Below, one piece after another: positions 1 through 64,000 of a stretch of 64,000 nt of DNA. The stretch covers positions 11,016-75,015 of the forward strand of contig DVNX01000113.1 in assembly GCA_018714045.1 (NCBI GenBank), written 5' to 3'. The translations under genes were made by a program, and so were the position numbers. The DNA is from Candidatus Ornithoclostridium faecavium. Its GTDB lineage: Bacteria > Bacillota > Clostridia > Christensenellales > UBA3700. The notes beneath the pieces were generated by a model. That model saw only the letters and a list, made by a program, of their open reading frames with translations, was not told where the DNA came from and did no database searches. How positions within the stretch are numbered: the first letter of the stretch is position 1; the number at the start of each line of letters is the position of its first letter.

Positions 1-1340
1 CGGTAGCCGCGTTTATCTCCTCTTCAGTCGCGCCGAGGCGGAAGAGCTGAGCTATCGCGTATATCCTGTCGTCCGTGCCTATCTTTATATAGTCGATAAG
101 CGCCTTTTTGTCCATATCGTCGAACTTAGCCATATAAACGTGGTTCACGCCCGTTTCGAGAGAACGCACCGCCTTGAGCAGGCTTTCTTCAAACGTTCTG
201 CCCACGCTCATGACCTCGCCCGTCGCCTTCATCTGCGTGCCGAGTTTATTGTTAGCGTCCGCGAATTTGTCGAACGGGAAACGCGGCATTTTGGTTACCA
301 CGTAGTCGAGTGACGGTTCGAAAGAAGCGGGGGTATTTGCCAGCATTATTTCATCGAGGTTCATTCCCACGCCTATCTTAGCCGAAACGCGCGCAATCGG
401 ATAGCCGCTCGCCTTTGAAGCGAGAGCCGATGAACGCGAAACGCGGGGGTTTACCTCTATGAGATAGTATTGGAACGACTTGGGATCGAGAGCGAACTGG
501 ACGTTGCAGCCGCCCTTTATCTCCAGAGCGCGGATTATCTTGAGCGCGCTGTCTCTCAGCATATGGTATTCTCTGTTGGTAAGGGTCTGAGAAGGACATA
601 CGACTATACTGTCGCCCGTGTGTATGCCTACGGGGTCGAGGTTTTCCATGTTACAGATCGTTATCGCGGTGTCGTTGGCGTCGCGCATGACCTCGTACTC
701 TATTTCCTTAAAGCCCTTTATGCTCTTTTCGACCAGCACCTGGTGGACGGGGGAAAGCGCGAGGGCGTTTTTGATTATCTCCAGAAACTCCTCTTCGTTG
801 TCCGCAAAACCGCCGCCCGTGCCGCCCAGCGTAAACGCGGGTCTGAGCACTACCGGGTAACCTATGCGTTCCACCGCCTTAAGACCTTCTTCTACGGTAT
901 TGGCTATCTCTGAAGGAAGAACGGGCTCTCCGAGAGACTGACAGAGTTCTTTGAAAAGCTCTCTGTCTTCAGCTCTCTCTATACTCTTGCTGTTTGTGCC
1001 GAGAAGCTCTACGCGGCATTCTCTCAATACGCCTTTCTTTTCAAGCTGCATCGCAAGGTTGAGACCCGTCTGTCCGCCGATTCCGGGGATTATCGCGTCG
1101 GGACGCTCGTAGCGGATTATCTTGGCGATATATTCGAGGGTCAAAGGCTCCATATACACCTTGTCCGCGATCGACGTATCCGTCATTATCGTAGCGGGGT
1201 TGGAGTTGCAAAGCACGACTTCGTAGCCCTCTTCTTTGAGCGCGAGGCACGCCTGAGTGCCCGCATAGTCGAATTCGGCAGCCTGTCCTATGACGATAGG
1301 TCCCGAACCTATAACGAGTATCTTCTTTATGTCGGTACGC

Positions 1341-1348
<8 letters not shown>
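1..1348 (-). CDS. carB: carbamoyl-phosphate synthase large subunit, N-terminal part (3' end lies outside the window)
   Basis: Reverse translation from the ATG at 1348 gives [34 protein letters not shown]..., the conserved CarB N-terminus. The ATG overlaps the carA stop by 8 nt. Absent from the ORF track because there is no stop inside the window. Confidence 0.9.
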
Positions 1349-4060
<2,712 letters not shown>

Positions 4061-4070
4061 TTACCGCGAA

Positions 4071-5600
4071 TCACTCCCATTCAACCGTCGCGGGCGGCTT
4101 CGAGGTGATGTCGTAGACGACTCTGCCGACAGTCCTCACTTCGTTGGTTATTCTGCTGCTCGCCCTTTCGAGTACCTCGTAAGGCAGGCGCGTCCAGTCC
4201 GCGGTCATGAAGTCGTCCGTAGTGACCGCTCTGAGCGCCACCGTATATCCGTAAGTCCTCGCGTCGCCCATAACGCCCACGCTTCTGGTGTCGGTGAGCA
4301 CCGCAAAGTACTGATTCGTGACACGCTCGAGTCCCGCGTTCACGACCTCTTCTCTGAAGATCGCGTCCGCCTCTCTCAGCGTATCGAGTTTTTCTTTGGT
4401 TATCTCCCCGATAACTCTTATCGCGAGACCGGGACCCGGGAACGGCTGACGCCATACGAGATCCGCGGGGATACCCAGCTCAGTGCCCACCGCGCGCACT
4501 TCGTCCTTGAACAGCTCGCGCAGCGGTTCTATTATCTCGTCGAAATCTATAACGCTGGGCAGTCCGCCGACGTTGTGATGGCTCTTTATCGTCGAAGCGT
4601 CGCCCGCGCCGCTCTCTATCACGTCGGGGTAAATGGTACCCTGTACGAGATAGTTCACCTTGCCAATCTTCTTAGCCTCGCGCTCGAAAACGCGTATGAA
4701 TTCTTCGCCTATTATCTTGCGCTTCTTTTCGGGTTCGGTTACCCCTTTGAGCTTTTCGAGGAACAGATCCTCTACGTTCACTCTTATTATGTTTATGTCG
4801 AAACGCTTTTTGAAAGTGCGCTCCACCATGTCTCCTTCGTCCTTTCTCAGCAGACCGTGATCGACGAAAACACAGGTAAGGTCGGATCCTATCGCCTTGT
4901 GCAGAAGCACAGCCGCGACCGACGAATCAACGCCGCCCGAAAGCGCGCACAGCACTTTTTTGCCCTTGAGCTGCTTTGCATACTTTTCGACCGCCTCTTT
5001 AGCAAAGTCCGACATCTTCCAGTCGCCCGAACACTTGCATATCGCGAAAAGGAAGTTGTGAAGCATTCTCTTGCCGTATACCGTATGTGTGACCTCGGGG
5101 TGGAACTGCACCGCATATATGCTCTTTCCGTCGCTCATCGCCGCGCACGGGCAATGCTGAGTAGTCGCGGTGACGGTAAAGCCGTCGGGCACGCGCTTTA
5201 TATAGTCGGTATGGCTCATCCAGCATATACTCTTTTCGGGTACTCCCTCGAACAACGGGTCGTCTTTGACTGAAAGCTCTATCTTGCCGTATTCGCCCAA
5301 AGCGCCCGCGCTGCATATTTCGCCGCCCGTAAGCCACGCGGTCAGCTGCGCGCCGTAACATATCCCCAGTACGGGAATGCCCAATTCAAGCACTTTTTTG
5401 TCGCAATGCGGCGACTTTTCGTCGTAAACGCTGTTGGGTCCGCCGGTAAATATAATGCCCTTGTAACCCTGCGCGGCTATCTCTTCCGCGGTGATCTTGT
5501 TGTACGGTTTTATCTCGGCGTACACGTTCTGTTCGCGCACTCTGCGCGCAATCAGCTGGTTGTACTGTCCGCCGAAATCGAGTACCAGAATTTTTTCCAT
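4071..5600 (-). CDS. guaA: GMP synthase (glutamine-hydrolysing)
   Basis: Starts [20 protein letters not shown], has the SGGVDSS PP-loop and ends TVEWE. Start moved to the ATG at 5600 (GAGAGG SD upstream); the track start at 5615 is a TTG. Confidence 0.95.
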
Positions 5601-5633
5601 ATATATGCCTCTCAAATATATTTTTTTACTTCT

Positions 5634-7211
5634 TTATTTTCCGCTGTCGCCGTAGTTGGAAAGCACTCTCGCGGACGGGTCGGATACGTCGCAGCCCTTC
5701 CAGCTCTTGTTGGGCATCCAGAAGTCCTTTATCATCTCTCCCTGCCCCGGATAGTACTTTTCGAATATCTCTCTGTACAGCAGCGATTCTTTGGTGAACG
5801 GGCGCGCGTGCGCATGCCGCGCGCGTCTTTCTTCATATTCTTTATCCGAATAATACCCGCCAGCGTACTCTTTCAGGTAGTCGACCATCGAGTGCCCTAC
5901 CGCGTCAGAAAAAGCCGCTTTTTCTCTCATCAGTATATCGTAAGGGAGCCAGTCTCCTTCGAAAGCCTTTCTTAAAAGGTACTTGCCCTTTCCGTAGACG
6001 TTCATCTTTATCGCGGGATCGAGGCTCATCACGTATTTCACGAAGTCGAGGTCTCCGAAAGGAACTCTCGCTTCGAGAGAGTTTACCGATATGCACCTGT
6101 CCGCGCGGAGCACGTCGTACATATAAAGTTCTCTCAATCGCTTCTGGGCTTCCTTCTGAAATTCCTCTGCGCTCGGCGCGAAATCCGTATACTTATAGCC
6201 GAAAAGCTCGTCCGATATCTCTCCCGTCAGAAGAACTCTTATATCCGTCGTCTCGTGTATCGCCTTGCACACCAGGTACATTCCGATGCTGGCGCGCACC
6301 GTCGTTATATCGAAAGTTCCCAGTATCTTTATTACCGTATCGAGTGACGCGAGAACTTTTTCCTTGTCTATTATGACCTCTGTATGTTCGCTGCCGATAT
6401 AGTCCGCGACTTCGCGTGCGTATCTTAAATCTATCGCGTCGCCGCTCATGCCTATCGAAAAGGTCTTTATCGGCTTATCGCTCTTCTTAGCCGCGACCGC
6501 GCATACCAGCGAGGAATCAAGTCCGCCGCTCAGAAGAAATCCTACTTTCGCGTCCGCGACAAGGCGCTTTTCTATGCCCGCTACCAGCTTTTCGCGGATA
6601 TTCTTGCAGGCTTCATTGACGCCGTCTTTGCTTACTTCTTCCGCCGCCGCGATATCGCAGTATCTTACGAACTTGTCGCCGTCGTAGTAGCACCCGGGAG
6701 GAAACGGCGTTATTTTGTCCGTAAGTCCTACGAGGTTTATCGCCTCGCTCGCGAACATTATCGCGCCCGTTTCGTCATAGCCGTAAAAGAGCGGTCTTAT
6801 CCCTATCGGATCCCTTGCGGCGATAAACTTGCCGCGCTTTGCGTCATATATCACTAAGGCGTATTCCGCGTCCAGCATAGCGAACATATCCGTTCCGTAC
6901 TCCTTATAGAGAGGCAGGAGCACCTCGCAGTCCGAATCGCTTTTGAACGCATACTTGCCTTCAAGCGCCTTTCTGAATTTATCGAAGCCGTATATCTCGC
7001 CGTTGCATATGAGATAATCTCCGTCAAGGCTGAACGGTTGCATACCGTCGGGCGTAAGTCCCATTATAGCCAGTCTGTGAAAGCCCGTCAGCCCCGCGCC
7101 GATATCGATCACACGGCTGTCGTCGGGTCCTCTCGACACTGTGCGGGAAAAGCCTTCGTCGAATTTTTCCCGCGGCGCGTCCTTTCGGCAATATGCCATT
7201 ATCGAACACAT
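5634..7211 (-). CDS. asnB: asparagine synthetase (glutamine-hydrolysing), class II Ntn amidotransferase
   Basis: 525 aa with N-terminal Met-Cys (MCSI...) and the SGGLDSS PP-loop. GGAGGGG SD lies inside the end of glnN. Confidence 0.9.
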   Translation of the reverse strand: MCSIMAYCRKDAPREKFDEGFSRTVSRGPDDSRVIDIGAGLTGFHRLAIMGLTPDGMQPFSLDGDYLICNGEIYGFDKFRKALEGKYAFKSDSDCEVLLPLYKEYGTDMFAMLDAEYALVIYDAKRGKFIAARDPIGIRPLFYGYDETGAIMFASEAINLVGLTDKITPFPPGCYYDGDKFVRYCDIAAAEEVSKDGVNEACKNIREKLVAGIEKRLVADAKVGFLLSGGLDSSLVCAVAAKKSDKPIKTFSIGMSGDAIDLRYAREVADYIGSEHTEVIIDKEKVLASLDTVIKILGTFDITTVRASIGMYLVCKAIHETTDIRVLLTGEISDELFGYKYTDFAPSAEEFQKEAQKRLRELYMYDVLRADRCISVNSLEARVPFGDLDFVKYVMSLDPAIKMNVYGKGKYLLRKAFEGDWLPYDILMREKAAFSDAVGHSMVDYLKEYAGGYYSDKEYEERRARHAHARPFTKESLLYREIFEKYYPGQGEMIKDFWMPNKSWKGCDVSDPSARVLSNYGDSGK

Positions 7212-7222
7212 AAGCCCCTCCG

Positions 7223-9316
7223 TTATCTGACGCCGAACAGCAATTCGCCGTAAGTGGGGATCGGCCAGTATTCCGCAGCCGTCTTGGTTTCCGCTTCGTC
7301 CACGACCGCTCTCAGAGCGCTCATCTTGGGAAGGATCCCGTCTCTTATATAATCCGCTTCTGATATTATATCACAAAAATCCTTTACGTGAACGACGGCT
7401 TCTTTCAATTCGCTTGCCAAAGCCTGTCCTCTTTCCGTCAGTGACGACAAATTTTTTACCAGCCCGTGTTCGTAATCGCAACTTATATCCGGCATGAAAT
7501 TTTTCTTTGAAATTGCCGTTTCGCAAATTTTCGAAACGTATTTTTCGACCGCGGGAATGAGCTGCTTTTCAGCCATATCGACCATCGTCTCAGCCTCTAT
7601 AAGCACAGCCTTGCAGTAGTTGTCCAGCATTATATCGCACCTGGACTTAAGCTCCGTCTCGCTGTAAACGCCCTGCGAGGTCAGCATATCGACGTTCTTT
7701 TTGTCGAGGAGGTGCGGCATGCAGTCGGGAGTCGTGCGGTAGTTGGAAAGACCTCTCCTTTCCGCTTCTTTTATCCACGCTTCGTCATAACCGTTGCCGT
7801 TGAATACGATGCGCTTGTGGTCTTTTATCGTCTTCTTTATCATAAGGTGCAGAGCCGTGTTGAAATCCTCTACCCCTTCCAGTCTGTCGGCGTACTGTTT
7901 GAGTGATTCCGCGACAGCCGCGTTCAGCATTATGTTGGCGCACGCTATGCTGTTGGACGAGCCGAGCATTCTGAATTCGAACTTGTTGCCCGTAAAAGCG
8001 AAAGGAGACGTCCTGTTTCTGTCCGTCGTGTCCTTCTGAAAAAGAGGAAGCACGTCTACGCCCAGCTTGAGCTGAGTTTTCTTTTTCCCGCTGTACGGCT
8101 TATCGTTTTCGATAGCTTCGAGAACGGCGGTAAGTTCGTCGCCTAAGAATACCGAAAGTACCGCGGGCGGAGCTTCGTTCGCGCCCAGTCTGTGGTCGTT
8201 ACCCGCAGTAGCGACCGCGATCCTCAGAAGATCCTGATAATCGTCCACCGCCTTAAGCACCGCGCACAGAAATAACAGAAACTGCGCGTTTTCGTGCGGC
8301 GTTTCGCCGGGAGTGAGCAGGTTTACGCCCTTGTCCGTCGCCATAGACCAGTTGTTATGCTTGCCGCTTCCGTTTACGCCCGCGAACGGCTTTTCGTGAA
8401 GAAGGCATACGAGACCGTGACGGGAAGCGACCTTCTGCATTATCTCCATCGTCAGCTGGTTGTGGTCGGTAGCGATGTTGGTCGTGCTGTATATAGGCGC
8501 GAGTTCGTGCTGAGCGGGAGCGACTTCGTTGTGTTCGGTTTTAGCGAGCACGCCCAGTTTCCAAAGCTCCTCGTTGAGATCTGCCATATACTCTTCCACT
8601 CTGGGCTTGATGACCCCGAAATAGTGGTCGTCGAGTTCCTGACCCTTGGGAGCTTTAGCGCCGAAAAGAGTGCGACCCGTATAAATGAGGTCTTTTCTCT
8701 TATCGTACATTTCTTTGTCTATAAGAAAGTATTCCTGTTCGGGTCCCACAGAGGTACGCACGCATTTGACGTTCGTGTTGCCGAAAAGCTTAAGAATTCT
8801 CATCGCCTGTCTGTTCAGCGCTTCCATCGAACGCAGAAGCGGAGTCTTTTTATCCAGCGCTTCGCCGCCGTACGAACAGAACGCGGTCGGGATGCAAAGG
8901 GTCTTTCCCTTGATGAACGCGTAGGAGGTCGGATCCCACGCGGTATATCCTCTCGCCTCGAAAGTCGCTCTCAGTCCTCCCGACGGGAAGCTGGAAGCGT
9001 CGGGCTCACCTTTTATCAGTTCTTTTCCCGAAAACTCCATTATCACTCTGCCGTCGGGTGCGGGAGTAATGAAGCTGTCATGCTTTTCAGCCGTGATACC
9101 GGTAAGAGGCTGGAACCAGTGCGTGTAGTGCGTCGCGCCGTGAGCTACCGCCCAGTCCTTCATGGCATTCGCGACCGCGTTGGCTACCGAGATGTCGAGT
9201 TGCGACCCTCTGTCGATAGTTCTTTTCAGAGACCTGTACACGTCCGCAGACAACGTTGCTCTCATCACCCTGTCGTCAAAGACCATGCTGCCGAAATAAT
9301 CCGATACCGTTTGCAT
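7223..9316 (-). CDS. glnN: glutamine synthetase, type III
   Basis: About 697 aa from [15 protein letters not shown]..., with the length and N-terminus typical of GSIII. GGAG SD precedes the ATG at 9316. The 22 extra codons of the track ORF are a translation of the leader terminator. Confidence 0.9.
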
Positions 9317-9338
9317 AATTTTATTCTCCTTTTTCAAT

Positions 9339-9387
9339 AAAAAAGGGCAACGGCGCCTATGCTTTTTCAACATAGACGCCATTGCCC
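9339..9387 (-). terminator. intrinsic terminator in the glnN leader (attenuator)
   Basis: Minus strand reads GGGCAATGGCGTCTATG-ttgaaaaag-CATAGGCGCCGTTGCCC followed by TTTTTT. It lies between the promoter and the glnN SD. Confidence 0.75.
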
Positions 9388-9405
9388 GTTTGATTTATGT
9401 TTCGG

Positions 9406-9434
9406 ATTATACACAACGAAAAAACGTTTGTCAA
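9406..9434 (-). promoter_or_regulatory. sigma-A type promoter of the glnN operon
   Basis: Minus strand has TTGACA (9434..9429), a 17-nt spacer, then TATAAT (9411..9406). Confidence 0.7.
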
Positions 9435-9501
9435 CGGATTTTTGCAAAATTTTCTGAGAAATTTTTTATTGCCTTTTCTCGGATTTTTTGCGTTTTTTGA
9501 G

Positions 9502-9531
9502 TTGACGGACGCGATTTCATAATGCTATAAT
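9502..9531 (+). promoter_or_regulatory. sigma-A type promoter of the split-gltS/glnA/ANTAR operon
   Basis: TTGACG (9502..9507), an 18-nt spacer, then TATAAT (9526..9531). Confidence 0.65.
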
Positions 9532-9546
9532 CTGTCAAACGGGCAA

Positions 9547-9597
9547 AGGCGTTCGTTTTTGAGGATAACTGTCCTCGAAAACGAGCGCCTTTTTTTG
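9547..9597 (+). terminator. intrinsic terminator in the glt-operon leader (attenuator)
   Basis: An approximately 22-bp stem (AGGCGTTCGTTTTTGAGGA / TCCTCGAAAACGAGCGCCT) with a 6-nt loop and a T7 run. It lies 125 nt upstream of the first ORF. Confidence 0.75.
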
Positions 9598-9721
9598 CGT
9601 TGTGTCCGATGTGACGATGAGCATTAGTCGCTATCGCGTAATGACGCTTGTTGCATAAAGCTAAATTAATTAATCGATACCACTTATCCGTGCTATACGG
9701 ACAAGAAAGAGAGGTTTTTAT

Positions 9722-10816
9722 ATGTTATTGAAAGAAGGTCAGGTAAGGATCCCGTCGGGTTGCGCGGTATCTGCGGTGATTTCCCGAAAAGGCGAACTTA
9801 TGAGCGGCGAAAAAATAGTCGCCAGCATGGTGCCTATGCACGAGCGGTCGAACGGGCTGGGAGGCGGCTTCGCAGGTTACGGCATATATCCCGATATGGC
9901 TGAGTTTTACGCCTTTCATATGTTCTTCGAAAACAGAGAATGTCAGAAAGAATGCGAAGCGTATTTAAAAGAAGGCTTCGAAATAGTAAAAGCAGAACCT
10001 GTTCCCGTCCGCAAGATACCCGCGATAACGGACGAACCTGTCATTTTCAGATATTTCCTCTCCCCTCTGCGTTCCCGCATATCCGACGCGCAGGTGGACG
10101 AACGCGAATTCGTAGCACGCGCGACTATCCATATCAACGTATGCATAGACGGCGCTTACGTTGTATCGGGCGGCAAGAATATGGGCGTGTTCAAGGCTGT
10201 CGGCTTTCCGGAGGACGTAGGCGAATTCTACCGTCTGGACGAATACTCCGCATACTGCTGGACGGCGCACGGAAGATATCCGACCAACACCCCGGGCTGG
10301 TGGGGCGGCGCGCACCCGTTCGGACTTCTCGACTACACAGTCGTCCACAACGGCGAAATATCCTCTTACGACGCCAACCGCAGATATATAGAAGGTTACG
10401 GCTATAAATGCACTCTGCAGACGGATACAGAGGTGTTCACTTATATCGCCGATTACCTTATCAGAAAAAAAGGACTGACCCCCGAAGAAACGGCAAGCGT
10501 TATCGCCGCGCCCTTCTGGTCGACGATCGAAAACAAACCTCCCGAGGAACGGAAAAAGCTGACCTACCTCAGAAACGTATTTTCGGGACTTCTGGTCACG
10601 GGACCTTTTTCGATAATCCTCGGCTTTACAGGCGGGCTCATGGCTCTCAACGACAGACTTAAGCTCCGCTCCATGGTCGTCGCGGAAAAGGACGACAAAG
10701 TTTTCATCTCAAGCGAAGAAGCGGCTATCCGCGTTATGGAACCCGACGCGATAAACGTCCGTGCGCCCGAAGGCGGCGAACCCGTAGTAATAAGAGTTGA
10801 GGAGGGCGCATACTGA
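9722..10816 (+). CDS. glutamate synthase-type class II (Ntn) glutamine amidotransferase domain protein
   Basis: 364 aa. Candidate nucleophile Cys in IPSGCAVSAV. Resembles the GltB N-terminal domain and is the first of three domain-sized ORFs. Confidence 0.75.
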   Translation: MLLKEGQVRIPSGCAVSAVISRKGELMSGEKIVASMVPMHERSNGLGGGFAGYGIYPDMAEFYAFHMFFENRECQKECEAYLKEGFEIVKAEPVPVRKIPAITDEPVIFRYFLSPLRSRISDAQVDEREFVARATIHINVCIDGAYVVSGGKNMGVFKAVGFPEDVGEFYRLDEYSAYCWTAHGRYPTNTPGWWGGAHPFGLLDYTVVHNGEISSYDANRRYIEGYGYKCTLQTDTEVFTYIADYLIRKKGLTPEETASVIAAPFWSTIENKPPEERKKLTYLRNVFSGLLVTGPFSIILGFTGGLMALNDRLKLRSMVVAEKDDKVFISSEEAAIRVMEPDAINVRAPEGGEPVVIRVEEGAY

Positions 10817-12321
10817 TGCAGGCAGATTATATTTATCCGACGTACGAAGTAATAAGAAAAGACGAGCGTTGCAACAAATGCGGACTTTGCGTGCGCGAAT
10901 GTTCTTACGGCGTACACTACCGCTCTGATGACGGCAGATTTATATTGTCCGACGATTCGAAATGCGTGAACTGTCAGCGCTGCGTGGCGACCTGCCCTTC
11001 GCACGCGATAAAGATAGTAAAAAGCAACTGCGATTTCAGAGAAAACTTCAACTGGTCGGGAGACTCGATAAAGGAAATAATGAAACAGGCGGGAAGCGGC
11101 GGAGTACTGCTCTCTTCGATGGGCAATCCTCAGCCTTACCCCGTATACTGGGACAAACTTCTGATCAACGCGTCGCAGGTCACAAACCCGCCGATAGACC
11201 CTTTGAGAGAACCTATGGAAACGCGCGTATTCCTGGGGAAGAAACCCTCCGACATAGCGCGGGACGAACACGGGCAGCTGATTTCCGATCTTCCTCCCCG
11301 TCTTACGCTTGAGCTTCCTATACTCTTTTCCGCAATGAGTTACGGCTCGATAAGCTACAACGCGCACGCAGCTTTAGCCGCCGCCGCTACCGACCTCGGC
11401 ACCTGCTACAACACGGGAGAAGGCGGACTTCACGAAAACTTCTACCGCTACGGCGCAAACACGATCGTTCAGGTCGCTTCGGGCAGATTCGGCGTACACA
11501 AAGACTACCTCGAAGCGGGCGCGGCTATCGAGATAAAAATGGGTCAGGGAGCTAAACCCGGCATAGGAGGGCACCTGCCCGGCTCCAAGATCGTCGGCGA
11601 CGTTTCGCGTACCAGAATGATTCCCGAAGGATCAGACGCGATATCCCCCGCTCCCCACCACGACATATATTCAATCGAAGATCTTCGTCAGCTCGTGTTC
11701 TCGCTCAAAGAGGCGACAGAATACAAAAAGCCCGTCATAGTAAAGATAGCCGCCGTCCACAATATCGCCGCGATAGCCAGCGGCATAGCGAGAAGCGGAG
11801 CCGACGTCATCGCGATAGACGGTTTCAGAGGTGGCACGGGCGCGGCGCCTACGCGTATACGCGACAACGTGGGCATACCCGTCGAACTCGCGCTCGCCGC
11901 GGTAGACACGAGGCTGAGAGACGAAGGCATAAGAAACGACGTCTCTCTCATCGTCGGCGGCAGCATACGCAACTCTACCGACGTCGTAAAGGCGATAGCC
12001 CTCGGCGCGGACGCCTGCTATATCGCGACCGCCGCTCTCATCGCGATGGGCTGTCATATGTGCAGGAACTGCCAGAGCGGCAAATGCAACTGGGGAATAG
12101 CTACTCAGAACCCCGAACTCGTTAAACGCCTCGACCCTGAAGAAGGTCGGCGCCGCTTAGTCAACCTGCTTACGGCATGGAAACACGAGATCACGGAAAT
12201 AATGGGCGGCATGGGCATAAACTCGATAGAAGCGCTGAGAGGCAACCGGCTTATGCTGAGAGGCATAGGACTGACAGAAAAGGAACTGTCCGTCCTCGGC
12301 GTCGCGCACGCAGGAGAATAA
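10816..12321 (+). CDS. glutamate synthase FMN/Fe-S domain protein with N-terminal 2x[4Fe-4S] ferredoxin module
   Basis: Ferredoxin motifs CNKCGLCVRECS and CVNCQRCVATCP, followed by a GltB central-domain-like sequence (GEGG, GAKPG..GGHLPG, DGFRGGTGAAP). Confidence 0.8.
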   Translation: MQADYIYPTYEVIRKDERCNKCGLCVRECSYGVHYRSDDGRFILSDDSKCVNCQRCVATCPSHAIKIVKSNCDFRENFNWSGDSIKEIMKQAGSGGVLLSSMGNPQPYPVYWDKLLINASQVTNPPIDPLREPMETRVFLGKKPSDIARDEHGQLISDLPPRLTLELPILFSAMSYGSISYNAHAALAAAATDLGTCYNTGEGGLHENFYRYGANTIVQVASGRFGVHKDYLEAGAAIEIKMGQGAKPGIGGHLPGSKIVGDVSRTRMIPEGSDAISPAPHHDIYSIEDLRQLVFSLKEATEYKKPVIVKIAAVHNIAAIASGIARSGADVIAIDGFRGGTGAAPTRIRDNVGIPVELALAAVDTRLRDEGIRNDVSLIVGGSIRNSTDVVKAIALGADACYIATAALIAMGCHMCRNCQSGKCNWGIATQNPELVKRLDPEEGRRRLVNLLTAWKHEITEIMGGMGINSIEALRGNRLMLRGIGLTEKELSVLGVAHAGE

Positions 12322-12361
12322 CTTTTTATTCCGTAGTCAAATTTAAAGGAGATATGTTATA

Positions 12362-13084
12362 ATGATTATATTGAATGCGCGGGCGACTGACAACGCCGCT
12401 CTCAACGAAAGCGTAAGAAACGCGAAAGAAGATTGCGAAATATACGGCTGTCTGGGCGAAAGGTTCATAGGAACGGGACTTTCTGACAAGACGGTCAGGA
12501 TAAAAGGTATACCCGGCAACGCGCTGGGCGCATACCTTAACGGCGCGAAGATATACGTCGACGGCAACGCGCAGGATGCCGTAGGCGATACGATGAACTG
12601 CGGAGAGATAGTAATAAACGGTAGCGCGGGAGACGCGCCCGGTTACGCGATGCGCGGCGGCAAGATATATATCAGAGACAACGCGGGCTACCGTGCAGGT
12701 ATACATATGAAAGAATACGACGGCAAATTTCCCGTCATGATCGTAGGCGGCAGATGCGGCAGCTTTATGGGAGAATACCAGGCGGGCGGACTGATAGTCG
12801 TGCTGGGACTCAATAAGGACGGCAAACGCATAGTCGGCAACTTTCCTTGCGCGGGAATGCACGGCGGAAAAGTGCTTCTCAGAGGCGACGCGAGCGGGGT
12901 GCGCTTCCCCGACAAAGTCACCGCGAGACGAGCCGACCGCGAAGATCTGCTCTCCGCCGAAAGCTATATACGGGAGTTCTGCGAGGCGTTCAGGATGAAT
13001 GCGGACGAGATACTCTCTTCCCCGTTTACGGTCGTGACCCCGGACAGCGCAAACCCCTATAAGCGCATGTATGTAGAAAACTAA
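12362..13084 (+). CDS. GXGXG-motif protein (glutamate synthase C-terminal beta-helix domain)
   Basis: 240 aa with repeated G-x-G-x-G beta-helix turns (GIPGNALGAYLNGAKIYVDGNAQDAVG...). Confidence 0.8.
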   Translation: MIILNARATDNAALNESVRNAKEDCEIYGCLGERFIGTGLSDKTVRIKGIPGNALGAYLNGAKIYVDGNAQDAVGDTMNCGEIVINGSAGDAPGYAMRGGKIYIRDNAGYRAGIHMKEYDGKFPVMIVGGRCGSFMGEYQAGGLIVVLGLNKDGKRIVGNFPCAGMHGGKVLLRGDASGVRFPDKVTARRADREDLLSAESYIREFCEAFRMNADEILSSPFTVVTPDSANPYKRMYVEN

Positions 13085-13099
13085 CACAAAGGTGATATC

Positions 13100-14311
13100 A
13101 TGAAATATACGTCAAGCGAAGTTCTTCAATACGTCAGAGAGGAAGACGTAAAGTTCATACGTCTCGCATTCACGGACGTCTTTGGCAATCAGAAAAACAT
13201 ATCGGTAATGCCGTCCGAACTCGAACGCGCGTTTAAGTTCGGCATAGCGATAGACGCTTCCGCGATCGCAGGCTTCGGCGACGTCGCGCACAGCGATCTT
13301 TTTCTGCACCCCGACCCGTCCACTCTTACCGTGCTTCCGTGGAGACCCGAACACGGCAAAGTCGTCAGAATGTTCTGCTCCGTGCTCTGCCCCGACGGCT
13401 CGCCTTTCGTAGCAGATACGCGCGGGATACTGATAAAGGCTGTCGAAACGGCTAAGCAAAAGGGCTACTCTTTCAACTTCGGCACCGAAATGGAATTTTA
13501 TCTGTTCAGGCAGGACGAACACGGCTACCCGACGAAGATACCATACGACAGCGCGGGATATATGGACGTCGCGCCTCTCGACAGAGGCGAAAACGTCAGA
13601 AGAGAAATATGCCTCACCTTAGAGCAGATGGGCATTATGCCGGAAGGCTCCCACCACGAGGAAGGTCCCGGGCAGAACGAAATAGATTTCCGCTACTCCG
13701 ACGCGCTGACCGCCGCAGACAATGCCGTGACTTTCCGCTCCGTAGTTCAGACGATAGCGGCGAGAAACGGACTTTACGCCGATTTTTCGGCTAAACCTCT
13801 TGCGGATGCACCCGGAAACGGTCTGCATATCAACGTATCCGTAGACGGCGGAAGACACGAAGAGACGATACCTTTCGTCATCGCAGGACTTCTGGACAAG
13901 ATACGCGATATCACCGTATTTCTGAACCCGACCGAAAGCTCTTACACACGCCTCGGCAACAACAAAGCGCCGCGCTATATCTCATGGTCGGGCGAAAACC
14001 GCTCTCAGCTGATAAGGATACCCGCCGCGGTCGGAGAATACAGACGCGCAGAACTGCGCTCCCCCGACTCTCAGGCAAACCCGTATCTCGCGTTCGCGCT
14101 CATGATATACGCGGGGCTTTACGGCATAGAAAACAAACTGCCGCTCCCTGAGCCCGCGGACGTAAATCTGTACACCGCAGACAAAAAGACTCTTTCGAAA
14201 TTCAAAACGCTTCCCGCCGATCTTGCAGAAGCCGTATTGGCGGCAACGACGAGCGGGTTCGTAGCAGACAGCCTTCCCGAAGAAGTTATCGCGGCATATT
14301 GCAAAGGCTAA
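13100..14311 (+). CDS. glnA: glutamine synthetase family protein (short type I-like)
   Basis: 403 aa with GS motifs FGTEMEFYLF, SHHEEGPGQNEIDF, NGLHINVS, SSYTRL and SWSGENRS. Confidence 0.8.
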   Translation: MKYTSSEVLQYVREEDVKFIRLAFTDVFGNQKNISVMPSELERAFKFGIAIDASAIAGFGDVAHSDLFLHPDPSTLTVLPWRPEHGKVVRMFCSVLCPDGSPFVADTRGILIKAVETAKQKGYSFNFGTEMEFYLFRQDEHGYPTKIPYDSAGYMDVAPLDRGENVRREICLTLEQMGIMPEGSHHEEGPGQNEIDFRYSDALTAADNAVTFRSVVQTIAARNGLYADFSAKPLADAPGNGLHINVSVDGGRHEETIPFVIAGLLDKIRDITVFLNPTESSYTRLGNNKAPRYISWSGENRSQLIRIPAAVGEYRRAELRSPDSQANPYLAFALMIYAGLYGIENKLPLPEPADVNLYTADKKTLSKFKTLPADLAEAVLAATTSGFVADSLPEEVIAAYCKG

Positions 14312-14344
14312 CCAACCAACTTACGGCAAAAGTCGGAGGAAACA

Positions 14345-14929
14345 ATGGACTTTAAGGAACGTGTTTACAGCGTGCTTACCGTGTCTGACGGAGAGAAGTT
14401 TTCCGCTTCTCTGTCTCCTTTGCTCCCCGAAAGAACGTTCTCGCCCGTTGTCCGCGTTCCCGACGTCGCGACAGCAAAGCGCGCTATGCTGGAAAGAGAA
14501 TACGACATAGTGCTGATAAACGGCACCCGCGCCGACGACCGCGCCGCGAAACTGGCGATAGACGTATGCTCCGACAAAAGCTCGGTCGCCCTTCTTTTCG
14601 TAAAACGTGAATTATATGCGGAAATATTCGCTAAGGTATCCGACTTCGGCGTACTTACCGTTCCCCTTCCGTCGTCGCCCCAGATGGTAGTCCAGGCTCT
14701 GGACTGGGCGCGCGCTACGAGAGAACGCATGAGGCGCTACGAAAGATCCGCCCAGACCGTCGAACAGAAAATGGAAGAGATACGTGCCGTAAACCGCGCG
14801 AAATGGCTTCTTATCGACGTACTTAAAATGACTGAAGCGGATGCGCACAGATACATTGAAAAACAGGCGATGGACAGATGCGTTTCAAAACTCGAAGTCG
14901 CAAAAGGCATCATAAATACGTATAAGTGA
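14345..14929 (+). CDS. ANTAR-domain RNA-binding regulator with a receiver-like N-terminal domain
   Basis: C-terminus EIRAVNRAKWLLIDVLKMTEADAHRYIEKQAMDRCVSKLEVAKGII is an ANTAR signature. The N-terminal half is receiver-like but degenerate. Confidence 0.8.
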   Translation: MDFKERVYSVLTVSDGEKFSASLSPLLPERTFSPVVRVPDVATAKRAMLEREYDIVLINGTRADDRAAKLAIDVCSDKSSVALLFVKRELYAEIFAKVSDFGVLTVPLPSSPQMVVQALDWARATRERMRRYERSAQTVEQKMEEIRAVNRAKWLLIDVLKMTEADAHRYIEKQAMDRCVSKLEVAKGIINTYK

Positions 14930-14946
14930 CATCAGATAAAAATCCC

Positions 14947-15016
14947 GCGCCGTTGATGTGCACCCCAAAAGTTAGACACTTTTGGAGGTGCACATCACGT
15001 AAAAGGCGCTTTTTTT
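14947..15016 (+). terminator. intrinsic terminator after the ANTAR gene
   Basis: Long nested hairpin GCGCC..GATGTGCACC..CCAAAAGT/ACTTTTGG..GGTGCACATC..GGCGC followed by T7. Confidence 0.7.
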
Positions 15017-15226
15017 ATTTCCCTTATTAAATGCCATGTTCTCACGTCGTCAGACATCGACCGTATCCGGCAGAGAGCAGCTTATCCTGCGCGCAATTTC
15101 GTTAATTGTTCAGTCGGTCGGTCGATATGCCGCGCGATAATTTATATGCAGCCGTGTTTTTCTCATTCAAAACACTTTCTGTCAATATCCCGTTTTTAAG
15201 TATTTGAACAATATCCCGACTTTCGT

Positions 15227-15255
15227 TTGCGTAGCGGCGCGCGTAGTGATATCAT
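15227..15255 (+). promoter_or_regulatory. candidate promoter of azlCD
   Basis: TTGCGT, a 17-nt spacer, then TATCAT. It lies 34 nt upstream of the azlC ATG. Confidence 0.4.
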
Positions 15256-15288
15256 ATTGTTTGCCGCAAACAGCGGATAAGAGGTAGT

Positions 15289-16113
15289 ATGCGTTTTAAA
15301 TACGGATGCCGCGACGGCGTACCTATAATGCTGGGATATCTGACCGTTTCTTTCACCTTCGGCGTAAGCTGCGTTGCTAAAGGCTTCGCCTGGTGGATGC
15401 CCCTTTTATGTTCTTTTACCAATTTCACGGGTACGGGACAATTTGCGGGAATGGATCTGATAGCGGCAGGCGGCAGCGTGGTCGAACTCATCGCCACGAT
15501 GCTGGTCATAAACGCGCGTTACTCGCTGATGGGAATATCTCTTTCACAGAAACTGGAAGGTAAGACGACTCTGTTGCAAAGACTTGTCATCGCCTTCGGT
15601 CTTACGGACGAAAACTATGCGGTCGCGATAAGACAGCCGCGCGACGTCTCTTTCGAATACTTTCTGGGCGTATCTCTGACTTCTTTTTCGGGTTGGGTCG
15701 CGGGCACTCTTCTGGGGACGCTCGCGGGAAACGTACTTCCCGAAAGTCTGCTCAGCGCTTTCGGCATAGCGCTGTACGCAATGTTCATCGCGATAGTCGT
15801 CCCACCGTGCCGCACCTCGAAGGCGATTTTCACGGTAGTCCTCACCGCGATAGCGATGAGCTGCCTTTTCTATTACGTTCCCGTACTTAACGGTCTTTCG
15901 TCGGGCTGGTCGATAATAATATGCGGAATAGTCTCTGCTCTTATCGGAGCGATATTCTTTCCGATAAAACAGGACGGCGACAGCGAAAACAAACCAAAAG
16001 ACGGAGTGATATTCGGCGGTAAAAAAAGCAACGAATACCCCGAAGAAACGTATACTGGTCGCGAAAATGTCGCGGGCGACGCAAATAACGACGCCAAAGG
16101 AGGCGCGCTGTGA
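15289..16113 (+). CDS. azlC: AzlC family branched-chain amino acid permease component
   Basis: 274 aa and polytopic, with N-terminus GVPIMLGYLTVSFTFGV typical of AzlC. Overlaps azlD by 4 nt. Confidence 0.8.
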   Translation: MRFKYGCRDGVPIMLGYLTVSFTFGVSCVAKGFAWWMPLLCSFTNFTGTGQFAGMDLIAAGGSVVELIATMLVINARYSLMGISLSQKLEGKTTLLQRLVIAFGLTDENYAVAIRQPRDVSFEYFLGVSLTSFSGWVAGTLLGTLAGNVLPESLLSAFGIALYAMFIAIVVPPCRTSKAIFTVVLTAIAMSCLFYYVPVLNGLSSGWSIIICGIVSALIGAIFFPIKQDGDSENKPKDGVIFGGKKSNEYPEETYTGRENVAGDANNDAKGGAL

Positions 16114-16427
16114 GAGTCTTAGACGTAGTATGGAAAATAGCTCTTATGGCGGCGCTGACCTACCTTTGCCGCGCTGTCACGCTGGTACTTGTACGCAAGA
16201 AGATAACCAACGTGCGGATATTGTCGTTTTTCGAATACCTGCCTTACGGCGTGCTCAGCGCAATGGTGTTTCCCGTCGTGTTCTACTCTTCGGCAAGTCT
16301 TGTATCCGCGCTCGTCGGCACTCTCGTCGCGGTCGTGCTTTCTTTCTTTAAAAGAGGTCTTCTGACTGTCGCGCTGTCAGCTACCGCCGCGGTTTTCGTT
16401 ACGGAACTTATAATGACTCTCGTTTAA
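16110..16427 (+). CDS. azlD: AzlD family branched-chain amino acid transport protein
   Basis: 105-aa hydrophobic protein translationally coupled to azlC. Confidence 0.75.
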   Translation: MRVLDVVWKIALMAALTYLCRAVTLVLVRKKITNVRILSFFEYLPYGVLSAMVFPVVFYSSASLVSALVGTLVAVVLSFFKRGLLTVALSATAAVFVTELIMTLV

Positions 16428-16485
16428 CCTGTTTTGTCTGATTTTTCAAATTAAGCGTATCTTCAAACTGAAGATAAATGATCGT

Positions 16486-16521
16486 AAAAAAACGGACGGC
16501 TGAGCCGTCCGCGTTTCTTTT
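16486..16521. terminator. bidirectional intrinsic terminator between azlD and the YegP-like gene
   Basis: CGGACGGC-tga-GCCGTCCG hairpin flanked by an A7 run on one side and a T-rich run on the other. It sits between convergent genes. Confidence 0.7.
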
Positions 16522-16530
16522 CGCTATTGA

Positions 16531-16938
16531 TTATTTGTATTCCTCTTCGGATACCATATCCGCGCCGGGCGCCCATTTAGCAACGCTGGCGATGCCCGCC
16601 TTGCAAGTAGCTTTGCTGGCGTAGCCCTCTTCAGATATGCAAAGAAGGTTGCCGTTGTTGGCTTTCAGACGGTAGCGGAATTTTCCCTGTTTGTCGAGAT
16701 ATATCTCGTACTTGGGGTTGGTAAGAGTCTCATATCCACGTGCGAGAGTCTGATCCTCTATCTTGTCTATAGTGCAGAATTTGCGGACGGAATCAATACC
16801 CGCCTTACAGCTTTTGAGATCTGAATACGCGCCTTCGCAAACCGCGATCGTCTCCTTGTTGGGAGCTTTTAGTCTGAAATTGAAATTACCCTTAGCCGTC
16901 TTGTAATAGACGAAAGTACCTTTAAGTTCGTATGCCAT
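16531..16938 (-). CDS. YegP-like protein (tandem DUF1508 repeats)
   Basis: 135 aa with two internal repeats (FRLKAPNKETIAV.EGYS.LKSCKAGIDSV and YRLKANNGNLLCISEGYASKATCKAGIASV). Confidence 0.7.
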   Translation of the reverse strand: MAYELKGTFVYYKTAKGNFNFRLKAPNKETIAVCEGAYSDLKSCKAGIDSVRKFCTIDKIEDQTLARGYETLTNPKYEIYLDKQGKFRYRLKANNGNLLCISEEGYASKATCKAGIASVAKWAPGADMVSEEEYK

Positions 16939-17026
16939 AAAATTCTTCTCCTTTATATTGCCGACGCTGTCGGGCTGATCCGGATTTAACGAAAATGCAG
17001 CCTCAAACCTTCCCTCAACCGTATTT

Positions 17027-17055
17027 ATTATAACTTTTATTCACTGCCGTGTCAA
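17027..17055 (-). promoter_or_regulatory. sigma-A type promoter of the YegP-like gene
   Basis: Minus strand has TTGACA, a 17-nt spacer, then TATAAT. Confidence 0.6.
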
Positions 17056-17097
17056 CCCCGCATTCCCTTCCTCAGTCGCAGTATGAGCCGATTTTTC

Positions 17098-17373
17098 TTA
17101 AATTTTACACACCTTGTCCGATCGGTAAACTTGCGGCACGCGATACGACGTGCCGCAAACGGGAGAAGTGTATGCTTCTACGTTCTTCTTTTGCGCCGTA
17201 TGCGGATAATATGCCGGCTTGCAGTTCATATACGTCTTGTCCCTCATTATCTCTCGCGATATGGTGCTCACGTTTCATTCCGTTAGCTCTGCTATCTTTC
17301 TTAAACTATTGCCTTCATTGTAGTATTTTCGTAGACAACAGCGCTCTTCTATGCTAAGTTTTGTATAGTTCAT
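17098..17373 (-). pseudogene. IS30-family transposase remnant (N-terminal HTH only, with an in-frame TGA)
   Basis: Minus strand translates as MNYTKLSIEERCCLRKYYNEGNSLRKIAELTE*NVSTISREIMRDKTYMNCKPAYYPHTAQKK..., an IS30-type N-terminal HTH. In-frame TGA at 17277..17275. The frame ends after 91 codons, with no DDE domain and no inverted repeats seen. Confidence 0.6.
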
Positions 17374-17514
17374 ACATTAACTACTGTTTTTTATTTAGAG
17401 CTAACTACATTATACAGCTGTTTTTGTATGAACTCTTTTCTTTGTCAAAGTATTGCACTTGAAAGTATACCAGCCTCTATTGAACCACGCGACTATCACG
17501 TGGTTTTCAAATTA

Positions 17515-17543
17515 CAAAAAATACGTACGGATCGTACCGTCCG
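17515..17543 (-). terminator. candidate terminator of the glycoside hydrolase gene
   Basis: Minus strand has an ACGGTACG-atc-CGTACGT hairpin followed by ATTTTTTG. It lies 27 nt after the stop codon. Confidence 0.4.
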
Positions 17544-17569
17544 CATCTTATCGCGCATAGAATTTCGTC

Positions 17570-19468
17570 TCATCTTACATTATCGGAAAATCTTATCTCC
17601 TGTCCTTCAAGCCATCCTTCCACACGACCTACGACGGGCAGATCGAAAGAGTATTTCCTTTTCTTATTACCTGAGTTTCTCAGCATAAGAACGTACTTGT
17701 CGCCCTTTATCGCGATATAACCGTATACCTCTCCCCGTTCAGGTCTTCCTCCGAAAAATCGGGAATTTCCCAGAACGTCCGCATGCTTTTTCGCAAAGCC
17801 GAGTTCTCTTGCGGCTATCTTCCACTTTTCGTCCGTCATCATCTCAGGAGAAAAATACAGTTCAGCCAATCCGCTGCCGCGCATGAGGCAACATCTGAGA
17901 TAAACTGAAAATTCCTCATCCGTGTAGGTTATCGGCTTGTTTTTTGCCGCGTCTTTCCTGCTTGCGTAATTTCTCGCCGCATAAGTCGGCTCATGATTGT
18001 AAACGTGCGCGGCGGGGAACTGATATTGCCTTTTTATAAACAGATCGCGATATCTGCCGTCGCGGTAATTGAGACACCTCTGCATATTGCTTCCCTTGCC
18101 GACGAATTCCATATCTGAAGCGTTGTTCATCCATACGAAATCTGCGTACTTTAAAAACCAAGGCGAAAGATGAGCGTAAGAGGTCACGTTGAGGCATACG
18201 TTTTTGTTCGCCTCTCTTATCTTTTCAAAGCCCTTTATCCAGCGTCTCCACAGTCCTGCATAAAAAGCCCTGCAGTCCCTGTCCGCAGGCGCGTGCCTGT
18301 GCGCGGCGCTTTTACACGGTTTATATGCAAAGCCGTCTATTTTAAAATAATCCACGTCGTATCTCTTGCAGAAATCAGCCATCTTTCCGCACAGGTCCTC
18401 TATATATCTCGCATCCGCGGTGCATATATCGCGTGAATCTTCGTTGACGCCGTAGCCTATGCTTTCGAGCAGTTTTGCGTATACGTAGGTCTGACTCGTA
18501 TAACCGCCGCGGGGGCCGAACCATACGCCGAAAGTGCTGCCCAGCTCTTTGACCAGTTCTTTTTCTCTTTCGAATCCTCCGTCGAATTTCTTGTTGAATT
18601 CCCAGAAAAGCGGCTTATCGTATTCCGTCCAGCCGTCGTCTACCACGTAGCAATCCAACGCGCCGAGTCCTGCTCTCTTCGCGCCTTCGGCAATAAGCCT
18701 GAACGACTTCTCTATCCGTTCGTGCGTGATATCCAGTTTATTGTCGTACCAGCTGTTGTACTGTATCCTGAACAAAGGTCTGCGAACGTTTTCGTAAAGA
18801 TAAGAAAAGAAGCTTTCGCGTACGCTCTCGTACCCTTCGGACAAAGCCGCTCCCGCAACAAAGCTTTCGGTTTCGAAAACTCCGCCCTGTTCTGAAACGG
18901 GGTATTTTTCGTTCATGCAGAAAAAGTCCGCGACCTTACGCTTTATAAAGTTGTCTCCCACGGGAGATTCGAGTCCGAAAAACATATCTCCTATATATAC
19001 GGGTTGTCCCAGCCTCGCTATTTCAGCAGGTATAAACGTATCGCCCGCAAGCGGCGCAGACCACGAAAAAGCGGCTTTCGGCACGGCGACGCGCGCGATA
19101 TACACGCCGTCGGGCGCGGTTTTTCCGTCCGTCTTTACCGTTATCTTTTCGCACAGCGTTCCGTCTTTTCTGCTCTCGTCGTAACTTTCGGTCACGGTAA
19201 CGCCTTCATATACGTATCTTAAGATTTTTCCCTCGCGGTCTGCCTCGACAAGACAGTTTTCCGCGCTCACAAACGTCTTTTTCCTGAACCTGCGGGTGGT
19301 ATCGCGAAAGACTATCCTGAAGCCTTCAGTAACGCGATATTCTCTGCCCGTAAGCTTATTCAGATAACAAGCCCCTGCGTATCTGTTGTCCTTTAAAAAT
19401 ATTTTTTTAGCGACTTTCGCGTTTTCTACGACGACGGTCTTTAAACCGTCTTTTTCCGATATTTCCAA
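17570..19468 (-). CDS. glycoside hydrolase, alpha-galactosidase-like (GH36/clan GH-D-like)
   Basis: 632 aa with CYVVDDGW and YFKIDG motifs typical of the melibiase fold. TTG start with GGAG upstream. Family assignment is tentative. Confidence 0.55.
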   Translation of the reverse strand: MEISEKDGLKTVVVENAKVAKKIFLKDNRYAGACYLNKLTGREYRVTEGFRIVFRDTTRRFRKKTFVSAENCLVEADREGKILRYVYEGVTVTESYDESRKDGTLCEKITVKTDGKTAPDGVYIARVAVPKAAFSWSAPLAGDTFIPAEIARLGQPVYIGDMFFGLESPVGDNFIKRKVADFFCMNEKYPVSEQGGVFETESFVAGAALSEGYESVRESFFSYLYENVRRPLFRIQYNSWYDNKLDITHERIEKSFRLIAEGAKRAGLGALDCYVVDDGWTEYDKPLFWEFNKKFDGGFEREKELVKELGSTFGVWFGPRGGYTSQTYVYAKLLESIGYGVNEDSRDICTADARYIEDLCGKMADFCKRYDVDYFKIDGFAYKPCKSAAHRHAPADRDCRAFYAGLWRRWIKGFEKIREANKNVCLNVTSYAHLSPWFLKYADFVWMNNASDMEFVGKGSNMQRCLNYRDGRYRDLFIKRQYQFPAAHVYNHEPTYAARNYASRKDAAKNKPITYTDEEFSVYLRCCLMRGSGLAELYFSPEMMTDEKWKIAARELGFAKKHADVLGNSRFFGGRPERGEVYGYIAIKGDKYVLMLRNSGNKKRKYSFDLPVVGRVEGWLEGQEIRFSDNVR

Positions 19469-19646
19469 AACCTTGCTCCGTTTTTTCTTTATTTTAATAC
19501 CAAACGCGCAAAAAAGCCATAGGGTTTTTATAACAGTTTTTATAAATTATAAATCGGATTTAAGTCGCAACGCGTATTTACGCGCGAAATTATATTAGAG
19601 ACCGCAACAACGCGACATATGCGGTCCGCATCGTTTTCATCCGATC

Positions 19647-21068
19647 TCAATCTCCGAATTTGCCGAAAAACTTCGCCGCGACCTCTTTGCCTCCCGTTTC
19701 CGTTATCCTGCCGCCGCTTACGACTGCCGCCCTGTCGCAAAGCGCGTCTGCGCACCTTACGTCGTGAGTCACGGTTATGACCGTGTTGCCCGTTTCTTCG
19801 TGGATCTTATTTACGAGTTCGGTAAGCCTTTTAAGATTTTCGTAATCCTGTCCTACCGTAGGCTCGTCGAGAATAAGCACGTCGGGAGCCGAAGCGCATA
19901 CCGCCGCTACCGTCACCAGTCTTTTCTGACCCTCGGACAGCGATTGCGGGTGCCTTTTAAGCAGTTTTTCCAATCCGAACAGTTTCGCAGTCTTTGCCGC
20001 GAGATCCTTATTCTTCGCGCCGAAAGCTATCTCCTTCTCCACGGTCGGCATAAACAGCTGATAGTTGGGGTTCTGATAAACGACGCCTACGCGTTTAAAC
20101 CATTTTCTGTTTCCTCTTTTTCTGTCGAATTTCGGATCGAGGAATTGCCTGATCTCGCCCTGAGAAGGTCTGCTCAGCCCTGCGATAAGCCTCGTTAAAG
20201 TCGTCTTGCCGCTTCCGTTTTCACCCAGGATCAACAGCCTTTCGCCCTTATAAACTTCAAGGTCAACGCCCGTAAGTATTTCCCTGCCGCCCGCCGAAAA
20301 TCCGACCTTTTCAATGCTGAAAAGTTTTTCCGCAGTCGGTTTCGACTTGCAGCTGTCCTCTATCCTTTCGGCACGCTCACGCATATAAGCGGCTTTGTCG
20401 TCTGTTTTTGAGAGCCTGCCGTTTTCCATATGCCATATCGTGTCTGCATACGGCGCGACTTTATCGACGCGGTGTTCGGTGATAAGCACGGCGTATCCCG
20501 CAGCCGCCAGTCTTTTCAGCGCGCCCAGAAGCAGTTCCGTCCCCTCGCCGTCAAGGTTCGCGAGAGGTTCGTCCAGCACAATTATCTTCTGATCGGTCGC
20601 GAGCGTGCAGGCGGTCATAAGTCTTTGCTTCTGCCCTCCTGAAAGAGTGCGCGTATCCCACGACGGAGACAGGCTCATCATTCCGCACGCCCTCGCAATG
20701 TTTTCAGCGATCTTTTCGCGAGGCATACCGAAGTTTTCGCAACCGAAAGCTATTTCGTCTTCTACCGTATTCTGAATTATCTGCGCGTCCGCGTTCTGCA
20801 ATACAACGCCTACCTTGCGGCATATTTCAGCCATCGTCATACCGCCGATATCTTCGCCCGAAACGTACGCTTTCCCTGAGATATCGCCTGAAACGACGTG
20901 CGGGATTATACCGCAGATCACAGATAAAAGCGTACTTTTACCGCTGCCCGAACAGCCTGAAAGCAAAGCGACCTCGCCGTAATCGAGCTTAAAATCCACT
21001 CTGTCGAGAGCGCGTTCAGCCTGACCATCGTAACGGAAACTCAGTTTTTTTGTCATCACCGCGTTCAT
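19647..21068 (-). CDS. ECF-transporter ATPase, fused duplicated EcfA-EcfA'
   Basis: 473 aa with two Walker A sites (GCSGSGKST, GENGSGKTT), two LSGGQ-like signatures (LSGGQKQR, LSEGQKRL) and two Walker B sites. Confidence 0.85.
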   Translation of the reverse strand: MNAVMTKKLSFRYDGQAERALDRVDFKLDYGEVALLSGCSGSGKSTLLSVICGIIPHVVSGDISGKAYVSGEDIGGMTMAEICRKVGVVLQNADAQIIQNTVEDEIAFGCENFGMPREKIAENIARACGMMSLSPSWDTRTLSGGQKQRLMTACTLATDQKIIVLDEPLANLDGEGTELLLGALKRLAAAGYAVLITEHRVDKVAPYADTIWHMENGRLSKTDDKAAYMRERAERIEDSCKSKPTAEKLFSIEKVGFSAGGREILTGVDLEVYKGERLLILGENGSGKTTLTRLIAGLSRPSQGEIRQFLDPKFDRKRGNRKWFKRVGVVYQNPNYQLFMPTVEKEIAFGAKNKDLAAKTAKLFGLEKLLKRHPQSLSEGQKRLVTVAAVCASAPDVLILDEPTVGQDYENLKRLTELVNKIHEETGNTVITVTHDVRCADALCDRAAVVSGGRITETGGKEVAAKFFGKFGD

Positions 21069-21739
21069 AATACCACCGCCAATACCGATCCCGCAACGAG
21101 GATAACGGCAAACGCCGCGTCCTTGACAGCGAATTTCACGTCGCGGTACACGGTATAATTTTTGTCATCGGCACTGAAGCCGCGCGTTTCTACGCTCAGA
21201 GCGAGAGTGTCCGAAATGTTTACCAGTCTTACCACGAGCGGCACCAAAAACGCCCTGTGAAATATCTTAGGGTTTAAAGCATTGCCGGCGCCGCGCGTTT
21301 TCATCGCTTCCCTTATCCTCTGAGTCTCCTTTCTCAAAAGCGGAAAAAAGCCGAGAGCTATCATCATTCCCAGCGTCAACATTCTGGGCGCGCGTAACCC
21401 CGACAGATTTCTGACAAGAAGCATAGGTTCGAGCGCCAGTCCGGGGATCAGCGCGACGGATACCGCGAGTATCCTGTTCGCCGCCGCAAAAGTCGAAACC
21501 GCGTCTTTTGAAAGCGCGTAGGTGATCCCGCAGAATATGGCGCTCATGATAAGCGCGATCGGCAGCACGGCAAGACAACTTTTCCAGTATCCGAACGCAA
21601 GGAAAAGCAGCCACACGCCCGCCGCAAAGAAAGTCGAAGCCGCTGTCTTAGCCGTTACCAGCCCGACCACGAGTATCACGACGGCGGAAATCACGCTTAA
21701 GACAGGATATACGGGATTTTTGACTTTGAGCGTTCCCAT
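21065..21739 (-). CDS. ECF transporter transmembrane (T) component, EcfT/CbiQ family
   Basis: Starts MGTLKVKNPVYPVLSV...; polytopic, with an ...AMKTRG... motif. The ATG at 21739 overlaps the upstream stop by 1 nt. The longer track start is rejected. Confidence 0.75.
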   Translation of the reverse strand: MGTLKVKNPVYPVLSVISAVVILVVGLVTAKTAASTFFAAGVWLLFLAFGYWKSCLAVLPIALIMSAIFCGITYALSKDAVSTFAAANRILAVSVALIPGLALEPMLLVRNLSGLRAPRMLTLGMMIALGFFPLLRKETQRIREAMKTRGAGNALNPKIFHRAFLVPLVVRLVNISDTLALSVETRGFSADDKNYTVYRDVKFAVKDAAFAVILVAGSVLAVVL

Positions 21740-22485
21740 TACTTTTTCAATACCCCCGCTTTCTTTAATTCTTTCGATATCTTGAGACCGACAAGAGTAC
21801 CGACGACAGCAACGGCGCATACCGCGACCGCCATACCGACAGCCGACCACGGCGCGTTTTCGGCTACCGCCGTCATACCGACGTCGTTTATTATCTTGTT
21901 GTAAACGTAGTTGAAAGGAAGAGAGAGCGGATTGTACAGCGCGACAGCGAAAAATACCGCTTTATCCGACTTGTAACCCTTGAATATAAGGACAACGAGG
22001 ATCTCGAGTATAAGCCCGACTATAACGTTGTTTATAAACATTGCGGGAGACATGAACAGCTGTATCACTCCCGTGAACACTGCGATAAGGAACATACTTC
22101 CCACCTTTCTCACCTTTGAAAGCGCTATAGCGGGGAATACCGCAAGCTGAAGCCCCGTTACAAGCTGAGCTATGCCGAACACCGTCGTAAGAAGAGGTAC
22201 GACCAGCATCATGACCGAACATGTAAGAAGAGTTATCGCCGACATTACCGCGAGAAAGACTATATCCTTTATCCTGAATCTTTGGAATATCTTGGCTTCG
22301 TCGTCGGTTTCCTCTTTGCCGTGCTTATCGACGAAAAAGCTCTCTTCTGCTTCTTCGCAGAACGCGTCGTCGTCCTTTATCCCGACAGCTTCTTTTTCGG
22401 TATTTTTACCGCATTTTTTCGTATCCGTGTCAGTAATACCGATATTTTCATCCGACTTTACGTTGTTTTCTTTAACTTCTTTCAC
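21739..22485 (-). CDS. putative ECF transporter S component (MptD-like) with an acidic N-terminal extension
   Basis: 248 aa. The C-terminal ~175 aa form a multi-helix membrane core directly upstream of EcfT and EcfAA'. GTG start with AAGGAGGAG SD. Confidence 0.6.
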   Translation of the reverse strand: MKEVKENNVKSDENIGITDTDTKKCGKNTEKEAVGIKDDDAFCEEAEESFFVDKHGKEETDDEAKIFQRFRIKDIVFLAVMSAITLLTCSVMMLVVPLLTTVFGIAQLVTGLQLAVFPAIALSKVRKVGSMFLIAVFTGVIQLFMSPAMFINNVIVGLILEILVVLIFKGYKSDKAVFFAVALYNPLSLPFNYVYNKIINDVGMTAVAENAPWSAVGMAVAVCAVAVVGTLVGLKISKELKKAGVLKK

Positions 22486-24171
22486 TTATTTCTCCTCCTT
22501 TATCCTTCCGTTTTCTATCCTGTAAACTCTGTCAGCTATTGCCATCGTAGACTCTCTGTGAGAGACCAGGATTATCGCCTTGTCCTTTTTCTGCTCCGCA
22601 AGCGATCTTAAGATCATTCCTTCGTTGATACTGTCCACGTTGCTTGTAGGCTCGTCGAGAAGTATAAGTCCGCTTCCGCGCAGAAAAGCCCTCGCGAGTC
22701 CTATTCTCTGCTTTTCGCCCGCGCTCAGATTGTCGCCCAGCGCTCCCGCGCGGGTCTCATACCCTTCAGGAAGAGAGACAATAAAGTCGTGTACAGATGC
22801 CCGTCTGCACGCCCTTTCGAGTTCTTCTTCAGTTGCGTCCTCTTTCGCGATCCTCAGATTTTCCTCGATAGTATCGTCGAAAAGATAGGTGGACTGACTA
22901 ACCATCGTAACGTTATCGGTAAGGCTGCTTGAGTTTATCTCTTCGATATCCTTTCCGCAATACGATATACTGCCGCCGTCTTTGCTCCAGAAGCGAAGCA
23001 GCAATTTGAGAAGAGTGGATTTCCCGCAACCGCTTTTGCCTACGATGCCGACTATCTCGCCGCGCTTTGCGTTAAGACAGATGTCTTTCAGCACTTCTTT
23101 ATCCTTTTCGTAAGAAAAGCAGAGATCTTTAACTTCGAGATCTTCGAACAAGAAATCTTCGCCGTTTTCTATGTTTTCGACGACGGGCTTTTCGTTCAGC
23201 AGTTTTAAGACCCTGTCTCCGCTCGCGAAAGTCTGCGTAAGGTTCCCGGGAAGCGCGGATATCGCGATGACGGGTCCGAAGCTTCCGAATATCGCGACTA
23301 CGCCTATGATCGCCTTACCTATCGATATTTCTCCCGCGGCAACCAAAGCGACCGCCGCGCCAGCCGCGATGAGAGTCATAAACGATACGGTAAATTCCGT
23401 CGCCGCCGTAGCGTTTGCTATCTTGTATTTAAGTTCGCGGGTATATCCCGAAAGAGTGTCCGATCTTTCCGAAACGCCGCGCTTTCTCGTCTCTCCCGCG
23501 TTGTTGAGCACTATATCCTTTATGCCCTTTATGCTGTCGAGAAAATAGGCGTTGAACGCTGAAAAGCACGCGCGGTATTTTACGCCCGCCTCTTTCATCG
23601 CAGAAGAGGATATCAGCGGCGCGACTATTCCGACCGCTATATACCCGATAGCCGCTACGAGAGCCAGCCACCAGCTCGATACGAGACCCACGAAAATCAT
23701 CACCGCCGCAGATACGGTCAGCGCGATGCATATCGGCGATACCGTATGCGCGTAAAACACTTCGAGCGTCTCTATGTCAGAAGTCAGCATCGCTATGATG
23801 CTTCCCTTCTGCTTGCTTTCGAGTTTAGCGGGGCAAAGCCTTCTGAGCGCGGAAAAGATCTTGTCTCTTAGCACCGCGAGAAGCTTGAACGCGATATAGT
23901 GGTTGCAATACTGTTCGACAAATCTGAGTCCGCCTCTGAGCACGCCCAGTCCTACCGCCATGCCGATTATTACCCCGTACGACAAAGCTATCTGTTCGCC
24001 TAAAGCCTTGGCGACGCCGACAGCGCCGAAAACAGTAACGCCCATAGAGCATACAAATCCCAGACTTCCGTTTATCACCGCGAATACCATTACGTACGCG
24101 AGAGAGCCTAAAAGCACGATCAGACTCGCCATTATCCTGCCGCCGCTCATTCTGCCGCCTTGCTTTTTCAT
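22486..24171 (-). CDS. ABC transporter permease/ATPase fusion (exporter-type, CydC-like)
   Basis: 561 aa: N-terminal 6-TM domain and C-terminal NBD (GKSGCGKST, LSAGEKQR, LLDEPTS). Confidence 0.8.
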   Translation of the reverse strand: MKKQGGRMSGGRIMASLIVLLGSLAYVMVFAVINGSLGFVCSMGVTVFGAVGVAKALGEQIALSYGVIIGMAVGLGVLRGGLRFVEQYCNHYIAFKLLAVLRDKIFSALRRLCPAKLESKQKGSIIAMLTSDIETLEVFYAHTVSPICIALTVSAAVMIFVGLVSSWWLALVAAIGYIAVGIVAPLISSSAMKEAGVKYRACFSAFNAYFLDSIKGIKDIVLNNAGETRKRGVSERSDTLSGYTRELKYKIANATAATEFTVSFMTLIAAGAAVALVAAGEISIGKAIIGVVAIFGSFGPVIAISALPGNLTQTFASGDRVLKLLNEKPVVENIENGEDFLFEDLEVKDLCFSYEKDKEVLKDICLNAKRGEIVGIVGKSGCGKSTLLKLLLRFWSKDGGSISYCGKDIEEINSSSLTDNVTMVSQSTYLFDDTIEENLRIAKEDATEEELERACRRASVHDFIVSLPEGYETRAGALGDNLSAGEKQRIGLARAFLRGSGLILLDEPTSNVDSINEGMILRSLAEQKKDKAIILVSHRESTMAIADRVYRIENGRIKEEK

Positions 24172-25931
24172 AACGCCGCACCTCCTTTTGCGTACAAGAG
24201 ATAACCCTGTTCGAGCTCTTTCTGCGTATTATAAAGCGCCGCATACTCTCCGCCCTTCGCGCATAGCTCTGAGTGCGTTCCGCTTTCCTCGACCGCGCCG
24301 TCGTTGAGAAAATATATTTTGTCAGCCTTAACGACGTTTTCCAATCTGTGGGATATGACTACCACCGCCGCTTTTTTTGACAGCGCGTCGATATTTTCCA
24401 TTATCACGGCTTCGCTTTCTACGTCGATATTAGAAGTCGCCTCGTCAAAAACATATATATCCTTATCTGCAACCAGATTGACAGCGAGCGCGAGCCTCTG
24501 CTTCTGCCCGCCCGAAATATTGCCCGCGTCTTCCGTTATCACCTTGTCGGGTCCGCCGTTTTCTCTGACGAAATCGGCGAGATCTACCTTTTTGAGCGCG
24601 GAGTATATCTCGTCGTCGCTTACGTCGTTTTTCGCCATGCGGAAATTGTCTCTTACGCTTTCGTTGAATATGTAAGTATTGTAACTTACCACCGCTAAGC
24701 GCGAATAATAACTCTCTCTGGAAAATTCGTCGAAAGTCTTTCCTCCTACGAGGACCTGTCCGTCAGAAGGCCTCAGCGCCCCCGTTATAAGACCTACCGC
24801 AGTCGATTTACCGCTGCCGCTCTTTCCTACTATCGCGGTTATCCCCTTGCTGAAAGTCATGTTTACGTTTTTGAGCACGTCGCGACTGCCGTCGTAAGAA
24901 AAGGTCACGTTTCTGAGTTCCACGTCTCCGTCTCCGACCTCGCCCTTTCCCCAGACGGGCTGTTTTGCGTCAAGAAGAGCCTTTATCTTTTTACCTGCGC
25001 TTGCACCGTTCATAGCTACGTGAAACGCGCTGCCGAGAGCTCTCAAAGGCAGGAAAAATTCTACCGCGACGAGAATGAGGAACAGCGCTTCGAAAGGCGT
25101 TAAGTACCCATTTACAGCCCCCGTCACCGCAAGCGCTATACCCGCGCCCGCTCCGCCGAACGCGACCAGATCCATGATAGTGGTGCTGGCGAGTTGCATG
25201 ACCAGCACTTTCATCGTGATCTTGCGGAATTCTTCAGCCTTTTCGTTCATCTTTTCGTGATAGCGAGCGTCCGCTTTATATATCTTGAGTTCTTTGAGCC
25301 CCTGCACGCCGTCCAGAAATCCGTCTCCCATCGCCGTATACTTTCCCCAGTATTTAGCGAATATCCTCTTTGCGTACTTGCTGACCGCGATTATAGAAAG
25401 CGGTATCAGCGGCACGCACGCGAGAAGTACGAGCGAGGTGCGCCAGTCTATGAACACGCATACCGAAAAAAGAACAAAAGGAGCTATCACCGAAAAGAAG
25501 AACTGCGGAAGGTAGTTGGAATAATAAAGGTCGAGTTGCTCTATGCCTTCCATGCTCACCTGCGTAAGACCCGCCATACTCATCTCTTCCGTCGTGCGCA
25601 CGCCGAGGGAGACTATCTTGTCGTAAGTCTTTGTCCTGAGCTCCTTTCTGACTTTCGCGCCGAGGCTTGCTTTTATCCTGTTCACGGCTATCCCGGTCGG
25701 GATCCTCAGGATAACGCCTGCGAGCGCGAGCGCCGCGGGAATAACGTATCCTCCGGCCTCTGCACCTTCCGCCGCAAGAGCTATCATATTGCATATACAT
25801 GCCGTCACCGCCATGTTGAGCAGCATCGCGACGACGGACAAGACGACCGTCGCCGCAATATATCTGCCGCTTCCCTTTGCCAATAAAAACAGATCTTTAT
25901 CCAGCATATCTATTTCCTTCTTCCCCGTCAT
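24168..25931 (-). CDS. ABC transporter permease/ATPase fusion (exporter-type, CydD-like)
   Basis: 587 aa with a TMD and an NBD (GKSGSGKST, ISGGQKQR, VFDEATS). ATGA overlaps at both ends. Confidence 0.8.
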   Translation of the reverse strand: MTGKKEIDMLDKDLFLLAKGSGRYIAATVVLSVVAMLLNMAVTACICNMIALAAEGAEAGGYVIPAALALAGVILRIPTGIAVNRIKASLGAKVRKELRTKTYDKIVSLGVRTTEEMSMAGLTQVSMEGIEQLDLYYSNYLPQFFFSVIAPFVLFSVCVFIDWRTSLVLLACVPLIPLSIIAVSKYAKRIFAKYWGKYTAMGDGFLDGVQGLKELKIYKADARYHEKMNEKAEEFRKITMKVLVMQLASTTIMDLVAFGGAGAGIALAVTGAVNGYLTPFEALFLILVAVEFFLPLRALGSAFHVAMNGASAGKKIKALLDAKQPVWGKGEVGDGDVELRNVTFSYDGSRDVLKNVNMTFSKGITAIVGKSGSGKSTAVGLITGALRPSDGQVLVGGKTFDEFSRESYYSRLAVVSYNTYIFNESVRDNFRMAKNDVSDDEIYSALKKVDLADFVRENGGPDKVITEDAGNISGGQKQRLALAVNLVADKDIYVFDEATSNIDVESEAVIMENIDALSKKAAVVVISHRLENVVKADKIYFLNDGAVEESGTHSELCAKGGEYAALYNTQKELEQGYLLYAKGGAAL

Positions 25932-26434
25932 CCGACGAGCTTTGCTTTGCTAAGATCGCAGGTCACCGAAAACTCTACGACTTTGTTCATGATTTTCACT
26001 TCACATTCAAGCGATATCTCAGAGTCCAGCTCCTCGCGCGTCATTTCGAACGTAAAACTCTGATATCCGTCCGCTGCGCCCTGCTTTCCCTGGGTTTTAC
26101 CCGATTTTCTCACGACTTTGACGCTTCCCAGCATGCCGTCGTCGCAATAAAATGTCAAAGTATAGCCGCTTTGAGTCTTTTCGACCGTAACGTAATCGGC
26201 GCAATTTGCCGATATCATCGTCTTTCCGATAGCGGACGTGTCTCCTATTTCGTAAGGCACTCTGAACACCCCCGTATCTTCCGAATCGATATCGTAAATT
26301 TCTCCCAACGTTCTTCCGTATACGTCTGTCCCTTCGTAAACGACTTCTCCGTTGTTATCGTTACACGCGGTAAACGCAAAAATCGCGATCGCGATCGTAA
26401 GCGTCGCAATCATACACTTAACTATTCTCTTCAT
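25928..26434 (-). CDS. lipoprotein of unknown function
   Basis: 168 aa. Signal peptide with lipobox (IAIFAFTAC). No family recognised by eye. Confidence 0.65.
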   Translation of the reverse strand: MKRIVKCMIATLTIAIAIFAFTACNDNNGEVVYEGTDVYGRTLGEIYDIDSEDTGVFRVPYEIGDTSAIGKTMISANCADYVTVEKTQSGYTLTFYCDDGMLGSVKVVRKSGKTQGKQGAADGYQSFTFEMTREELDSEISLECEVKIMNKVVEFSVTCDLSKAKLVG

Positions 26435-26826
26435 TTAGCGTCCTCTCCTTTTTCAGTCTTTCCCGTCGCATTCGTCTTTCCCTTTGTTTCGTTTTTTCCA
26501 TTTGCCATCTTTTTCTCTCTGCTCTTGCGTTGCAAAGTCTCCCTTAAATGAGCAAACGCAACTAACGGATCGTAAAAGATCATTCTGGGTCCGCTATATC
26601 GCATGACTTCTTTTATCTTTTCTCTCATTTCAGGCTTGTAACAATGTATCCTGCAATTAGAGCAAAAGGGCTTGTCGTCTCCGAAAGGACATTTCGATCG
26701 CCTGAACTGTACGTACTCCCACAGCTCTTGGCAATCCTTGCAAAGCTTTCCCTTTTCAGTTTTGTGTCTGCCGCGACAATACAGCTCTATCATGAACCTG
26801 ACGGTGGCAAGATCGTCTTTACGCAT
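26431..26826 (-). CDS. YgbA-like Cys-rich protein (the family annotated as nitrous oxide-stimulated promoter protein)
   Basis: 131 aa with CRGRH..CKDC..CPFG..CSNCRIHCYKP, characteristic of YgbA-like proteins. AAGAGGAGG SD. Confidence 0.65.
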   Translation of the reverse strand: MRKDDLATVRFMIELYCRGRHKTEKGKLCKDCQELWEYVQFRRSKCPFGDDKPFCSNCRIHCYKPEMREKIKEVMRYSGPRMIFYDPLVAFAHLRETLQRKSREKKMANGKNETKGKTNATGKTEKGEDAK

Positions 26827-26841
26827 AGTCCTCCTCTTTAG

Positions 26842-26857
26842 GTTAGCAATTGCTAAC
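26842..26857. promoter_or_regulatory. operator-like perfect 16-bp palindrome GTTAGCAATTGCTAAC (copy 1)
   Basis: Perfect dyad, 16 nt upstream of the ygbA-like ATG, just before its SD. Confidence 0.55.
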
Positions 26858-26959
26858 TTGCCTGGTTTGAATAACGGCGTTCAGAAGGCGTATCTTCGCC
26901 ATACCTTACGCCGCTCTTTGAAAAGACATCTCTTTCCTTTGCTCAATTATCATATCATA

Positions 26960-26988
26960 AGTATACTGCGCCGTATTTGTGTTAGCAA
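26960..26988 (-). promoter_or_regulatory. candidate promoter of the seven-gene operon
   Basis: Minus strand has TTGCTA (inside palindrome copy 2), a 17-nt spacer, then TATACT. Confidence 0.45.
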
Positions 26989-26996
26989 TAGCTAAC
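26981..26996. promoter_or_regulatory. operator-like palindrome GTTAGCAATAGCTAAC (copy 2)
   Basis: The 6-bp arms are perfect inverted repeats and only the central N4 differs from copy 1. Overlaps the candidate -35. Confidence 0.55.
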
Positions 26997-27101
26997 ATAT
27001 CGCTACTCTGTAAATTATATGATACGTTGCGACAAAATACCCGTATTTATCGCAAAATCCGTAATCCGATATCATTTGAATAAATGTTACCGCATTTTTA
27101 A

Positions 27102-27117
27102 GTTACCTATTGCTTAC
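27102..27117. promoter_or_regulatory. degenerate third copy GTTACCTATTGCTTAC
   Basis: One mismatch per half-site relative to GTTAGC/GCTAAC. It lies 22 nt upstream of the -35 of the plus-strand promoter. Confidence 0.35.
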
Positions 27118-27139
27118 TTTATTCTCTAAAAATCCGCTA

Positions 27140-27168
27140 TTGACCAAAGCGCGCCTTTATTTTATAAT
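27140..27168 (+). promoter_or_regulatory. sigma-A type promoter of the flavin oxidoreductase gene
   Basis: TTGACC, a 17-nt spacer, then TATAAT. AAGGAGG SD follows. Confidence 0.6.
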
Positions 27169-27196
27169 AAAAACGGATATGTAAGGAGGAATTCAT

Positions 27197-29248
27197 ATGC
27201 AGGACAAATTCAAACCGTTGTTCACGCCGTGGAAAATACGCGACGTTGAGATCAAGAACAGGATAGTCCTCTGTCCTATGGGCGGAACTTCCCTGTTCGG
27301 CTGGATGGAACCCAATCACTTCGACAAGGTCGCCGCAGATTTCTTTATGGAAAGAGCAAAACACGACGTCGGACTTATAATCCCCGGCATCGCTCCGCTC
27401 AGAGACACCATAGGCGGAAGATGGCTGTACAAAAACAAGAAGATGTTCGGTAAGCTCAAAGATTATATGGTCGAATTCCATAAGACCGGCGCTAAAATGT
27501 TCATTCAGCTTACCGCGGGTTTCGGCAGATCTTTCGCTGTCACAGACGCTCTGGTACCTATGCTGAAAAACAAAGCTCTCGGTCTGCTGGCAAAACCATT
27601 CGTGGACATACAGTATATCTGCGCTTCTCCCAGCGAGCTTCCTTCGCGTTGGGCTGAAGACGTTATGTGCCGCGCGCTGACCAAAAAGGAAATTCAGCAG
27701 ATGGTCTACGCTTTTGCCGAGACGGCGCGTCTGTGCAAAGAAGCGGGAGTCGACGGCGTTGAAGTCCACGCCGTTCACGAAGGATATCTTCTCGATCAGT
27801 TTACCCTTCCATATACCAATAAACGCACGGACGAATACGGCGGCAGCTTTGAAAACCGTTACCGCTTTGCCGTCGACGTCGTAAAGGCGATAAAGGCGGC
27901 TTGCGGAGAAAACTACCCCGTTTCCCTGCGCTATTCGGTACTCAGCAAGACTAAGGATTTCTGCGTGGGAGCTATGCCCGGCGAAGTCTACGACGAAATA
28001 GGCAGAGATATGGAAGAAAGCGAAAAAGCGGCTAAATATCTGCAGGACGCGGGTTACGATATGCTGAACGCGGACAACGGCACTTACGACGCGTGGTACT
28101 GGGCACACCCGCCCGCATATATGCCGAAGAACTGCAACCTCGACGACGTCGCGCATATCAGAAAATTCGTCGATATCCCCGTAGTATGCGCGGGAAGAAT
28201 GGAACCCGATACAGCCGCGCAGGCAATCAAAGACGGCAAGATCGACGCTATGGGCGTCGCGCGTCAATTCCTCGCGGACGGCGCGTGGGTCACAAAGCTC
28301 AAGGAAGACAAACTCGACGATATACGCCCGTGCATATGCTGTCACAACGCGTGTTTCGCGATGGCGCATTATAAAGGAGTCGCCAACGACGAAACTTTCG
28401 ACGACGCGTCCCACATGGCGCGGTGCGCGCTCAACCCGCAGACGATGCAGGGACATAAGTACGACATAATTCCTGCCAAAAAGCCGAAAACGGTCGCGGT
28501 CATCGGCGGCGGCATAGGCGGCATGGAGACCGCAAGGATAGCGACTCTCCGCGGACATAAAGTCACGATATACGAAAAGACGGATAAGCTGGGCGGCGTA
28601 TTCATTGCCGCGGCGGCGCCCGATTTCAAGGAAAAGGACAAAGACCTGATAAAGTGGTATATAAAGCAGATAAACGACCTTAATATACCCGTTAAATTCA
28701 ACTGCGAAATAAAGGATATTTCAAGTCTTAAAGAAGACGAGATAGTCGTCGCTACCGGCGCGGTCGCGCGGAAGATGAATATCAAAGGCATAGAACGCGC
28801 GAAAGAAGCGGTAGAATATCTTTCGGGAGCGCAGACAGGCGAAAACGTAGTCGTAATCGGCGGCGGTCTTACAGGCTGCGAAATAGCTTACGATCTCTTC
28901 CTGAAAGGAAAGAAACCCGTCATCGTTGAGATGAAAAACGACCTCATCGCGGTGCGCGGCGTATGCCTTGCCAACTCCTCTTATCTGAGAGATTTCTTCG
29001 CATATAACAAAGTGCCCGTCTATCTCGAAAGCAAAGTTTCCGAAATAGGAGAAAACAGCGTCACCGTAACCGATAAGAACGGCAAAAAGACGGTGCTCAA
29101 AGCGGACGACGTGATCGTTTCAGTCGGATACGCTCCCGCGCCGTTAGCCGCTAAAGACAAACGCGTTTCTCTGGTCGGCGACGCTAACGGAGTCGGCAAC
29201 CTGCGCACAGTGATATGGCGCGCGTGGGACGTGGCAAAGAAGATATGA
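27197..29248 (+). CDS. NADH:flavin oxidoreductase, 2-enoate reductase / 2,4-dienoyl-CoA reductase-like (OYE barrel plus Fe-S plus FAD/NAD domain)
   Basis: 683 aa: OYE-like N-terminus (NRIVLCPMG), Cys cluster RPCICCHNACF and a GGGIGGME dinucleotide fold. Confidence 0.8.
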   Translation: MQDKFKPLFTPWKIRDVEIKNRIVLCPMGGTSLFGWMEPNHFDKVAADFFMERAKHDVGLIIPGIAPLRDTIGGRWLYKNKKMFGKLKDYMVEFHKTGAKMFIQLTAGFGRSFAVTDALVPMLKNKALGLLAKPFVDIQYICASPSELPSRWAEDVMCRALTKKEIQQMVYAFAETARLCKEAGVDGVEVHAVHEGYLLDQFTLPYTNKRTDEYGGSFENRYRFAVDVVKAIKAACGENYPVSLRYSVLSKTKDFCVGAMPGEVYDEIGRDMEESEKAAKYLQDAGYDMLNADNGTYDAWYWAHPPAYMPKNCNLDDVAHIRKFVDIPVVCAGRMEPDTAAQAIKDGKIDAMGVARQFLADGAWVTKLKEDKLDDIRPCICCHNACFAMAHYKGVANDETFDDASHMARCALNPQTMQGHKYDIIPAKKPKTVAVIGGGIGGMETARIATLRGHKVTIYEKTDKLGGVFIAAAAPDFKEKDKDLIKWYIKQINDLNIPVKFNCEIKDISSLKEDEIVVATGAVARKMNIKGIERAKEAVEYLSGAQTGENVVVIGGGLTGCEIAYDLFLKGKKPVIVEMKNDLIAVRGVCLANSSYLRDFFAYNKVPVYLESKVSEIGENSVTVTDKNGKKTVLKADDVIVSVGYAPAPLAAKDKRVSLVGDANGVGNLRTVIWRAWDVAKKI

Positions 29249-29319
29249 TAAACACGGGCATAAAAATTTTGCAAAATACGAAAGCCCTTTATACGCTGTA
29301 AAAAGGTATAAGTCAAACA

Positions 29320-29350
29320 AAAAAGCGCGGGAGCATATCCCGCGCTTTTT
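29320..29350 (+). terminator. intrinsic terminator
   Basis: GCGCGGGA-gcata-TCCCGCGC followed by TTTTT, preceded by an A-run (possibly bidirectional). Confidence 0.7.
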
Positions 29351-29500
29351 GCGCTTTGCCGAATTACTCTATATTCCCGCCTTACCGCCGTCGTCTGTTT
29401 ATATCTTTATCTGAACCGTCCTTACTTTCTTTATCGGCGAGCCGTCAAACCCGCTTCTTTTAGCGCGCTTTATAAATAAATAACGCCTGGCGGCAAAGCA

Positions 29501-29526
29501 TAAAAAAAGAAGCCTTTCGGCTTCTC
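29501..29526 (-). terminator. intrinsic terminator of acpP
   Basis: Minus strand has GAAGCC-gaaa-GGCTTC followed by TTTTTTT. It lies 13 nt after the acpP stop. Confidence 0.65.
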
Positions 29527-29538
29527 TTTATTCTTTTC

Positions 29539-29769
29539 TTATTTCTTGTTAGCTTCGATGTATTTGACGACGTCGCCTACCGTTACGAATTCACGCACCG
29601 CGTCTTCTTCAATTTCTACGCCGAATTCGTCCTCAGCCGCCATAACAAGCTCTACCATATCGAGCGAATCCGCCTGCAGGTCCTCTTTAAGCTTCGTGTC
29701 GACGGTTATTTCATCTTCGGATATGCTCATCTTGCCTGCTATGATTTGTTTTACCTTTTCGAGTACCAT
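29539..29769 (-). CDS. acpP: acyl carrier protein
   Basis: MVLEKVKQIIAGKMSISEDEI...LQADSLDMVELVMAAEDEFG, with the DSLD phosphopantetheine site. GGAGG SD precedes the ATG at 29769. Confidence 0.9.
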   Translation of the reverse strand: MVLEKVKQIIAGKMSISEDEITVDTKLKEDLQADSLDMVELVMAAEDEFGVEIEEDAVREFVTVGDVVKYIEANKK

Positions 29770-29837
29770 TGATTTTACCTCCGTATATTGCTTGAAATAA
29801 GACCGCACGTAATACCGCATCTTTTTCTTACTTATTC

Positions 29838-29866
29838 AGTATAACTCTTTTTGCGGATATTTGCAA
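29838..29866 (-). promoter_or_regulatory. candidate acpP promoter
   Basis: Minus strand has TTGCAA, a 17-nt spacer, then TATACT. Confidence 0.5.
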
Positions 29867-29884
29867 CAAAATTAATCTTTGCGT

Positions 29885-29902
29885 ATTCGTAGCGCTACGA
29901 AT
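29885..29902. promoter_or_regulatory. perfect 18-bp palindrome ATTCGTAGCGCTACGAAT
   Basis: Perfect dyad between the PPTase stop and the acpP promoter, with no adjoining U-tract. Confidence 0.35.
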
Positions 29903-29944
29903 ATGCGCAAAATGTAAGAATTTACGCATTCAAGCGCGGGCAAT

Positions 29945-30373
29945 TCACACGCAAACGACGAAAAGGTCTTTATCTCCTCCCGCGATCGCCAGCACATATC
30001 CTCTGAGAAAAGTATGAAAGCTTACTCCGTCAGTATAGTCTCCTCCCGCCCTTACCTCGGAAAGTTTTATCCCGTCGGCGCTAAGCTTGCATCTTGCCTC
30101 GTAAGCCGTCCAGTTAAAGATGTCCTTCATCGTTTCGGGAACCTTCCTGTCCGACTTTTCCGCGTCTATTCCTACGGGTTTATCCGAAAGCGCGAGCATT
30201 ACGACGCCGTCTGTATGAGTAACGGATATATAATAATTGTCGCAATACGGCGCGCCGCTTTCCTTCTTTTTAATTTCTTTGATAAGCGGTTTGCCGACTG
30301 CCGCGAGCGCCGCGTCCGCTCTTTTCGCAAGCTCTTCAGAACCGCCGCACGAATCGGAAAGAAATATCAGCAT
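29945..30373 (-). CDS. 4'-phosphopantetheinyl transferase superfamily protein
   Basis: 142 aa with the GIDAE Mg-binding motif and W..YEARCK (W-x-x-KE-x-x-x-K-like). Adjacent to acpP. Confidence 0.6.
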   Translation of the reverse strand: MLIFLSDSCGGSEELAKRADAALAAVGKPLIKEIKKKESGAPYCDNYYISVTHTDGVVMLALSDKPVGIDAEKSDRKVPETMKDIFNWTAYEARCKLSADGIKLSEVRAGGDYTDGVSFHTFLRGYVLAIAGGDKDLFVVCV

Positions 30374-31875
30374 AATTCGTTGTTTCTGCCGTACAGACAG
30401 TTTATATAGTGGAAATAGCCCTTATCCACTCTGTTCATCGCGTCGCGCGTAGCCCTGAAAGTCCAGTTGCCGTCCGCAACGCCGGGGGTATTCATCCTGC
30501 AATCGCCGCCGTAGCCGCAAAGATCCTGAAAAGGCACTACAGCCAATCTGCAACAGCTGGAAATCAGACGTCTTATAAATATCTTCGTCGCCTTGCAGTC
30601 GTATCCTCCGCCGCCGAAATCCTTTCTGTCGCATTCGATATACCTCAGCATATAGTCGAGGATATTTTCCTTTAATCCGTACATCCAGCCGAGGGTCGTA
30701 TCGTTGTCGTGCGTCGCCGTGTAGCCTACGCAGTTGCGGCTGAAATTGTGCGGCAGATGTATGCTGTCCCCGTCCTCGAAACCGAACTGCATGACGCGCA
30801 TACACGGAAGACCCAGCTTAGCCAGAAGATCGTTGACCTTTTCGTCTATTATGCCCAGGTCTTCGGCTATGAAGTTTTCTTTCGGATGCTTTTTGAACAC
30901 CTTTTTGAAAAGTTCTTCGCCAACGCCCTCGCACCACTCGCCGTTCTTTGCCGTAGTCTCGCCGTAATCGACCGCCCAGTATTCTGAAAACGCTCTGAAA
31001 TGGTCAATCCTCAGCACGTCGTAAAGTTCCGCCATACGGTCGAAGCGCTTCATCCACCACGAAAAACCGTCCTTTCTCATGCGATCGTAGTCGTAAAGAG
31101 GATTGCCCCAAAGCTGACCCTCTTCACTGAAATAATCGGGCGGGACTCCCGCGACTTTCTTAGGCATAAGGTTTTCGTCCAGCAGGAACGCAGAAGGATC
31201 GCCCCATACGTCCGCGCTGTCCATGCTTACGTACATGGGCATATCGCCGATAAATTTCATTCCCTTGTCGTTTACCCGTCTTTTAGCGTCCTTCCACTGT
31301 TCGTCGAACAGATACTGCTCAAATACGTAGTAATAATAATCGTCCGCGTTGTCGGCAATATAGCCGCGTTTAGCGCCGTCGTCCATACGTTTGTGGCATT
31401 CCTGCCAGTTCCACCACGGTGCGCCGTCGTAGCTCTGTTTGATAGTCATGAAAAGCGCGTATTCCCTTACCCAAGGCGCGCTCTTTTCAAACGCGCGTAA
31501 TTTGTCGGCAAGTTTGTCTTTCGCGTTAAAATACGCCTTTTTAAGCATTTCACGCTTAGCGTATATCACCTTGCCGTAATCCACGGCGTAAGGATTGCTC
31601 TCTTCGCATGCGCGTCTGTCATCTTCGGATATATATCCCTGCCTTGAAAGCGTTTCGGGGTCGATATACAGATAATTTCCGGCAAACGCGCTGACCCCCG
31701 AATACGGAGAATTGCCCAGTCCTATAGTAGTAACCGGAAGTATCTGCCAGTAATGAAAACCGCAAGAAAGCGCGAAATCGCAGAAGTCGTCCACCTCTTT
31801 GCCCAGACCGCCTATACCGTAAGCGGACGGCAGAGAGGAAACGTTGAGTAAAACACCGCTCGATCTCTTTAACAT
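30367..31875 (-). CDS. malQ: 4-alpha-glucanotransferase (amylomaltase, GH77)
   Basis: Starts MLKRSSGVLLNVSSLPSAYGIGGLG; contains IDHFR, DLGI and HDN motifs. AGGAAGGA SD precedes the ATG at 31875. Confidence 0.88.
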   Translation of the reverse strand: MLKRSSGVLLNVSSLPSAYGIGGLGKEVDDFCDFALSCGFHYWQILPVTTIGLGNSPYSGVSAFAGNYLYIDPETLSRQGYISEDDRRACEESNPYAVDYGKVIYAKREMLKKAYFNAKDKLADKLRAFEKSAPWVREYALFMTIKQSYDGAPWWNWQECHKRMDDGAKRGYIADNADDYYYYVFEQYLFDEQWKDAKRRVNDKGMKFIGDMPMYVSMDSADVWGDPSAFLLDENLMPKKVAGVPPDYFSEEGQLWGNPLYDYDRMRKDGFSWWMKRFDRMAELYDVLRIDHFRAFSEYWAVDYGETTAKNGEWCEGVGEELFKKVFKKHPKENFIAEDLGIIDEKVNDLLAKLGLPCMRVMQFGFEDGDSIHLPHNFSRNCVGYTATHDNDTTLGWMYGLKENILDYMLRYIECDRKDFGGGGYDCKATKIFIRRLISSCCRLAVVPFQDLCGYGGDCRMNTPGVADGNWTFRATRDAMNRVDKGYFHYINCLYGRNNELC

Positions 31876-31940
31876 ATTTGAAATTCCTTCCTGATTTTTA
31901 GCGATAAGTATCGGCTTATCCGCCTGTAACAACTGTTTTT

Positions 31941-31969
31941 ATTATATCATAACGCGGAATTGCTATCAA
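31941..31969 (-). promoter_or_regulatory. sigma-A type promoter of malQ
   Basis: Minus strand has TTGATA, a 17-nt spacer, then TATAAT. Confidence 0.55.
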
Positions 31970-31974
31970 TACCG

Positions 31975-32011
31975 ATTTAAAAAAAGACCCCTTATTTTTT
32001 GAAATAAGGGG
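31975..32011 (-). terminator. intrinsic terminator of the hydrolase gene
   Basis: Minus strand has ACCCCTTA-loop-TAAGGGGT followed by CTTTTTTT. Confidence 0.65.
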
Positions 32012-32033
32012 TGATATATGGCGCCGTTTATCC

Positions 32034-33134
32034 TTACTTTGCGGCAAGACATCTTTCGAAAAAGTCGTTTACCGCGTCCATAAACTCTTCGTCTATCGCA
32101 AATACGGTCGCTTTGTCGCTGTACTCGTATCTGATATCCACGTTATACTGGAACGTGTTGTATTCAGCCGTCTTGACGATATTCGTCTTTTTCCCTGCTA
32201 AGCTTTCCGATATCTTCTTCTCGTCCTCTCTCGGACGGCTCATAGTGTGGCCTCTGTCTTCGAAGAGCATGAACTCGGCTCTGGGATTGGTTATCTCGTC
32301 TCTGTGCGCGATGATAGAGCACGAATACGGCACGGTCGGGTCGTCCTTGCTGTGAGATACCAGAACGGGTCCTTTGTACTTATTTATGCCCGAAACGCCC
32401 GTTCCTCCCGCGTATTTACCGAACTTGACCTTCTCTACCAGCGTGTTCCACGGTTTATACAGTATCGCCAGCTTGCCTACGTATCTCTGCGCGTGGAAAT
32501 ACATTGTGTCCCATGTATTGTTGAATCCGCTTAAAGTAGCAACTCCCGCTACCTCGTCGTGACCGTAATTAAGCACGTTTGCGCTGGCGTAGCCCGACCA
32601 GCTGTGACCGTATATCAGCACGGGCATATCCTTGAAACGCGACTGAGATTTTATGAATTCGAGCGCGTTGTGCAGGTCTATTTTGGATTGATTGAGTCCG
32701 TATATATTCTTACCTTCGCTTGTGCACGTGCCTGTCATATCGAATGTAAAGACGTCGTAACCCTTGCGAACGAAATACTGCGTGCGGTTGAGGTATCCGT
32801 CCATATTGCAGCCTATGCCGTGGCATACGAGAACGAGAGCCTTACCCTTCTTCCCTTCCTTATTCGTATAAAGATAAGCGCCCAGCTTGTTTTTACCGGA
32901 ATAAAAATCCATGCGCTGGCGGTTCATCACGCCTTTGTAATCGTCGTAAGTGACTGTGTTGCACATAGGCGTTACGCGTGTGCCGAACACGGCGTCGTAT
33001 ATCGCGCGCGCGGCTATGTAAGGGATTATCACCGTCCAGCCCAGCAAAAAGAACGCGGTAAAAAAGCCTATCCGCATTATCACGGGCATAACGCCCTTTT
33101 TCTTTCTCTTTTTCACCAATGTTTTATCGTCCAT
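32034..33134 (-). CDS. membrane-anchored alpha/beta hydrolase
   Basis: N-terminal TM segment, GHSWSG nucleophile elbow and a late HSKDD..H. GGAGG SD lies 5 nt before the ATG at 33134; the track start at 33146 is a TTG. Confidence 0.7.
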   Translation of the reverse strand: MDDKTLVKKRKKKGVMPVIMRIGFFTAFFLLGWTVIIPYIAARAIYDAVFGTRVTPMCNTVTYDDYKGVMNRQRMDFYSGKNKLGAYLYTNKEGKKGKALVLVCHGIGCNMDGYLNRTQYFVRKGYDVFTFDMTGTCTSEGKNIYGLNQSKIDLHNALEFIKSQSRFKDMPVLIYGHSWSGYASANVLNYGHDEVAGVATLSGFNNTWDTMYFHAQRYVGKLAILYKPWNTLVEKVKFGKYAGGTGVSGINKYKGPVLVSHSKDDPTVPYSCSIIAHRDEITNPRAEFMLFEDRGHTMSRPREDEKKISESLAGKKTNIVKTAEYNTFQYNVDIRYEYSDKATVFAIDEEFMDAVNDFFERCLAAK

Positions 33135-33480
33135 CTGAACCTCCAATATAAATTATACCACACTTGTTTAATTGTTGCAATAAGCAGCATTGCAGGTCTG
33201 TATAAGATTACTGTAAAAATAAGTTTTATGTTCGTGCGACAAGCCTGTTCCGCCTCAGCGGCGCAGCGCAAGATAAATAAAAGCTCAGAAATAAACTGAA
33301 TTCGTATGCATAATAAGCTAAAGCGTATAAAGCAAGGTCTTCTTTTCCGACCGCGATCAATTAATCGTCCTTATGCCTTAACCTATACGCCTTTCTACAA
33401 GTCGCCCTTTGCGACGGCTTTCCCGACAGACGGTTTTCGCGATAGCGACAAAAAAGTTGCAAATTACCGTAGTCGAACGC

Positions 33481-33523
33481 AAAAAAATACGCCTTACGCA
33501 AAAGCGTAAAGCGTCATTTTTTT
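33481..33523 (-). terminator. intrinsic terminator after rplQ (end of the alpha operon)
   Basis: ACGCTTTACGC-tttt-GCGTAAGGCGT followed by ATTTTTTT on the minus strand. A T-run is also present on the plus side. Confidence 0.7.
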
Positions 33524-33536
33524 GTTTCTGAAGAAA

Positions 33537-34073
33537 TTACTTCTTTTCGGTCTTCTTAGCCGGAGTCTCTTTGACGAGCTCTACTACTGCGACTTCTGCG
33601 CCGTCGCCGCGTCTCGTACCCAGTTTGATGACTCTGCTGTAACCGCCCTTCTGACCGCAGTCGTTAGCGCGCTTAGCATAGAAAGGCGCGTACTCTCTGA
33701 ACAGCTTCTCGACGAGAGGATGCTTTACGGCAGCGAGGCGCTTGTTGTAATCGCCCTTGCTTTCCTTGTCTTCTTTGACGGGTTTCATCTCTCTGAGTTT
33801 AGCCATCATGGTACGTCTTGCAGCGAGCTTTCTTACGCCGTCAACGGTAACTTCAACCGTAACGGTCTCGCCCTTAGCGTTTACCTTTTCTTTATTGACA
33901 GTCGCGACGTCCTCATAGGTGTTGATCGCGAGCGTGATCATTTTTTCAGCGTATTTCTGAACCTCTTTAGCTCTTCCGACGGTCGTTTCGAGGCGTCCGT
34001 ACCAGAGAAGCTCAGAAGCCTGACTGCGAATCATAGCCATTCTTTGTTCGCTTGTTCTTCCCAATTTTCTCAT
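33537..34073 (-). CDS. rplQ: 50S ribosomal protein L17 (with an internal insertion)
   Basis: Starts MRKLGRTSEQRMAMIRS and contains ...GGYSRVIKLGTRRGDGA. 178 aa. Confidence 0.93.
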   Translation of the reverse strand: MRKLGRTSEQRMAMIRSQASELLWYGRLETTVGRAKEVQKYAEKMITLAINTYEDVATVNKEKVNAKGETVTVEVTVDGVRKLAARRTMMAKLREMKPVKEDKESKGDYNKRLAAVKHPLVEKLFREYAPFYAKRANDCGQKGGYSRVIKLGTRRGDGAEVAVVELVKETPAKKTEKK

Positions 34074-34087
34074 TGATCTATATCTCC

Positions 34088-35041
34088 TTATTCGTCCTTA
34101 CTACGCAGGTCAAATCCCAGTTCTCTGATCTTCTTGATGACTTCGTCGAGAGACTTCTTGCCGAGGTTTCTGACCTTGAGCATTTCGTCTTCGGTCTTCT
34201 TGGTAAGATCCTGAACGGTGTGGATGCCCGCTCTCTTCAAGCAGTTGTAGGAACGTACGGACAAGTCCAGATCCTCGATGCTTGTTTCAAGTTTCTTATG
34301 AGTTTTCTCGTCGTCCTGAGAGATGAGGATTTCTCTTCCCTTCATCGTATCGACGAGGTTTACGAACAAGTTGACGTGGTCTTCCATGATCTTCGCGGAA
34401 AGGCTGATGACCTCTCTCGGAGAGAAGGTGCCGTTGGTGGTGACGTTGATGGTCAGCTTGTCGTAGTTGATGTTCTGCCCCAGACGAGTGCTCTCGACTG
34501 CGTAACTCGCGCTCTCCACGGGGGTGAAGATGGAGTCAACGGGGATATATCCGAGGGGCTGGGTCTCGTCCTTGTTTTCGTTCGCGGAAACGTAACCTCT
34601 GCCTACGCCGATCGTGATCTCAATTTTAAGATCCGCGCCTTCGTCGAGCGAGCAGATATACATGTCGGGATTGAGAATTTCTATCTCGGAACCGTGCTGT
34701 ATGTCGCCTGCGGTGACTATGCCTGCGGTGTTCTTTTCAATGGTAACGACCTGTCTGAAATCCTTGTCTTCGGTATGAGCTTTTACAGCCAGTCCCTTTA
34801 TGTTGAGGATGATCTCGGTGACGTCCTCTTTAACGCCGGGGATAGAGCTGAATTCGTGCCTTACGCCCTCGATCTTGATACCGACGGGTGCCGCACCGGG
34901 GAGCGCGCTGAGAAGTATTCTCCTCAGGCAGTTGCCCAGAGTGGTACCGAATCCGCGTTCGAGCGGCTCAACGATAAACTGCATTTCTCTGCCTTCGTTT
35001 GTCTCTACGCACTCGATTCTCGGTTTCTGAATTTCTATCAT
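34088..35041 (-). CDS. rpoA: DNA-directed RNA polymerase alpha subunit
   Basis: 317 aa; MIEIQKPRIECVE...GNCLRRILLS... Confidence 0.97.
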   Translation of the reverse strand: MIEIQKPRIECVETNEGREMQFIVEPLERGFGTTLGNCLRRILLSALPGAAPVGIKIEGVRHEFSSIPGVKEDVTEIILNIKGLAVKAHTEDKDFRQVVTIEKNTAGIVTAGDIQHGSEIEILNPDMYICSLDEGADLKIEITIGVGRGYVSANENKDETQPLGYIPVDSIFTPVESASYAVESTRLGQNINYDKLTINVTTNGTFSPREVISLSAKIMEDHVNLFVNLVDTMKGREILISQDDEKTHKKLETSIEDLDLSVRSYNCLKRAGIHTVQDLTKKTEDEMLKVRNLGKKSLDEVIKKIRELGFDLRSKDE

Positions 35042-35067
35042 ATATACCTCCTGCTATGCGCCGTCGA

Positions 35068-35691
35068 TTATTTGGAATACAACTCGACGATAAGATGCTC
35101 TTCGATTTTCTGTTCAACGTCTCTTCTTTCGGGCAGTTCGACTACCTTACCGGTGAGGGTAGCGTTGTCGAATTCAAGCCACTTCGGAAGACCGATGGAA
35201 TTAGCCGCTTTGAGCTCTTCGAAAATCTTCTTGTCTTTCTTGTTTTCCTTTACCGCGATAACGTCGCCCTTCTTTACGAGGAAGGAAGGAATATTTACGC
35301 TTTCGCCGTTGACGGTGATGAGACCGTGGTTGACGATCTGTCTTGCCTGTGCTCTGCTGGATGCGAGGCTCAGACGGAATACTACGTTGTCGAGTCTTCT
35401 TTCGAGAAGGATGAGCATGTTGTCACCGGTGATGCCTCTCATGGTCTCTGCCTTATCGAAATAACCCTTGAACTGCTTTTCGCAAAGTCCGTAGATTCTC
35501 TTGGTCTTCTGCTTCTCTCTGAGCTGTATGGAATAGCCGGAAGCCTTCTTTCTTGCGGTGCCGTGCTGACCGGGAGCGGTGGGACGCTTAGCGAGCGGGC
35601 ACTTCTCAGAAACGCACTTAGCGCCTTTGAGGAACAACTTTACGCCCTCGCGTCTGCACTGACGACAATCGGGTCCTGTATATTTAGCCAT
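35068..35691 (-). CDS. rpsD: 30S ribosomal protein S4
   Basis: 207 aa; [16 protein letters not shown]... Confidence 0.97.
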
Positions 35692-35709
35692 GTTATTCGT
35701 ACCTCCTGA

Positions 35710-36108
35710 TTACAGCCTTCTGCGCTTGGGCGGACGGCAACCGTTGTGAGGAATGGGAGAAACGTCTTTGATCATCGTAACTTCCAGACCTGCTACCTGG
35801 AGCGCTCTGATAGCGGATTCACGACCCGTACCCGGGCCCTTAACGTAGACTTCTACGCTTCTGAGACCGCTCTCGTAAGCGACTTTTGCGGCATCCTCGC
35901 TGACCATCTGCGCTGCGAAAGCGGTGGACTTCTTGGAGCCTCTCAAATTGAGTTTACCACTGCTGGACCAGGAAATAGCGTTTCCCTGAAGATCCGTGAT
36001 AGTAACGATCGTGTTGTTGAAGGAAGCATGAATATGTGCTGCGCCCTTTTCTACACGACGCTTGTTGACGGCACGCTTCTTAGTAGCGGCCTTTTTAGCA
36101 ACTGCCAT
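35710..36108 (-). CDS. rpsK: 30S ribosomal protein S11
   Basis: 132 aa; ...[18 protein letters not shown]... Confidence 0.97.
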
Positions 36109-36122
36109 TTTTCTTTACCTCC

Positions 36123-36494
36123 TTACTTCTTCTTGCTGCGGCTGACCGTCTTCTTCGGTCCTTTGCGGGTACGAGCGTTCTGCTTGGTGTTCTGACCTCT
36201 CACGGGCAGACCCTTGCGGTGACGGATACCTCTGTAGCAACCGATTTCAGTAAGTCTTTTGATGTTGAGCTTAACTTCACGCTTCAACTCGCCCTCAACG
36301 GTAAGGTTGTGGTCGATGTATTCACGTATTTTGCTAACTTCGTCTTCGGTCAGATCCTTGACTCTGGTGTCGGGATTGATACCCGTAGCTTTGAGAACCA
36401 GGTTGGATGTAACTCTGCCTATACCGTAGATATAGGTAAGACCGATTTCCACTCTTTTTTCGCGCGGTAAGTCCACGCCGGCAATACGAGCCAT
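36123..36494 (-). CDS. rpsM: 30S ribosomal protein S13
   Basis: 123 aa; [26 protein letters not shown]. Confidence 0.97.
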
Positions 36495-36611
36495 TAAACT
36501 ACCTCCAAAGTGTATGTTTGTATATTAGACGATTTGAGGAAGACAGGTTTTGAAGTGTGACGTGCCTGTCCAGCCGCTCCCCTCACGAATAATCACGTAA
36601 TTTTGCTATGG

Positions 36612-36641
36612 TATTATAGCATACCAAATATCTAAATGGCA
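36612..36641 (-). promoter_or_regulatory. candidate internal promoter ahead of rpsM (alpha operon)
   Basis: Minus strand has TTGCCA, an 18-nt spacer, then TATAAT, followed by a ~115-nt structured leader. Confidence 0.4.
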
Positions 36642-36731
36642 AATAAAATTTACCACTTTTTAAGACAAAGACGCGCGCAGAAAGAAATTTTCCTTTCCAC
36701 GCAGCTTCTTTTCCTCTTTTATTCAGTGTTA

Positions 36732-36848
36732 TTAGCCCTGTCTCTGCTTATGCTTCTTGTATTTGGAGCAGATGATCATGACTTTTCCGTCTCTTTTGAT
36801 TACTCTGCATTTGTCGCACATGGGCTTAACAGAAGGTCTGACTTTCAT
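36732..36848 (-). CDS. rpmJ: 50S ribosomal protein L36 (zinc-binding form)
   Basis: Not in the ORF track. Minus strand translates as [38 protein letters not shown]. Confidence 0.93.
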
Positions 36849-36867
36849 TTTTTTATCCTCCGATCAC

Positions 36868-37089
36868 TTAATTCTTGTTTCGCCATACGATGCGACCCTT
36901 GGTCAGATCGTAAGGACTTAGTTCGACTTTCACGGTATCGCCTTCGAGAATCTTTATATAATTCTTTCTGAGCTTACCGGACAGGTATGCGACAATCTCG
37001 TGATTGTTCGTCAACCTGACTCTGAAATTTGTGTTGGGCAGTACTTCTATGACTACGCCTTCGGCTTCGATGCAATCTTCCTTCGACAT
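36868..37089 (-). CDS. infA: translation initiation factor IF-1
   Basis: 73 aa; ...[31 protein letters not shown]... Confidence 0.96.
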
Positions 37090-37091
37090 TG

Positions 37092-37370
37092 TTACCTCCT
37101 CTCCGTCTGTAAATATTTTTTTAACTCTGCGTTTACCGCTTTGTCCGTAATGTTTCCTTTTTCGAGCGCTTCTTTAAGGTCTTGTCTTTCGTCGACCTTG
37201 TCGAGATGCTTGAACCTCTTGACTTTGGGATTGTCCATCTTTCTCAGTCTTCCGTCGACCGCCAGGCAAAAGTCTTCGCCGACGATCTTGACTATAAGAT
37301 AATATCTTCCCGCATCGTGTCCCGCTCTCGATACCGTTACGTCGCCCTCTTGTAAGTTTTTGTCTTTCAT
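37092..37370 (-). CDS. KOW-domain RNA-binding protein (small conserved gene between map and infA)
   Basis: 92 aa with a [22 protein letters not shown]-like motif. This position is typical of Clostridia. Confidence 0.6.
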
Positions 37371-37371
37371 A

Positions 37372-38118
37372 TCACAGCGACAGGATCTCTACTCCGCCTT
37401 CGGTTATCGCTACGGTGTTTTCGTAATGCGCGGACGGTTTTCCGTCTGCGGTGACGACCGTCCAGCCGTCGTCCAGCATCACTACGTCGTACGTACCCGC
37501 GTTGACCATCGGCTCTATCGCGATAGTCATGTTCGCTTTAAGCCTGAGTCCGTGTCCCGCTCTCCCGTAATTGGGAACTTCGGGATCTTCGTGCATATCC
37601 GTTCCGATACCGTGCCCGACGAGAGCTCTTACGACCGAAAAGCCGTTAGCCTCAACGTAGGACTGTATCGCGTGTCCGAGGTCACCCAGCCTTACGCCCT
37701 CTTTAAGGATCTTGACCCCTTCGAAGAAGCTCTGCTTTGTGACGTCGATGAGTTTTTGTTTTTCTGCCGAGATCTTTCCGACCGCGAACGTCCTCGCCGC
37801 GTCGCCGTTGTATCCTTTATATATGGATCCGATATCAACGCTGACGATCTGTCCTTCTTCTATGTATCTCTTATCGGAAGGAATGCCGTGAACGACTTCT
37901 TCGTCGATCGAGATACACGCCGAAGCGGGATAACCTTCGTATCCTAAGAAAGAAGGTGTCGCGCCGCAACCCGTTATATAGTCGTAAACTATCTTGTCGA
38001 GCTGCTTTGTCGTCATGCCGGGCTTTATCTTTTCCTCGATGAGGGCGAGACTGTCCCTGACGATCTGATTGGCTTTTCTCATCAGCCCGATCTCTTCAGC
38101 CGTTTTAACAGTTACCAT
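37372..38118 (-). CDS. map: type I methionine aminopeptidase
   Basis: 248 aa with metal ligands in VHGIP, D..I...GY.GD, GHGIG and EP contexts. Confidence 0.95.
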   Translation of the reverse strand: MVTVKTAEEIGLMRKANQIVRDSLALIEEKIKPGMTTKQLDKIVYDYITGCGATPSFLGYEGYPASACISIDEEVVHGIPSDKRYIEEGQIVSVDIGSIYKGYNGDAARTFAVGKISAEKQKLIDVTKQSFFEGVKILKEGVRLGDLGHAIQSYVEANGFSVVRALVGHGIGTDMHEDPEVPNYGRAGHGLRLKANMTIAIEPMVNAGTYDVVMLDDGWTVVTADGKPSAHYENTVAITEGGVEILSL

Positions 38119-38731
38119 CTATTACCTTTACGATCTCCGAGGTCACGTCTGCTACGTCCTTCATTCCGTCTACGTCTCTGAGCACGCCCTTTGCGGAATA
38201 GTACTCGATGAGCGGCGCGGTCTGCTTTTCGTAAACTTCGAGTCTGGACTTGACCGTCTCTTCCTTATCGTCGTCTCTCTGGTAGAGTTTAGCGCCGCAT
38301 TTGTCGCAGACGTCGGAAGGATGAGCGGATACGTGGTAGCTCTCGCCGCAAACGCACATGCGTCTGCCTGCGATACGGGCTACTACCGCGTCGTTGTCGA
38401 CGACGATATTGACCGCGAGCGTAACGTCGGTGATCTTATCGAGAGCTTTTGCCTGCTCTATCGTCCTGGGGAAACCGTCGAGGAGATAGCCGTTTTTGCA
38501 ATCTGCCTCAGCAAGTCTCGACTCCATGACCTTTATTATCACCTCGTCGGGAACGAGGGCGCCTTTGTCGATATAGCTCTTCGCCAGCTTGCCCAGCTCC
38601 GTTCCCGCCTTTATATTCGCTCTGAGTATGTCTCCCGTGGAAATGTGCGGGATACCGTACTTTTCGCTTATTCTCTTTGCCTGCGTGCCCTTGCCTGCGC
38701 CGGGCGCGCCAAGAAATACGAGGTTTTTCAT
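38105..38731 (-). CDS. adk: adenylate kinase (zinc-lid type)
   Basis: Starts MKNLVFLGAPGAGKGTQA; lid region is CVCGESYH...CDKCG. Confidence 0.96.
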   Translation of the reverse strand: MKNLVFLGAPGAGKGTQAKRISEKYGIPHISTGDILRANIKAGTELGKLAKSYIDKGALVPDEVIIKVMESRLAEADCKNGYLLDGFPRTIEQAKALDKITDVTLAVNIVVDNDAVVARIAGRRMCVCGESYHVSAHPSDVCDKCGAKLYQRDDDKEETVKSRLEVYEKQTAPLIEYYSAKGVLRDVDGMKDVADVTSEIVKVIDGNC

Positions 38732-38732
38732 T

Positions 38733-40025
38733 TTACTTCAAAAATCCTTTGTAGTGCTTCATCATGATCTGCGATTCGAGCTGCTTATCGAGTTCGAGCG
38801 CTACGCTTACGATGATCAGCATACCCGTCGCGCTGAACGCGTTGGTCATACCGATCGGCTGTCCGAGCGCGTTGAAGCCGAAAGTCGGAACTATCGCTAT
38901 GAACGCGAGGAACAGTGCGCCGAACAATGTAATACGGCTGTTTATCTTCGCAAGATATTCGCTGGTAGGCTTGCCGGGTCTTACGCCCTGGATCGTGCCG
39001 CCGTACTGCTGCAGGTTTCTCGCAACGTCTATCGGGTTGAACTGTATCTGCGCGTAGAAGTATGCGAAGAAGATTATGAAGATAAACGTGAATATATAGT
39101 AGACCGCGGTGCCTGCGCCGAGGTACTTCACGTAGAACAGCACTACCGAGTTGTCCTGCGGGAAGAAGGAGAGGATCATCTGCGGGAACATCAGGAACGC
39201 CGAAGCGAAGATGATGGGCATAACGCCGCTCGCATTGACCTTCATCGGAATGTAGGTGGACTGACCGCCGTACATCTTGTTACCTTTGACCTGCTTTGCG
39301 TAGTTTACCTTTATCCTGCGTTCGCTGCCGTCGATAAAGACGATGAGCAGGAACATAACCAGTACGAGGATAAGATATCCGAGGATATACCATATATTGT
39401 CGGGCTGGTCGCCGAGAGTGCCGAACGCGCTTACGAGCGAAGTCGCGAAGGATGCAACGATACCGATAAAGATTATCATCGAAGAGCCGTTGCCGATACC
39501 GTATTCGGTAATTCTCTCGCTGAGCCACATGACCAGCGTGGAGCCTGCGGTGAGGATAAGAATGATTATCGCGCCGCTGACGGCTTCACTGCCGAACGTG
39601 GGTTCGATTGCGCCGGAGTTGTGGAAGGTGACCACTATACCGATACCCTGTACGATCGCGAGAAGTATCGCTACGTATCTCGTGATCTGGGTTATCTTCG
39701 CGCGACCTGCGTCCCCTTCTTTGCTCATTCTTTCGAGCGGGGGGATTATCAGTGTCAACAGCTGCATTATGATGAAGCTGTTGATGAACGGCAAAATGCC
39801 TAATGCGAACAACGTGCCTTGCGCCAGTGATCCGCCCGATACAACGTTCATGATCTGGAGCAACGTATTGTTGTTGCCCGTAACCGCCGACTGGACCGAA
39901 TTGAAATCGAGTCCCGGGACGGGAATGTAACAGCCTATTCTGTAAACCAGGAGAAGTCCCAGCGTAATGAATATCTTGATCCTTAAACTTCTGTCTTTGA
40001 AAGCGTTAACCAGCGTTTGCCACAT
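38733..40025 (-). CDS. secY: preprotein translocase subunit SecY
   Basis: 430-aa polytopic protein at the canonical position in the spc operon. Confidence 0.96.
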   Translation of the reverse strand: MWQTLVNAFKDRSLRIKIFITLGLLLVYRIGCYIPVPGLDFNSVQSAVTGNNNTLLQIMNVVSGGSLAQGTLFALGILPFINSFIIMQLLTLIIPPLERMSKEGDAGRAKITQITRYVAILLAIVQGIGIVVTFHNSGAIEPTFGSEAVSGAIIILILTAGSTLVMWLSERITEYGIGNGSSMIIFIGIVASFATSLVSAFGTLGDQPDNIWYILGYLILVLVMFLLIVFIDGSERRIKVNYAKQVKGNKMYGGQSTYIPMKVNASGVMPIIFASAFLMFPQMILSFFPQDNSVVLFYVKYLGAGTAVYYIFTFIFIIFFAYFYAQIQFNPIDVARNLQQYGGTIQGVRPGKPTSEYLAKINSRITLFGALFLAFIAIVPTFGFNALGQPIGMTNAFSATGMLIIVSVALELDKQLESQIMMKHYKGFLK

Positions 40026-40468
40026 TACAGCACCTCTACTTTGCCACCTGCTTTTTCAATTGCTTCCGCAGCCGACTTTGTGAATTTGTTTGCGCGTACG
40101 GTAACCTTTTTGGTCAGCTCGCCTTTGCCCAGGACCTTAACGCCGTAAGGCAGGACCTTGCTCAGAACGCCGCTGGAAAGGAGAACTTCCGCGTCGACAA
40201 CGTCGCCGTCGTTGAATCTTTCCAGATCGCAGACGTTGACGATAGAGTACTCTTTCTTGAAGTAGTTGTTGAAGCCTCTTTTGGGGATTCTTCTGACGAG
40301 GGGCATCTGACCGCCTTCGAAACCGGGTCTTACGCCGCCGCCGCTTCTCGCCCACTGTCCTTTATGACCCTTGCCGGAGGTCTTTCCGAGACCGGAACCG
40401 ATACCTCTGCCGAGTCTTCTGGACTCTTTCTTTGCTCCCTGTGCGGGTGCCATGTCATGTAATTTCAT
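40025..40468 (-). CDS. rplO: 50S ribosomal protein L15
   Basis: 147 aa; [30 protein letters not shown]. Confidence 0.96.
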
Positions 40469-40479
40469 AGCCTGTCTCC

Positions 40480-40659
40480 TTATGCCTCTTCGACTTTGAC
40501 GAGGTGGCTGACCACTTTGATCATGCCCTTCGTGCAGCCGTTGTCGGGAACTACGTTGGAAGTGCCGACTTTCTTGAGTCCGAGCGCTTCAACGGTCGCC
40601 TTCTGCTTTTCAGTGCAGCTTATAGTGCTCTTTACGAGAGTTACTTTGATATTAGCCAT
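40480..40659 (-). CDS. rpmD: 50S ribosomal protein L30
   Basis: Not in the ORF track. Minus strand translates as [59 protein letters not shown]. Confidence 0.92.
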
Positions 40660-40672
40660 CCTTTTACCCTCC

Positions 40673-41188
40673 TCAGCCCATTATTTCTTCGACGGTCTTG
40701 CCGCGGAGAGCCGCAACCTGTTCAACCGTCTTGAGTTTTCTGAGCGCGTCCATCGTAGCTTTAACGCAGTTGATGGGGTTGTTGCTTCCCAGAGACTTGG
40801 TACGGATATCCTTAATGCCGGATACCTCGAGGATCGCACGGACAGGACCGCCCGCGATAACTCCGGTACCTTCGCTTGCCGGCATGATGATGACCTTGGA
40901 GCTGCCGAATTCGCCTATCGCTTCGTGAGGAATGGTCGTTCCTACCAGCGATACCTGAACCATATTGCGCTTAGCGTCCGCAGTCGCCTTGCGGATAGCT
41001 TCGGGGATCTCAGTAGCTTTACCGGTACCGATACCCAGCATACCCTTGCCGTCGCCGACTACCATAAGCGCCGCGAGTCTCATCGTTCTGCCGCCTTTAA
41101 CGACCTTTGTAACGCGTCTGACCGCGATCAGCTTATTGAGCATTTCGTCTCTTTCACTATTCTGGAATTTGTTTTCTTTCTTAGCCAT
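40673..41188 (-). CDS. rpsE: 30S ribosomal protein S5
   Basis: 171 aa; ...[24 protein letters not shown]... Confidence 0.97.
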
Positions 41189-41202
41189 TTCCGTTCCTCC
41201 GA

Positions 41203-41571
41203 TTAGAATTTGAGACCGGCTTCTCTTGCGCCGTCCGCAACCATCTTCACGCGTCCCGTGTAGAGGTAGCCGCCTCTGTCGAATACGACCTCGGTGATGC
41301 CTGCCGCAAGAGCCTTTTCGGCAACCTTGCCGCCGACGTACTTAGCCGCTTCGCACTTGGTCATATCGGCAATCGCTTTGACTACGTCCTTATCCAGAGT
41401 GGAGCAGGAAACGAGGGTGTTGCCCTTAACGTCGTCAATGATCTGTACGGAAATATTGTTCGTGCTTCTGTACACGTTGAAACGCGGTCTTTCCGCCGTG
41501 CCGCTTATCTTGGCGCGGATTCTCATGTGTCTCTTTTGTCTGATAGCGTTTTTATCAATATTCTTTATCAT
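41203..41571 (-). CDS. rplR: 50S ribosomal protein L18
   Basis: 122 aa; ...[20 protein letters not shown]... Confidence 0.97.
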
Positions 41572-41584
41572 ATCCTACTCCTTA

Positions 41585-42127
41585 TTACTTCGTGCCCTTC
41601 TTGCCTTCCTTGCGTGCGATCACTTCGTCGCTGTAACGGATACCGTACGCATGATAGGGATCGGGTTTGCGAAGTTCTCTGATTTCGGCAGCGAACTGAC
41701 CGACTTTCTCGTTATCGATACCCTTTACGATGATATCTCTTTCGGAAGGAACTTCGATGGTTATGCCATCGATCTCCGCAACTTCGATACTGTGAGAGTA
41801 ACCGATGCTCAGAACGGCTTTATTGCCCTGTTTCACTACTCTGTAACCTACGCCGTTTACTACGAGTCCCTTCTGGAAGCCCTTCGTAACGCCTTCAACC
41901 ATGTTGAAGATAAGCTTGCGGTACAGACCGTGCATGGATTTGATTTCTTTTTCTTCGCTTGATCTCGAGCAGACGACGTGGCCGTTTTCAACCTTAACGG
42001 TGATTGCCTTGTTTACCTGTCTCGAAAGCGTACCCTTGGGTCCTTTGACCGTAACGAGGTTTTCGGGGGAAACCGTAACCTCTACGCCCTGAGGAATAAC
42101 TACGGGAAGTCTACCTATTCTCGACAT
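41585..42127 (-). CDS. rplF: 50S ribosomal protein L6
   Basis: 180 aa; MSRIGRLPVVIPQGVEVTV. Confidence 0.97.
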   Translation of the reverse strand: MSRIGRLPVVIPQGVEVTVSPENLVTVKGPKGTLSRQVNKAITVKVENGHVVCSRSSEEKEIKSMHGLYRKLIFNMVEGVTKGFQKGLVVNGVGYRVVKQGNKAVLSIGYSHSIEVAEIDGITIEVPSERDIIVKGIDNEKVGQFAAEIRELRKPDPYHAYGIRYSDEVIARKEGKKGTK

Positions 42128-42140
42128 ACCTTACTCCTCC

Positions 42141-42539
42141 TTACCAGACGTACGCCAGCACTTCGCCGCCGACGTGTTGAGCTCTCGCTTCCTTATCGGT
42201 CATAACGCCCTTGGAAGTGGAAACGATCGCTATACCCATGCCGCCCAGAACTTTGGGAAGCTTTTCGGAAGAAGCGTAAACACGCAGACCGGGTTTGGAA
42301 ACTCTCTTTATACCGGTGATTACGCGCTCCTTCTTCGCGCCGTATTTTAGATTTACTTTCATAACACTTTGAACACCGCTTTCGACAAGCTCTACGCTCT
42401 CGATGTAACCCTCTTTGACCAGAATGTCAGCGATAGACTTCTTGATCTTGGAATAGGGAACTTCGACGCTTTCGTGTCTCGCAACGAGGCCGTTGCGGAT
42501 ACGGGTGAGCATATCAGCGATAGGATCAGTTATCATCAT
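42141..42539 (-). CDS. rpsH: 30S ribosomal protein S8
   Basis: Starts [17 protein letters not shown]. The track ORF is over-extended through rpsN; start set at 42539. Confidence 0.95.
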
Positions 42540-42556
42540 AGTCTGTATTCCTCCGA

Positions 42557-42742
42557 TTACCAGCTGGATTTCTTGACTCCCGGAATTTCGCCCTTGTAAG
42601 CGAGTTCGCGGAAGCAAATTCTGCAAATGCCGTACTTTCTCAACACAGCGTGGGGTCTTCCGCAGATCTTGCATCTGGTGTAAGCCCTGGTCGAGAACTT
42701 GGGAGCCTTCTGCTGTTTGTTTATCATAGCTTTCTTTGCCAT
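42557..42742 (-). CDS. rpsN: 30S ribosomal protein S14, short zinc-binding (type Z) form
   Basis: 61 aa with CKICGRPH...CRIC. Confidence 0.96.
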
Positions 42743-42755
42743 TATTGTGTCCTCC

Positions 42756-43313
42756 TTACTTTACAAAGGGTACGCCGAGAAGCGTAAGAAGTTCTTTAGC
42801 TTCAGCGTCCGTCTTTGCGGTCGTTACGAAACATACGTCAAAGCCCCTGATCTTTTCGATCTTGTCGTACTGGATCTCAGGGAAGATAAGCTGTTCCTTA
42901 ACGCCCATAGCGTAGTTGCCGCGTCCGTCGAACGAATCTGCGGGAACGCCCTTGAAGTCTCTGACTCTGGGGAGCGCGATGGAGATGAGCTTATCCATAA
43001 AGTCATACATCTTCGCGCCTCTCAAAGTAACTTTGGCTCCGATAACCATGCCTTCTCTGACTTTGAAGTTTGCAACGCTCTTCTTAGCCTTGGTCATAAC
43101 GGGTGCCTGACCTGCGATAGCCTTGAGCTCTTCTACAGCCAGCTGGAGGCTCTTGCTGTTGTCCTTTACGTCTCCGAGTCCCATGTTGAGGACGATCTTG
43201 TCGAGGCGGGGAACTTCGTTGATATTCTTATATGCGAATTTCTTTTCAAGAGCGGGTACTACCTCTTTCTTGTAAAGCTCCGCAATTCTGTAAACTCTTT
43301 TCTCTTCTGCCAC
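42756..43313 (-). CDS. rplE: 50S ribosomal protein L5
   Basis: 185 aa; ...[16 protein letters not shown]... Confidence 0.97.
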
Positions 43314-43327
43314 AGTGGGATCCTCCG

Positions 43328-43765
43328 TTAGTTGTTCTCGGTTGCGTCAGTCTTTTCAGCCTTCTTGGTCGCTTTCTTTGCAGTCTTAGCGCCCTTCTTA
43401 GCCGTTGACTTAGCCTTAGACTTGCTTACGTTGTCGAGACTTGCGCCGCACTTCTTGCATATGCGCTCTTTGACGGTCTTGCCGTTTGCGTCTTTATCAA
43501 CTTTGTGAGCAACCTTGGTGGTCTTGCCGCACACGGGGCAGATGATCATCACGTTGGATGCGTCGATAGCTCTTTCTCTCTCGACGATGCCGCCCTTTTC
43601 CTGCGCGTTGCGCGGTTTGACGAAATGTTTCTCGGTCTTGAGTCCGTCGCCTTTGACGACTACTCTGCCGGATTTGGTATCGACGTTGTCGATCTGTCCG
43701 GTCTTGCCCTTATCGCAACCCGCGATGATCTTGACCGCGTCGCCTTTCTTTACGTTCATACTCAT
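43328..43765 (-). CDS. rplX: 50S ribosomal protein L24 with CxxC..CxxC insertion and a Lys/Ala-rich tail
   Basis: 145 aa. KOW N-terminus [19 protein letters not shown], followed by ICPVCG...CKKCG and [24 protein letters not shown]. Confidence 0.9.
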
Positions 43766-43778
43766 TTCGCTGTCCTCC

Positions 43779-44147
43779 TTAAATAACCTCGGGTGCGAGG
43801 GAGATGATCTTCATGTAGTTCTTATCACGCAGTTCTCTCGCGATTGGTCCGAAGATACGGGTACCTCTGGGTTGCTTCTGATTGTCTATGATTACCGCCG
43901 CGTTGTCGTCGAATCTGATATAAGAACCGTCCTTTCTTCTGACGCCCTTGCTCGTTCTGACGATAACCGCCTTTACCACTTCACCCTTCTTAACGGCGCC
44001 TCCGGGAATAGCGCTCTGTACTGCCGCGACGATGACGTCGCCGATGTTTCCGCTTCTGCGGAAAGAACCGCCCAGTACTCTGATGCACTTGATTTCCTTA
44101 GCTCCGGAGTTGTCCGCTACGTTTAATCTGCTTTCCGGTTGTATCAT
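43779..44147 (-). CDS. rplN: 50S ribosomal protein L14
   Basis: Starts [18 protein letters not shown]. Start set at 44147. Confidence 0.97.
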
Positions 44148-44161
44148 TGTGGTGCCTCCTA

Positions 44162-44416
44162 TTACTTCGCCTTTTCGATGATTTCGACGACTCTCCAGCA
44201 CTTATCCTTGCTGATCGGTCTGGTCTCCGCTACGAGAACGGTATCGCCGATGCCGCAGGAGTTGCTTTCGTCGTGAGCCTTCAGCTTCTTCGTCCTGTTG
44301 ACGATTTTGCCGTAAAGAGGATGCTTAACACGCTCTTTGATAGCTACGACGACCGTCTTGTCCATCTTGTCGCTTACTACTATGCCGACTCTGCTTTTTC
44401 TCAAATTTCTTTCCAT
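44162..44416 (-). CDS. rpsQ: 30S ribosomal protein S17
   Basis: Starts [21 protein letters not shown]. Start set at 44416. Confidence 0.95.
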
Positions 44417-44430
44417 GTCGTTTGTCCTCC

Positions 44431-44670
44431 TCACTTAGCCGCCTTCTTGGACTTACCGGTCTTGGTCGGCTCTGCGGATATGCCCAGTTCTCTCTGACGA
44501 ATGATCGTCATGCACTTAGCGATGTCCTTTCTGCAGGTCCTGATCTGGCTGTTGTTTTCAAGGTTACCGCTCTTGTGCTTGAAACGAAGGTTGAGCAGAT
44601 CCTGTTTGAGGCTGACGAGCTTAACCTGAAGCTCTTCGTTGGTCATTTCCATAAAATTAGTTGCTTTCAT
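44431..44670 (-). CDS. rpmC: 50S ribosomal protein L29
   Basis: 79 aa; ...[23 protein letters not shown]... Has a C-terminal basic tail. Confidence 0.9.
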
Positions 44671-45103
44671 CTTCGTTCACCTCTTCACCGCTTTCTTCGC
44701 CTTTCTTGACGAACTTGCACTTTATCGGGAGTTTGTGCGACGCAAGGCGCAGCGCCTCTCTCGCGACCTCTTCCGTTACGCCCGCCATCTCGAACATTAC
44801 TCTGCCCGGTTTGACGACCGCTACCCAGTATTCTACGCTACCTTTACCGCTACCCATTCTGGTCTCGGCGGGCTTCTTCGTAACAGGCTTGTGGGGGAAT
44901 ATGTCTATCCACACCTGACCGCCTCTCTTGATGTATCTCGTCATTGCGATACGTGCCGCCTCGATCTGATTGGAGGTAATCCAGCTCGGCTCGAGAGCTA
45001 CCAGTCCGTATTCGCCGTAAGCGATCTTGTTGCCCTTGTTAGCCTTGCCGCTGAGTCTGCCGCGATGTACGCGACGTCTCTTTACTCTTTTAGGCATTAA
45101 CAT
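44657..45103 (-). CDS. rplP: 50S ribosomal protein L16
   Basis: 148 aa; [16 protein letters not shown]. Confidence 0.97.
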
Positions 45104-45783
45104 TACGCGTTACCTCCTTCGTTATTTGCCGCGCCGGTCTTTCCGATGACCTCGCCTTTGTAGACCCATACTTTGATACCGATAATACCGAAAGTGGTAT
45201 GAGCTTCAGCGAAGCCGTAATCGATATCAGCTCTGAGCGTCTGAAGAGGAATGGAACCCTCGTGATACTGCTCGCTCTTTGCTATTTCAACGCCGTCCAG
45301 TCTGCCGCTCGCCATAGCCTTGACGCCCTTAGCGCCCGCTTTGATAGCACGCGTGATAGCCTGCTTCATGACGCGCTTGTAGGACATACGCTTTTCGAGC
45401 TGTGCCGCGATGCTCTCCGCAACCAGCTGAGCGTCGGTATCAGGTCTCTTGACCTCGTAAACGTTGACGTTGATTTCCTTGCCTTTCACGACGTTGTTGA
45501 GCTCTTTTACGATCTGCTCTACGCCCGTACCCTGCTTGCCGATAAGAACGCCCGGCTTGCCGGTATATATATTGACGGTGATGATCTCCGTCTTGGAAGA
45601 GCGAACTCTCGAGATCGTGACCTTGGAGATCGAACAGGTGTAATACTGCTTTTTGATGAAGTTTCTTATCTTGTTGTCTTCGATAAGATAATCAGCAAAA
45701 TTCTTTTTGTCCGCGTACCATTGAGCTTCCCAGTCTTTGATAACGCCTACTCTCATTCCGTTGGGACTGACTTTCTGACCCAT
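45103..45783 (-). CDS. rpsC: 30S ribosomal protein S3
   Basis: 226 aa; [18 protein letters not shown]. Confidence 0.97.
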
Positions 45784-45800
45784 GTTGTTGACCTCCTTTG

Positions 45801-46190
45801 TTATTCAGCCTTCACGTCGAGAACGACGGTGATGTGGCTGGTGCGTTTGTTTATTCTTGCAGCGCTTCCCTTAGCTCTCGGTCTGATTCTCTTGAGTATC
45901 GGACCCGCATTCGCGTAGCACTCTGCGACGTAAAGGTCGCTCTTGCTGAGGCTGAGGTTGTTCTCTGCGTTCGCAGCTGCGGAGTTGAGCACTTTGAGCA
46001 GGGGCTCGCAAGCCGCTTTCTGCGTGTTCTTGAGGATAGCAACCGCGTCCGTGTATTTAACGCCGCGAATGATATCCAGAACTATTCTGACCTTATCGGG
46101 AGAAATTCTGACGTACTTCGCAACCGCTCTGGGACGCTTGTCTGCGTTTTCCTGACGGAAAGCAGCCTTTTCTCTTATTCTTTTAGCCAT
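45801..46190 (-). CDS. rplV: 50S ribosomal protein L22
   Basis: 129 aa; ...[22 protein letters not shown]... Confidence 0.96.
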
Positions 46191-46206
46191 TTCTGTCTGC
46201 CTCCTC

Positions 46207-46485
46207 TTACTTCTTTCCGGTGGTCTTTTCGCCGGCGTGACCCTTGAACGTACGGGTCGGAGCGAACTCGCCCAGCTTGCAACCTACCATATCTTCCGTA
46301 ACGTATACGGGAACGTGTTTTCTGCCGTCGTGAACCGCAATCGTATGTCCAACCATATCGGGGAAGATTGTGGAGGAACGCGACCAGGTCTTAACGACCT
46401 TTTTCTCGTTCTTCTCGTTCATAGCGACGATTCTCTTGATAAGCCTTTCTTCTACGAAAGGTCCTTTCTTTACCGATCTACTCAT
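46207..46485 (-). CDS. rpsS: 30S ribosomal protein S19
   Basis: 92 aa; [15 protein letters not shown]. Confidence 0.97.
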
Positions 46486-46499
46486 CTTTCAATCCTCCG

Positions 46500-47321
46500 T
46501 TAGTTGATACGCTTAATGATGAACTTGTTGCTCTTGTTCTTCTTTCTGGTCTTGTAACCCAGAGTGGGAACGCCCCACGGGGTAACAGGACTGGGCATAC
46601 CGATAGGCGACTTGCCTTCACCACCGCCGTGCGGGTGGTCGCAGGGGTTCATTACCACACCTCTTACGGTCGGCTTGACGCCCATGTGACGTTTGCGTCC
46701 CGCTTTACCGATGCTGACGATCTCGTGGTCGAGATTGCCGACCTGACCGATCGTAGCCTTGCACTTGATGGGGATATATCTCATCTCGCCGCTGGGCATT
46801 CTGAGGATAGCGTACTTGCCTTCCTTCGCCATCAGCTGAGCCGCGTTGCCGGCAGCTCTCGCTATCTGACCGCCCTTGCCGGGATGCATCTCGATGTTGT
46901 GGATCATCGTACCTACGGGGATCTTTTCAAGCGGCAGGCTGTTGCCGGTCTTGATGTCCGCGTTTTCGCCACTGACTACGACGTCGCCCTTGTTCAGACC
47001 TACGGGAGCGAGGATGTATCTCTTTTCGCCGTCCGCGTAGTGCAGGAGCGCTATGTTCGCGCTGCGGTTGGGGTCGTATTCGATGGAAGCGACCTTTGCG
47101 GGAACGTTGTCCTTATTGCGCTTGAAGTCGATGATACGGTACTTGTTGCGGTTTCCGCCGCCGATATGTCTTACCGTGATCCTGCCGCTTGCGTTTCTGC
47201 CGCCCGTCTTGTTCTTGCTTTCGAGCAAGCTTCTTTCGGGGGTCGTCGTCGTGATCTCGCTGAAAGCGGAGGTCGTCATGAAACGGCGTGCGGGAGAAGT
47301 AGGTTTGTATCTCTTTATCAT
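46500..47321 (-). CDS. rplB: 50S ribosomal protein L2
   Basis: 273 aa; ...[15 protein letters not shown]...HPHGGGEG... Confidence 0.97.
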
Positions 47322-47337
47322 ATCCTTAGTCCTCCTA

Positions 47338-47628
47338 TCAGGTCAAACTCTCGAAGAACTCGATGGGTTTGCTGTCTGCTTTGAGCTGAACGATCGCTTT
47401 CTTGAAAGCCGCGGTTTTACCCTCGTTTCTGCCCATTCTCTTGGTCTTGCCGTCGTAGTTGGAGGTGTTTACCTTTTCAACCTTGACGCCGAAGATATCC
47501 TCGATTGCTACCTTTATCTGCGTTTTAGTCGCCCTTTTGTCAACTTTGAACGTGTACTTCTTGGACTGGATGCCGTCGAAGCTCTTTTCGCTCATGAGCG
47601 GGCTGATGATAATGTCGTACTTGTTCAT
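47338..47628 (-). CDS. rplW: 50S ribosomal protein L23
   Basis: Starts [16 protein letters not shown]. The ATG at 47628 overlaps the rplD stop. Confidence 0.95.
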
Positions 47629-48266
47629 TACTCGGCTACCTCCTCTAAGTTGTAAGCCTTTTCGAGCTTTTCGACCGCCGCTTTGGTAACGATGCATTTA
47701 GCGTTTGCCGCTAAGTCGTATACGTTGACGAGGTCCGCGTTGATGACCGTGAGGTTAGCGATATTCGCGCTTGCTCTCAAAACGGTTTCGTCGCTTTCAG
47801 AAACGATAAGAAGAACTCTGCTTTCGATACCGAAGTTTTTCAGGACCGTAGCCATCAGCTTCGTCTTTGCTTCCTTGAGCTTGAGCTCGTCCAGAACGAT
47901 GAAATCGCCGTCCGCTACTTTTGCGCTCAGCGCGCTGACCGTTGCCGCAAACTTCATCTTCTTATTGATCTTCTGAGAGAAATCTCTCTGCTTGGGAGCG
48001 AAAACTACGCCGCCGCCCGTCCACTGAGGACTTCTGATGGAACCCTGTCTCGCACGACCGGTACCCTTCTGTCTCCACGGCTTGATACCGCCGCCTCTGA
48101 CTTCGCTGCGGGTAAGGGTGCTCTTGTTGCCCTGTCTCTTGTTTGCCATCTGAGCGACGACTACCTGGTGTACGAGCGGCTCGTTGTATTCCTGAGCGAA
48201 TACCGCGTCGGACAGCTCCATCGTGCCCACTTTCTTCGCACTTATATTAAAAACGTCTACTTTCAT
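47628..48266 (-). CDS. rplD: 50S ribosomal protein L4
   Basis: 212 aa; ...RQGNKSTLTRSEVRGGGIKPWRQKGTGRAR... Confidence 0.97.
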   Translation of the reverse strand: MKVDVFNISAKKVGTMELSDAVFAQEYNEPLVHQVVVAQMANKRQGNKSTLTRSEVRGGGIKPWRQKGTGRARQGSIRSPQWTGGGVVFAPKQRDFSQKINKKMKFAATVSALSAKVADGDFIVLDELKLKEAKTKLMATVLKNFGIESRVLLIVSESDETVLRASANIANLTVINADLVNVYDLAANAKCIVTKAAVEKLEKAYNLEEVAE

Positions 48267-48277
48267 TTCGCTTCTCC

Positions 48278-48910
48278 TTATTGTGCCTTGCAGCTGCTCT
48301 TCACGGTGACGAGGCCGCCCTTGTTGCCGGGGATCGCGCCTTTGATAAGCAGCAGGTTGCGCTCTTTGTCCACTCTGACTACGGTCAGGTTCTGAACGGT
48401 AACTCTTTCGTTACCCCAGTGACCGGACATCTTCTTGTTCTTGAAAACTCTCGAAGGAGTGGAGTTCGCGCTCAGAGAGCCTACGCCCCTGTGGTATCCG
48501 GAACCGTGTGCCATCGGACCGCAGTGCTGGTTCCATCTCTTGATCGCGCCGGTAAAGCCCTTACCTTTGGATACGCCCACAACGTCGACCTTGTCGCCGA
48601 CTGCGAACACGTCGCAGGTAATGTTGCTGCCTACCTCGATGCTTTCAGCGTTGTCGACCTTGAGTTCTCTCAAATGTCTCTTGGGCGCTACGCCTGCCTT
48701 CTCGAAGTGGCCTTTGACGGGCTTCGTCACGTTCTTTGCCTTGATCTCGCCGAACGCTACCTGTATCGCGCTGTAACCGTCTTTTTCCTGAGTCTTCTTC
48801 TGAACTACGGGGCACGGACCCGCCTCAACTACCGTTACCGGTATTACGGTGCCGTCCTCTGCGAAGATCTGGCTCATTCCCAATTTCTTTCCAATGATTG
48901 CTTTATTCAT
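48278..48910 (-). CDS. rplC: 50S ribosomal protein L3
   Basis: 210 aa; [16 protein letters not shown]. Confidence 0.97.
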
Positions 48911-48996
48911 AGATAAAGTTCACCTCCGTATTTATTTCGTCCGCGCTTTTTGGGAGTACGCGGAGCCGTATTGTTGTCTTGTTTGTTTACTCTTAA

Positions 48997-49305
48997 TCAG
49001 AGTTTGATCTTGATATCTACGCCTGCGGGCAGAGAGAGCTTCATGAGAGCTTCCATAGCCTTTGCGGAAGGATTGTAGATGTCGATAAGTCTCTTGTGCG
49101 TTCTGAGTTCGAACTGCTCGCGGCTGTCCTTATACTTGTGAACCGCGCGAAGGATGGTGACTACTTCCTTCTCAGTGGGGAGCGGGATAGGTCCGCTGAC
49201 CTTAACGCCGCATCTGGTTACCGTGTCGACGATCTTGCTTGCCGCTTCGTCGATGAGGTTGTGATCATAAGCTCTGAGTCTTATTCTGATGATTTGTCCT
49301 GCCAT
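48997..49305 (-). CDS. rpsJ: 30S ribosomal protein S10
   Basis: 102 aa; [19 protein letters not shown]. Confidence 0.97.
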
Positions 49306-49486
49306 TGTTTTTTCTCCTTTTTCCTAACTTACATATTCACGTGTCCGTGTGTTTCACACCGCGACTTTAATAAAAGGCGTGCAGTTCGCCTCCGTTAGTC
49401 GCCCGATTGTCGGACTCTTGTCCGCGGAAATTCTCTGCTTTTGCAGTAACCTCCCGCTTCATCCCGTTTTTCGCGGTGCACGTAGA

Positions 49487-49515
49487 ATTATATAGATTTA
49501 AATATTTTAAGTCAA
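49487..49515 (-). promoter_or_regulatory. sigma-A type promoter of the S10 operon
   Basis: Minus strand has TTGACT, a 17-nt spacer, then TATAAT. It lies about 180 nt upstream of rpsJ. Confidence 0.6.
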
Positions 49516-49598
49516 ATCTTTGAATTCAAAAGTTTAAAAAGAAATGTAAAATTTATGTAAAATTGCAAATTTACCGTCATTTCGATAATTATCGGTTG

Positions 49599-49628
49599 TA
49601 AAAACGCGCCCCGCGAAGCGGAGCGCGC
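49599..49628 (-). terminator. intrinsic terminator after the DUF1858-like gene
   Basis: Minus strand has CGCGCTCCGC-ttc-GCGGGGCGCG followed by TTTTT. Confidence 0.7.
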
Positions 49629-49646
49629 TCATACTTTTCTGCTTTC

Positions 49647-49847
49647 TCAGCCCTTTGCCGCTTCGTTGAGCTTTTCAACCAGTTCGTCTACGTCAATGCC
49701 GTGAGCGTTTGCCGCATCCTCGACCGTCTCATTGTGAGCCAGCGCGCAGCCCAGGCAGTGCATACCGACGCTGAAAAGCACGTTTGCTATCGCGTCGACG
49801 TCGCCCTCTTTGAGAGCGTCTGCAATAAGCATATCCTTGGTTATCAT
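49647..49847 (-). CDS. small DUF1858-like protein (hybrid-cluster-protein-associated redox disulfide type)
   Basis: Starts MITKDMLIADAL and contains the GMHCLGCALAHNETVEDA motif. GGAGG SD precedes the ATG at 49847. Confidence 0.6.
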   Translation of the reverse strand: MITKDMLIADALKEGDVDAIANVLFSVGMHCLGCALAHNETVEDAANAHGIDVDELVEKLNEAAKG

Positions 49848-49937
49848 GTTTACCTCCGTCAGGGTCATCCCTTATATATTATTATTTATTTTATCAATAT
49901 TATATATTATATCACGGCATATCCCGCCGACAGATAT

Positions 49938-49966
49938 ATTTTATATAATCGCCGCAGAGATTGCAA
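49938..49966 (-). promoter_or_regulatory. candidate promoter of the DUF1858-like gene
   Basis: Minus strand has TTGCAA, a 17-nt spacer, then TAAAAT. Confidence 0.35.
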
Positions 49967-49979
49967 GCGTTTTACTCTT

Positions 49980-51092
49980 CTACACAAAGAAAAGCAGGTA
50001 CATAAGCCATATAAGAAGCGCCGCCGCGCCCGCGCAGAACAACACAAAGAAGAAGGTCTTGATCGGAGACAGCGGAGCTTTGCCCACCGTCTTACCGTTT
50101 CTGCCGTTGACGACAAAGCCGTAATCCTTGCCTTTATAGCGGTAAGCGCTGGTCCATACGGGTCCGAGAACATATTTGTACTTGGTTTCGTTGAATACGG
50201 GGCGTACGTTTATGTAATCTACCCTGTCCGCATCGGGGTATCTGTTTCTTATCTGAGATCTTACGTTGTTTATCATCAGATCTTTCGCGACTTCCCAGCT
50301 GGCGTCCAGCCCCTGAGCGTAACGCTCTGCGGAATATCCCGAAAGATATTCCTCTTCATACTGCACTGAATTCTTCGTATCGAAACCGCCTATTTTATTC
50401 AGATCTTTCTGCGAAAGCCTGGAACTCGCGTTGACCAGCACGTCGTCGAAATAAGAGTTTATGGATCCCGAAACGTTATACCATCTGACACGCGTTTCCG
50501 TACGTCTGTTCTTTCCACTGCCGACGGTGACGGTATAAGTCTTTCCCAGTCTCGCGTCGTAAGTGGCGAACACGTTGGAATCGAACGTCCAGGACGGAAC
50601 GTACACTCCCCTCATCTTAGAGGTCTTAGCAGTCTTCTTCAGGTTGGAAGGAGCGAGGAATTTCTTGCCCATCCATTTTTTCAGACTTTCGTGCGCCTTA
50701 GGTTCAGATATAAGAAACGGCAGCACCGCGTTGGGCTTGAGCCCCGGAAGTTCGTCGCTTTCCACCAGATTGGGCGCGCCGCAGAACGGACAGACAGTGA
50801 CCGTCTGGTATTTTTCCAGCATGGTTTTCGCGCCGCACACAGGACACTGGATGCACTTGACCTCACCCCAGGAACTGTATCCCTGTTCAGAAAGCGCGGT
50901 ATAATAAAGCTCCATAGGCGGTCTCGGGGGCGGAACGTCGCGTTCTCCCCCGCAATAATCGCATTTGAGCTTGCAGCTGTCGGGGTCGTATTTTAGAAAA
51001 TTACCGCACCCCGGGCATTTAAAAGTATCGCTTTCCACCTCTTTGGCGCTCGTCGCGTCCGCGGTTTCCTCTATCAGCTCTTTTTTTCCCAT
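49980..51092 (-). CDS. zinc-ribbon protein with a C-terminal membrane anchor (YdjG-like, tentative)
   Basis: 370 aa with two Cys4 ribbons (CPGCG..CDYCG and CPVCG..CPFCG) and a C-terminal TM helix FFFVLFCAGAAALLIWLMYLLFFV. Confidence 0.5.
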   Translation of the reverse strand: MGKKELIEETADATSAKEVESDTFKCPGCGNFLKYDPDSCKLKCDYCGGERDVPPPRPPMELYYTALSEQGYSSWGEVKCIQCPVCGAKTMLEKYQTVTVCPFCGAPNLVESDELPGLKPNAVLPFLISEPKAHESLKKWMGKKFLAPSNLKKTAKTSKMRGVYVPSWTFDSNVFATYDARLGKTYTVTVGSGKNRRTETRVRWYNVSGSINSYFDDVLVNASSRLSQKDLNKIGGFDTKNSVQYEEEYLSGYSAERYAQGLDASWEVAKDLMINNVRSQIRNRYPDADRVDYINVRPVFNETKYKYVLGPVWTSAYRYKGKDYGFVVNGRNGKTVGKAPLSPIKTFFFVLFCAGAAALLIWLMYLLFFV

Positions 51093-51101
51093 TTCCGATA
51101 C

Positions 51102-52235
51102 TTACCTTATTTTCTTGCCGCAATCGGGGCAGAATTTAGTACCCGCAGGCACGCTTTTACCGCATGCAGGACAGGTTTTATCCGCGAGGCTCGCGCCGCA
51201 TTCGGGGCAGAATTTAGTACCCTCAGGCACGTCGTTGCCGCACGAAGGACATTTCACCGTTGCTCTGCTGACCGATTTTCCGCATTCGGGACAGAACCTT
51301 GCGCCCGCGCTTACCGCCGCGCCGCAATGAGGGCAGGTCGTACCCGTAGCCGTAGTCGAAACGTCCGCCATTCCTTCAGCGAACATTTTGCCGAGACCCA
51401 GACCCGCGCCGATGCCTATGCCCGCGCTCGCCATTCCTCCGCCCGCGCCGGGAGTCCTTGCAGCGTCGCGTATAGCGCCTATCGTCTCCATTCTCGCGTA
51501 ACCGCCCATCGCGTCGCCCATTACGCCGACCGAAGTGCGCTTGTCTATCATCTTTTCGACCTCTTCCGGCACGGACAGGTTCTCTATATAAAGCCCCTTT
51601 ATCTCTATGCCCATCTTGCCGAAGTCCTCTCTCATCTTTTCGAGAGCGATCGCAGAGATATCGTCGTAATGCGCCGCCAATTCGAGCGCGCTGACGCCGC
51701 TTTCCGCTATAGAATTGGTCAAAACGCTGACGATTATCTTTTTGAAATAGTTGTCAACGTCGGACACGGTAAGTCCGCCGGTCGAACCGAACAACTCGTT
51801 CATCGCATAAGTCGGCACGCCGATAGCGAACGAGTAAACGCCGTAACCGCGAACGCGCACCATGCCGAACTGAGCGTCCTTCATCATTACCGGATTGGAC
51901 GTGCCCCACTTGTTGTCTATGAACTGCTTCGTTGAAACGAAATAAAGATCCGCGGTATGCGGAGTTTCCCACGCGGTCTTCCAATGATAAAGAGCCGTAA
52001 GAACAGGAATGTTCTTGAGTTCGCTCAGCTCATAAGTACCGGGGCCGAACACGTCGCAAAGCTTACCTTCGTTTATAAATATCGCCTTTTGTCCTTCGCG
52101 GACGACAAGGGTAGATTTTCTCATTATCTCTTCTTTGCGTTCAAGCGGATATTTCCATACGATAGCGTTTTTATCGTCAGTCTCCCACTGAATGACCTTG
52201 CGAAATTGTCTTCTAAGAAAGTCTCCGAAACCCAT
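51102..52235 (-). CDS. SPFH (band-7/flotillin-like, YdjI-like) domain protein with three C-terminal zinc ribbons
   Basis: 377 aa. The N-terminal ~270 aa resemble SPFH / virion-core-like proteins. This is followed by a Gly-rich linker and 3x CPxCG-x(7-8)-FCPxCG. Confidence 0.6.
   Translation of the reverse strand: MGFGDFLRRQFRKVIQWETDDKNAIVWKYPLERKEEIMRKSTLVVREGQKAIFINEGKLCDVFGPGTYELSELKNIPVLTALYHWKTAWETPHTADLYFVSTKQFIDNKWGTSNPVMMKDAQFGMVRVRGYGVYSFAIGVPTYAMNELFGSTGGLTVSDVDNYFKKIIVSVLTNSIAESGVSALELAAHYDDISAIALEKMREDFGKMGIEIKGLYIENLSVPEEVEKMIDKRTSVGVMGDAMGGYARMETIGAIRDAARTPGAGGGMASAGIGIGAGLGLGKMFAEGMADVSTTATGTTCPHCGAAVSAGARFCPECGKSVSRATVKCPSCGNDVPEGTKFCPECGASLADKTCPACGKSVPAGTKFCPDCGKKIR
51117..51335 (-). 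repeat. three tandem coding repeats (78- and 84-nt period) encoding the zinc ribbons
   Basis: GCCGCA(A/T)TCGGGGCAGAATTTAGTACCC(G/T)CAGGCAC occurs at 51117 and 51195 (34/36 identical), with a diverged third copy near 51280. Confidence 0.8.
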
Positions 52236-52282
52236 ATATTCCTCCTCGGGCTCACAGCCCTTATTTTTAATCCGATGATTAT

Positions 52283-52311
52283 ATTATAAAGTTGCGCGCG
52301 CGTATTGTCAA
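52283..52311 (-). promoter_or_regulatory. sigma-A type promoter of the SPFH operon
   Basis: Minus strand has TTGACA, a 17-nt spacer, then TATAAT. Confidence 0.6.
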
Positions 52312-52391
52312 GTCAGATTTTAACGCGCGCAATTTAAAAGCACACAGGCGTTCGACGAATATTGCGCGATCTTACGCAATATCTAATTAAT

Positions 52392-53840
52392 ATGAAAGCA
52401 AAATTCGTCTGCGCCGCGATATGCGCCGTTCTGCTGTCGACCTTGCCTCTCGTATCCGTTTCCTGCGAAAGCGAAACGGCAAGCCTTGCCGAGCGCGTGA
52501 GCTACGATCTGACCGTCACCGTCGACGAAGCGGAAAACAAGACGACCGTCGATATGACCGTTACGGTCCCAAACGTATTCGAAGAAGGTCTTAAAGAACT
52601 GGTCTTTTCGTTTTATCCCGACGCGTTCACGCTTAAGTCTCCGCCTCCCGTCGACGAAACGATGATATCTGCCGCCTATCCTTACGGCATAAACGCGGGC
52701 GGATATACCTTTCTGCAAGCAGGAGGCGAAAACGTGAAAAGCGTTTCGATATGCGAAACGCGCTGCAGAATAACTGTCGCTCTCGAAAAACCGCTCGCCA
52801 TCGGCGAAAGCGCGGTCGTAAGATTTTCTTACGACCTTACGCTTCCGCTATGCAATACCCGCTACGGATATAACGACTTTTCGGTAAATCTCACCTTCTT
52901 TTATCCCGTGCTATGCCGCTACGACGCGGCGTCGGGAGGCTTTGAATTCAACGACTATATAGCTACGGGCGATCCGTTCGTTTTCGACGTAGCGGAATAT
53001 TCGCTTGCTCTCGACTGTCCGGAAGCATGGGCAGTCGCCTGCTCCGCTCCCGAAACCAGAAGTGAAAACGGCGTGCGTTATTATCACTCGCGCTCGGCAA
53101 GAGACCTCAGCCTGTTTTTGGCTCCCGATGCCGAAGTCACGACCGTAACGAAAGGCGGCTATACCGCGACGGCGATCCACGACGGTTCTTTCGGCTATGC
53201 GGCGACTTATGCGGCGGACGCGCTCGATGTATTTTCAGAGGCGTTCGGCGAACTCCCCGAAAAGCAGTTTTATATCGTATTCACTCCTTTTATGACGGCG
53301 GGCGCGGAATTCAGCAACGCGGCGATCGTTTCGTCCGGGCTTTCTTTCGCGGAAGTCGAAAAGACGGTCGCGCACGAGGTCTCTCACCAGTGGTGGTACA
53401 ATTTAGTGGGAAGCGACCAGGTCAAAGCGCCGTGGCAGGACGAAGCCTTAGCGCAATGGTCGACTTTGCTATATTTCGGAAAACGGGGAATGAAAAGTTA
53501 CGCAGACACCCTTTTGAAGGGGTACTCTGACTTTTACAACGACTATCTGACGACTCAGCGCTCGCTGGGAGAAAACGCGCTGTGCGACGTCAACAGAGCA
53601 ACGACCGAGTATCGCGACCAGACGGACTATTTCGCGACGGTATACTGCAAAGCGCTGCTCGCGGTTGAAATAACCGCGCAAAGCGTGACGCGCGACGGCT
53701 TATGCGAAGCTCTTTCGCTTTACGTAAAAAACAACTGCCTTTCTTTCGCATATCCCGAAGATCTGTACGACGCGCTAAATTCATACCGCAAAGGCGCGGG
53801 AGCGCTTCTCAGAAATTCGCTCAACGTATCCCCTTACTGA
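52392..53840 (+). CDS. secreted or lipoprotein M1-family-like zinc metallopeptidase
   Basis: Signal peptide MKAKFVCAAICAVLLSTLPLVSVSC. HEVSH-x18-E (WQDEALAQW) matches the gluzincin/M1 motif. Start is uncertain because no clear SD is present. Confidence 0.7.
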   Translation: MKAKFVCAAICAVLLSTLPLVSVSCESETASLAERVSYDLTVTVDEAENKTTVDMTVTVPNVFEEGLKELVFSFYPDAFTLKSPPPVDETMISAAYPYGINAGGYTFLQAGGENVKSVSICETRCRITVALEKPLAIGESAVVRFSYDLTLPLCNTRYGYNDFSVNLTFFYPVLCRYDAASGGFEFNDYIATGDPFVFDVAEYSLALDCPEAWAVACSAPETRSENGVRYYHSRSARDLSLFLAPDAEVTTVTKGGYTATAIHDGSFGYAATYAADALDVFSEAFGELPEKQFYIVFTPFMTAGAEFSNAAIVSSGLSFAEVEKTVAHEVSHQWWYNLVGSDQVKAPWQDEALAQWSTLLYFGKRGMKSYADTLLKGYSDFYNDYLTTQRSLGENALCDVNRATTEYRDQTDYFATVYCKALLAVEITAQSVTRDGLCEALSLYVKNNCLSFAYPEDLYDALNSYRKGAGALLRNSLNVSPY

Positions 53841-53869
53841 CCTGTTCTTGCAAAAAACAGGACTCTTTT
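53841..53869 (+). terminator. weak candidate terminator after the peptidase gene
   Basis: CCTGTT-9 nt-AACAGG followed by ACTCTTTTA. Confidence 0.3.
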
Positions 53870-53993
53870 ACGGTTTTAAAATATTATTCAGATCTTTACC
53901 GATTTTTCAAGGTAAAAATTTACAGCGCCGAAAAGGATAAAACAAGCGGCGCGTAACACAATATAAACAGCCTGAAAAAAGGAGGTTAAAGTG

Positions 53994-54110
53994 ATGAAGA
54001 AAGCTAATCAGACCAAGCAGAAAGCAGGTCGCGCTCAGCAGACTAAGAACTGCGGTAAGATGTGCGGCGGCAAGTGCTGCAACGAAAGCGGACACAATCA
54101 GAACGACTGA
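53994..54110 (+). CDS. unannotated 38-aa basic, Cys-rich micropeptide
   Basis: AAGGAGG SD lies 8 nt upstream of the ATG. Translation is MKKANQTKQKAGRAQQTKNCGKMCGGKCCNESGHNQND*. Codon choice resembles the neighbouring highly expressed genes. The track lists only the antisense ORF. Confidence 0.5.
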   Translation: MKKANQTKQKAGRAQQTKNCGKMCGGKCCNESGHNQND

Positions 54111-54271
54111 CGTGTTTTAAGGCTAAGCGACGTTGCTTCCAAATAGCAAACCGTCGTGAAAAACGGCGTTAAAACGTCTTTTAAAACGATTTGAAGCATA
54201 TATTTTGCAATTCAAAACGGATTTATGGACAAAACGGTTGAATAAAATTTTCATTATTCATCAGACGCCGT

Positions 54272-54360
54272 AAAAAAGAAAGAGAGCTATCCGATTCCTC
54301 GGATAGCTCCCTTCCTTTATTATATGATAAGGGGGAAAATTATGAGCTCTTTTATTTACA
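54272..54360 (-). ncRNA. candidate ~90-nt small RNA (orphan promoter-terminator unit)
   Basis: Bounded by a consensus-like promoter (54395..54367) and an 11-bp GC-rich hairpin with a GGAA loop followed by TCTTTCTTTTTT. Contains a UUUUCCCCCUU tract. No ORF and no downstream same-strand gene. Confidence 0.45.
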
Positions 54361-54366
54361 GTTTGC

Positions 54367-54395
54367 ATTTTATCACCGACTTAAAATTTTGTCAA
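54367..54395 (-). promoter_or_regulatory. sigma-A type promoter of the candidate sRNA
   Basis: Minus strand has TTGACA, a 17-nt spacer, then TAAAAT. Confidence 0.5.
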
Positions 54396-54545
54396 CAGTT
54401 TTTTACAACTTTTTTAAAAAATTTTTTATCGGTGCTTTTCGCTCTGTTTTTTGCATACTTTTATTAAAAGAGTATTAAAAATATGCACATTTTAACACGC
54501 TTAGCCCTCAAAAATCGGGTAATCGTGTATTATTACCAACCGTTT

Positions 54546-55733
54546 TTACAGCACTCCTCTCTTCTTCAGGAAATTTTCTATCCTGTCCATCGCCTTTTTC
54601 AGGTTTTCGAGAGAATATGCGTAGCTTATCCTTATAAAGTTCTTTCCCGACTCCCCGAAAGCGCCGCCCGGAACTACCGCGACTTTCTGATCCGCGAGCA
54701 ATTCTTCCGCGAACTGTTCTCCGTCCATACCCGTAACGGACACGCACGGGAACACGTAAAACGCGCCCTTAGGTTCGAAACAGGTCAGCTTCATCTCGTT
54801 AAGTCTCCTGACAAGAAATCTGCGCCTTATATCGTACTGACTTCTCATCTCCTCGACCGCCGCGAAATTGTCTTCGAAAGCGGTATTGAGCGCGTTGAGC
54901 GCCGCGTACTGAGCAGCAGTCGGCGCGCACATTATGATATATTGATGGATCTTGAGCATCTGTTTCGACAGCTCTCTCGGCGCGCAGTAATACCCCAGTC
55001 TCCAACCCGTCATCGCGAACGCCTTGCTGAAACCGTTGATGAGCACGGTGCGCTCTCTCATGCCGTCGAGAGATGCGACAGAAACGTGTCTTTCGTCGCC
55101 GTAGGTAAGCTCAGCGTAGATCTCGTCCGATATCGCGATCAAGTCGTGCTTTTTTATGACTTCCGCTATCGCTTCCAGCTGAGGTCTCGTCATTATCGCG
55201 CCCGTCGGATTGTTCGGAAACGGCAGTATCACCGCTTTCGTACGCGGAGTTATCGCAGCTTCGAGAGCTTCCGCAGTAAGAATAAAATTGTCCTCTGCCC
55301 TGCACGGCGCGCTTACGGGCACGGCGTCGCAAAGCGCTACGCCGGGAGCGTAAGAAACGTAAGACGGCTCAGGGATTATCACCTCGTCGCCCGCGTTGGC
55401 AAGAGTCCTGACCGCGAGGTATATCGCTTCGCTCGCGCCCACGGTCATTATCACCTCGTCCTTCGGGTCGTACTTTACGCCGAAATGCAGATCGACGTAT
55501 TTCGCGACCGCCTCTCTCAGCTGCAACAGACCGCTGTTGGACGTATACTGAGTTATGCCCTTTCTTATGCTTTGTACCGCCGCTTCTCTCGCTTCCCACG
55601 GCGTGACGAAATCGGGTTCGCCTACGCCCAGCGAGATGACGTCCTTATACATAGCCGCCACGTCGAAAAACTTTCTTATACCCGAAGGCTTGATATTCTT
55701 TACGACGTCGCTCACGTGTTTGTCGTAATTCAT
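54546..55733 (-). CDS. class I/II pyridoxal-phosphate aminotransferase (aspartate aminotransferase-like)
   Basis: 395 aa with an SKAFAMTGWRLGY PLP-lysine context. Coupled (ATGA) to the Lrp gene. Confidence 0.85.
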   Translation of the reverse strand: MNYDKHVSDVVKNIKPSGIRKFFDVAAMYKDVISLGVGEPDFVTPWEAREAAVQSIRKGITQYTSNSGLLQLREAVAKYVDLHFGVKYDPKDEVIMTVGASEAIYLAVRTLANAGDEVIIPEPSYVSYAPGVALCDAVPVSAPCRAEDNFILTAEALEAAITPRTKAVILPFPNNPTGAIMTRPQLEAIAEVIKKHDLIAISDEIYAELTYGDERHVSVASLDGMRERTVLINGFSKAFAMTGWRLGYYCAPRELSKQMLKIHQYIIMCAPTAAQYAALNALNTAFEDNFAAVEEMRSQYDIRRRFLVRRLNEMKLTCFEPKGAFYVFPCVSVTGMDGEQFAEELLADQKVAVVPGGAFGESGKNFIRISYAYSLENLKKAMDRIENFLKKRGVL

Positions 55734-56218
55734 ACTATCTCTTCTCTCTTTATCTCGTCGCCTTTTTCGAGGACAACGCCTTCCGCCTTGTATTTTTTAA
55801 GTATAAAGTGAGTCGCGGTGGACGTAACGTCTTTGAGCACGGAAAGTCTTTCGGTAACGAAACGGGAGACCTCGCGCAGATTTTTGCCCTCGACGATAAC
55901 GGTAAGGTCGTAGCTGCCGCTCATAAGGTAGACGTCCTTCACCTCTTCGAACTTGTAGATATCGCGCGCGATCGCGTCGAATCCGTCGCGCATCTGCGGA
56001 GTGACCTTGACCTCTATAAGCGCGGTGACCGCGTCGGAATCCAGCTTCTCGGTATTGCACAGCACGGTGTATTTCGCTATGACGCCGTCCTGTTCCATAG
56101 CCTCTATCCTCGCCTTTACGTCCTCTTCTTCAAGTCCGCTCATAGCGGCGATCTGCGCCGTCGTGAAACGGCTGTCCTCGCGCAGTATCGCGATCAACTG
56201 TTTGTCTTTCTTGTCCAT
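55730..56218 (-). CDS. Lrp/AsnC family transcriptional regulator
   Basis: Starts MDKKDKQLIAILREDSRFTTAQIAAMSG (HTH), followed by a RAM domain. Start set at 56218 with a GAGGTG SD. Confidence 0.85.
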   Translation of the reverse strand: MDKKDKQLIAILREDSRFTTAQIAAMSGLEEEDVKARIEAMEQDGVIAKYTVLCNTEKLDSDAVTALIEVKVTPQMRDGFDAIARDIYKFEEVKDVYLMSGSYDLTVIVEGKNLREVSRFVTERLSVLKDVTSTATHFILKKYKAEGVVLEKGDEIKREEIV

Positions 56219-56231
56219 GATCTTCACCTCG

Positions 56232-57803
56232 TCAGATAGTTTCAAGATATTCTTCGTACGTAGTAAGTTTATCGAACGTCTTCGTACCGTTGATTTCAAT
56301 TATTCTGTTGGCGACCGTCTGCATGAGCTCCTGGTCGTGCGTAGCGAAAAGACAGCAACCCTTAAAGTTTATCATGCCTTTGTTCAGCGCGGTTATCGAT
56401 TCGAGATCGAGATGGTTGGTCGGCTCGTCGAGAATGAGCACGTTGCCCGCGATCAGCATTGCGCGCGCAAGCATACAACGCACCTTTTCGCCGCCGCTCA
56501 GCACCTTTGCGCACTTTTTGACCTCGTCTCCCGAGAAAAGCATTCTTCCCAGCCAGCTTCTCAGATAGCTTTCGGTATGGTCTTTCGAGAACCTGTTTAT
56601 CCACTCTACGAGGTTCATATTGCAACCGTCGAAAAATTCGTCGAAATTCTGAGGTACGTAGCTGAGTCTTACCGTCTTGCCCCATTCCACCTTGCCCGCG
56701 TCAGGCTCTTCTATTCCGTTAAGGATATCGAAAAGCATGGATACCGACGTAGACTTATCGGACAGAAACGCGATCTTCTCGCCCTTCTGCACGGTAAAAG
56801 TGACGTTTTCGAAAAAGCCTTTCTTTGTCAGTCCTTCAACCCTCAATATCTCCTTGCCGAGATCTTGTTCCATCTCGAAATTGATATAAGGATATTTTCT
56901 CATCGACGGCTTTATGTCCTCGAGAGTGAGTTTTTCCAGCTCTTTCTTTCTGGACGTCGCCTGTCTCGACTTGGACGCGTTCGCAGAGAAGCGCGCGATG
57001 AATTCCTGAAGTTCCTTTGCTCTCGCTTCCGCTTTCTTATTGGCTTCCTTAGCCTGTCTTTGCAGAAGCTGGTTGGTCTCGTACCAGAAATCGTAGTTGC
57101 CGACGTACATGTTTATCTGACCGTAGTCGACGTCGCAGATATGCGTGCATACCTTGTTCAGGAAGTGACGGTTATGCGACACGATGATAAGAGTGTTCTT
57201 GAAGTCCATCAGGAATTTTTCCAGCCACATTATGCTCTTTGCGTCCAGGTTGTTGGTCGGCTCGTCAAGTATAAGTATGTCGGGATTGCCGAAAAGCGCC
57301 TGCGCTAAAAGTATCTTGACTTTCTGCTTGCCGTCCAGTTCGCTCATCAGCTTTTCGTGATATTCTTCGCCGAATTTGAGTTCGTTGAGCAGAGACGCAG
57401 CTTCGCTTTCCGCTTCCCAGCCGCCGAGCTCTGCGAATTCGTTTTCGAGTTCCGAAGCGCGGATGCCGTCCTCTTCCGAAAAGTCCTCTTTCATGTAAAG
57501 AGCGTCCTTTTCGTCCATTATGTCGACGAGGCGCTTGTGCCCGAGAAGCACGGTACGCATTACCGTGCAATCGTCGAAGTCGTTCTGGTTCTGGTGCAGA
57601 ACGCTTATACGCTGTCCCTTTCCTATCGAAACGGTGCCTCTCGTCGGTTCGAGTTCGCCCGAAAGCACTTTGAGGAAAGTGGATTTGCCGGCGCCGTTCG
57701 CGCCGATAACGCCGTAGCAGTTTCCGTCGGTGAATTTGAGGTTTACGTCCTCGAAAAGCTTTCTGCCGCCGAACTGCAAAAATAAATCGGTTACCTGTAT
57801 CAT
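56232..57803 (-). CDS. ABC-F family ATPase (two NBDs, no TMD)
   Basis: 523 aa with GANGAGKST and LSGGEKVR signatures and an inter-domain linker rich in K/E/Q. Confidence 0.88.
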   Translation of the reverse strand: MIQVTDLFLQFGGRKLFEDVNLKFTDGNCYGVIGANGAGKSTFLKVLSGELEPTRGTVSIGKGQRISVLHQNQNDFDDCTVMRTVLLGHKRLVDIMDEKDALYMKEDFSEEDGIRASELENEFAELGGWEAESEAASLLNELKFGEEYHEKLMSELDGKQKVKILLAQALFGNPDILILDEPTNNLDAKSIMWLEKFLMDFKNTLIIVSHNRHFLNKVCTHICDVDYGQINMYVGNYDFWYETNQLLQRQAKEANKKAEARAKELQEFIARFSANASKSRQATSRKKELEKLTLEDIKPSMRKYPYINFEMEQDLGKEILRVEGLTKKGFFENVTFTVQKGEKIAFLSDKSTSVSMLFDILNGIEEPDAGKVEWGKTVRLSYVPQNFDEFFDGCNMNLVEWINRFSKDHTESYLRSWLGRMLFSGDEVKKCAKVLSGGEKVRCMLARAMLIAGNVLILDEPTNHLDLESITALNKGMINFKGCCLFATHDQELMQTVANRIIEINGTKTFDKLTTYEEYLETI

Positions 57804-57805
57804 TT

Positions 57806-58318
57806 TTACTCCTTGGAAAGGTTATTGTCGTTTTCTGTCATACTGCCCAGCCTTATCACCGCTTTTTTGTAGGTGAGAAAGCTTACTGCCATGCTGCGCT
57901 TTACCATAAACGCTATCTTTACGTCCTTTGTCTGACCCGCGCCTATCTCCGTTTTTTCGGTAGTCACCTCTGTTCCGTCGGCAAGTTTGAGATTCATTGG
58001 CGGCGTCCCGTCCAGAGCGAAATCCGAAGGATCGAGAGTGAAATTTTTTTCCGTCTCAACCTTCACGGTCACAATAGCGTAAACCATTTCAGAGTCAGCT
58101 ATGCTTTTTACCGACAAATCGTTCACCGTTACCGTCGCTTTGCCCGCGTCGTAGGGCTGCCCGAGGTCGAGATTGATCTTTTCTTCGCAGCTCTTTACCG
58201 AAAGCGCGGTGATCACCACCGCCGCGACGACCAGTACGGTAAGTATGACAAGTCCCGCAAAGCGCAGTCTTTTCTTTTTCTTTTCAGCCTGCAAAGCGGC
58301 TTGTTTTTCAGAGTTCAT
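57806..58318 (-). CDS. single-pass membrane protein of unknown function (DUF4352-like beta-sandwich, tentative)
   Basis: 170 aa: basic N-terminus, one TM helix and an extracytoplasmic domain. Confidence 0.5.
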   Translation of the reverse strand: MNSEKQAALQAEKKKKRLRFAGLVILTVLVVAAVVITALSVKSCEEKINLDLGQPYDAGKATVTVNDLSVKSIADSEMVYAIVTVKVETEKNFTLDPSDFALDGTPPMNLKLADGTEVTTEKTEIGAGQTKDVKIAFMVKRSMAVSFLTYKKAVIRLGSMTENDNNLSKE

Positions 58319-59582
58319 TCTTTATCCTTTCAGCCGCGGCGTTGCACTTTAATACAAGCGCGTCGTAGTCTTCGCCGTACGTAAGCTGTCCGTTTTCGTA
58401 TACTATTCTGCCGCCCGATATTGTCATCGTCACGTTGTTTCTGCCGCCCGCGTAAACGAGATTTGCGGCGATATCGGTATGCGGCTGCATATTGGGAGCG
58501 CTGAGGTCTATCACCGTCATATCCGCAAGCGCGCCTCTGTAAAGCCCGTCTGCGTTCTGAAGTCCGAACGATTTTCCGCTCACCGCCGCGCCGTATATGG
58601 CTTTTGCGCTCACGGCGACCGCGTCGCCGAGAAAGTATTTCTGCAATACCGTCGCAAGATAGGTCTCCCTGAACATATCGAGAGCGTTGTTGCTTGCCGC
58701 GCCGTCCGTGCCGACGCCCAGAGTAATGCCCGCGTCAAGAAGCTTTTTGAGCGGAGCTATGCCGCTGGCGAGCTTGAGGTTGCTGCAAGGATTGGTGACC
58801 GCGGCGACGTTAAGATTTTTCATTATCCTTATGTCTTCGTCGTCAACGTGCACGCAATGATATCCCGTGCCGCCCAGATCGAATATGCCCTTTTCCGCCA
58901 GCAACTTTACGGGCGATACGCCGTATTTCTCTTTGCAGGAAGCGACCTCCGCCGCCGTCTCCGAAAGATGAGTATGCACGGGAAGAGAAAACTTTTTCGA
59001 AAGGTCTGAAACAGCTCTCAGAGTCTCGTCGCCGCAGGTGTACTGCGCGTGCATGGCGAGCGAATATTTTATCCTGGGGAGCTTATCCAGCTTGTCTTTT
59101 AGTTCTTCCGCCCTCCTGACTATATCGTCATAGCCGCCGTCGAAATCGAAAATACCGCTTCCTATATACGCGCCGAAGCCCGTATCCGCGAAAGCCTGAG
59201 CGACCGCCTCCGTATGTCCGTACATTTCCGAACAATACGTAATGCCGCCCGCGTAATATTCCGCGACCGCGAGACGGGTGAAATAATAACAATCCTCGTC
59301 TGTAAGTTTTCCTTCCGCGGGGAAGACCTGCTTATACAGCCAGTCGTTTAAAGGCATATCCTCCGCGCGCGAACGCAGGAAAGTCATAGGAGAATGCGTA
59401 TGCGCGTCCTTGAAAGACGGCGCGAGAAGGTTGCCTTTTAAGTCTATCTCCCTGTCCCAGTCCTGCCAGTCGAGCGTGGATACGGGGGACAGATATACTA
59501 TCTTATCCCCGTCAGTACGCAGTTCGCCGTCGATAATGCCGTCAGGCGTAAGTATTTTACCGTTGTAAAACCTTAATTTCAT
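58308..59582 (-). CDS. amidohydrolase family deaminase (MtaD / chlorohydrolase-like)
   Basis: 424 aa with metal-binding FKDAHTHSP, HLSE and GTDG motifs. Confidence 0.75.
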   Translation of the reverse strand: MKLRFYNGKILTPDGIIDGELRTDGDKIVYLSPVSTLDWQDWDREIDLKGNLLAPSFKDAHTHSPMTFLRSRAEDMPLNDWLYKQVFPAEGKLTDEDCYYFTRLAVAEYYAGGITYCSEMYGHTEAVAQAFADTGFGAYIGSGIFDFDGGYDDIVRRAEELKDKLDKLPRIKYSLAMHAQYTCGDETLRAVSDLSKKFSLPVHTHLSETAAEVASCKEKYGVSPVKLLAEKGIFDLGGTGYHCVHVDDEDIRIMKNLNVAAVTNPCSNLKLASGIAPLKKLLDAGITLGVGTDGAASNNALDMFRETYLATVLQKYFLGDAVAVSAKAIYGAAVSGKSFGLQNADGLYRGALADMTVIDLSAPNMQPHTDIAANLVYAGGRNNVTMTISGGRIVYENGQLTYGEDYDALVLKCNAAAERIKNEL

Positions 59583-59667
59583 ATTCTACCCGTTGCCGCT
59601 TAAAGCGTTATATGCAGACAGAAAAGTTCGCCTGTAATACGAATTTCCCTGCCCGTGTGCGTAAAGC

Positions 59668-60486
59668 TTACTTATTCGAAGCCAGCTGAACGGCTTCTTT
59701 GATGATCGCGCTGAGTTTGCCTACCACTTTTTCGCTCTCAGCCTGAACGTCGAGATGACTGAGCTTTTCGCTGCCGAGTCCCGCCGCCTTGTTGCTTATG
59801 AACGAAAGGCCGAGAACTTTTATACCCATATGCACGGCGGCAATCGTCTCTATCGCGGTGCTCATTCCTACCGCATCCGCGCCCATGGCGCGCGCCATGC
59901 GTATTTCCGCGGGAGTCTCGAAATTGGGACCCGTAAACTGGATATATACGCCTTCCTTGAGTTCTACGCCGACCTTCTTAGCCGCCTGGCGCGCGATCTC
60001 TCTCAAAGAAGGATCGTACGCTTCAGTCATATCGGGGAAACGGTCTCCGTAAGAGGGATCGTTCCTGCCGATGAGCGGAGACGGGACCAGAGATATATGG
60101 TCGGTTATCATCATGATATCGCCCGTATTCAGGTCGTCTCTTATTCCTCCCGCGGCGTTGGTAAGTATAAGCGCCTTTACGCCCATTCTTATCAAAAGAC
60201 GTATCGGGAGCACGGCTTCCTGCGGCGTGTAACCTTCGTAATAATGAACTCTGCCCTGCATTATTACGACGGGAACGCGGTTGATATACCCGAAAACGAA
60301 TCTGCCGCTGTGTCCCTGCACGGTTGACGTCGGCATGCCCTGGATATTCTCGAAAGGCATGCTGTAAACGCTTTCTATCTCTTCCGCAAGCGCGCCCAGA
60401 CCGCTGCCGAGGACAAGCCCTATCTGCGGCTTGAAATCGACCCTGTTATGCAGGCTGGCATATGCTCTTTCTACTCTCTTCCACAT
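59668..60486 (-). CDS. punA: purine nucleoside phosphorylase (trimeric PNP family)
   Basis: 272 aa; contains ...GLVLGSGLG... and ...GMSTAIE... motifs. Confidence 0.85.
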   Translation of the reverse strand: MWKRVERAYASLHNRVDFKPQIGLVLGSGLGALAEEIESVYSMPFENIQGMPTSTVQGHSGRFVFGYINRVPVVIMQGRVHYYEGYTPQEAVLPIRLLIRMGVKALILTNAAGGIRDDLNTGDIMMITDHISLVPSPLIGRNDPSYGDRFPDMTEAYDPSLREIARQAAKKVGVELKEGVYIQFTGPNFETPAEIRMARAMGADAVGMSTAIETIAAVHMGIKVLGLSFISNKAAGLGSEKLSHLDVQAESEKVVGKLSAIIKEAVQLASNK

Positions 60487-60493
60487 AAGCCGC

Positions 60494-61090
60494 TCACTTA
60501 GTAAAGACTCTCGAACCAGGCTTTACCAGTTCGATCTTTCCCTCTTTGCAGAGCGGGCATTCGTCAGGCTCGTAAGAGGTGATGTCCATACTGATGAGAT
60601 TTACGAATTTCACGCCGAAATCCACCTTGCCGTTGCTTCTGTCTACGAGAGAAGCTACCGCGCTGACCTCGCCGCCCGCCTCTTTTACGAGAGCGATGAC
60701 TTCTTTGACGGAGCCGCCCGTAGTGACGACGTCTTCGCATACTACGAACTTCGTACCCTTTTCTATCGTAAATCCGCGGCGCAGAGACATGACTCCGTTT
60801 TCGCGCTCAGCGAATATGTTGGGTTTGCCCAGCTGTCTCGCGACCTCGTACCCCATAAGGATACCGCCTATCGCGGGAGAGATCACGACGTCGACTTCGA
60901 CGCCTGCCTCTGTAAGCTTTTCGGCGAGAGCCTTGCAAAGAGTCTCGCTCGCCTTGGGGTCGACGAAAACCTTCGCGCTCTGCATATAAGTGTCAGAATG
61001 TCTGCCCGACGTAAGTTTAAAGTGTCCTTTGAGTATCGCGCCTGTGCTGCGGTATACTTCGAGTGCCTGCTCTGTAGTCATCATTGTCAT
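60494..61090 (-). CDS. pyrE: orotate phosphoribosyltransferase
   Basis: 198 aa with the PRPP motif [12 protein letters not shown]. Confidence 0.9.
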
Positions 61091-61141
61091 ATCCTCCGAT
61101 ATTGTTGTTGTTTGTATTTTTTCCTGCCTGTGTCGGTTAAA

Positions 61142-62050
61142 CTAATTAAGTATCAGCGTGCCGACCAGGTCGTTTATATCCGTGCCGTTTTCCTCTACGT
61201 ACTTTTCGAGGTCTTTTGCTATATCGTAAGCGGCGGTGGGATTGATAAAGTTAGCCGTACCGACCTGGACTGCGCGCGCCCCGCATATCATAAATTCGAG
61301 AACGTCGGTATAGGTCGTTATTCCGCCCAGGCCTATTATCGGTATCTTTACCGCGTTGTAACATTCCCACACCATCTTGAGCGCGACGGGCTTTACGCAA
61401 GGACCCGACATACCGCCGTTGTTGTTGGCGAGTATCGGACGCCTTGTCTTATAGTTGACCGCCATACCCGAAAGGGTGTTGATAAGAGAAACCGCGTCCG
61501 CGCCTCCCGCTTCAGCCGCCCTCGCGTTGTCTGCTATACAGCTTACGTTGGGGGAAAGCTTAGTTATAACAGGTTTCTTGCATACGTTCTTTACCGCGCG
61601 GGTGACTTCCTCTACGTTTTCGGGAAGCACGCCGAAAGCCATGCCGCCCTGCTTTACGTTGGGGCAGGATATGTTGAGCTCTACCATATCCGCGTGGCTG
61701 TCGTTTATCCTCTCTCCGATCGCTATGTAATCTTCGAGCGTAGATCCCGCAATATTCGCAATGACTACGACGTCCTCTTTCGCAAGCCTCTTGTCGTCCT
61801 CTGCGAGGTAATGCTCAATGCCGGGGTTCTGCAAGCCTACGCTGTTGAGCATACCGCCGTAAGTTTCAGCGACTCTCGGGGGAGGATTGCCCTCTCTCTT
61901 CTTAAGGGTAAGACCTTTGGTGCATATGCCGCCCAGCGCGGAAAGCGGATAAAATTCCCCGTACTCCTTGCCGAAGCCGAAAGTGCCGCTTGCCGTGATT
62001 ATCGGGTTTTTGAATTCAACGCCCGCTATGTTTACTTTGAGATTGCTCAT
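61142..62050 (-). CDS. pyrD: dihydroorotate dehydrogenase B, catalytic subunit
   Basis: Starts MSNLKVNIAGVEFKNPIITASGTFGFG. The ATG at 62050 overlaps the pyrK stop (ATGA); the longer track start is rejected. Confidence 0.92.
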   Translation of the reverse strand: MSNLKVNIAGVEFKNPIITASGTFGFGKEYGEFYPLSALGGICTKGLTLKKREGNPPPRVAETYGGMLNSVGLQNPGIEHYLAEDDKRLAKEDVVVIANIAGSTLEDYIAIGERINDSHADMVELNISCPNVKQGGMAFGVLPENVEEVTRAVKNVCKKPVITKLSPNVSCIADNARAAEAGGADAVSLINTLSGMAVNYKTRRPILANNNGGMSGPCVKPVALKMVWECYNAVKIPIIGLGGITTYTDVLEFMICGARAVQVGTANFINPTAAYDIAKDLEKYVEENGTDINDLVGTLILN

Positions 62051-62811
62051 AATACCACCTCGTCGAGAAGGAACACGGGACCGTCCTTGCACACTCTTAC
62101 GTAACCCTCGCCGTCCGCGCGTCTTACTTTGCAGTTGCAGACGAGGCACGCGCCTATGCCGCAACCCATGCGCTGTTCGAGAGATACGTATATCGGGATC
62201 CCGCTGCCTTCGAAACACTTTTTAAGCGCCCTGTACATGACTTCGGGTCCGCAGACCAGGATCTCGTCGGGCTTTATCTCGTCCGCCGCTGCTCTCGCGA
62301 CCGTAGTCACGAAGCCTTTTTTGCCGTAACTGCCGTCGTCGGTAGCGACCGTGACGGAAGCGCATTTCGCGGCGAGTTCTTTTTCGAGTACGACTTTTCC
62401 CGCGTTCGCAAAGCCGATGTATGCGTGAAATTCCTTATCGGGATTTGCGGTGGCGACAGCGGGAAGCACCGCCGTACCCATACCGCCGCCGATAAGCATT
62501 ATCTTCTTGCCCTTTGGTACGTAGCCGTTGCCGAGAGGGAGAAGCACGTTGAGTTTGTCGCCCTCTTTCACCTCAGAAAGAACCTTTGTGCCGCCGCCTA
62601 CGACCGCGTAACAGACGTCCGTCGTCTTCTTTTCGGCGTCAAAATCGCAAATACAGAACGGGCGTCTCAATATCTTGCTCCCGTCGGGCAGTTTTATATC
62701 GAGAAACTGCGCGCCCTTTATCTCTTCGAGGTCTTCAAAGCCGAGGGTCATTTTCCATATCCCGTCCGCGACGGGCGCGTTTTTCACAACCTTAGCTATC
62801 CTGTCTTTCAT
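62047..62811 (-). CDS. pyrK: dihydroorotate dehydrogenase electron-transfer subunit
   Basis: 254 aa with a C-terminal 2Fe-2S motif CGIGACLVC..C. Confidence 0.9.
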   Translation of the reverse strand: MKDRIAKVVKNAPVADGIWKMTLGFEDLEEIKGAQFLDIKLPDGSKILRRPFCICDFDAEKKTTDVCYAVVGGGTKVLSEVKEGDKLNVLLPLGNGYVPKGKKIMLIGGGMGTAVLPAVATANPDKEFHAYIGFANAGKVVLEKELAAKCASVTVATDDGSYGKKGFVTTVARAAADEIKPDEILVCGPEVMYRALKKCFEGSGIPIYVSLEQRMGCGIGACLVCNCKVRRADGEGYVRVCKDGPVFLLDEVVL

Positions 62812-63713
62812 TTTATATACCTTGTCAGATCTTTCTGCATATCTATCGCCGCTTTGAGCGCCGCGTCCTTATAGTTGAGACCCGCGTACTGCTCTTTCTT
62901 GTAAGCGCACAGTATGCCGCGCGACGAATTGACTATACCGCCTATGCCGTCCTTGAAGCATACCGCGAGGTCTTCCGCCTTTCCGCCCTGCGCGCCGTAG
63001 CCGGGGATAAGGAAGAAAAGATGAGGATGAGCCGCTCTTATTCTCGCCGCCTGCTCCTTGTGTGTCGCGCCTACGACCGCGCCGACCGAGGAATAACCGT
63101 ATTTACCGATAAGGTTCTTGCCCCAGTCGTCAACGAGATCCGCCATAGCGTCGTATAAAGTCTCCTTGTCGCCGAGCGCCTTGTCCTGAAGCTCTCCGCT
63201 TGCGGGGTTGGACGTTTTGACGAGTACGAAAATGCCCTTGTCGTTCTTTTCGCAATCAGCGACGAAAGGCTTTACGCCGTCGCTGCCGAGGTAACCGTTC
63301 ACGGTCACGAAATCGCTTTCGAACGGGGTGACTTTAACGCCGCCCGCAAGCTCGGTCGCGCCGATATACGCCTTGCTGTAAGCCGCCGCGGTGCTGCCGA
63401 TATCGTTTCTCTTTATATCCGCTATCGCGACAAGTCCGTTTTCGCGCGCGTATGCGAGAGTGTCTTTAAAAGCGCGCATGCCCGCAACGCCGTACATTTC
63501 GTAGTAAGCGACCTGAACTTTTACCGCAGGAACTACGTCTTTGAGCGCGTCCACGAGGTCGAAATTGAACTTCGTGATATAATTAGCCGCGTCGTCCAGT
63601 GTCGTGCACTTTGCTTTCATTTCGTCGGGAAGGTAGTCCACGCAAGTGTCCAGACCTATCACGGACGGGTTGTCCGTCCTCTTTATTGCGTCGATGAGTT
63701 TGTCGATTATCAT
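62808..63713 (-). CDS. pyrF: orotidine-5'-phosphate decarboxylase (long, type 2)
   Basis: 301 aa; contains ...ADIKRNDIGSTA... and ...LIPGYGAQGG... motifs. Confidence 0.9.
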   Translation of the reverse strand: MIIDKLIDAIKRTDNPSVIGLDTCVDYLPDEMKAKCTTLDDAANYITKFNFDLVDALKDVVPAVKVQVAYYEMYGVAGMRAFKDTLAYARENGLVAIADIKRNDIGSTAAAYSKAYIGATELAGGVKVTPFESDFVTVNGYLGSDGVKPFVADCEKNDKGIFVLVKTSNPASGELQDKALGDKETLYDAMADLVDDWGKNLIGKYGYSSVGAVVGATHKEQAARIRAAHPHLFFLIPGYGAQGGKAEDLAVCFKDGIGGIVNSSRGILCAYKKEQYAGLNYKDAALKAAIDMQKDLTRYIK

Positions 63714-63714
63714 A

Positions 63715-64000
63715 TTACACCGCCTTGTATTTTACTTTTCCGTCGACGACCGTGTAACGTACCTTGCCGTATACCTCTCTGCCGTGGAACGGAGTGTTCT
63801 TTCCTTTGGAGAAGAATTTTTCCTTGTCTATTTTATACTTTTCGTTGAGATCTACGAGAGTTACGTCCGCTTTCGCGCCCTCTTCGAGCGCGCCGCATTC
63901 GATACCCACTATCGAAGCGGGAGAAGAAGTCATAAGCTGACTGAGCTTTTCAAGCGTTATCTCGCCCGTCCTGACAAGGGTCGTATAAGAGAGCGCGAAC
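63715..64000 (-). CDS. pyrC: dihydroorotase, C-terminal part (5' end lies outside the window)
   Basis: The frame is open to the window edge: ...LVRTGEITLEKLSQLMTSSPASIVGIECGALEEGAKADVTLVD... This is a typical PyrC C-terminus. Confidence 0.85.
   Translation of the reverse strand, partial: FALSYTTLVRTGEITLEKLSQLMTSSPASIVGIECGALEEGAKADVTLVDLNEKYKIDKEKFFSKGKNTPFHGREVYGKVRYTVVDGKVKYKAV

Follow-up and report, generated by a model that had tools for sequence, protein, structure and literature searches.

In the 64-kb stretch of DNA analyzed here (the window), from a gut Christensenellaceae bacterium, two sets of nitrogen-assimilation genes are read away from each other from divergent promoters (Table 1). 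The leftward unit begins with glnN, and asnB and guaA start 12 and 19 nt, respectively, after the preceding stop codons; given such short gaps, both are probably co-transcribed with glnN. The rightward unit comprises a split glutamate synthase (GOGAT) in three ORFs, a 403-aa glutamine synthetase (GS) and a 194-aa protein with an ANTAR domain. The identities that a first-pass annotation had assigned to the genes around both leaders (glnN and the split glutamate synthase) agreed with Pfam. The real start of glnN is the ATG at 9316, with the ribosome-binding site AAAGGAGAA just 5' of it. An in-frame ATG at 9382, offered by an ORF scan, was rejected as the start, and it gives warning that automatic annotation can over-extend the glnN ORF into the leader.

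A pattern scan recovered both promoters with the hexamers, spacers and coordinates that the first-pass annotation had given for two near-consensus divergent promoters. The minus-strand promoter (TTGACA-17-TATAAT, 9434..9406) is of sigma-70 type and matches the consensus at 12 of 12 positions, and its transcription start is predicted near 9399. The plus-strand promoter (TTGACG-18-TATAAT, 9502..9531) matches at 11 of 12 positions and carries a TG extension, with a predicted start at 9537-9539.

Table 1. Genes and regulatory features of the two divergent units (positions in the window)
Feature	Position	Strand	Basis
guaA	4071..5615	minus	Pfam
asnB	5634..7211	minus	Pfam
glnN, type III glutamine synthetase	7223..9316	minus	Pfam GSIII_N, Gln-synt_C, Gln-synt_C-ter
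Minus-leader intrinsic terminator	9339..9387	minus	19-bp stem 9387..9345, T6 9344..9339
Minus-leader antiterminator hairpin (predicted)	9367..9393	minus	Folding; covariance model 25.0 bits, E 5e-5
-10 TATAAT, glnN promoter	9406..9411	minus	Pattern scan
-35 TTGACA, glnN-asnB-guaA promoter	9429..9434	minus	Pattern scan
-35 TTGACG, glt/GS/ANTAR operon promoter	9502..9507	plus	Pattern scan
-10 TATAAT, glt/GS/ANTAR operon promoter	9526..9531	plus	Pattern scan
Plus-leader antiterminator hairpin (predicted)	9537..9558	plus	Folding; covariance model 26.7 bits, E 1.4e-5
Plus-leader intrinsic terminator	9545..9596	plus	20-21 bp stem 9545..9592, T7 9590..9596
Split glutamate synthase, three ORFs	9722..13084	plus	Pfam
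GATase_2 subunit of split glutamate synthase	9722..10816	plus	Pfam
Fer4+Glu_synthase subunit of split glutamate synthase	10816..12321	plus	Pfam
GXGXG subunit of split glutamate synthase	12362..13084	plus	Pfam
403-aa type I-alpha-like glutamine synthetase	13100..14311	plus	Pfam, structure alignment
194-aa pseudo-receiver + ANTAR protein, NitR-like, proposed antiterminator	14345..14929	plus	Pfam

Both leaders contain the 17-nt box TCAAACGGGCAAWGGCG, which occurs exactly twice in the window, at 9535..9551 on the plus strand and at 9393..9377 on the minus strand. A repeat finder extended this inverted pair to 18 nt with 17 identical positions (9535..9552 and 9393..9376). Thus, the shared box described in the first-pass annotation, one copy per leader and 3 or 12 nt from the -10 hexamer, was found with the same gaps and proved to be one nucleotide longer. 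On both strands the box forms the 5' foot of a strong leader terminator. The two terminators had also been noted before; their presence stood, as did their position 5' of the first ORF on each side (which holds with the glnN start at 9316), and their pair counts were corrected, from 17 to 19 on the minus strand and from about 22 to 20-21 on the plus strand. The minus terminator has a minimum free energy of -35.8 kcal/mol and the full plus leader folds into its terminator at -38.6 kcal/mol.

Folding revealed a second structure in each leader that uses part of the same nucleotides. In the plus leader, AAACGGGC (9537..9544) and GUUCGUUU (9551..9558) form an 8-bp stem around the hexaloop AAAGGC (9545..9550), and this hairpin (-6.5 kcal/mol) is the minimum-free-energy structure of the nascent transcript at 22-34 nt. 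The first 14 nt of the terminator 5' arm are the loop and the 3' strand of the hairpin, and when the hairpin was enforced the leader folded at -21.0 kcal/mol, with no hairpin left adjoining the U-run. In the minus leader, the core stem GGGC/GUCU (9387..9384 and 9377..9374) encloses the hexaloop AAUGGC (9383..9378), and beyond an internal loop UCAA (9393..9390) pairs with UUGA (9370..9367). The resulting hairpin, with 4 bp in the core and 4 bp in the lower stem, is weak (-2.5 to -3.9 kcal/mol) and has a C-A mismatch in place of a fifth pair; its core and loop are included in the 5' arm of the minus terminator. The 4-bp GGGC/GUYY stem, the AAWGGC hexaloop and the outer pairs swapped between copies are therefore as first described, except that the plus stem actually has 8 bp. 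The TCAAAC half of the box makes up the lower part of the stem on its 5' side; it was found only in the Christensenellaceae lineage, and AAUGA or AAA takes its place in other genera.

To place these leaders in a wider context, we scanned species-representative genomes with the ANTAR protein and obtained 80 loci; since the loci were fetched via the ANTAR gene, the co-occurrence of motif and regulator in this set is partly built in. The closest loci were from Christensenella and Christensenellaceae metagenome-assembled genomes (91-80% identity), and the remaining ones from many Clostridia, including Oscillospiraceae, Acutalibacteraceae and Lachnospiraceae. To count as a module, a site had to have the core, a hairpin in which the 3' arm folds back to pair with this core, and a T-run. 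The 80 loci plus the window gave 172 raw modules, of which 116 were kept after curation. Leaders of gltA-like genes and of glnN share a short core just after the -10 hexamer and at the terminator foot, and the element occupies this same position in related loci of many Clostridia. The family-wide conserved core is only RGCAANGGCGUY, which folds as a stem of 5-8 bp around the hexaloop AANGGC.

Alignment of orthologous leaders for covariation had been suggested as a check in the first-pass annotation, and the hairpin indeed covaries in 108 distinct sequences. When these 30-mers were aligned by the loop, C-A-A-N-G-(G/A)-(C/U)-G-U was invariant, including A1, A2 and G4 of the loop. Pairing at the five inner positions is seen in 94-100% of the sequences, with exchanges between G:C and A:U and between A:U and U:A. 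Counting from the loop, the first pair is C:G in all 108 sequences and the second is G:U in 106 and A:U in 2; the third is GC in 65, AU in 37 and GU in 6 (never unpaired), the fourth AU in 59, GC in 43 and GU in 5 (1 unpaired), and the fifth AU in 59, UA in 37, UG in 3 and CG in 2 (7 unpaired). The covariation score was 0.475, compared with 0.226 for column shuffles (none of 500 reached 0.475) and 0.08-0.18 for slid partners; because much of the covariation separates two stem classes, it may reflect few evolutionary events, fewer than the cell counts suggest. The conserved G.U at the second pair is exchanged for G-C and U-A pairs in the terminator, which would bias the default fold toward termination.

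The two stem classes are tied to the type of operon. Class A (AAUGAGC-AAAGGC-GUUCAUU) lies before gltA-like genes (42 modules) or GS-like genes (3), and class B (AAAGGC-AAWGGC-GUCUUU) before glnN (50), asnB, gdhA and purC. The lineage of the window has a compensatory change of its own, C:G where class A has U:A. As a separate observation, stem sequences were conserved beyond the needs of pairing.

With respect to position, 97 of the 116 modules have a sigma-70-like promoter directly 5'. The distance from the end of its -10 hexamer to the first paired base is approximately 7 nt in class A and 9 nt in class B, which puts the beginning of the hairpin at about the predicted transcription start. 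In every module the hairpin has the orientation of transcription and sits at the terminator foot. Fourteen modules are second copies, located 65-150 nt 3' of a first one, and 12 of these have no detected promoter; some modules are intercistronic, for example, after gdhA and before glnN. These promoter-less second copies and intergenic copies argue for an RNA element.

We also built a covariance model from 108 related sites, another check suggested at the outset. In the window it recognized only two sites, the two leaders (26.7 and 25.0 bits, E about 1e-5; 3 of the 108 training rows were the window's own or identical sequences). The third match was the mirror image of the minus terminator at 16 bits, and all remaining ones had E>0.4. 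The core pattern GCAANGRYG by itself was over-permissive in coding DNA (401 matches), and an additional exact core at 40120..40130, within a gene and without a terminator, was rejected as a site. An Rfam scan of the region with permissive E-values gave only terminator-shaped noise; the best match reached 29.6 bits, where the gathering score of the family is 54.3.

The first-pass annotation had added the caveat that each leader shows a single hexaloop hairpin. This is correct, and it is a property of the whole family rather than a weakness of this locus: among the 116 modules, a second A1/G4 hexaloop was not enriched either upstream (9 modules versus 13.6 expected) or inside the terminators (12 versus 8.1 expected).

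The last gene of the rightward unit encodes the candidate regulator. Its ANTAR domain (PF03861, residues 139-190) scored 52.7 bits against a cut-off of 27.3, and the protein aligned over its full length with Rv1626, EutV, AmiR and NasR. The family of such 194-aa proteins had 3631 matches and includes members on many gut-metagenome contigs with the gene order kept; no NCBIfam model was found for it. The receiver half is degenerate. The phospho-acceptor motif of Rv1626 (DLVIMD) aligns with DIVLIN, so that N59 occupies the acceptor position (kept by at least 90% of family members), and an invariant S14 stands at the place of the acidic pair after beta-1. Neither the beta-3 Asp nor this acidic pair of a phosphorylatable receiver was found in the regulator; with such a pseudo-receiver, phosphorylation-based response-regulator signaling is unlikely. 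In the RNA-binding half, the EutV contacts K143, K147, K149, E160 and M172 align with invariant R147, R151, K153, E164 and M176, and EutV Y164 with invariant H168, a His that is also present in AmiR. In the EutV structure, Y164 stacks on G4 and M172 is essential (PMC8934654). The EutV backbone-contact arginines R142, R168, R175 and R177 are not conserved in the regulator.

A GS homologue lies directly 5' of the ANTAR gene in every one of the 80 loci with enough upstream sequence, and the pair usually ends a split-GOGAT operon divergent from glnN. In the window, this 403-aa protein aligns through residues 4-400 with GS structures of type I-alpha (E 1e-107). Canonical GlnA is longer, and with the NCBIfam GlnA model the protein scored 335 bits, below the cut-off of 429. 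The idea that it is an inactive sensor paralogue was unsupported, as its catalytic motifs are intact; judging from these motifs, it may be a working enzyme. It is also a candidate signal-input partner of the ANTAR protein.

Several experimentally studied ANTAR systems can be compared with these leaders. For the ANTAR protein GnfR of Geobacter sulfurreducens, EMSA and mutants demonstrated binding to CAGGCAAGGGCGCC, which is located at the foot of the terminator in the nifH leader (PMC2995071), and antitermination by GnfR acts on nif, glnK and amtB leaders (Ueki & Lovley 2010, PMC2995071). The RNA core is CAGGCAANGGCGCC in Geobacter and RGGCAAWGGCGUY here; in both cases, each intrinsic terminator in the leaders of nitrogen-metabolism operons has a single conserved box, which lies upstream and overlaps it, and the regulator has a receiver + ANTAR architecture. 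A literature search for the motif string matched only this Geobacter paper (PMC2995071). On the other hand, GnfR, which GnfK phosphorylates, is a true response regulator, whereas the protein studied here has N59 and no kinase gene nearby. GnfR targets belong to nitrogen fixation and have sigma-54 promoters in Desulfuromonadia; here, in Clostridia, the promoters are sigma-70-like with the hairpin at the predicted start, and the predicted targets are genes for GS, GOGAT, AsnB and GuaA (GdhA and PurC in relatives).

A second relative is NitR of Clostridium saccharobutylicum, for which a glnA-nitR-gltAB cluster is described (Stutz et al. 2007, as cited in PMC6316151 and PMC4676874). According to one of these secondary accounts, NitR is an ANTAR antiterminator that induces the GS and GOGAT genes under nitrogen limitation (PMC6316151), and an equivalent cluster is mentioned for C. 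thermocellum. As far as these accounts describe the cluster, it resembles the window in that the ANTAR gene lies directly 3' of a GS gene and beside GOGAT genes in a clostridial genome. It differs in its two-subunit GltAB and an antisense RNA, where the window has GOGAT in three ORFs, a shortened GS partner of 403 aa and a type III GS as a further major target. This likeness concerns gene arrangement and reported function. Taken together, the core GGCAANGGCG located at and overlapping the leader-terminator foot, and modules that precede nitrogen-assimilation genes in genomes that also encode an ANTAR regulator, support the assignment of our leaders to the known GnfR/NitR type of nitrogen ANTAR attenuator, in a new lineage.

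Other ANTAR systems follow a related plan. By an earlier definition, an ANTAR substrate consists of a pair of hexaloop hairpins, each with A1 and G4, of which the second overlaps the terminator, and many such sites were predicted before nitrogen genes, including GS + ANTAR clusters of Alkaliphilus, Carboxydothermus, Desulforudis and Desulfotomaculum (Ramesh 2012 and its Table S2, PMC3369931). Later, an ANTAR dimer was found to contact one hexaloop and the minimal motif was redefined as a single hexaloop, the natural action of single-hexaloop sites being left open (Walshe 2022, PMC8934654). Our modules have the A1/G4 hexaloop on a stem of at least 3 bp and the overlap with the terminator 5' arm, and they contain the minimal motif of a single hexaloop with G4 and a paired closing stem; the tandem P1/P2 arrangement was not found in the 116 modules. 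Like EutV/eut, NasR/nasF and AmiR/amiE, they combine an A1/G4 hexaloop overlapping the 5' arm of an intrinsic terminator with a regulator encoded in the regulated locus and a nitrogen-metabolism theme. In contrast with those systems, there is one hexaloop per terminator and no P1 'recruitment' hairpin, the stem is 5-8 bp long (minimum 3 there) and conserved in sequence, the loop is more constrained (AANGGC), and the hairpin occupies the very 5' end of the predicted transcript. With regard to the regulator, AmiC-AmiR and NasS-NasT share the unphosphorylated receiver-like domain and the pairing of the regulator gene with a gene for a ligand-binding protein, and AmiR aligns with our family and has His at the G4-stacking position; the partner there is a sensor with a periplasmic-binding-protein fold, whereas here it is a GS homologue. 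GS-linked ANTAR systems are not covered by a review from 2025 on RNA-binding antiterminators: its text contains neither 'glutamine' nor 'glutamate synthase', and its table is confined to AmiR, NasR, EutV and Rv1626.

Based on these observations, it is quite likely that both leaders are protein-dependent ANTAR-type attenuators whose antiterminator is the ANTAR protein encoded at 14345..14929, with predicted binding to both; judged from the sequence, the hairpin is very probably the docking site of this regulator. The first-pass annotation had read the element in the same way, as an RNA hairpin with A1/G4 that overlaps a terminator and is an ANTAR target, and the comparative data support its steps short of direct binding. 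In the proposed mechanism, transcription would start a few nucleotides before the short hairpin (5-8 bp stem, hexaloop AANGGC). By default, the RNA would refold into the terminator at about -36 to -39 kcal/mol, because the terminator 5' arm begins with ~14 nt that belong to the hairpin loop and 3' strand, and transcription would stop before glnN or the GOGAT genes. The active 194-aa protein would bind and hold the nascent hexaloop hairpin and thereby block the terminator, which would allow read-through of both glnN-asnB-guaA and GOGAT-GS-ANTAR, the latter being autoregulatory. As the receiver lacks the phospho-acceptor Asp, activity is probably set by a partner protein or a ligand and not by a kinase. 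The most plausible partner would be the GS encoded directly upstream, through a purely conjectural interaction, and the direction of the nitrogen signal is likewise presumed. Against this reading of the leaders stand the absence of the dual hairpin that EutV needs for antitermination, the lack of conservation of several EutV backbone-contact arginines and the weakness of the minus-leader hairpin in the window.

Other explanations of the box have to be weighed. It might be a DNA operator, GlnR/TnrA-like or other, lying over the transcription start, with terminators that are unrelated or constitutive attenuators; the distance of 3-12 nt from the -10 hexamer and the inverted pair of copies around divergent promoters are what such an operator would show. 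However, this distance varies, the orientation of the element always follows the transcript, the element is fused to a terminator in every case, and the second modules (14 at 65-150 nt downstream, 12 without a detected promoter, some intergenic) are hardly placed as operators. In addition, compensatory changes keep the RNA pairing, and a conserved G.U is meaningless in duplex DNA. We therefore regard an operator as extremely improbable, in line with the first-pass argument for an RNA element. A 5'-terminal stem-loop is a known mRNA stabilizer in Firmicutes. The start of the hairpin at about +1 in 97 of the 116 modules would suit a hairpin that acts mainly as a stabilizer or processing element, or else as a riboswitch, with no protein-held antiterminator. 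This explanation is nevertheless very unlikely, since internal promoter-less copies lie away from the 5' terminus and neither the invariant A1/A2/G4 loop nor the mandatory overlap with a terminator is needed for stabilization. A ligand pocket would not fit into a hairpin of 20 nt, and the region has no match among Rfam families.

A closer relative of our model keeps a true antiterminator hairpin and assigns it to another trans-acting factor, either a second ANTAR paralogue (perhaps one per stem class) or the GS itself. The two sharply distinct stem classes track the operon type, and their sequences are conserved although EutV contacts only the stem backbone (PMC8934654); moreover, the DNA visible here is 64 kb of a genome. 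On the other hand, classes A and B have identical loops, and it is the loop that determines ANTAR specificity (PMC8934654). The two leaders of the window have the same lineage-specific 5' stem strand, as a single protein acting on both would require. Synteny keeps no regulator-like gene other than the GS/ANTAR pair, and the same core is bound by GnfR. Thus, another factor appears unlikely, and we retain the ANTAR protein of the rightward operon as the antiterminator.

A broader hypothesis is that the leaders represent a widespread single-hexaloop class at the 5' end of transcripts, that the pseudo-receiver ANTAR protein is set by a GS sensor and that the stem classes tune thresholds; we put this forward only tentatively and consider it doubtful as a whole. 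If true, one long-stemmed hairpin replaces the P1/P2 pair and is read independently of phosphorylation, and GS is the nitrogen sensor of an RNA-binding antiterminator by direct interaction with the ANTAR protein, which parallels GS-TnrA/GlnR in Bacillus and AmiC-AmiR in Pseudomonas. Stems of class A and class B would then set different thresholds for GOGAT/GS and for glnN/gdhA/asnB.

Compared with the known systems, what is new here is a defined, covarying motif structure with more than 100 natural single-hexaloop sites at the predicted transcription start, the two stem classes tied to operon type, and a regulator predicted to be independent of phosphorylation and invariably paired with a GS gene. 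These sites, predicted on terminators, represent the situation left open by Walshe 2022 (PMC8934654), and the conserved gene pair of GS and pseudo-receiver ANTAR protein is a candidate sensor-effector couple. The Geobacter GnfR box and NitR of solventogenic clostridia are joined as one probable RNA motif, and its defined structure, the hexaloop AANGGC on a covarying stem, makes regulon prediction possible. Nitrogen control in Christensenellaceae and other gut Clostridia is barely known, and neither GlnR/TnrA nor NtrBC, the classical systems, is evident there. Our results provide a testable model for the control of ammonium assimilation (GS, GOGAT, AsnB and GuaA, with GdhA in relatives) in Christensenellaceae and many gut Clostridia. 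Finally, in some genomes gdhA bears the same modules as the GS/GOGAT genes, which is unexpected for a simple nitrogen-limitation switch.

Among the related Clostridia loci retrieved through the ANTAR gene, six that lack GOGAT (L010, L028, L036, L041, L053 and L077) have no recognisable candidate ANTAR module upstream of the GS-like gene of the GS-like/ANTAR operon, so the ANTAR protein is not autoregulated in every locus. A class-A module is retained at this operon in L064, L066, L081, L085 and L086.

Modules were also found before genes other than those of the GS-like/ANTAR operon. Class-B modules, often in tandem, lie upstream of the NADP-glutamate dehydrogenase gene (gdhA) in L014, L032, L038, L043, L045, L053 and L085; in L085 they also precede purC, and an additional module lies between gdhA and glnN. 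Co-control of glutamate dehydrogenase with GS/GOGAT would be physiologically unexpected. In L038, a class-A-like module (AAAGAGCAAAGGUGUUCU) with a terminator lies downstream of a consensus promoter and precedes genes for ATP synthase subunits a/b; it either marks an additional member of the regulon or only resembles a genuine module. An exact match to the core (GGGCAAAGGCG) elsewhere in the window was judged to be a chance match, as it is within a coding region and has no terminator.

Coordinates of modules, repeats and neighbouring genes (numbering within each locus or the window)
Feature	Position	Strand
Class-B modules	L085 588/513	-
Class-B modules	L085 6424/6346/4922	-
Class-A-like module	L038 about 15033	-
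ATP synthase subunit a/b genes	L038 14023-14919	
ACACAACGAAAAAA vs TTTTTGCGTTGTGT	window 9411-9424 vs 9592-9605	
TTTTTTGCGTT	window 9484-9503 vs 9591-9601	
Exact core match	window 40120-40130	-
AzlC/AzlD genes and DUF1508 gene	window 15289-16427 and 16531-16938	+ and -
Pyr_redox_2 gene	L016 4762-6018; equivalent position in most loci L014-L078	

In the divergent intergenic region of the window, TTTTTGCGTTGTGT, directly 3' of the plus terminator, is an inverted copy of the minus-promoter spacer ACACAACGAAAAAA (14 nt, 93%), and TTTTTTGCGTT occurs three times. These repeats may reflect a duplication trace or concerted evolution of both leaders. On the minus strand, the mechanical ORF of glnN begins at an in-frame ATG (9382) within the leader terminator, whereas the start with RBS support is at 9316; gene callers could add 22 codons too many.

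With regard to gene content, the Glu_synthase and GXGXG genes of the split GOGAT are separated in most relatives by an additional gene, which encodes a Pyr_redox_2 NAD(P)H oxidoreductase of ~418 aa. This gene is absent from the window's lineage, with L007-L009, L011 and L013. After the ANTAR gene, the window encodes the branched-chain amino-acid exporter AzlC/AzlD and a DUF1508 protein, and the AzlC neighbour is kept in the closest relatives (L008 and L009).

Follow-up and report, generated by a model that had tools for sequence, protein, structure and literature searches.

The streptococcal SiaFGH transporter was reportedly described as an ECF heme importer by Chatterjee in 2020, and the mptABC-mptDEF island of Mycobacterium avium subsp. 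paratuberculosis presumably consists of an exporter-type ABC set followed by an MptD-family S component, a T component, and an A component. To our knowledge, neither a Shp-like protein nor YgbA occurs in the mpt island, the streptococcal sia operon has no YgbA, and ygbA and cydDC are unlinked in E. coli. In the published gene table of the Streptococcus pyogenes sia operon, shr, shp, and siaABC are followed by siaD/E, annotated as a 'putative ABC transporter', and by siaF/G/H, annotated as the S, T, and A components of an ECF system (PMC6593403); this matches the streptococcal layout given in a preliminary description of the DNA studied here. LhaSTA of Staphylococcus lugdunensis is an experimentally established ECF heme importer, and LhaS binds heme directly (PMC7299338). 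E. coli ygbA is reported within the NsrR regulon (PMC2884951, PMC5320621), and paper titles present CydDC of the same species as an exporter.

The window analyzed is a 64 kb stretch of DNA from the gut anaerobe Candidatus Ornithoclostridium faecavium, and the operon occupies positions 19647-26826 on the minus strand. With a probability of about 60%, it serves to acquire heme under the control of iron or heme, and would then be a compact counterpart of the shp-sia (hts) locus of streptococci. Seven minus-strand ORFs fill the interval, each with a single terminal stop codon:

26431..26826, minus strand: g1, YgbA-family protein, 131 aa, cytoplasmic, Cys/His-rich (Pfam and NCBIfam)
25928..26434, minus strand: g2, lipoprotein, 168 aa, lipobox FTAC, invariant Cys24 (predicted Shp/NEAT fold)
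24168..25931, minus strand: g3, exporter-fold ABC half-transporter (TMD-NBD), CydD-like, 587 aa (ABC_membrane and ABC_tran)
22486..24171, minus strand: g4, exporter-fold ABC half-transporter, CydC-like, 561 aa (NCBIfam; PDB sequence search)
21739..22485, minus strand: g5, ECF S component, MptD/Trep_Strep family, 248 aa, GTG start (PF09605)
21065..21739, minus strand: g6, ECF T component, 224 aa (Pfam CbiQ, 49.7 bits)
19647..21068, minus strand: g7, fused double ECF ATPase (A-A'), 473 aa (two ABC_tran domains)

The family assignments made in the preliminary description all hold in Pfam and NCBIfam matches. Its claim of an overlap or a zero gap at every junction was likewise confirmed, all seven ORFs being found at the positions above, and the overlaps in gene order are 4, 4, 4, 0, 1, and 4 nt:

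26431/26434: g1/g2 junction, ATGA, 4 nt overlap
25928/25931: g2/g3 junction, ATGA, 4 nt overlap
24168/24171: g3/g4 junction, ATGA, 4 nt overlap
22486/22485: g4/g5 junction, TAA then GTG directly, 0 nt gap
21739: g5/g6 junction, TAATG, 1 nt overlap (the g6 start ATG at 21739 shares 1 nt with the g5 stop)
21065/21068: g6/g7 junction, ATGA, 4 nt overlap

Clear Shine-Dalgarno sequences precede g1, g2, g4, and g5; none was found in the upstream DNA inspected before g3, g6, and g7, and these genes therefore probably rely on coupling to the preceding gene. Since 4-nt overlaps are frequent in bacterial operons, the packing by itself is unremarkable, and the fixed stoichiometry once read from it does not follow, as coupling is no proof of stoichiometry.

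No Pfam or NCBIfam family was matched by the lipoprotein g2, single-sequence and Pfam-level searches do not put it into Shp or NEAT, and only 15 homologue clusters were found. Its AF2 model (pLDDT 86.4) adopts a Shp/NEAT fold: the best Foldseek match in PDB was Shp (2q7a_A, E 1.6e-5), and the remainder of the top 50 matches were 49 NEAT-domain chains. When g2 was compared with the Shp-homologue profile (hhalign, using a five-sequence profile; probability 71%, E 3.7e-5), its invariant Met73 and Met149 aligned to the two axial heme-ligand methionines of Shp. On the model, g2 is predicted to carry a heme-binding domain of the Shp/NEAT fold, with Met73 and Met149 as candidate axial heme ligands. 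Both the Shp-first fold matches and the aligned methionine positions thus support the earlier suggestion of a Shp/NEAT-like lipoprotein.

In the ECF module, the expected MptD family was recovered for g5 (PF09605, Trep_Strep/MptD; 30.7 bits, gathering score 28.7), and NCBI naming of the family follows MptD. The match to TIGR02185 (25 bits) is under the cut-off of 76.45, and g5 is a weak member of its S-component family. An acidic stretch of ~65 residues extends its N-terminus, and its homologues (alignment A1) share three invariant features: the motif M145-x-P147-x-M149-F150, M92, and a C-terminus that is basic. The best NCBIfam matches of g7 are ECF_ATPase_1 and ECF_ATPase_2. Nothing about the lipoprotein or the S component suggests an unrelated substrate.

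The best NCBIfam matches of the ABC pair are TIGR02857 CydD for g3 (380 bits, under the cut-off of 435) and TIGR02868 CydC for g4 (302.6 bits, under the cut-off of 329). The PDB matches of g3 include CydD of E. coli, though another entry ranks best. Because the pair has an exporter fold, its place in an uptake operon remains puzzling, and since many CydD-CydC-YgbA operons have no nearby ECF or Shp, the module may have a wider function.

The g1 product scores 137.8 bits against Pfam YgbA_NO and 127.8 bits against NCBIfam NF007714 (cut-off 88). In a 40-sequence alignment, C17, H21, C29, C32, C46, C55, C58, H61, C62, and H93 are invariant, and the protein ends in a basic tail. Its AF2 model is all-helical (pLDDT 78.6), and no fold match was found for it in PDB. 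The position of YgbA varies between loci, with a gap to the neighboring gene of <=20 nt in nearly all. The CydDC-like pair is present in 17/19 YgbA-centred loci and the ECF module, represented by S, in 6/19; across genomes, the long-uncharacterised YgbA is consistently encoded together with CydDC-like ABC transporters. A literature search found no paper describing this link.

Co-conservation was counted in 50 S-centred loci with enough flank. YgbA is present in 43/50, CydD and CydC in 43/50, and both in 41/50, and the six-gene set occurs in Christensenellaceae, Oscillospiraceae, Ruminococcus, Lachnospiraceae, Anaeroplasma/Acholeplasmatales, Sphaerochaeta, and Treponema. Only Christensenellaceae-type genomes carry the lipoprotein (14/50 loci), so the conserved core is six genes; of the seven proposed to travel together, six do so in several lineages and the lipoprotein does not. 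In clostridial loci, the CydD-CydC-YgbA-S-T-AA genes have a SiaABC-like importer, a DtxR-family regulator, and a genuine Shp as neighbors. In L029, the genes immediately upstream encode a genuine homologue of Shp (E 6.7e-23 against 2q7a in PDB) as well as a permease, an ATPase, a Peripla_BP_2 lipoprotein, and the DtxR-family regulator; L024 and L039 resemble it in layout. Loci of the L029 type follow the gene order reported in S. pyogenes for the sia operon (PMC6593403).

The region 5' of g1 and the adjoining divergent gene contain the following elements:

26842..26857, unstranded: operator candidate 1, GTTAGCAATTGCTAAC, a perfect palindrome (matched exactly on each strand)
26981..26996, unstranded: operator candidate 2, GTTAGCTATTGCTAAC (motif match)
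26988..26960, minus strand: sigma-70-like promoter candidate, TTGCTA, 17 nt spacer, TATACT
27102..27117, unstranded: third, weaker palindrome copy GTTACCTATTGCTTAC, 2 mismatches (motif match)
27140-27168, plus strand: promoter-like site near the third palindrome copy

Operator candidate 1 lies directly 5' of the g1 ribosome-binding site, and candidate 2 overlaps the -35 hexamer of the sole promoter-like site 5' of g1, a consensus match only, in which 9/12 hexamer positions fit. The third copy is close to the promoter of a divergent flavin oxidoreductase gene. GTTAGC-N4-GCTAAC is ~73-fold enriched upstream of such operons (72 matches in 26.8 kb vs 44 in 1,204 kb elsewhere) and conserved 5' of homologous operons, and further paired palindromes precede operons for a Peripla_BP_2 binding protein and for surface proteins resembling Shp. 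DtxR-family genes are adjacent in L029, L036, L098, and L158; none was found within the 64 kb window. The local control element looks DtxR-like, in contrast to the NsrR/NO link of E. coli ygbA. The spacing of the classical DtxR/IdeR box is unlike that of this operator.

The earlier proposal that the unit may handle heme, with the lipoprotein as binder, gains support from the Shp fold, the ligands, the related loci, and the operator; heme is the probable substrate on grounds of fold, ligand alignment, and gene neighborhood. The direction of transport and the identity of the regulator in what follows are what we infer. Lipid-anchored g2 would capture heme outside the membrane, between Met73 and Met149, and pass it to the MptD/SiaF-type S component g5, and import would be powered by the T component g6 and the fused A-A' ATPase g7. 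The CydDC-like heterodimer g3/g4 and the Cys/His-rich metalloprotein YgbA (g1) may form a separate module supporting heme uptake, most likely in redox/thiol handling or heme hand-off, which is the least certain step. Control would come from a repressor that depends on metal, probably belongs to the DtxR family, and binds the palindromes; as these lie on the -35 hexamer and beside the ribosome-binding site, binding would silence the operon when iron or heme is abundant.

It is rather unlikely that the CydDC-like pair itself imports heme or an iron-chelate, with YgbA as cytoplasmic acceptor or reductase and the ECF module as a parallel second route or for a different ligand. Exporter-fold ABC importers are known (YbtPQ, IrtAB), the ABC pair is the tightest partner of YgbA by the YgbA-centred counts above, CydD-CydC-YgbA stands with Shp and a binding protein and without ECF in L088, L090, and L161, and NCBI's name for the CydD/CydC models of E. 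coli is 'heme ABC transporter'. However, sequence cannot tell the direction of transport, the description of E. coli CydDC is of an exporter, and L035, L049, and L064 have YgbA-S-T-AA without the ABC pair. These last loci also count against two unrelated functions that are merely co-transcribed, namely thiol/redox export by the CydDC-like pair and YgbA under oxidative or nitrosative stress, and porphyrin or micronutrient import by the ECF module and lipoprotein. Such a division is decidedly unlikely: stand-alone three-gene CydD-CydC-YgbA operons are common, two independent flavodoxin-YgbA fusions hint at redox chemistry, and the NsrR report for E. coli ygbA would fit, but heme importers of two different kinds, the ECF type and the Shp/SiaABC type, repeatedly accompany the ABC pair and YgbA, and a single operator motif is common to these cases.

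A substrate other than heme, either another tetrapyrrole (iron-free porphyrin, corrinoid precursor) or a metal chelate, is very improbable. Peripla_BP_2 proteins bind siderophores and B12 too, and DtxR-family regulators can respond to Mn, both of which favor it. NEAT domains with cobalt- and gallium-porphyrins are also in PDB (3qzp, 3qug), but conservation of both Shp-type axial methionines argues for a metal-centred porphyrin, and no cobalamin riboswitch or other Rfam element was found upstream. Barely credible is YgbA as the transcription factor of the operon, a metal- or Fe-S-sensing protein that would bind the GTTAGC-N4-GCTAAC palindromes. The protein is small, basic, often encoded first, divergently oriented in L018 and L020, and accompanies the operon in several lineages, but the motif is present 5' of 8/19 operons with no YgbA nearby and, at >=9/10 positions, missing from 24/59 operons with YgbA. 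In addition, DtxR-family or wHTH regulators adjoin YgbA in L017, L029, L036, L073, L098, and L158, the YgbA gene often sits between those for CydC and S, joined by codons that overlap, and the g1 model has no DNA-binding fold match.

The heme-acquisition reading places the operon closest to the S. pyogenes sia/hts locus, in which, as proposed here, one iron-regulated operon combines ECF S/T/A, an ABC pair of the exporter type, and a Shp-type surface protein that binds heme (PMC6593403). The shr-shp-siaABC-siaDE-siaFGH operon is regulated by MtsR (DtxR family), and related clostridial loci keep Shp and SiaABC-like parts beside the same genes. In contrast, the window lacks a SiaABC-type importer and Shr, adds a YgbA gene, and has its two ATPases fused; its Shp-like domain is a lipoprotein, whereas the Shp homologues in alignment A5 are anchored by a C-terminal transmembrane segment. 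LhaSTA is likewise a dedicated iron-regulated ECF transporter inside a heme-acquisition locus (PMC7299338), but is Fur-regulated and has no dedicated surface binder, ABC pair, or YgbA. The mptABC-mptDEF island resembles the window in its ABC set followed by S/T/A, and the g5 family is named after MptD. As for E. coli, whose CydDC is a heme/thiol ABC exporter, CydD/CydC are the best family matches of g3/g4, which stay under the equivalog cut-offs and have no adjacent cydAB, and g1 passes the curated YgbA-family cut-offs; the YgbA and CydD-like families are neighbors in 17/19 YgbA-centred loci.

Seven minus-strand open reading frames lie head to tail in the window and encode, from first to last, a YgbA protein (g1), a lipoprotein (g2), a CydD-like and a CydC-like protein (g3, g4), and the S component, the T component and the fused A-A' ATPase (AA) of an ECF transporter (g5, g6, g7). 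The probability that the function of this operon is heme acquisition was put at roughly 0.6; the mechanistic details are less sure. The operon and its surroundings comprise the following features:

9722-14929, plus strand: ordinary nitrogen-assimilation cluster with glutamate synthase-like subunits, glutamine synthetase and an ANTAR-domain regulator
17570-19468, minus strand: 632-aa protein without a Pfam match, 178 nt downstream of g7
19647-26826, minus strand: operon g1-g7; the NCBI names are nitrous oxide-stimulated promoter family protein for g1 (HIU82104), hypothetical protein for g2 (HIU82103) and ABC transporter ATP-binding protein/permease for g3 (HIU82102)
22290-22485, minus strand: N-terminal extension of g5 (first ~65 codons), acidic and with little conservation
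26842-26857: operator candidate 1, GTTAGCAATTGCTAAC, abutting the g1 ribosome-binding site
26981-26996: operator candidate 2, GTTAGCTATTGCTAAC, overlapping the -35 hexamer of the sole promoter-like site
27102-27117: third, weaker palindrome copy towards the divergent flavin oxidoreductase gene
27197-29248, plus strand: 683-aa flavin oxidoreductase, divergent to the operon

From g1 to g7, the junctions are three 4-nt overlaps (ATGA), a 0-nt gap (TAA/GTG), a 1-nt overlap (TAATG) and a 4-nt overlap (ATGA); the junction sequences were re-read and gave the same values as the preliminary description, which had every junction as an overlap or a zero gap. Good Shine-Dalgarno sequences were seen for g1, g2, g4 and g5, and the junction sequences held no good one before g3, g6 and g7, which is consistent with translational coupling. 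Overlaps of this sort are frequent in operons and are no proof of fixed stoichiometry.

The operon is flanked by unrelated genes of the housekeeping kind; its immediate neighbors encode the flavin oxidoreductase and the 632-aa protein. The oxidoreductase has Old Yellow Enzyme and pyridine nucleotide-disulphide oxidoreductase domains and is 2,4-dienoyl-CoA reductase-like. Its gene shares the palindrome-bearing intergenic region with the operon, with which it may be co-regulated, and is kept as a neighbor in the loci of the closest relatives (L003, L005, L007-L009, L011-L013), not in L001. Unannotated proteins of ~620 aa occupy the position of the 632-aa protein in L003 and L005, again not in L001. 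The nitrogen-assimilation cluster bears no relation to the heme-operon finding.

The lipoprotein g2 had no match in Pfam or NCBIfam, nor in a sequence-based profile search of the PDB. Its family comprises only 15 homologue clusters, all of ~166-180 aa and with the lipobox cysteine conserved. An AlphaFold2 model built from the family alignment (pLDDT 86.4) shows a beta-sandwich plus a single short helix, and in the Foldseek search against the PDB its first match was Shp, the cell-surface heme-transfer protein of S. pyogenes (2q7a_A, E 1.6e-5). The top 50 matches were Shp or NEAT chains only (IsdX1/2, Hbp2, IsdC, IsdA, IsdH, and IsdB among the latter), with target-normalised TM-scores of up to 0.75. 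A Shp/NEAT-like lipoprotein had been suggested earlier, and the predicted structure supports this, having the immunoglobulin-like beta-sandwich of Shp and NEAT domains.

Of the sequence-based comparisons, only that with a clean profile of Shp homologues gave an alignment. In hhalign, g2 against a single Shp homologue was not significant (0.75% probability), and nothing significant was obtained against an alignment mixing two kinds of surface protein. The g2 family against the five-sequence Shp-homologue profile gave 71% probability (E 3.7e-5, 95 columns). In this alignment, the methionines of 'GKTM73' and 'KIM149NK' in g2, both invariant in the 15-sequence family alignment, fall on two methionines conserved in the Shp homologues, which correspond to those of 'GQGM' and 'EPMG' in PDB 2q7a when aligned through the Shp homologue of locus L029. 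The axial heme ligands of Shp, which we take to be Met66 and Met153, are the methionines of these same two motifs. We conclude from the alignment and the model that g2 is probably a remote, lipid-anchored relative of Shp with both axial ligands kept, and heme binding is predicted. This allows a family of lipoproteins annotated as 'hypothetical' to be reinterpreted as predicted Shp-like heme binders.

The S component g5 passed the gathering cut-off of Pfam PF09605 narrowly (30.7 bits against 28.7) and scored 25 bits against TIGR02185, below the cut-off of 76.45. PF09605 is carried by most g5 homologues among the matches listed, and NCBI names g5 MptD family. The protein is assigned by these profiles to the MptD/Trep_Strep S components, with a borderline PF09605 score and one below the TIGR02185 cut-off; the papers retrieved that name the 'MptD family' gave no functional information. 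The products of g6 and g7 are an ECF T component (Pfam CbiQ) and a fused double ECF ATPase with two ABC_tran domains. The three genes are adjacent and overlapping, as in dedicated (group I) ECF transporters. The N-terminal extension of g5 is missing in most homologues (187 aa), and extensions of similar length recur in the S components of Christensenellaceae-type relatives.

For g3, the best NCBIfam profile was CydD (TIGR02857, 380.3 bits, below the equivalog cut-off of 435) and for g4, CydC (TIGR02868, 302.6 bits, below the equivalog cut-off of 329). Each carries ABC_membrane and ABC_tran domains, and the genes lie side by side with a 4-nt overlap, as in TMD-NBD heterodimers. The two are classed by these scores as CydDC-like, exporter-fold ABC half-transporters and not as equivalogs. 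In single-sequence PDB searches, ABCB1 and MsbA outscored E. coli CydD and CydC for both proteins, and the term CydDC-like is therefore drawn from the family profiles only. The cytochrome bd genes cydAB were found beside g3/g4 neither in the window nor next to the ABC pair in any related locus.

With 137.8 bits against PF11756 (YgbA_NO; cut-off 25) and 127.8 bits against NF007714 (cut-off 88), g1 is by profile a clear member of the YgbA_NO/nitrous oxide-stimulated promoter family. Ten residues (C17, H21, C29, C32, C46, C55, C58, H61, C62, and H93) were invariant in 40 homologues, a set that suffices for two putative four-ligand metal sites. The predicted structure is made up of helices only (pLDDT 78.6), with no fold match in the PDB. 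Among 1.84 billion library representatives, 2,068 belonged to the family (E up to 0.001). The best 150 of these were mostly 105-190 aa long and included fusions to flavodoxin (two, independent), DUF454/YbaN (two), shikimate kinase (one), and Kelch (one) (proteins P0324, P0285, P0269, P0284, P0320, and P0397). A separate DUF454 gene follows YgbA in locus L093 (9622-10002; Pfam), and a gene for a similar small membrane protein does so in L103 (9318-9710). The flavodoxin fusions suggest that YgbA is redox-active. NO/NsrR-responsive expression of ygbA has been reported in E. coli and Salmonella, and to our knowledge YgbA is an orphan protein, known solely as a member of the NsrR regulon. A search of the accessible literature retrieved no paper tying it to heme, CydDC or ECF transport.

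To describe co-conservation, loci centred on the S component were collected from one genome per species (80 loci), and their gene content was determined by phmmer with the seven window proteins. The order S-T-AA was kept in nearly all 80. Among the 50 loci with enough flank, YgbA was present in 43, both CydD-like and CydC-like genes in 43, and YgbA together with the ABC pair in 41. The lipoprotein was found in 14/50, in Christensenellaceae-type genomes only. Of the proposed unit of seven co-occurring genes, six form the conserved core, and the lipoprotein is specific to one lineage. YgbA occurs in the orders YgbA-[lipoprotein]-CydD-CydC-S-T-AA, CydD-CydC-YgbA-S-T-AA, and YgbA-S-T-AA, as well as divergently upstream of CydD and, in Treponema, after AA; at whatever position, it is almost always within 20 nt of its neighbor.

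The reverse scan was centred on YgbA in metagenome contigs and yielded 19 loci flanked on each side by 4 kb or more. A CydD-like gene stood beside YgbA in 17 of the 19, whereas an ECF S component occurred in only six, which marks the ABC pair as the primary partner of YgbA. Many of these loci are operons of three genes, CydD-CydC-YgbA, and in some a gene for a DUF454/YbaN membrane protein comes next. In a subset of genomes, the ECF transporter joins YgbA and the ABC pair as a second module. The operon family is spread over Christensenellaceae, Oscillospiraceae, Ruminococcus, Lachnospiraceae, Anaeroplasma-type Bacilli, and spirochaetes. Versions of the cluster occur in cultured organisms, namely Hydrogeniiclostridium mannosilyticum ASD2818 (L025), Solibaculum intestinale CLA-JM-H44 (L035), and Lientehia hominis NSJ-141 (L080), which makes experiments feasible.

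Heme-related genes adjoin the six genes CydD-CydC-YgbA-S-T-AA in several relatives. In L029, these genes are preceded by Shp (E 6.7e-23 against PDB 2q7a), a Peripla_BP_2 lipoprotein, a permease, an ATPase, and a DtxR-family regulator. In L024 and L039, they come after a regulator, a C-terminally anchored surface protein, a Peripla_BP_2 lipoprotein, a permease, an ATPase, and another surface protein. The Peripla_BP_2 call was made with Pfam for L024, and in sequence the L039 protein is much the same. Shp and a binding protein stand beside CydD-CydC-YgbA in L088, L090, and L161.

Paralogous pairs of secreted proteins without a Pfam match (L024:740-1735 and 5013-6032; L039:1019-1945 and 5190-6122) flank the Peripla_BP_2 importer under the same operator. 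They carry the motifs 'CYVxAMGGVEF' and 'NSNVMGVQF', and in either pair one of the two proteins is anchored in the membrane by its C-terminus. No convincing alignment with Shp was obtained; they are possibly another bis-methionine heme-binding family.

The palindrome TTAGC-N4-GCTAA was counted at >=9/10 positions across the 80 loci, giving 72 matches in 26.8 kb upstream of the operons against 44 in the other 1,204 kb. The enrichment is ~73-fold, and a promoter usually has two sites. In L024 and L039, extra paired sites precede the operons for the Shp-like surface proteins and the binding protein. The half-sites GTTAG/CTAAC resemble the DtxR/IdeR box, with wider spacing in the operator. In S. 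pyogenes, the sia/hts locus is controlled by MtsR, a metalloregulator of the DtxR family. Genuine DtxR-family genes (Fe_dep_repress plus Fe_dep_repr_C) adjoin the operon in L029 and L098, DtxR-like genes assigned by sequence similarity only do so in L036 and L158, and smaller Fe_dep_repress-like regulators in L077, L065, L017, and L073. In the window, phmmer with the L077 Fe_dep_repress-like protein and the L039 winged helix-turn-helix protein as queries, the two-domain DtxR proteins of L029 and L098 not being among them, gave no DtxR-like regulator at E up to 10.

Two other modes of control were weighed. YgbA as the repressor that binds the palindrome was judged unlikely: the presence of the motif is independent of that of YgbA, which argues against this role, and separate regulators are encoded nearby. 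A riboswitch or other RNA element upstream of the operon was ruled out by an Rfam scan of 15000-32000 (E up to 1), which returned no upstream element and only two chance-level matches elsewhere.

In L077 (13275-17804), the operator palindrome occurs as a second pair, ahead of the genes for two fused proteins of the ABC_tran-FtsX type (690 and 755 aa); these may also belong to the regulon and are perhaps an efflux system. Regulators of ~275 aa were observed beside CydD-like or Shp genes (L088:9462-10301, L023:5370-6191, L032:5438-6244, L090:3988-4827) and also in L125, L139, and L159. They combine a winged helix-turn-helix at the N-terminus with a C-terminal domain that is rich in beta structure and has a sub-threshold Pfam NEAT score (22.4 bits vs 32.8), and they could be cytoplasmic heme-sensing transcription factors.

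In the proposed mechanism of heme acquisition, the operon would be under repressor control, and the Shp-like lipoprotein would capture heme and pass it on to the ECF importer of the MptD type. An accessory module would be formed by YgbA and the CydDC-like pair; it may give support in redox or thiol chemistry, or it may be a second path for heme. Tentatively, and with some doubt, YgbA may be a redox-active Cys/His metalloprotein and the dedicated cytoplasmic partner of the CydDC-type pair, and hence of heme uptake, with a Shp-type bis-methionine hemophore feeding the ECF transporter directly and not an importer that depends on a binding protein. As such a partner, YgbA, possibly with an Fe-S cluster, would reduce, receive or gate the transported heme or thiol. 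If true, this would be the first functional context for YgbA and would suggest why YgbA and CydDC of E. coli, both tied to nitrosative stress, are so. The role of the ABC pair in sia-type loci and that of YgbA become testable questions, and the conserved operator offers a means of mapping an iron/heme regulon in the genomes concerned.

The acquisition of heme by Gram-positive pathogens has been studied in depth, and we know of hardly any work on it in strictly anaerobic gut commensals. The function of SiaFGH was reportedly addressed by Chatterjee et al. in 2020. The MtsR-repressed operon of S. pyogenes comprises shr, shp, siaABC, siaD/E ('putative ABC transporter'), and siaF/G/H (ECF S/T/A) (PMC6593403), and ECF heme import has been shown experimentally for LhaSTA (PMC7299338). 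The gene set of the S. pyogenes operon is reproduced by loci of the L029/L024/L039 type. The binding-protein-dependent importer of the SiaABC type is present in L024, L029, L039, and L088 but absent from the window operon. What is new is the Shp-like lipoprotein family, the pairing of a predicted Shp-type binder with an ECF transporter without the SiaABC importer, and the conserved operator; the foremost novelty is the linkage of YgbA with the CydDC-like pair. Like the sia/hts locus, the window operon combines a predicted Shp-type binder, an ABC pair and an ECF S/T/A module, and it is a new form of sia-type heme locus.

Follow-up and report, generated by a model that had tools for sequence, protein, structure and literature searches.

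Two perfect GTTAGC-N4-GCTAAC dyads are located in the control region of a seven-gene operon that begins with a YgbA_NO-family gene. The dyads are real and non-random, and comparative sequence data suggest that they very probably function as operators for a homodimeric, two-domain metalloregulator of the DtxR/IdeR/MntR family (~120-125 aa, without an SH3 domain), encoded outside the window (the whole 64-kb stretch of DNA analyzed here). That this regulator binds the dyads, which metal it senses, whether it represses or activates and what the transporters carry are points that we infer. The genes of the locus are as follows:

19647..22485, minus strand: ECF module consisting of an MptD/Trep_Strep S component, a CbiQ-type T component and a fused double ATPase
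22486..25931, minus strand: CydD/CydC-like heterodimeric ABC pair (587 + 561 aa) with fused permease and ATPase domains
25928..26434, minus strand: predicted lipoprotein (168 aa; signal peptide plus Cys), no family match
26431..26826, minus strand: first operon gene, encoding a Cys-rich YgbA_NO-family protein (131 aa; Pfam PF11756, E 2e-40; NCBIfam NF007714)
27197..29248, plus strand: divergent Old Yellow Enzyme-family Fe-S flavoenzyme (683 aa; CxxCxxxC...C at C379, C382, C386 and C410)

The best NCBIfam matches of the ABC pair are CydD and CydC, both under the curated cutoffs, and the seven-gene operon presumably encodes an acquisition system for a metal, heme or metallophore. The gene for the 168-aa protein was present only in the Christensenellaceae orthologs; the idea that its product is a hidden regulator was rejected, since the protein is predicted to be a lipoprotein and matches no known family or structure. 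The control region upstream of the operon contains the following elements:

26842..26857: candidate proximal operator, GTTAGCAATTGCTAAC, directly 5' of the Shine-Dalgarno sequence of the ygbA-like gene, at ~+86 to +101 with respect to the predicted transcription start
26873..26915, minus strand: GC-rich leader hairpin followed by GTTATTC (fold z = -3.1; terminator- or attenuator-like)
26949..26957, minus strand: conserved extended -10 element, TG-a-TATGAT (columns T.TG.TA..AT invariant in the alignment of six orthologous regions)
26960..26988, minus strand: promoter-like match TTGCTA-17-TATACT (9/12), with its -35 inside the distal dyad, found in the window only
26981..26996: candidate distal operator, GTTAGCAATAGCTAAC, centered at ~-46 with respect to the conserved extended -10 promoter

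The original prediction had placed two perfect dyads at these positions and had noted that the 16-mer occurs nowhere else in the 64 kb. Both observations were confirmed: the window contains two perfect copies, compared to 0.00 matches in its dinucleotide shuffles, and no further copy was found in it even with the 10-base core TTAGC-N4-GCTAA as the query. The GTTCGC variant of the dyad is also absent from the 64-kb window. The proximal dyad, described earlier as lying just 5' of the Shine-Dalgarno sequence of the ygbA-like gene, ends 4-5 nt before it (ATG at 26826), and the distal dyad indeed overlaps the -35 hexamer (TTGCTA) of the minus-strand TTGCTA-17-TATACT match reported there. This second promoter-like match is specific to the window and is not conserved in the alignment of six orthologous regions; the conserved extended -10 element (TGnTAnnAT) is located 11 nt further downstream and is likely the operon promoter, with a predicted start near 26942. 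The distal dyad is upstream of the conserved -10 and the predicted -35, not squarely over the core promoter, and the proximal dyad is far downstream. Repression is therefore assigned from the behavior of the regulator family, of which MntR and IdeR can also activate transcription.

The dyads are maintained across orthologous loci. In all six Christensenellaceae orthologs (L001-L006), two dyad copies are located upstream of ygbA, with invariant arms and variable spacers. Related sites are present in L007 and L009, and in these two loci, as well as in L013 and L014, the sites overlap the -10 element or the transcription start. The spacing between dyads ranges from 137 to 182 bp, with six of seven within 0-0.33 turn of integer helical phasing, which is a weak, post-hoc hint of looping.

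The genomic context of the dyads points to a DtxR-family regulator. In 562,020 bp of metagenomic sequence around 80 short DtxR-like genes, GTTAGC and GTTCGC form the two most common perfect 6-N4-6 palindromes, with 21 and 12 copies (non-redundant), respectively, compared to ~0.03 expected for each and a shuffle maximum of 1; 13 of the 21 GTTAGC copies are located upstream of the regulator gene. Regulator genes adjoin homologous operons in L008, L010 and L013. A DtxR-family gene is followed by ygbA and the ABC genes in L100, where four GTTAGC-type sites (one perfect and three with one mismatch) span from just upstream of the regulator gene to the interval between it and ygbA, while L119-L121 combine a full operon homolog with nine GTTCGC dyads at four promoter regions. 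A further dyad locus beside a DtxR-like gene is L110, and both site types occur together in L047. Genes adjoining the dyads encode the regulator itself, FeoA, FeoB, a DUF3793-flavodoxin, ZIP, a lone Trep_Strep S component and the YgbA-ABC(-ECF) system; a homolog of cofactor-dependent phosphoglycerate mutase is among the dyad-controlled genes in L045 and L046.

The identity of the half-site co-varies with the recognition helix of the neighboring regulator. GTTAGC-adjacent regulators carry Ser-Lys-Pro-Ser in nine of 10 loci, representing ~6 independent lineages, as well as in the L110 family, whereas all GTTCGC-adjacent regulators carry Ala-Lys-Ser-Ser; L036 is the exception to this co-variation. 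The co-varying positions align to Ser37 and Pro39 of DtxR, and the equivalent residues of IdeR contact the T of CCTAA. The helix change (Ser-x-Pro vs Ala-x-Ser) therefore affects the thymine-contacting residues, and it is the same base that differs between GCTAAC and GCGAAC. In IdeR, each monomer reads one CCTAA pentamer, and one dimer occupies the first and third repeats of TTAGGTTAGGCTAACCTAA (TTAGG-N4-GCTAA), the KD for such a single-dimer site being 78 nM (PMC8464063). Both sites in the window read TTAGC-N4-GCTAA, in agreement with an inverted repeat of a CCTAA-like pentamer at a 4-bp gap and with the single-dimer operator of DtxR/IdeR-family regulators, which in IdeR is TTAGG-N4-CCTAA. 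In Bacillus subtilis MntR, the recognition helix reads base pairs +/-4 to 7, and 19 of 20 half-sites have T at -7 (PMC11882963); the register of the conserved arms described here matches this readout. With respect to metal binding, Cys102, Glu105 and His106 are invariant in all 70 regulators, 43 of which have Met at position 10; the Met10/Cys102/Glu105/His106-type arrangement corresponds to the DtxR-type primary metal site (PMC2628430).

The original prediction placed no regulator gene near the locus, in agreement with our scans of the 64-kb window. A profile built from 70 DtxR-like regulators and run against all reading frames of the window gave a best E value of 1.4, and tblastn was also negative. 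No recognizable transcription factor was present among the scanned flanking genes (GH77, a hydrolase, DUF1508, AzlCD, an ANTAR protein and GlnA), three flanking ORFs having no Pfam match. In the closest, syntenic relatives (L028 and L114-L117), the DtxR-like genes are of the Ala-x-Ser type with no dyad nearby, and for one abundant family of Ser-x-Pro regulators (L106-L109), neither the regulator gene nor feoAB has dyads in its vicinity.

Upstream of the divergent flavoenzyme gene, two further elements were considered:

27102..27117: third element, GTTACCTATTGCTTAC, centered ~65 bp upstream of the predicted flavoenzyme start and 22 nt upstream of the promoter
27140..27168, plus strand: flavoenzyme promoter TTGACC-17-TATAAT (11/12), with both hexamers invariant in orthologs

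The third element had been interpreted as a degenerate copy of the dyad. Its sequence, position and 22-nt offset from the -35 hexamer were reproduced; its status as a copy was not, as one of its two mismatches to the dyad breaks the TTAG core of one arm. None of 12 secondary sites beside bona fide perfect sites shows such a break, and chance would give ~2.4 sites with up to two mismatches per 64 kb (631/4^12 per position), an unrelated example being found at position 251. The element is retained in four to five of the six orthologous regions with a sequence of its own, GTAAGCAnnAGGTAAC. It was rejected as a true operator copy: its arm variant GTTACC never appears among secondary sites, and the element recurs only in the orthologs. 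The element is atypical and lineage specific, and it may be a weak site or a site for another factor. The part of the original prediction that treated the dyads as operators of a dimeric regulator of the seven-gene operon is supported by their invariant arms and free spacers, while co-control of the flavoenzyme is weakly indicated, because the sole element close to its promoter is the atypical third one and the L002 and L007 operons retain the dyads even though the flavoenzyme gene is not their neighbor. The perfect dyad nearest to this gene ends 144 bp upstream of its -35 hexamer. Flavoenzyme identity is 88-91% in L001 and L003-L006.

Several other readings of the dyads were weighed against a DtxR-family regulator. 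Another winged-helix protein could bind them in an operon-specific manner, for example, a homolog of reg2, the MarR/DtxR-like gene located directly before ygbA in Selenomonadaceae-type loci. In L008 and L119-L121, and probably also in the L008-like loci L029, L031 and L047, the dyads are flanked by reg1 on one side and reg2-ygbA on the other, and reg2 is a divergent winged-helix protein with only weak MarR and Fe_dep_repress matches. In GTTCGC-type loci, reg2 may be the protein that binds. However, no reg2 homolog was found in the window or in the Christensenellaceae loci, the dyads stand beside a classical DtxR-like gene without reg2 in L100, L010, L051, L052 and L110, and they are also found upstream of feoAB and flavodoxin genes with no reg2 in the vicinity. 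As the co-variation with the half-site also maps to a reg1-type helix, a reg2-like binder is considered unlikely. Less likely still is a role of the proximal dyad in the RNA, in place of or on top of DNA binding, as a 6-bp hairpin beside the ribosome-binding site that modulates translation, stability or the adjacent terminator-like hairpin. A proximal stem-loop is predicted in all seven leaders, and the dyad is separated by 4-5 nt from the Shine-Dalgarno sequence and follows a conserved hairpin and T-tract at a distance of ~10 nt; the L001-L006 leaders contain hairpins that differ in sequence, each followed by conserved GTTATTTTAT, of which those in L004 and L006 were scored as terminator-like, while the hairpin in the window, with GTTATTC as its tract, was not. 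Yet the dyad arms are invariant and show no co-variation, an identical dyad is also found upstream of the promoter, and many loci have dyads of either orientation in divergent regions that are not transcribed; moreover, Rfam gave no match to a cis-regulatory RNA in the intergenic region or in the orthologous leaders.

It is very unlikely that the YgbA-like protein itself is an autoregulatory DNA binder of the dyads. This small, basic protein with seven cysteines is the product of the first operon gene, and all dyads of the genome-derived set were found in ygbA-carrying loci; nevertheless, the same dyads precede feoAB, flavodoxin, ZIP and DtxR-like genes in loci without ygbA, ygbA is the last operon gene in L012-L014, and the protein has no known DNA-binding domain, with no solved structure found for any relative. 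The base-residue co-variation, in addition, maps to the DtxR-like helix. The least probable reading, and scarcely a credible one, is the link drawn in the original prediction to a CRP/FNR-type, HcpR-like regulator sensing nitric oxide or nitrite. The dyads have the 5-N4-5 geometry of FNR-type sites, HcpR2 sites in Clostridia follow the consensus GTAACnnnnGTTAC (PMC1274295), and the YgbA family takes its name from an NO-responsive Escherichia coli promoter. The HcpR2 sites resemble the present dyads in being palindromes with a 4-nt spacer in anaerobic Firmicutes, but they differ in half-site, regulator family and regulon (hcp and frdX). The HcpR2 consensus is matched by none of the three elements in the window, the half-site is also unlike FNR/CRP consensus sequences, and no CRP/FNR-family, hcp or frdX gene was present among the annotated neighbors of dyad-bearing loci, where the strong association is with DtxR-family and metal-homeostasis genes. 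Thus, the nitrosative-stress assignment is not supported, and the YgbA-family gene studied here, as far as its sequence context indicates, probably belongs to a metal-starvation regulon.

For the favored DtxR-family regulator, the following mechanism is proposed. The recognition helix of each monomer would read one TTAGC, with the two pentamers 4 bp apart, as for one dimer on the IdeR box. Under metal sufficiency, the metal-loaded dimer would occupy both sites and switch the operon off: the distal site lies just upstream of, or overlaps, the -35 region of the operon promoter, and the proximal site, ~90 bp downstream and immediately 5' of the ribosome-binding site, might block the passage of the polymerase as a roadblock or form a loop with the distal site. 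When metal is scarce, the apo-regulator would leave, allowing expression of ygbA, the lipoprotein gene, the CydDC-like ABC pair and the MptD-type ECF module. The cognate metal is most likely Fe(II), with Mn or Zn as alternatives; the phosphoglycerate mutase homolog in the L045 and L046 regulon hints at Mn.

Characterized systems share individual features with this model. The actinobacterial IdeR/DtxR iron box, TTAGGTTAGSCTAACCTAA, is built from the pentamer TTAGS/SCTAA with a 4-bp gap between the pentamers of one dimer, and Ser37-x-Pro39, the Met10/Cys102/Glu105/His106 residues and the predicted repression of metal-uptake genes are common to these proteins and the regulators described here. 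In contrast, the iron box comprises two overlapping dimer sites in 19 bp rather than lone 16-bp single-dimer dyads, and the present regulators are short, two-domain proteins without the SH3-like domain, in which Gln43 is replaced by Arg or Val and whose hosts are Clostridia and Negativicutes. MntR of B. subtilis is closer in architecture, as it is a two-domain protein of similar size that binds as one dimer per inverted repeat, uses a Pro-thymine contact and can use several sites cooperatively; it differs in its Mn-selective Asp8/Glu99 metal site (Met/Cys here), its half-site and its activation of efflux genes. The MntR box of E. coli is ATAGC-N4-GCTAT.

Similar operons are also controlled by metalloregulators elsewhere. 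Among the genes of the shr-shp-sia operon of Streptococcus pyogenes are those for an exporter-type ABC pair (siaDE) and for an ECF module (siaFGH). Its repressor MtsR is, likewise, a DtxR-family protein over an iron/heme acquisition operon, but it has three domains and a 22-bp AT-rich pseudopalindromic operator. The mptABC-mptDEF cluster of Mycobacterium avium subsp. paratuberculosis has the same transporter architecture, with an IrtAB-like ABC transporter and an ECF module whose S component defines the MptD family matched by the S component in the window, and is induced by metal starvation; unlike the present operon, it has no ygbA gene, and it responds to zinc via Zur, a Fur-family regulator, rather than through an operator of the DtxR type (PMC4298942). 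In Treponema pallidum, the short DtxR homolog TroR binds the promoter of a metal transporter at a region of dyad symmetry, and a phosphoglycerate mutase gene is part of the tro operon, as it is of the dyad-controlled genes of L045 and L046; the ligands of TroR are Asn10/Glu102 (PMC2628430). Both TroR and MtsR respond to Mn. A literature search for a 6-N4-6 operator returned only papers on the classical 19-bp DtxR box.

A metal-starvation switch is a familiar kind of control, and no description of one was found for these gut Clostridia. The results assign a testable regulator family and signal to a conserved seven-gene operon of the Christensenellaceae, health-relevant gut bacteria with an almost unexplored metal physiology. 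They further suggest, more tentatively, that gut Clostridia and Negativicutes may possess a very large, as yet uncharacterized clade of DtxR-like regulators with two domains that would use a single-dimer 16-bp operator with two orthogonal codes, the core target being ygbA with the CydDC-like ABC and MptD-type ECF genes. If so, Ser-x-Pro would read GTTAGC and Ala-x-Ser would read GTTCGC, a testable two-residue/one-base specificity rule that would allow paralogous metal sensors to coexist in one cell without cross-talk, and the "NO-stimulated promoter" YgbA family would be recast as an Fe-S or Zn-ribbon accessory of a starvation-induced acquisition system. The operator model D-GTTAGC-N4-GCTAAC-H may be used to predict iron-type regulons in thousands of Clostridia genomes.

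Two perfect GTTAGC-N4-GCTAAC palindromes lie between a seven-gene minus-strand operon (ygbA, a lipoprotein gene, an ABC pair and a three-gene ECF transporter) and a divergent flavoenzyme gene:

Minus strand: ECF transporter (MptD/Trep_Strep S component, CbiQ T component, double ATPase)
22486-25931, minus strand: CydD/CydC-like ABC pair
25928-26434, minus strand: 168-aa predicted lipoprotein gene
26431-26826, minus strand: YgbA_NO-family gene, nearest the dyads
26842-26857: proximal dyad GTTAGCAATTGCTAAC, directly before the ribosome-binding site of ygbA
26873-26915, minus strand: GC-rich leader hairpin (ortholog counterparts L004 5900-5913, L006 5937-5953)
26981-26996: distal dyad GTTAGCAATAGCTAAC
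27102-27117: third element GTTACCTATTGCTTAC, two mismatches to the dyad
27197-29248, plus strand: Old Yellow Enzyme-family flavoenzyme gene

The two dyads are the only matches in the window (0.00 expected from dinucleotide shuffles), and no further copies of the 10-base core were found across it, so the claim that the 16-mer is absent elsewhere in the 64 kb holds even for the core. The original prediction had counted three copies, of which two are confirmed. The third was not counted, because two mismatches represent a chance-level stringency (~2.4 sites expected per 64 kb by our own calculation, with an unrelated one at window position 251) and its arm GTTACC breaks the TTAG core; the other arm, GCTTAC, is tolerated and also occurs in comparison loci L054 and L100. 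Twelve secondary sites occur no more than 200 bp from perfect dyads, versus 0.26 expected; they vary at outer positions (ATTAGC, GTTAGA, GTTAGT) with the TTAG core retained. The third element recurs only in Christensenellaceae orthologs, as GTAAGCAnnAGGTAAC, centred ~65 bp upstream of the flavoenzyme start; it may serve as a weak, cooperative site or be bound by a different factor. The flavoenzyme is at most a candidate for co-regulation. Its gene has a near-consensus promoter, the protein carries a CxxCxxxC...C Fe-S motif, and identity among Christensenellaceae is 88-91%; the best NCBIfam matches, bilirubin reductase long form and BaiCD, both fall far under curated cut-offs.

A YgbA protein query against one genome per species yielded 25 loci, seven of which, all Christensenellaceae, contain the same operon. 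Six of these seven (L001-L006) have two perfect dyads upstream of ygbA, with invariant arms and variable spacers; L007 has two GTTAGT variants instead, and L009, a 'Clostridium sp.' MAG, has one perfect and one degenerate dyad. Alignment of six divergent intergenic regions identified as invariant both dyads, the flavoenzyme promoter (TTGACC/TATAAT) and an extended -10 element, TGnTAnnAT. Since the latter starts 27 nt past the distal dyad, the distal and proximal dyads would occupy approximately -54 to -39 and +86 to +101, respectively, relative to the predicted transcription start. The previously proposed TTGCTA-17-TATACT promoter is present as a match but is window-specific, lacking conservation in the orthologs.

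Every ortholog also has a GC-rich hairpin ~10 nt before the proximal dyad. Its stem sequence varies from ortholog to ortholog, and a conserved GTTATTTTAT tract follows it; Rfam gave no match, and the structure looks like a terminator or attenuator. The proximal dyad may additionally act at the RNA level, but its arms do not vary and the distal copy is untranscribed, both of which favour DNA readout.

Neighbouring genes point to the DtxR family. In L008 (Selenomonadaceae), two small genes ahead of ygbA both match iron-dependent repressor domains and enclose three GTTCGC-N4-GCGAAC dyads; the homologous operon likewise adjoins DtxR-family genes in L010 and L013. L100 has a DtxR-family gene and then ygbA-ABC1, with four GTTAGC-type sites, of which one is perfect and three carry a single mismatch, spread from immediately upstream of the regulator gene through the gap before ygbA. 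IdeR reads one CCTAA pentamer per monomer; within its 19-bp box a dimer touches repeats 1 and 3, which together form TTAGG-N4-GCTAA, and a designed single-dimer site is bound with a KD of 78 nM (PMC8464063). The recognition helix of Bacillus subtilis MntR reads base pairs +/-4 to 7, including a near-invariant T at -7 contacted by proline (PMC11882963). The window dyad, TTAGC-N4-GCTAA, has the same spacing and register as these sites.

Five operon-adjacent regulators were aligned and used to scan metagenome contigs, yielding 80 loci (562,020 bp). When all perfect 6-N4-6 palindromes in these loci were counted without preselection, GTTAGC ranked first (21 non-redundant copies, 10 loci) and GTTCGC second (12 copies, 5 loci), versus ~0.03 expected per type and a shuffle maximum of 1. 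Of the 21 GTTAGC copies, 13 precede the regulator gene, and dyad-adjacent genes by Pfam encode FeoA, FeoB, DUF3793-flavodoxin, ZIP, a lone Trep_Strep S component and YgbA-ABC. Independent lookup of abundant DtxR-like family members gave three outcomes. In L110-L113, feoA-feoA-feoB and the regulator gene are divergently oriented, and the 295 bp that they share hold three dyads; L119-L121 (Selenomonadaceae-type) contain a 16-kb 'metal island' with a complete operon homolog and nine GTTCGC dyads at four promoter regions; the L106-L109 regulator family had no dyads in the loci examined.

The regulators' recognition helices co-vary with the operator type. Ser-Lys-Pro-Ser opens the helix in nine of the ten loci where GTTAGC sites have a regulator no more than 700 bp away, which amount to some six independent lineages, and in the L110 family, while Ala-Lys-Ser-Ser occurs in all regulators adjoining GTTCGC sites (Ser-x-Pro/GTTAGC: L045, L056, L060, L085, L094, L100, L110; Ala-x-Ser/GTTCGC: L008, L029, L031, L047, L051, L052, L119-L121). 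By our own Fisher calculation on non-redundant lineages, which are perhaps not fully independent, the association has roughly p = 0.005. The varying positions align with DtxR Ser37 and Pro39, whose IdeR equivalents make van der Waals contacts to the thymine at position 3 of CCTAA (PMC8464063); the base differing between GCTAAC and GCGAAC is that thymine. L047 carries both site types, suggesting paralogous, non-cross-talking regulons.

These data bear on the alternatives. An HcpR2-type CRP/FNR regulator, the family and nitrosative-stress signal originally proposed, is wrong: HcpR2 sites are GTAACnnnnGTTAC (PMC1274295), which the dyads do not match, and neither a CRP/FNR nor an hcp gene occurs among their annotated neighbours. 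YgbA itself as autoregulator is unlikely, since feoAB and flavodoxin promoters carry dyads in the absence of ygbA, and it is the DtxR-like helix that co-varies with operator type. The second, divergent MarR/DtxR-like winged-helix protein directly before ygbA could be the binder in GTTCGC-type loci, but has no homolog here. What stands of the prediction is its general idea that the dyads are operators for a trans-acting dimeric regulator, which would here be a DtxR/IdeR-type metalloregulator. A literature search found no published description of the operator or regulon, and sources name the regulator clade, with at least 7,900 members, only generically.

As previously noted, no regulator gene is nearby; the window contains no DtxR-family gene. 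Syntenic relatives (L028, L114-L117), whose proteins share 58-79% identity with their window counterparts, have an Ala-x-Ser regulator, without dyads nearby, beside the ANTAR-glnA-glutamate synthase block (L028 3180-3557, L114 41-424). At the window counterpart (14929-15289), azlC/azlD follow instead, suggesting that the gene was lost or moved in this lineage. The block itself (13100-14929; glutamine synthetase, then an ANTAR-domain protein, likely an RNA-binding antiterminator for nitrogen regulation) is unrelated to the dyads. In L117, the DtxR-like gene and an adjacent aldehyde dehydrogenase gene occur twice on one contig in inverted orientation (8001-9926, 13145-15070), the result of an inverted duplication or else an artefact of assembly.

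Cys102, Glu105 and His106 are kept in 70/70 distinct regulators, with Met at position 10 in 43/70, corresponding to the DtxR primary site, unlike the Asp/Glu site of MntR (PMC2628430). This metal site and the presence of feoAB and flavodoxin among the regulon genes favour iron as the sensed metal. However, zinc and Zur regulate the similarly organized mycobacterial mptABC-mptDEF cluster (PMC4298942), manganese is the metal to which TroR and MtsR respond, and a cofactor-dependent phosphoglycerate mutase homolog is under predicted dyad control in L045 and L046. There, this gene and enolase adjoin GTTAGC dyads (L045 3549-4357, 5089-6469; L046 486-1889, 3039-3785), a hint of metal-sparing isoenzyme replacement; the TroR-regulated tro operon of Treponema pallidum likewise includes a phosphoglycerate mutase gene (PMC2628430).

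The 168-aa lipoprotein has no relative in Pfam, NCBIfam or PDB, is restricted to Christensenellaceae operon versions (45-66% identity) and may be a lineage-specific extracellular binding component. Across Firmicutes (window, L007-L010, L012-L014, L100, L119-L121), ygbA consistently shares an operon with the CydDC-like ABC pair, as first or last gene and often with an MptD-type ECF module, suggesting that YgbA acts alongside this transporter and not in NO metabolism. On sequence evidence, the best-supported reading is that the two perfect dyads are single-dimer operators of a DtxR/IdeR-type metalloregulator, predicted to control a metal-starvation uptake operon.

Follow-up and report, generated by a model that had tools for sequence, protein, structure and literature searches.

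The window, by which we mean the whole 64-kb stretch of DNA analysed, contains an intergenic island at 54111..54545. The earlier note on this DNA had described the island as AT-rich, about 430 bp long and lying between a micropeptide ORF and an aminotransferase gene; it measures 435 bp and has 32.6% GC (50.7% for the window). Its neighbours on the minus strand encode an ABC-F ATPase, an AsnC/Lrp regulator and a class I/II aminotransferase. The genes that converge on it are a 39-aa Lys/Cys-rich ORF (53991..54110) and an M1-peptidase-like gene; both are on the plus strand, and so it is correct that no same-strand gene lies downstream. The features of the island that are used below are as follows.

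54396..54427, minus strand: A+T-rich tract AAAAAATTTTTTAAAAAAGTTGTAAAAAACTG, directly 5' of the -35 hexamer, a possible UP element
54367..54395, minus strand: sigma-A-type promoter as a whole, with 11 of 12 consensus matches and a TG extension
54395..54390, minus strand: -35 hexamer TTGACA, with a 17-nt spacer to the -10 hexamer
54372..54367, minus strand: -10 hexamer TAAAAT, an extended -10 through the TG at 54375..54374
54272..54362, minus strand: predicted sRNA of about 88-91 nt, placed by promoter and terminator, free of ATG, GTG and TTG, and matched by covariance model R1
54323..54347, minus strand: invariant 25-nt core GCUCAUAAUUUUCCCCCUUAUCAUA, identical in orthologous loci and family instances
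54329..54339, minus strand: C tract inside the core, containing C5
54275..54318, minus strand: intrinsic terminator hairpin with arms 54318..54299 and 54294..54275, loop GGAA at 54298..54295, and a U-run to 54272

The minus-strand promoter TTGACA-17-TAAAAT reported earlier at 54395..54367 is present at those positions, with the TG in addition. The A+T-rich tract ahead of it is possibly an UP element, and comparable A/T runs precede the -35 hexamer in four relatives (L001, L091, L092 and L094). Promoter-like matches are common around the sRNA locus (9 observed, 3.9 expected in the region), so a match to the promoter sequence is weak evidence when taken alone. Because sequence matches by themselves prove little, conservation in other genomes is the decisive evidence for an sRNA gene.

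Predicted RNA and terminator hairpin

The 5' end of the predicted RNA is placed to within about 3 nt from the position of the -10 hexamer, and its 3' end lies within the U-run. When the 91-nt form is folded, the minimum free energy is -31.8 kcal/mol (z = -4.45, with 0 of 200 shuffled sequences as stable) and the first 44 nt are unpaired. The perfect 11-bp hairpin noticed earlier at 54309..54284, about 50 nt downstream of the promoter and followed by a U-run, is there, and folding extends it to a stem of 20 bp. It has the make-up of an intrinsic terminator: the hairpin contains G+C, the U-run follows directly, and the structure is kept by covariation. The 91 nt contain no ATG, GTG or TTG, in agreement with the earlier statement that no plausible ORF is present.

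Pairing of the A-rich 5' flank with the U tract makes the hairpin resemble a bidirectional terminator, and its plus-strand reading is listed as terminator-like too. No convincing separate terminator for the AsnC-aminotransferase operon could be seen in the window (z = -0.54), and the gene upstream of the sRNA is co-oriented in most family types listed; it is therefore probable that, in the window's own clade, transcripts of the upstream operon also end at the hairpin. An sRNA with a promoter of its own could share its terminator in this way.

Conservation at orthologous loci

Orthologous loci were found via the neighbouring aminotransferase, without use of the RNA sequence. The promoter-core-hairpin unit lies downstream of all five aminotransferase orthologues at 94, 91, 82, 75 and 73% amino acid identity. 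The 91% orthologue belongs to L001, an uncultured Christensenellaceae MAG and the nearest genome at species level, which has the whole unit; a protein database led to the other four. The block (A)GCTCATAATTTTCCCCCTTATCATATAA is identical across the five loci while its flanks have diverged; within the window's own clade, identity of the core stretches over 54320..54349. All five keep the -35 hexamer and a TGnTAnAAT -10 element at 17-nt spacing, with changes in the spacer sequence, and the hairpin sequence is replaced between them with pairing retained. A 40-nt insertion between start site and core is tolerated in one locus (L095), and another (L094) has a different downstream neighbourhood, without the Cys-rich ORF.

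At aminotransferase loci of 67% identity and below, the unit is gone. A search with model R1 beside 79 other aminotransferase homologues gave no credible diverged copies of the sRNA; one candidate, L023 (27 bits), proved to be merely a terminator. The five synteny-anchored loci are the sole evidence that is free of exact-match bias.

Family members in metagenomes

Metagenome contigs were scanned for the exact 21-mer ATAATTTTCCCCCTTATCATA, which matched at least 120 of them. With the loci found before added, the instances number at least 135 in all: 100 are of the sRNA type, 31 lie at one gene start and 4 in other coding contexts. Those of the sRNA type represent at least 100 loci and at least 36 distinct sequence types, and were found in metagenomes of guts and digesters. 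The core is identical in all 100 sRNA-type instances among the matches listed, an invariance that is partly built in, since the sample was chosen by exact match to the core. The elements outside the core are also kept: in nearly all sRNA-type instances listed, a 17-nt spacer separates TTGACA or TTGACG from TAnnAT, the TG usually being present as well, and a promoter and a Rho-independent terminator of its own enclose the predicted short non-coding transcript in at least 36 types. The fixed hexamers and drifting spacers are the signature of a functional promoter, as judged from these alignments. The U-run is short or interrupted in some members.

Among the matches listed, the predicted RNAs are 69-116 nt long (median 95). 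Many begin with GUAA(A/U), and the variable 5' part often forms a hairpin, which is seen in the longer members; the RNA of the window is a short form without the 5' hairpin. Host loci span 31-60% GC among the matches listed, and the named neighbouring proteins come from Christensenellaceae, Eubacteriales, Clostridia and Firmicutes MAGs. Christensenellaceae-like bacteria are widespread, largely uncultured gut anaerobes. The genes upstream, co-oriented as noted above, include those for the aminotransferase, TrxB, MnmG and GlmM; thioredoxin reductase adjoins the sRNA in 13 of the 36 types listed, and MnmG and GlmM also recur.

A search of a plasmid collection returned chance fragments only. An apparent phage-borne copy, MT835718.1, is an UNVERIFIED record that is plainly a mislabelled bacterial chromosome with the whole sRNA unit. 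The commonest family type adjoins spore-germination genes.

Covariance model

Nine clade members (alignment A1) supplied the sequences for covariance model R1; among them, 8 of the 17 hairpin pairs show compensatory changes. The window sRNA scores 93.6 bits against the model (E = 1.5e-16), and R1 recovers 44 of 44 representatives at 43-98 bits. It does not recover the core match at the rnfC gene (described below) or one coding-context site (L105), and it gives a second coding-context site (L113) only 30.8 bits.

In a larger comparison (alignment A3), 97.2% of cells are paired, versus 56.3% after shuffling and 45-51% with slid partners; double changes occur in 17 of 17 pairs, with 292 compensatory cells against 73 in shuffles. 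Because A3 was aligned by fitting to the model, these figures are biased towards the structure. Folding each sequence singly and independently nevertheless gives a near-perfect hairpin of about 14-22 bp, 0-5 nt past the core, in every representative. The sequence of the terminator hairpin thus differs between types while its pairing persists, with all 17 pairs covarying.

The earlier note had named the absence of the locus from relatives as the result that would count against an sRNA; promoter, core and covarying terminator instead recur in at least 36 sequence types. Taking this together, we put the probability that the minus-strand unit is a genuine conserved sRNA gene at about 0.9, on the evidence of comparative sequence analysis.

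The core and the search for targets

The core occurs once in the 64-kb window. Its predicted unpaired probability is 0.93 in the window RNA and averages 0.90 over 43 representatives, reaching at least 0.7 in 41 of them, and it thus combines invariance with predicted accessibility, as a conserved seed would. The earlier proposal of an exposed C-rich tract in an independently transcribed small RNA agrees with this: the C tract lies inside the invariant core, which the folds predict to be single-stranded. Read in reverse complement, UAUGAUAAGGGGGAAAAUUAUGAGC, the core spells out an AUG preceded by a 6-nt A/U spacer and a G-rich Shine-Dalgarno sequence (AAGGGGG). The tract UUUUCCCCCUU had been called a near-perfect anti-Shine-Dalgarno sequence. 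This is right insofar as C5 pairs perfectly with GGGGG, but the match is less than perfect for GGAGG, where a C-A mismatch arises, and GGAGG dominates the start regions that were examined.

Targets were sought in the 64-kb window and in the flanks of family loci, about 1.6 Mb of flanking sequence, and no convincing one was found in either. The window scan gave 12 weak sites, compared with 8.2 +/- 4.9 in shuffles. The start regions of TrxB, MnmG and GlmM pair with the core at background level, and among 724 flanking start regions no gene family is recurrent (median -7.5 kcal/mol, 1st percentile -19.1 kcal/mol). Pairing with 16S rRNA of an sRNA-bearing organism is also unexceptional, at -17.9 kcal/mol for the core versus -18.8 +/- 2.3 kcal/mol for shuffled cores, and the core has no complementarity to tRNAs beyond chance.

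The gene start that accounts for 31 of the listed core instances is that of rnfC (TIGR01945, 423 bits), which follows apbE and precedes rnfD and rnfG; by source names the host is Ruminococcus bicirculans. The site is a perfect 23-nt complement of the core, with a duplex energy of -37.8 kcal/mol, and occurs in R. bicirculans only, among the matches listed. As a general target, rnfC was rejected. Four related rnfC start regions (83-65% RnfC identity) have no long match; their duplex energies are -13 to -19 kcal/mol, and they rank 1st, 4th, 5th and 9th among 34 genuine start regions. There is no Ruminococcus among the named sRNA hosts in the family matches listed, and no sampled sRNA type resembles R. 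bicirculans, the tetranucleotide signatures of all types correlating poorly with its loci (r = 0.18-0.63). Chance matches are also expected: by our own estimate from the composition of the 21-mer, about 10^12 bases would contain from a fraction of one to a few chance 21-mer matches, and two other unrelated non-sRNA contexts are present among the 21-mer matches listed. The R. bicirculans match is probably a coincidence, and we keep it as a lead; it illustrates that a lone perfect 'target' from a metagenome-scale search can be coincidental.

Alternative explanations

Several other readings of the locus can be set against an independent sRNA gene. The sparest of them has no separate RNA gene at all: the hairpin would serve only to terminate the AsnC-aminotransferase operon, the promoter match would be accidental, and the conserved block would belong to the 3'UTR of the operon. 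The operon's want of another convincing terminator, the co-oriented upstream gene in most family types listed and the frequency of promoter-like matches in the AT-rich island are all in its favour. It does not account for hexamers, 17-nt spacing and TG being kept in nearly all types listed while the spacers drift; moreover, the promoter is retained behind four different upstream genes (aminotransferase, TrxB, MnmG and GlmM), and its exact spacing there argues for an independent start. We consider this reading highly improbable. To regard the RNA as a cis-antisense regulator of the 39-aa Cys-rich ORF at 53991..54110, or as a convergent terminator shared with it, is very unlikely to be right. 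The two units converge 174 nt apart, and the A-tract/U-tract symmetry of the hairpin and its terminator-like appearance on the plus strand would suit such a role. Downstream of the unit, though, the ORF is confined to the same species and its nearest relatives, L001 and L091. It is missing there from L094 and from the majority of the 36 types listed, whose neighbours are wholly different, and no overlap with the ORF would reach the invariant core. The earlier note had offered a trans-acting or a cis-antisense RNA as equal options. The trans option is the one favoured here, and the cis option, with the 39-aa ORF absent from most loci, is unsupported as a conserved function.

The plus strand opposite the core invites another explanation, which is barely credible and, as a family-wide function, already contradicted: that AAGGGGG-N6-ATG begins the reading frame of a small hydrophobic protein, which might be a type I toxin, the minus-strand RNA being its antitoxin. 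The complement of the core does have an ideal ribosome-binding site, spacing and start codon, and in the window it opens a Phe-rich, hydrophobic ORF of 41-47 aa (54324..54467). From the same ATG in 43 representatives, however, the ORF runs for anything from 2 to 131 aa (median 17), with 6 codons or fewer in 13 of them, and no sequence is conserved past Met-Ser. The residues that seem conserved at clade level fall where the other strand has its promoter hexamers and A/T tracts, no promoter is conserved on the plus strand, and transcription of that strand would have to pass the hairpin first. Because the ORF is not conserved, the small-protein and toxin readings fail and the constraint is to be placed on the strand with promoter and terminator; coding potential is absent from both strands. 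Least credible of all is that the element is a 5' leader (an attenuator or riboswitch) or a site that acts as DNA, for instance in recombination (dif or att). L211, the commonest type, does have a co-oriented gene that begins about 60 nt past the hairpin, but in the window and in most types listed the gene downstream converges on the unit, and the leader reading is already contradicted by these variable neighbourhoods; both it and the cis-antisense reading fail because the neighbouring genes vary. For a DNA site one could cite the weak dyad symmetry of the core (CATAA...TTATC) and a hybrid contig, L111, that at first resembled an att junction. This contig has 3x coverage and is joined exactly at a 23-mer shared by the R. 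bicirculans rnf locus and the sRNA locus of another organism, and so is most simply an assembly chimera; it was rejected as an attachment site. The 'phage' match is the mislabelled bacterial chromosome described above, and a recombination site has no need for a fixed promoter, a covarying hairpin and a U-run.

Proposed mode of action

For the independent sRNA gene, the best explanation is a trans-acting RNA that pairs with translation-initiation regions, which we hold to be somewhat better than an even bet. In this scheme, a strong housekeeping-type promoter would drive a transcript of about 90 nt made up of a short 5' segment (with a 5' hairpin in many relatives), the unstructured 25-nt core with C5 and the long terminator hairpin. 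The exposed core would pair in trans with start regions that carry a G-rich Shine-Dalgarno sequence, and the duplex would occlude binding of the 30S subunit, possibly leading to mRNA decay. Pairing with start regions is proposed because the core is exactly complementary to a generic one, made up of Shine-Dalgarno sequence, spacer and AUG. The rnfC site counts for it, as a case in which a real gene start can match the core perfectly over 23 nt; the mismatch of C5 to the common GGAGG counts against it, as does the fact that no gene family flanking the sRNA loci pairs consistently with the core. If the seed does block G-rich ribosome-binding sites, then the C-rich anti-Shine-Dalgarno mechanism of Bacillales would extend to a distant clostridial order.

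A real RNA could also act otherwise, with the core docking a conserved protein (a sponge or titration RNA) or pairing with another non-coding RNA; we think this unlikely. The invariant stretch is 25-29 nt in hosts of 31-60% GC, and because it exceeds the typical length of a seed, a protein or other conserved partner may be involved. The lack of a recurrent mRNA target in about 1.6 Mb of flanking sequence points the same way, within a search that covered flanking genes. Against docking, the comparisons with 16S rRNA and tRNAs gave nothing special, the core has a single G and hence no CsrA-type GGA motifs, and the exact complement of Shine-Dalgarno sequence, spacer and AUG is most simply explained by targeting of start regions. 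The stricter proposal, in which a conserved cellular partner recognises the core (either a protein involved in translation or the ribosome, for which the core would mimic the complement of a start region), seems to us more doubtful again. It would fit with the identity of the core in lineages whose flanking proteins are only about 40% identical and whose genomes range over 31-60% GC. If true, this would be an order-wide regulatory RNA of housekeeping type in Christensenellales-like Clostridia, with a standing like that of 6S RNA and not that of a niche sRNA.

The sRNA family now has a defined promoter, seed and terminator and a covariance model that can be used in MAG annotation. The 25-nt seed is sharp enough for target prediction and for look-ups in metatranscriptomes.

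Relation to known regulatory RNAs

A cmscan of the whole 64-kb window with Rfam 15 gave no match at gathering level. In the region 53900..54600 at E <= 10, the matches are sub-threshold noise (for example, rli60 with 26.6 bits versus a cutoff of 60), and neither RsaE (RF01820) nor ylbH/CsfG is among them. Among the papers searched, we found none with the core sequence or describing a regulatory RNA from Christensenellales or Christensenellaceae-like bacteria. The sRNA family is new: it is without an Rfam model, and its hosts are uncultured Christensenellaceae-like Clostridia.

The comparison with RsaE/RoxS made in the earlier note holds as an analogy but not as membership, there being no match to the RsaE model and one C-rich region in place of several. 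C-rich single-stranded regions of Firmicute sRNAs pair with the Shine-Dalgarno sequence and inhibit translation initiation; in RoxS, the C-rich region pairs with the ribosome-binding site and blocks formation of the initiation complex (PMC4409812). The RNA described here resembles RsaE/RoxS in being a Firmicute sRNA of about 90-110 nt with its own promoter and a Rho-independent terminator, for which action in trans is proposed here, and in having an unpaired C-rich sequence with a seed conserved over wide phylogenetic distances (PMC4409812). It differs in that RsaE has several C-rich regions, CRR1-4 (PMC4409812), whereas here a single C5 tract lies inside the 25-nt invariant block, and in that the complement of this core also covers the start codon. 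The hosts differ as well, being Christensenellaceae-like Clostridia here and Bacillales for RsaE/RoxS.

Type I toxin-antitoxin antisense RNAs are likewise small RNAs opposite a ribosome-binding site and an ATG that lead into a short, seemingly hydrophobic ORF. Since the ORF on the opposite strand is not conserved here, the toxin gene that would define such a system is missing. The nearest analogues in function are Bacillales sRNAs with C-rich regions, namely RsaE/RoxS, FsrA and CsfG. FsrA has three C-rich regions and no sequence relationship to the sRNA of the window.

CsfG has a length of about 136 nt, and its CU-rich stretches, of which there are several, lie in loops or join helices (PMC3574147). 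Like the present RNA, it is an sRNA kept among spore-forming Firmicutes whose single strands rich in C and U are strongly conserved (PMC3574147, PMC4152353); its length and its several CU-rich loops set it apart from an RNA of about 90 nt with one single-stranded block. The cmscan result given above, without a CsfG/ylbH match at E <= 10, agrees with a separate family. CsfG is transcribed by forespore sigma factors; the promoter here, unlike that of CsfG, is of the housekeeping TTGACA/TATAAT type.

Genes and spacer around the sRNA gene

The AsnC-aminotransferase operon probably ends at the sRNA hairpin; nothing at 54496..54548 on the minus strand qualifies convincingly as an intrinsic terminator belonging to the operon itself (fold z = -0.54). 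Because the operon probably terminates there, a long 3'UTR isoform that contains the sRNA sequence may exist. Beside the sRNA gene lies a small open reading frame (ORF):

53991..54110, plus strand: Lys/Cys-rich ORF of 39 aa, MKKANQTKQKAGRAQQTKNCGKMCGGKCCNESGHNQND; its ribosome-binding site, GGAGG, is strong

This ORF is annotated in several assemblies as a 38-aa gene, and it has no Pfam match. The ORF and a similar arrangement of its Cys residues are conserved in two of the relatives' loci that carry the sRNA unit near the orthologous aminotransferase gene (L001 and L091). The same two loci retain a 16-mer, CCGTTTTGTCCATAAA, found just 3' of the sRNA terminator (54222..54237, minus strand), and around it their spacer sequence has diverged. 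The window spacer (54140..54260) also contains about five plus-strand occurrences of an AAAACG(G) motif. Downstream of the sRNA gene in another relative's locus (L094), approximately positions 4130..4470 hold three direct repeats, each roughly 100 nt long, with the sequence …caaaactgctttgcacagaaagcttccg.cagcaaaa…gtcggaatttt….

Thioredoxin reductase genes and a phage-labelled record

Among the metagenome matches listed, 13 of the 36 distinct sRNA sequence types have a gene for thioredoxin reductase with a CAxC active site at most 3.5 kb from the sRNA. It occurs in several orientations relative to the sRNA (example types are L130, L116, L202 and L123), and its start region shows no pairing with the sRNA core above background. 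A thioredoxin reductase gene is also present in GenBank MT835718.1 (L220), deposited as 'Bacteriophage sp.' with the status UNVERIFIED. Besides this gene, positions 8797..16825 of the record contain a complete sRNA unit and YpeB- and SleB-like germination, deacetylase, phosphatase and antiporter genes, and the stretch appears to be bacterial chromosomal DNA, not phage DNA.

Other RNA genes

In the window (1..64000), no Rfam family reaches its gathering score, those of tRNAs, riboswitches and leaders included. One metagenome contig, L131, has a complete 16S rRNA gene (1785..3288), with an sRNA unit 2 kb downstream; the contig's remaining 3.7 kb contains no 23S gene, and judging from this arrangement the rRNA operon may be unlinked.

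Complementarity to rnfC

In Ruminococcus bicirculans, the rnfC start region is perfectly complementary to the sRNA core over 23 nt, from the SD through the spacer to the AUG:

L101 2672..2694, minus strand: rnfC start region, 23-nt core complement; also in at least about 30 further R. bicirculans contigs
L111 6224..6246: switch point at the shared 23-mer; sequence on the two sides from different organisms

Among the types sampled, none has R. bicirculans as its apparent source. The rnfC match would be either a coincidence or a target of an sRNA copy outside the sample. In the second contig, L111 (3x coverage), the 23-mer is the exact point at which the R. bicirculans rnf locus gives way to an sRNA locus from another organism. 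L111 is probably a chimera that arose in assembly through this short repeat.
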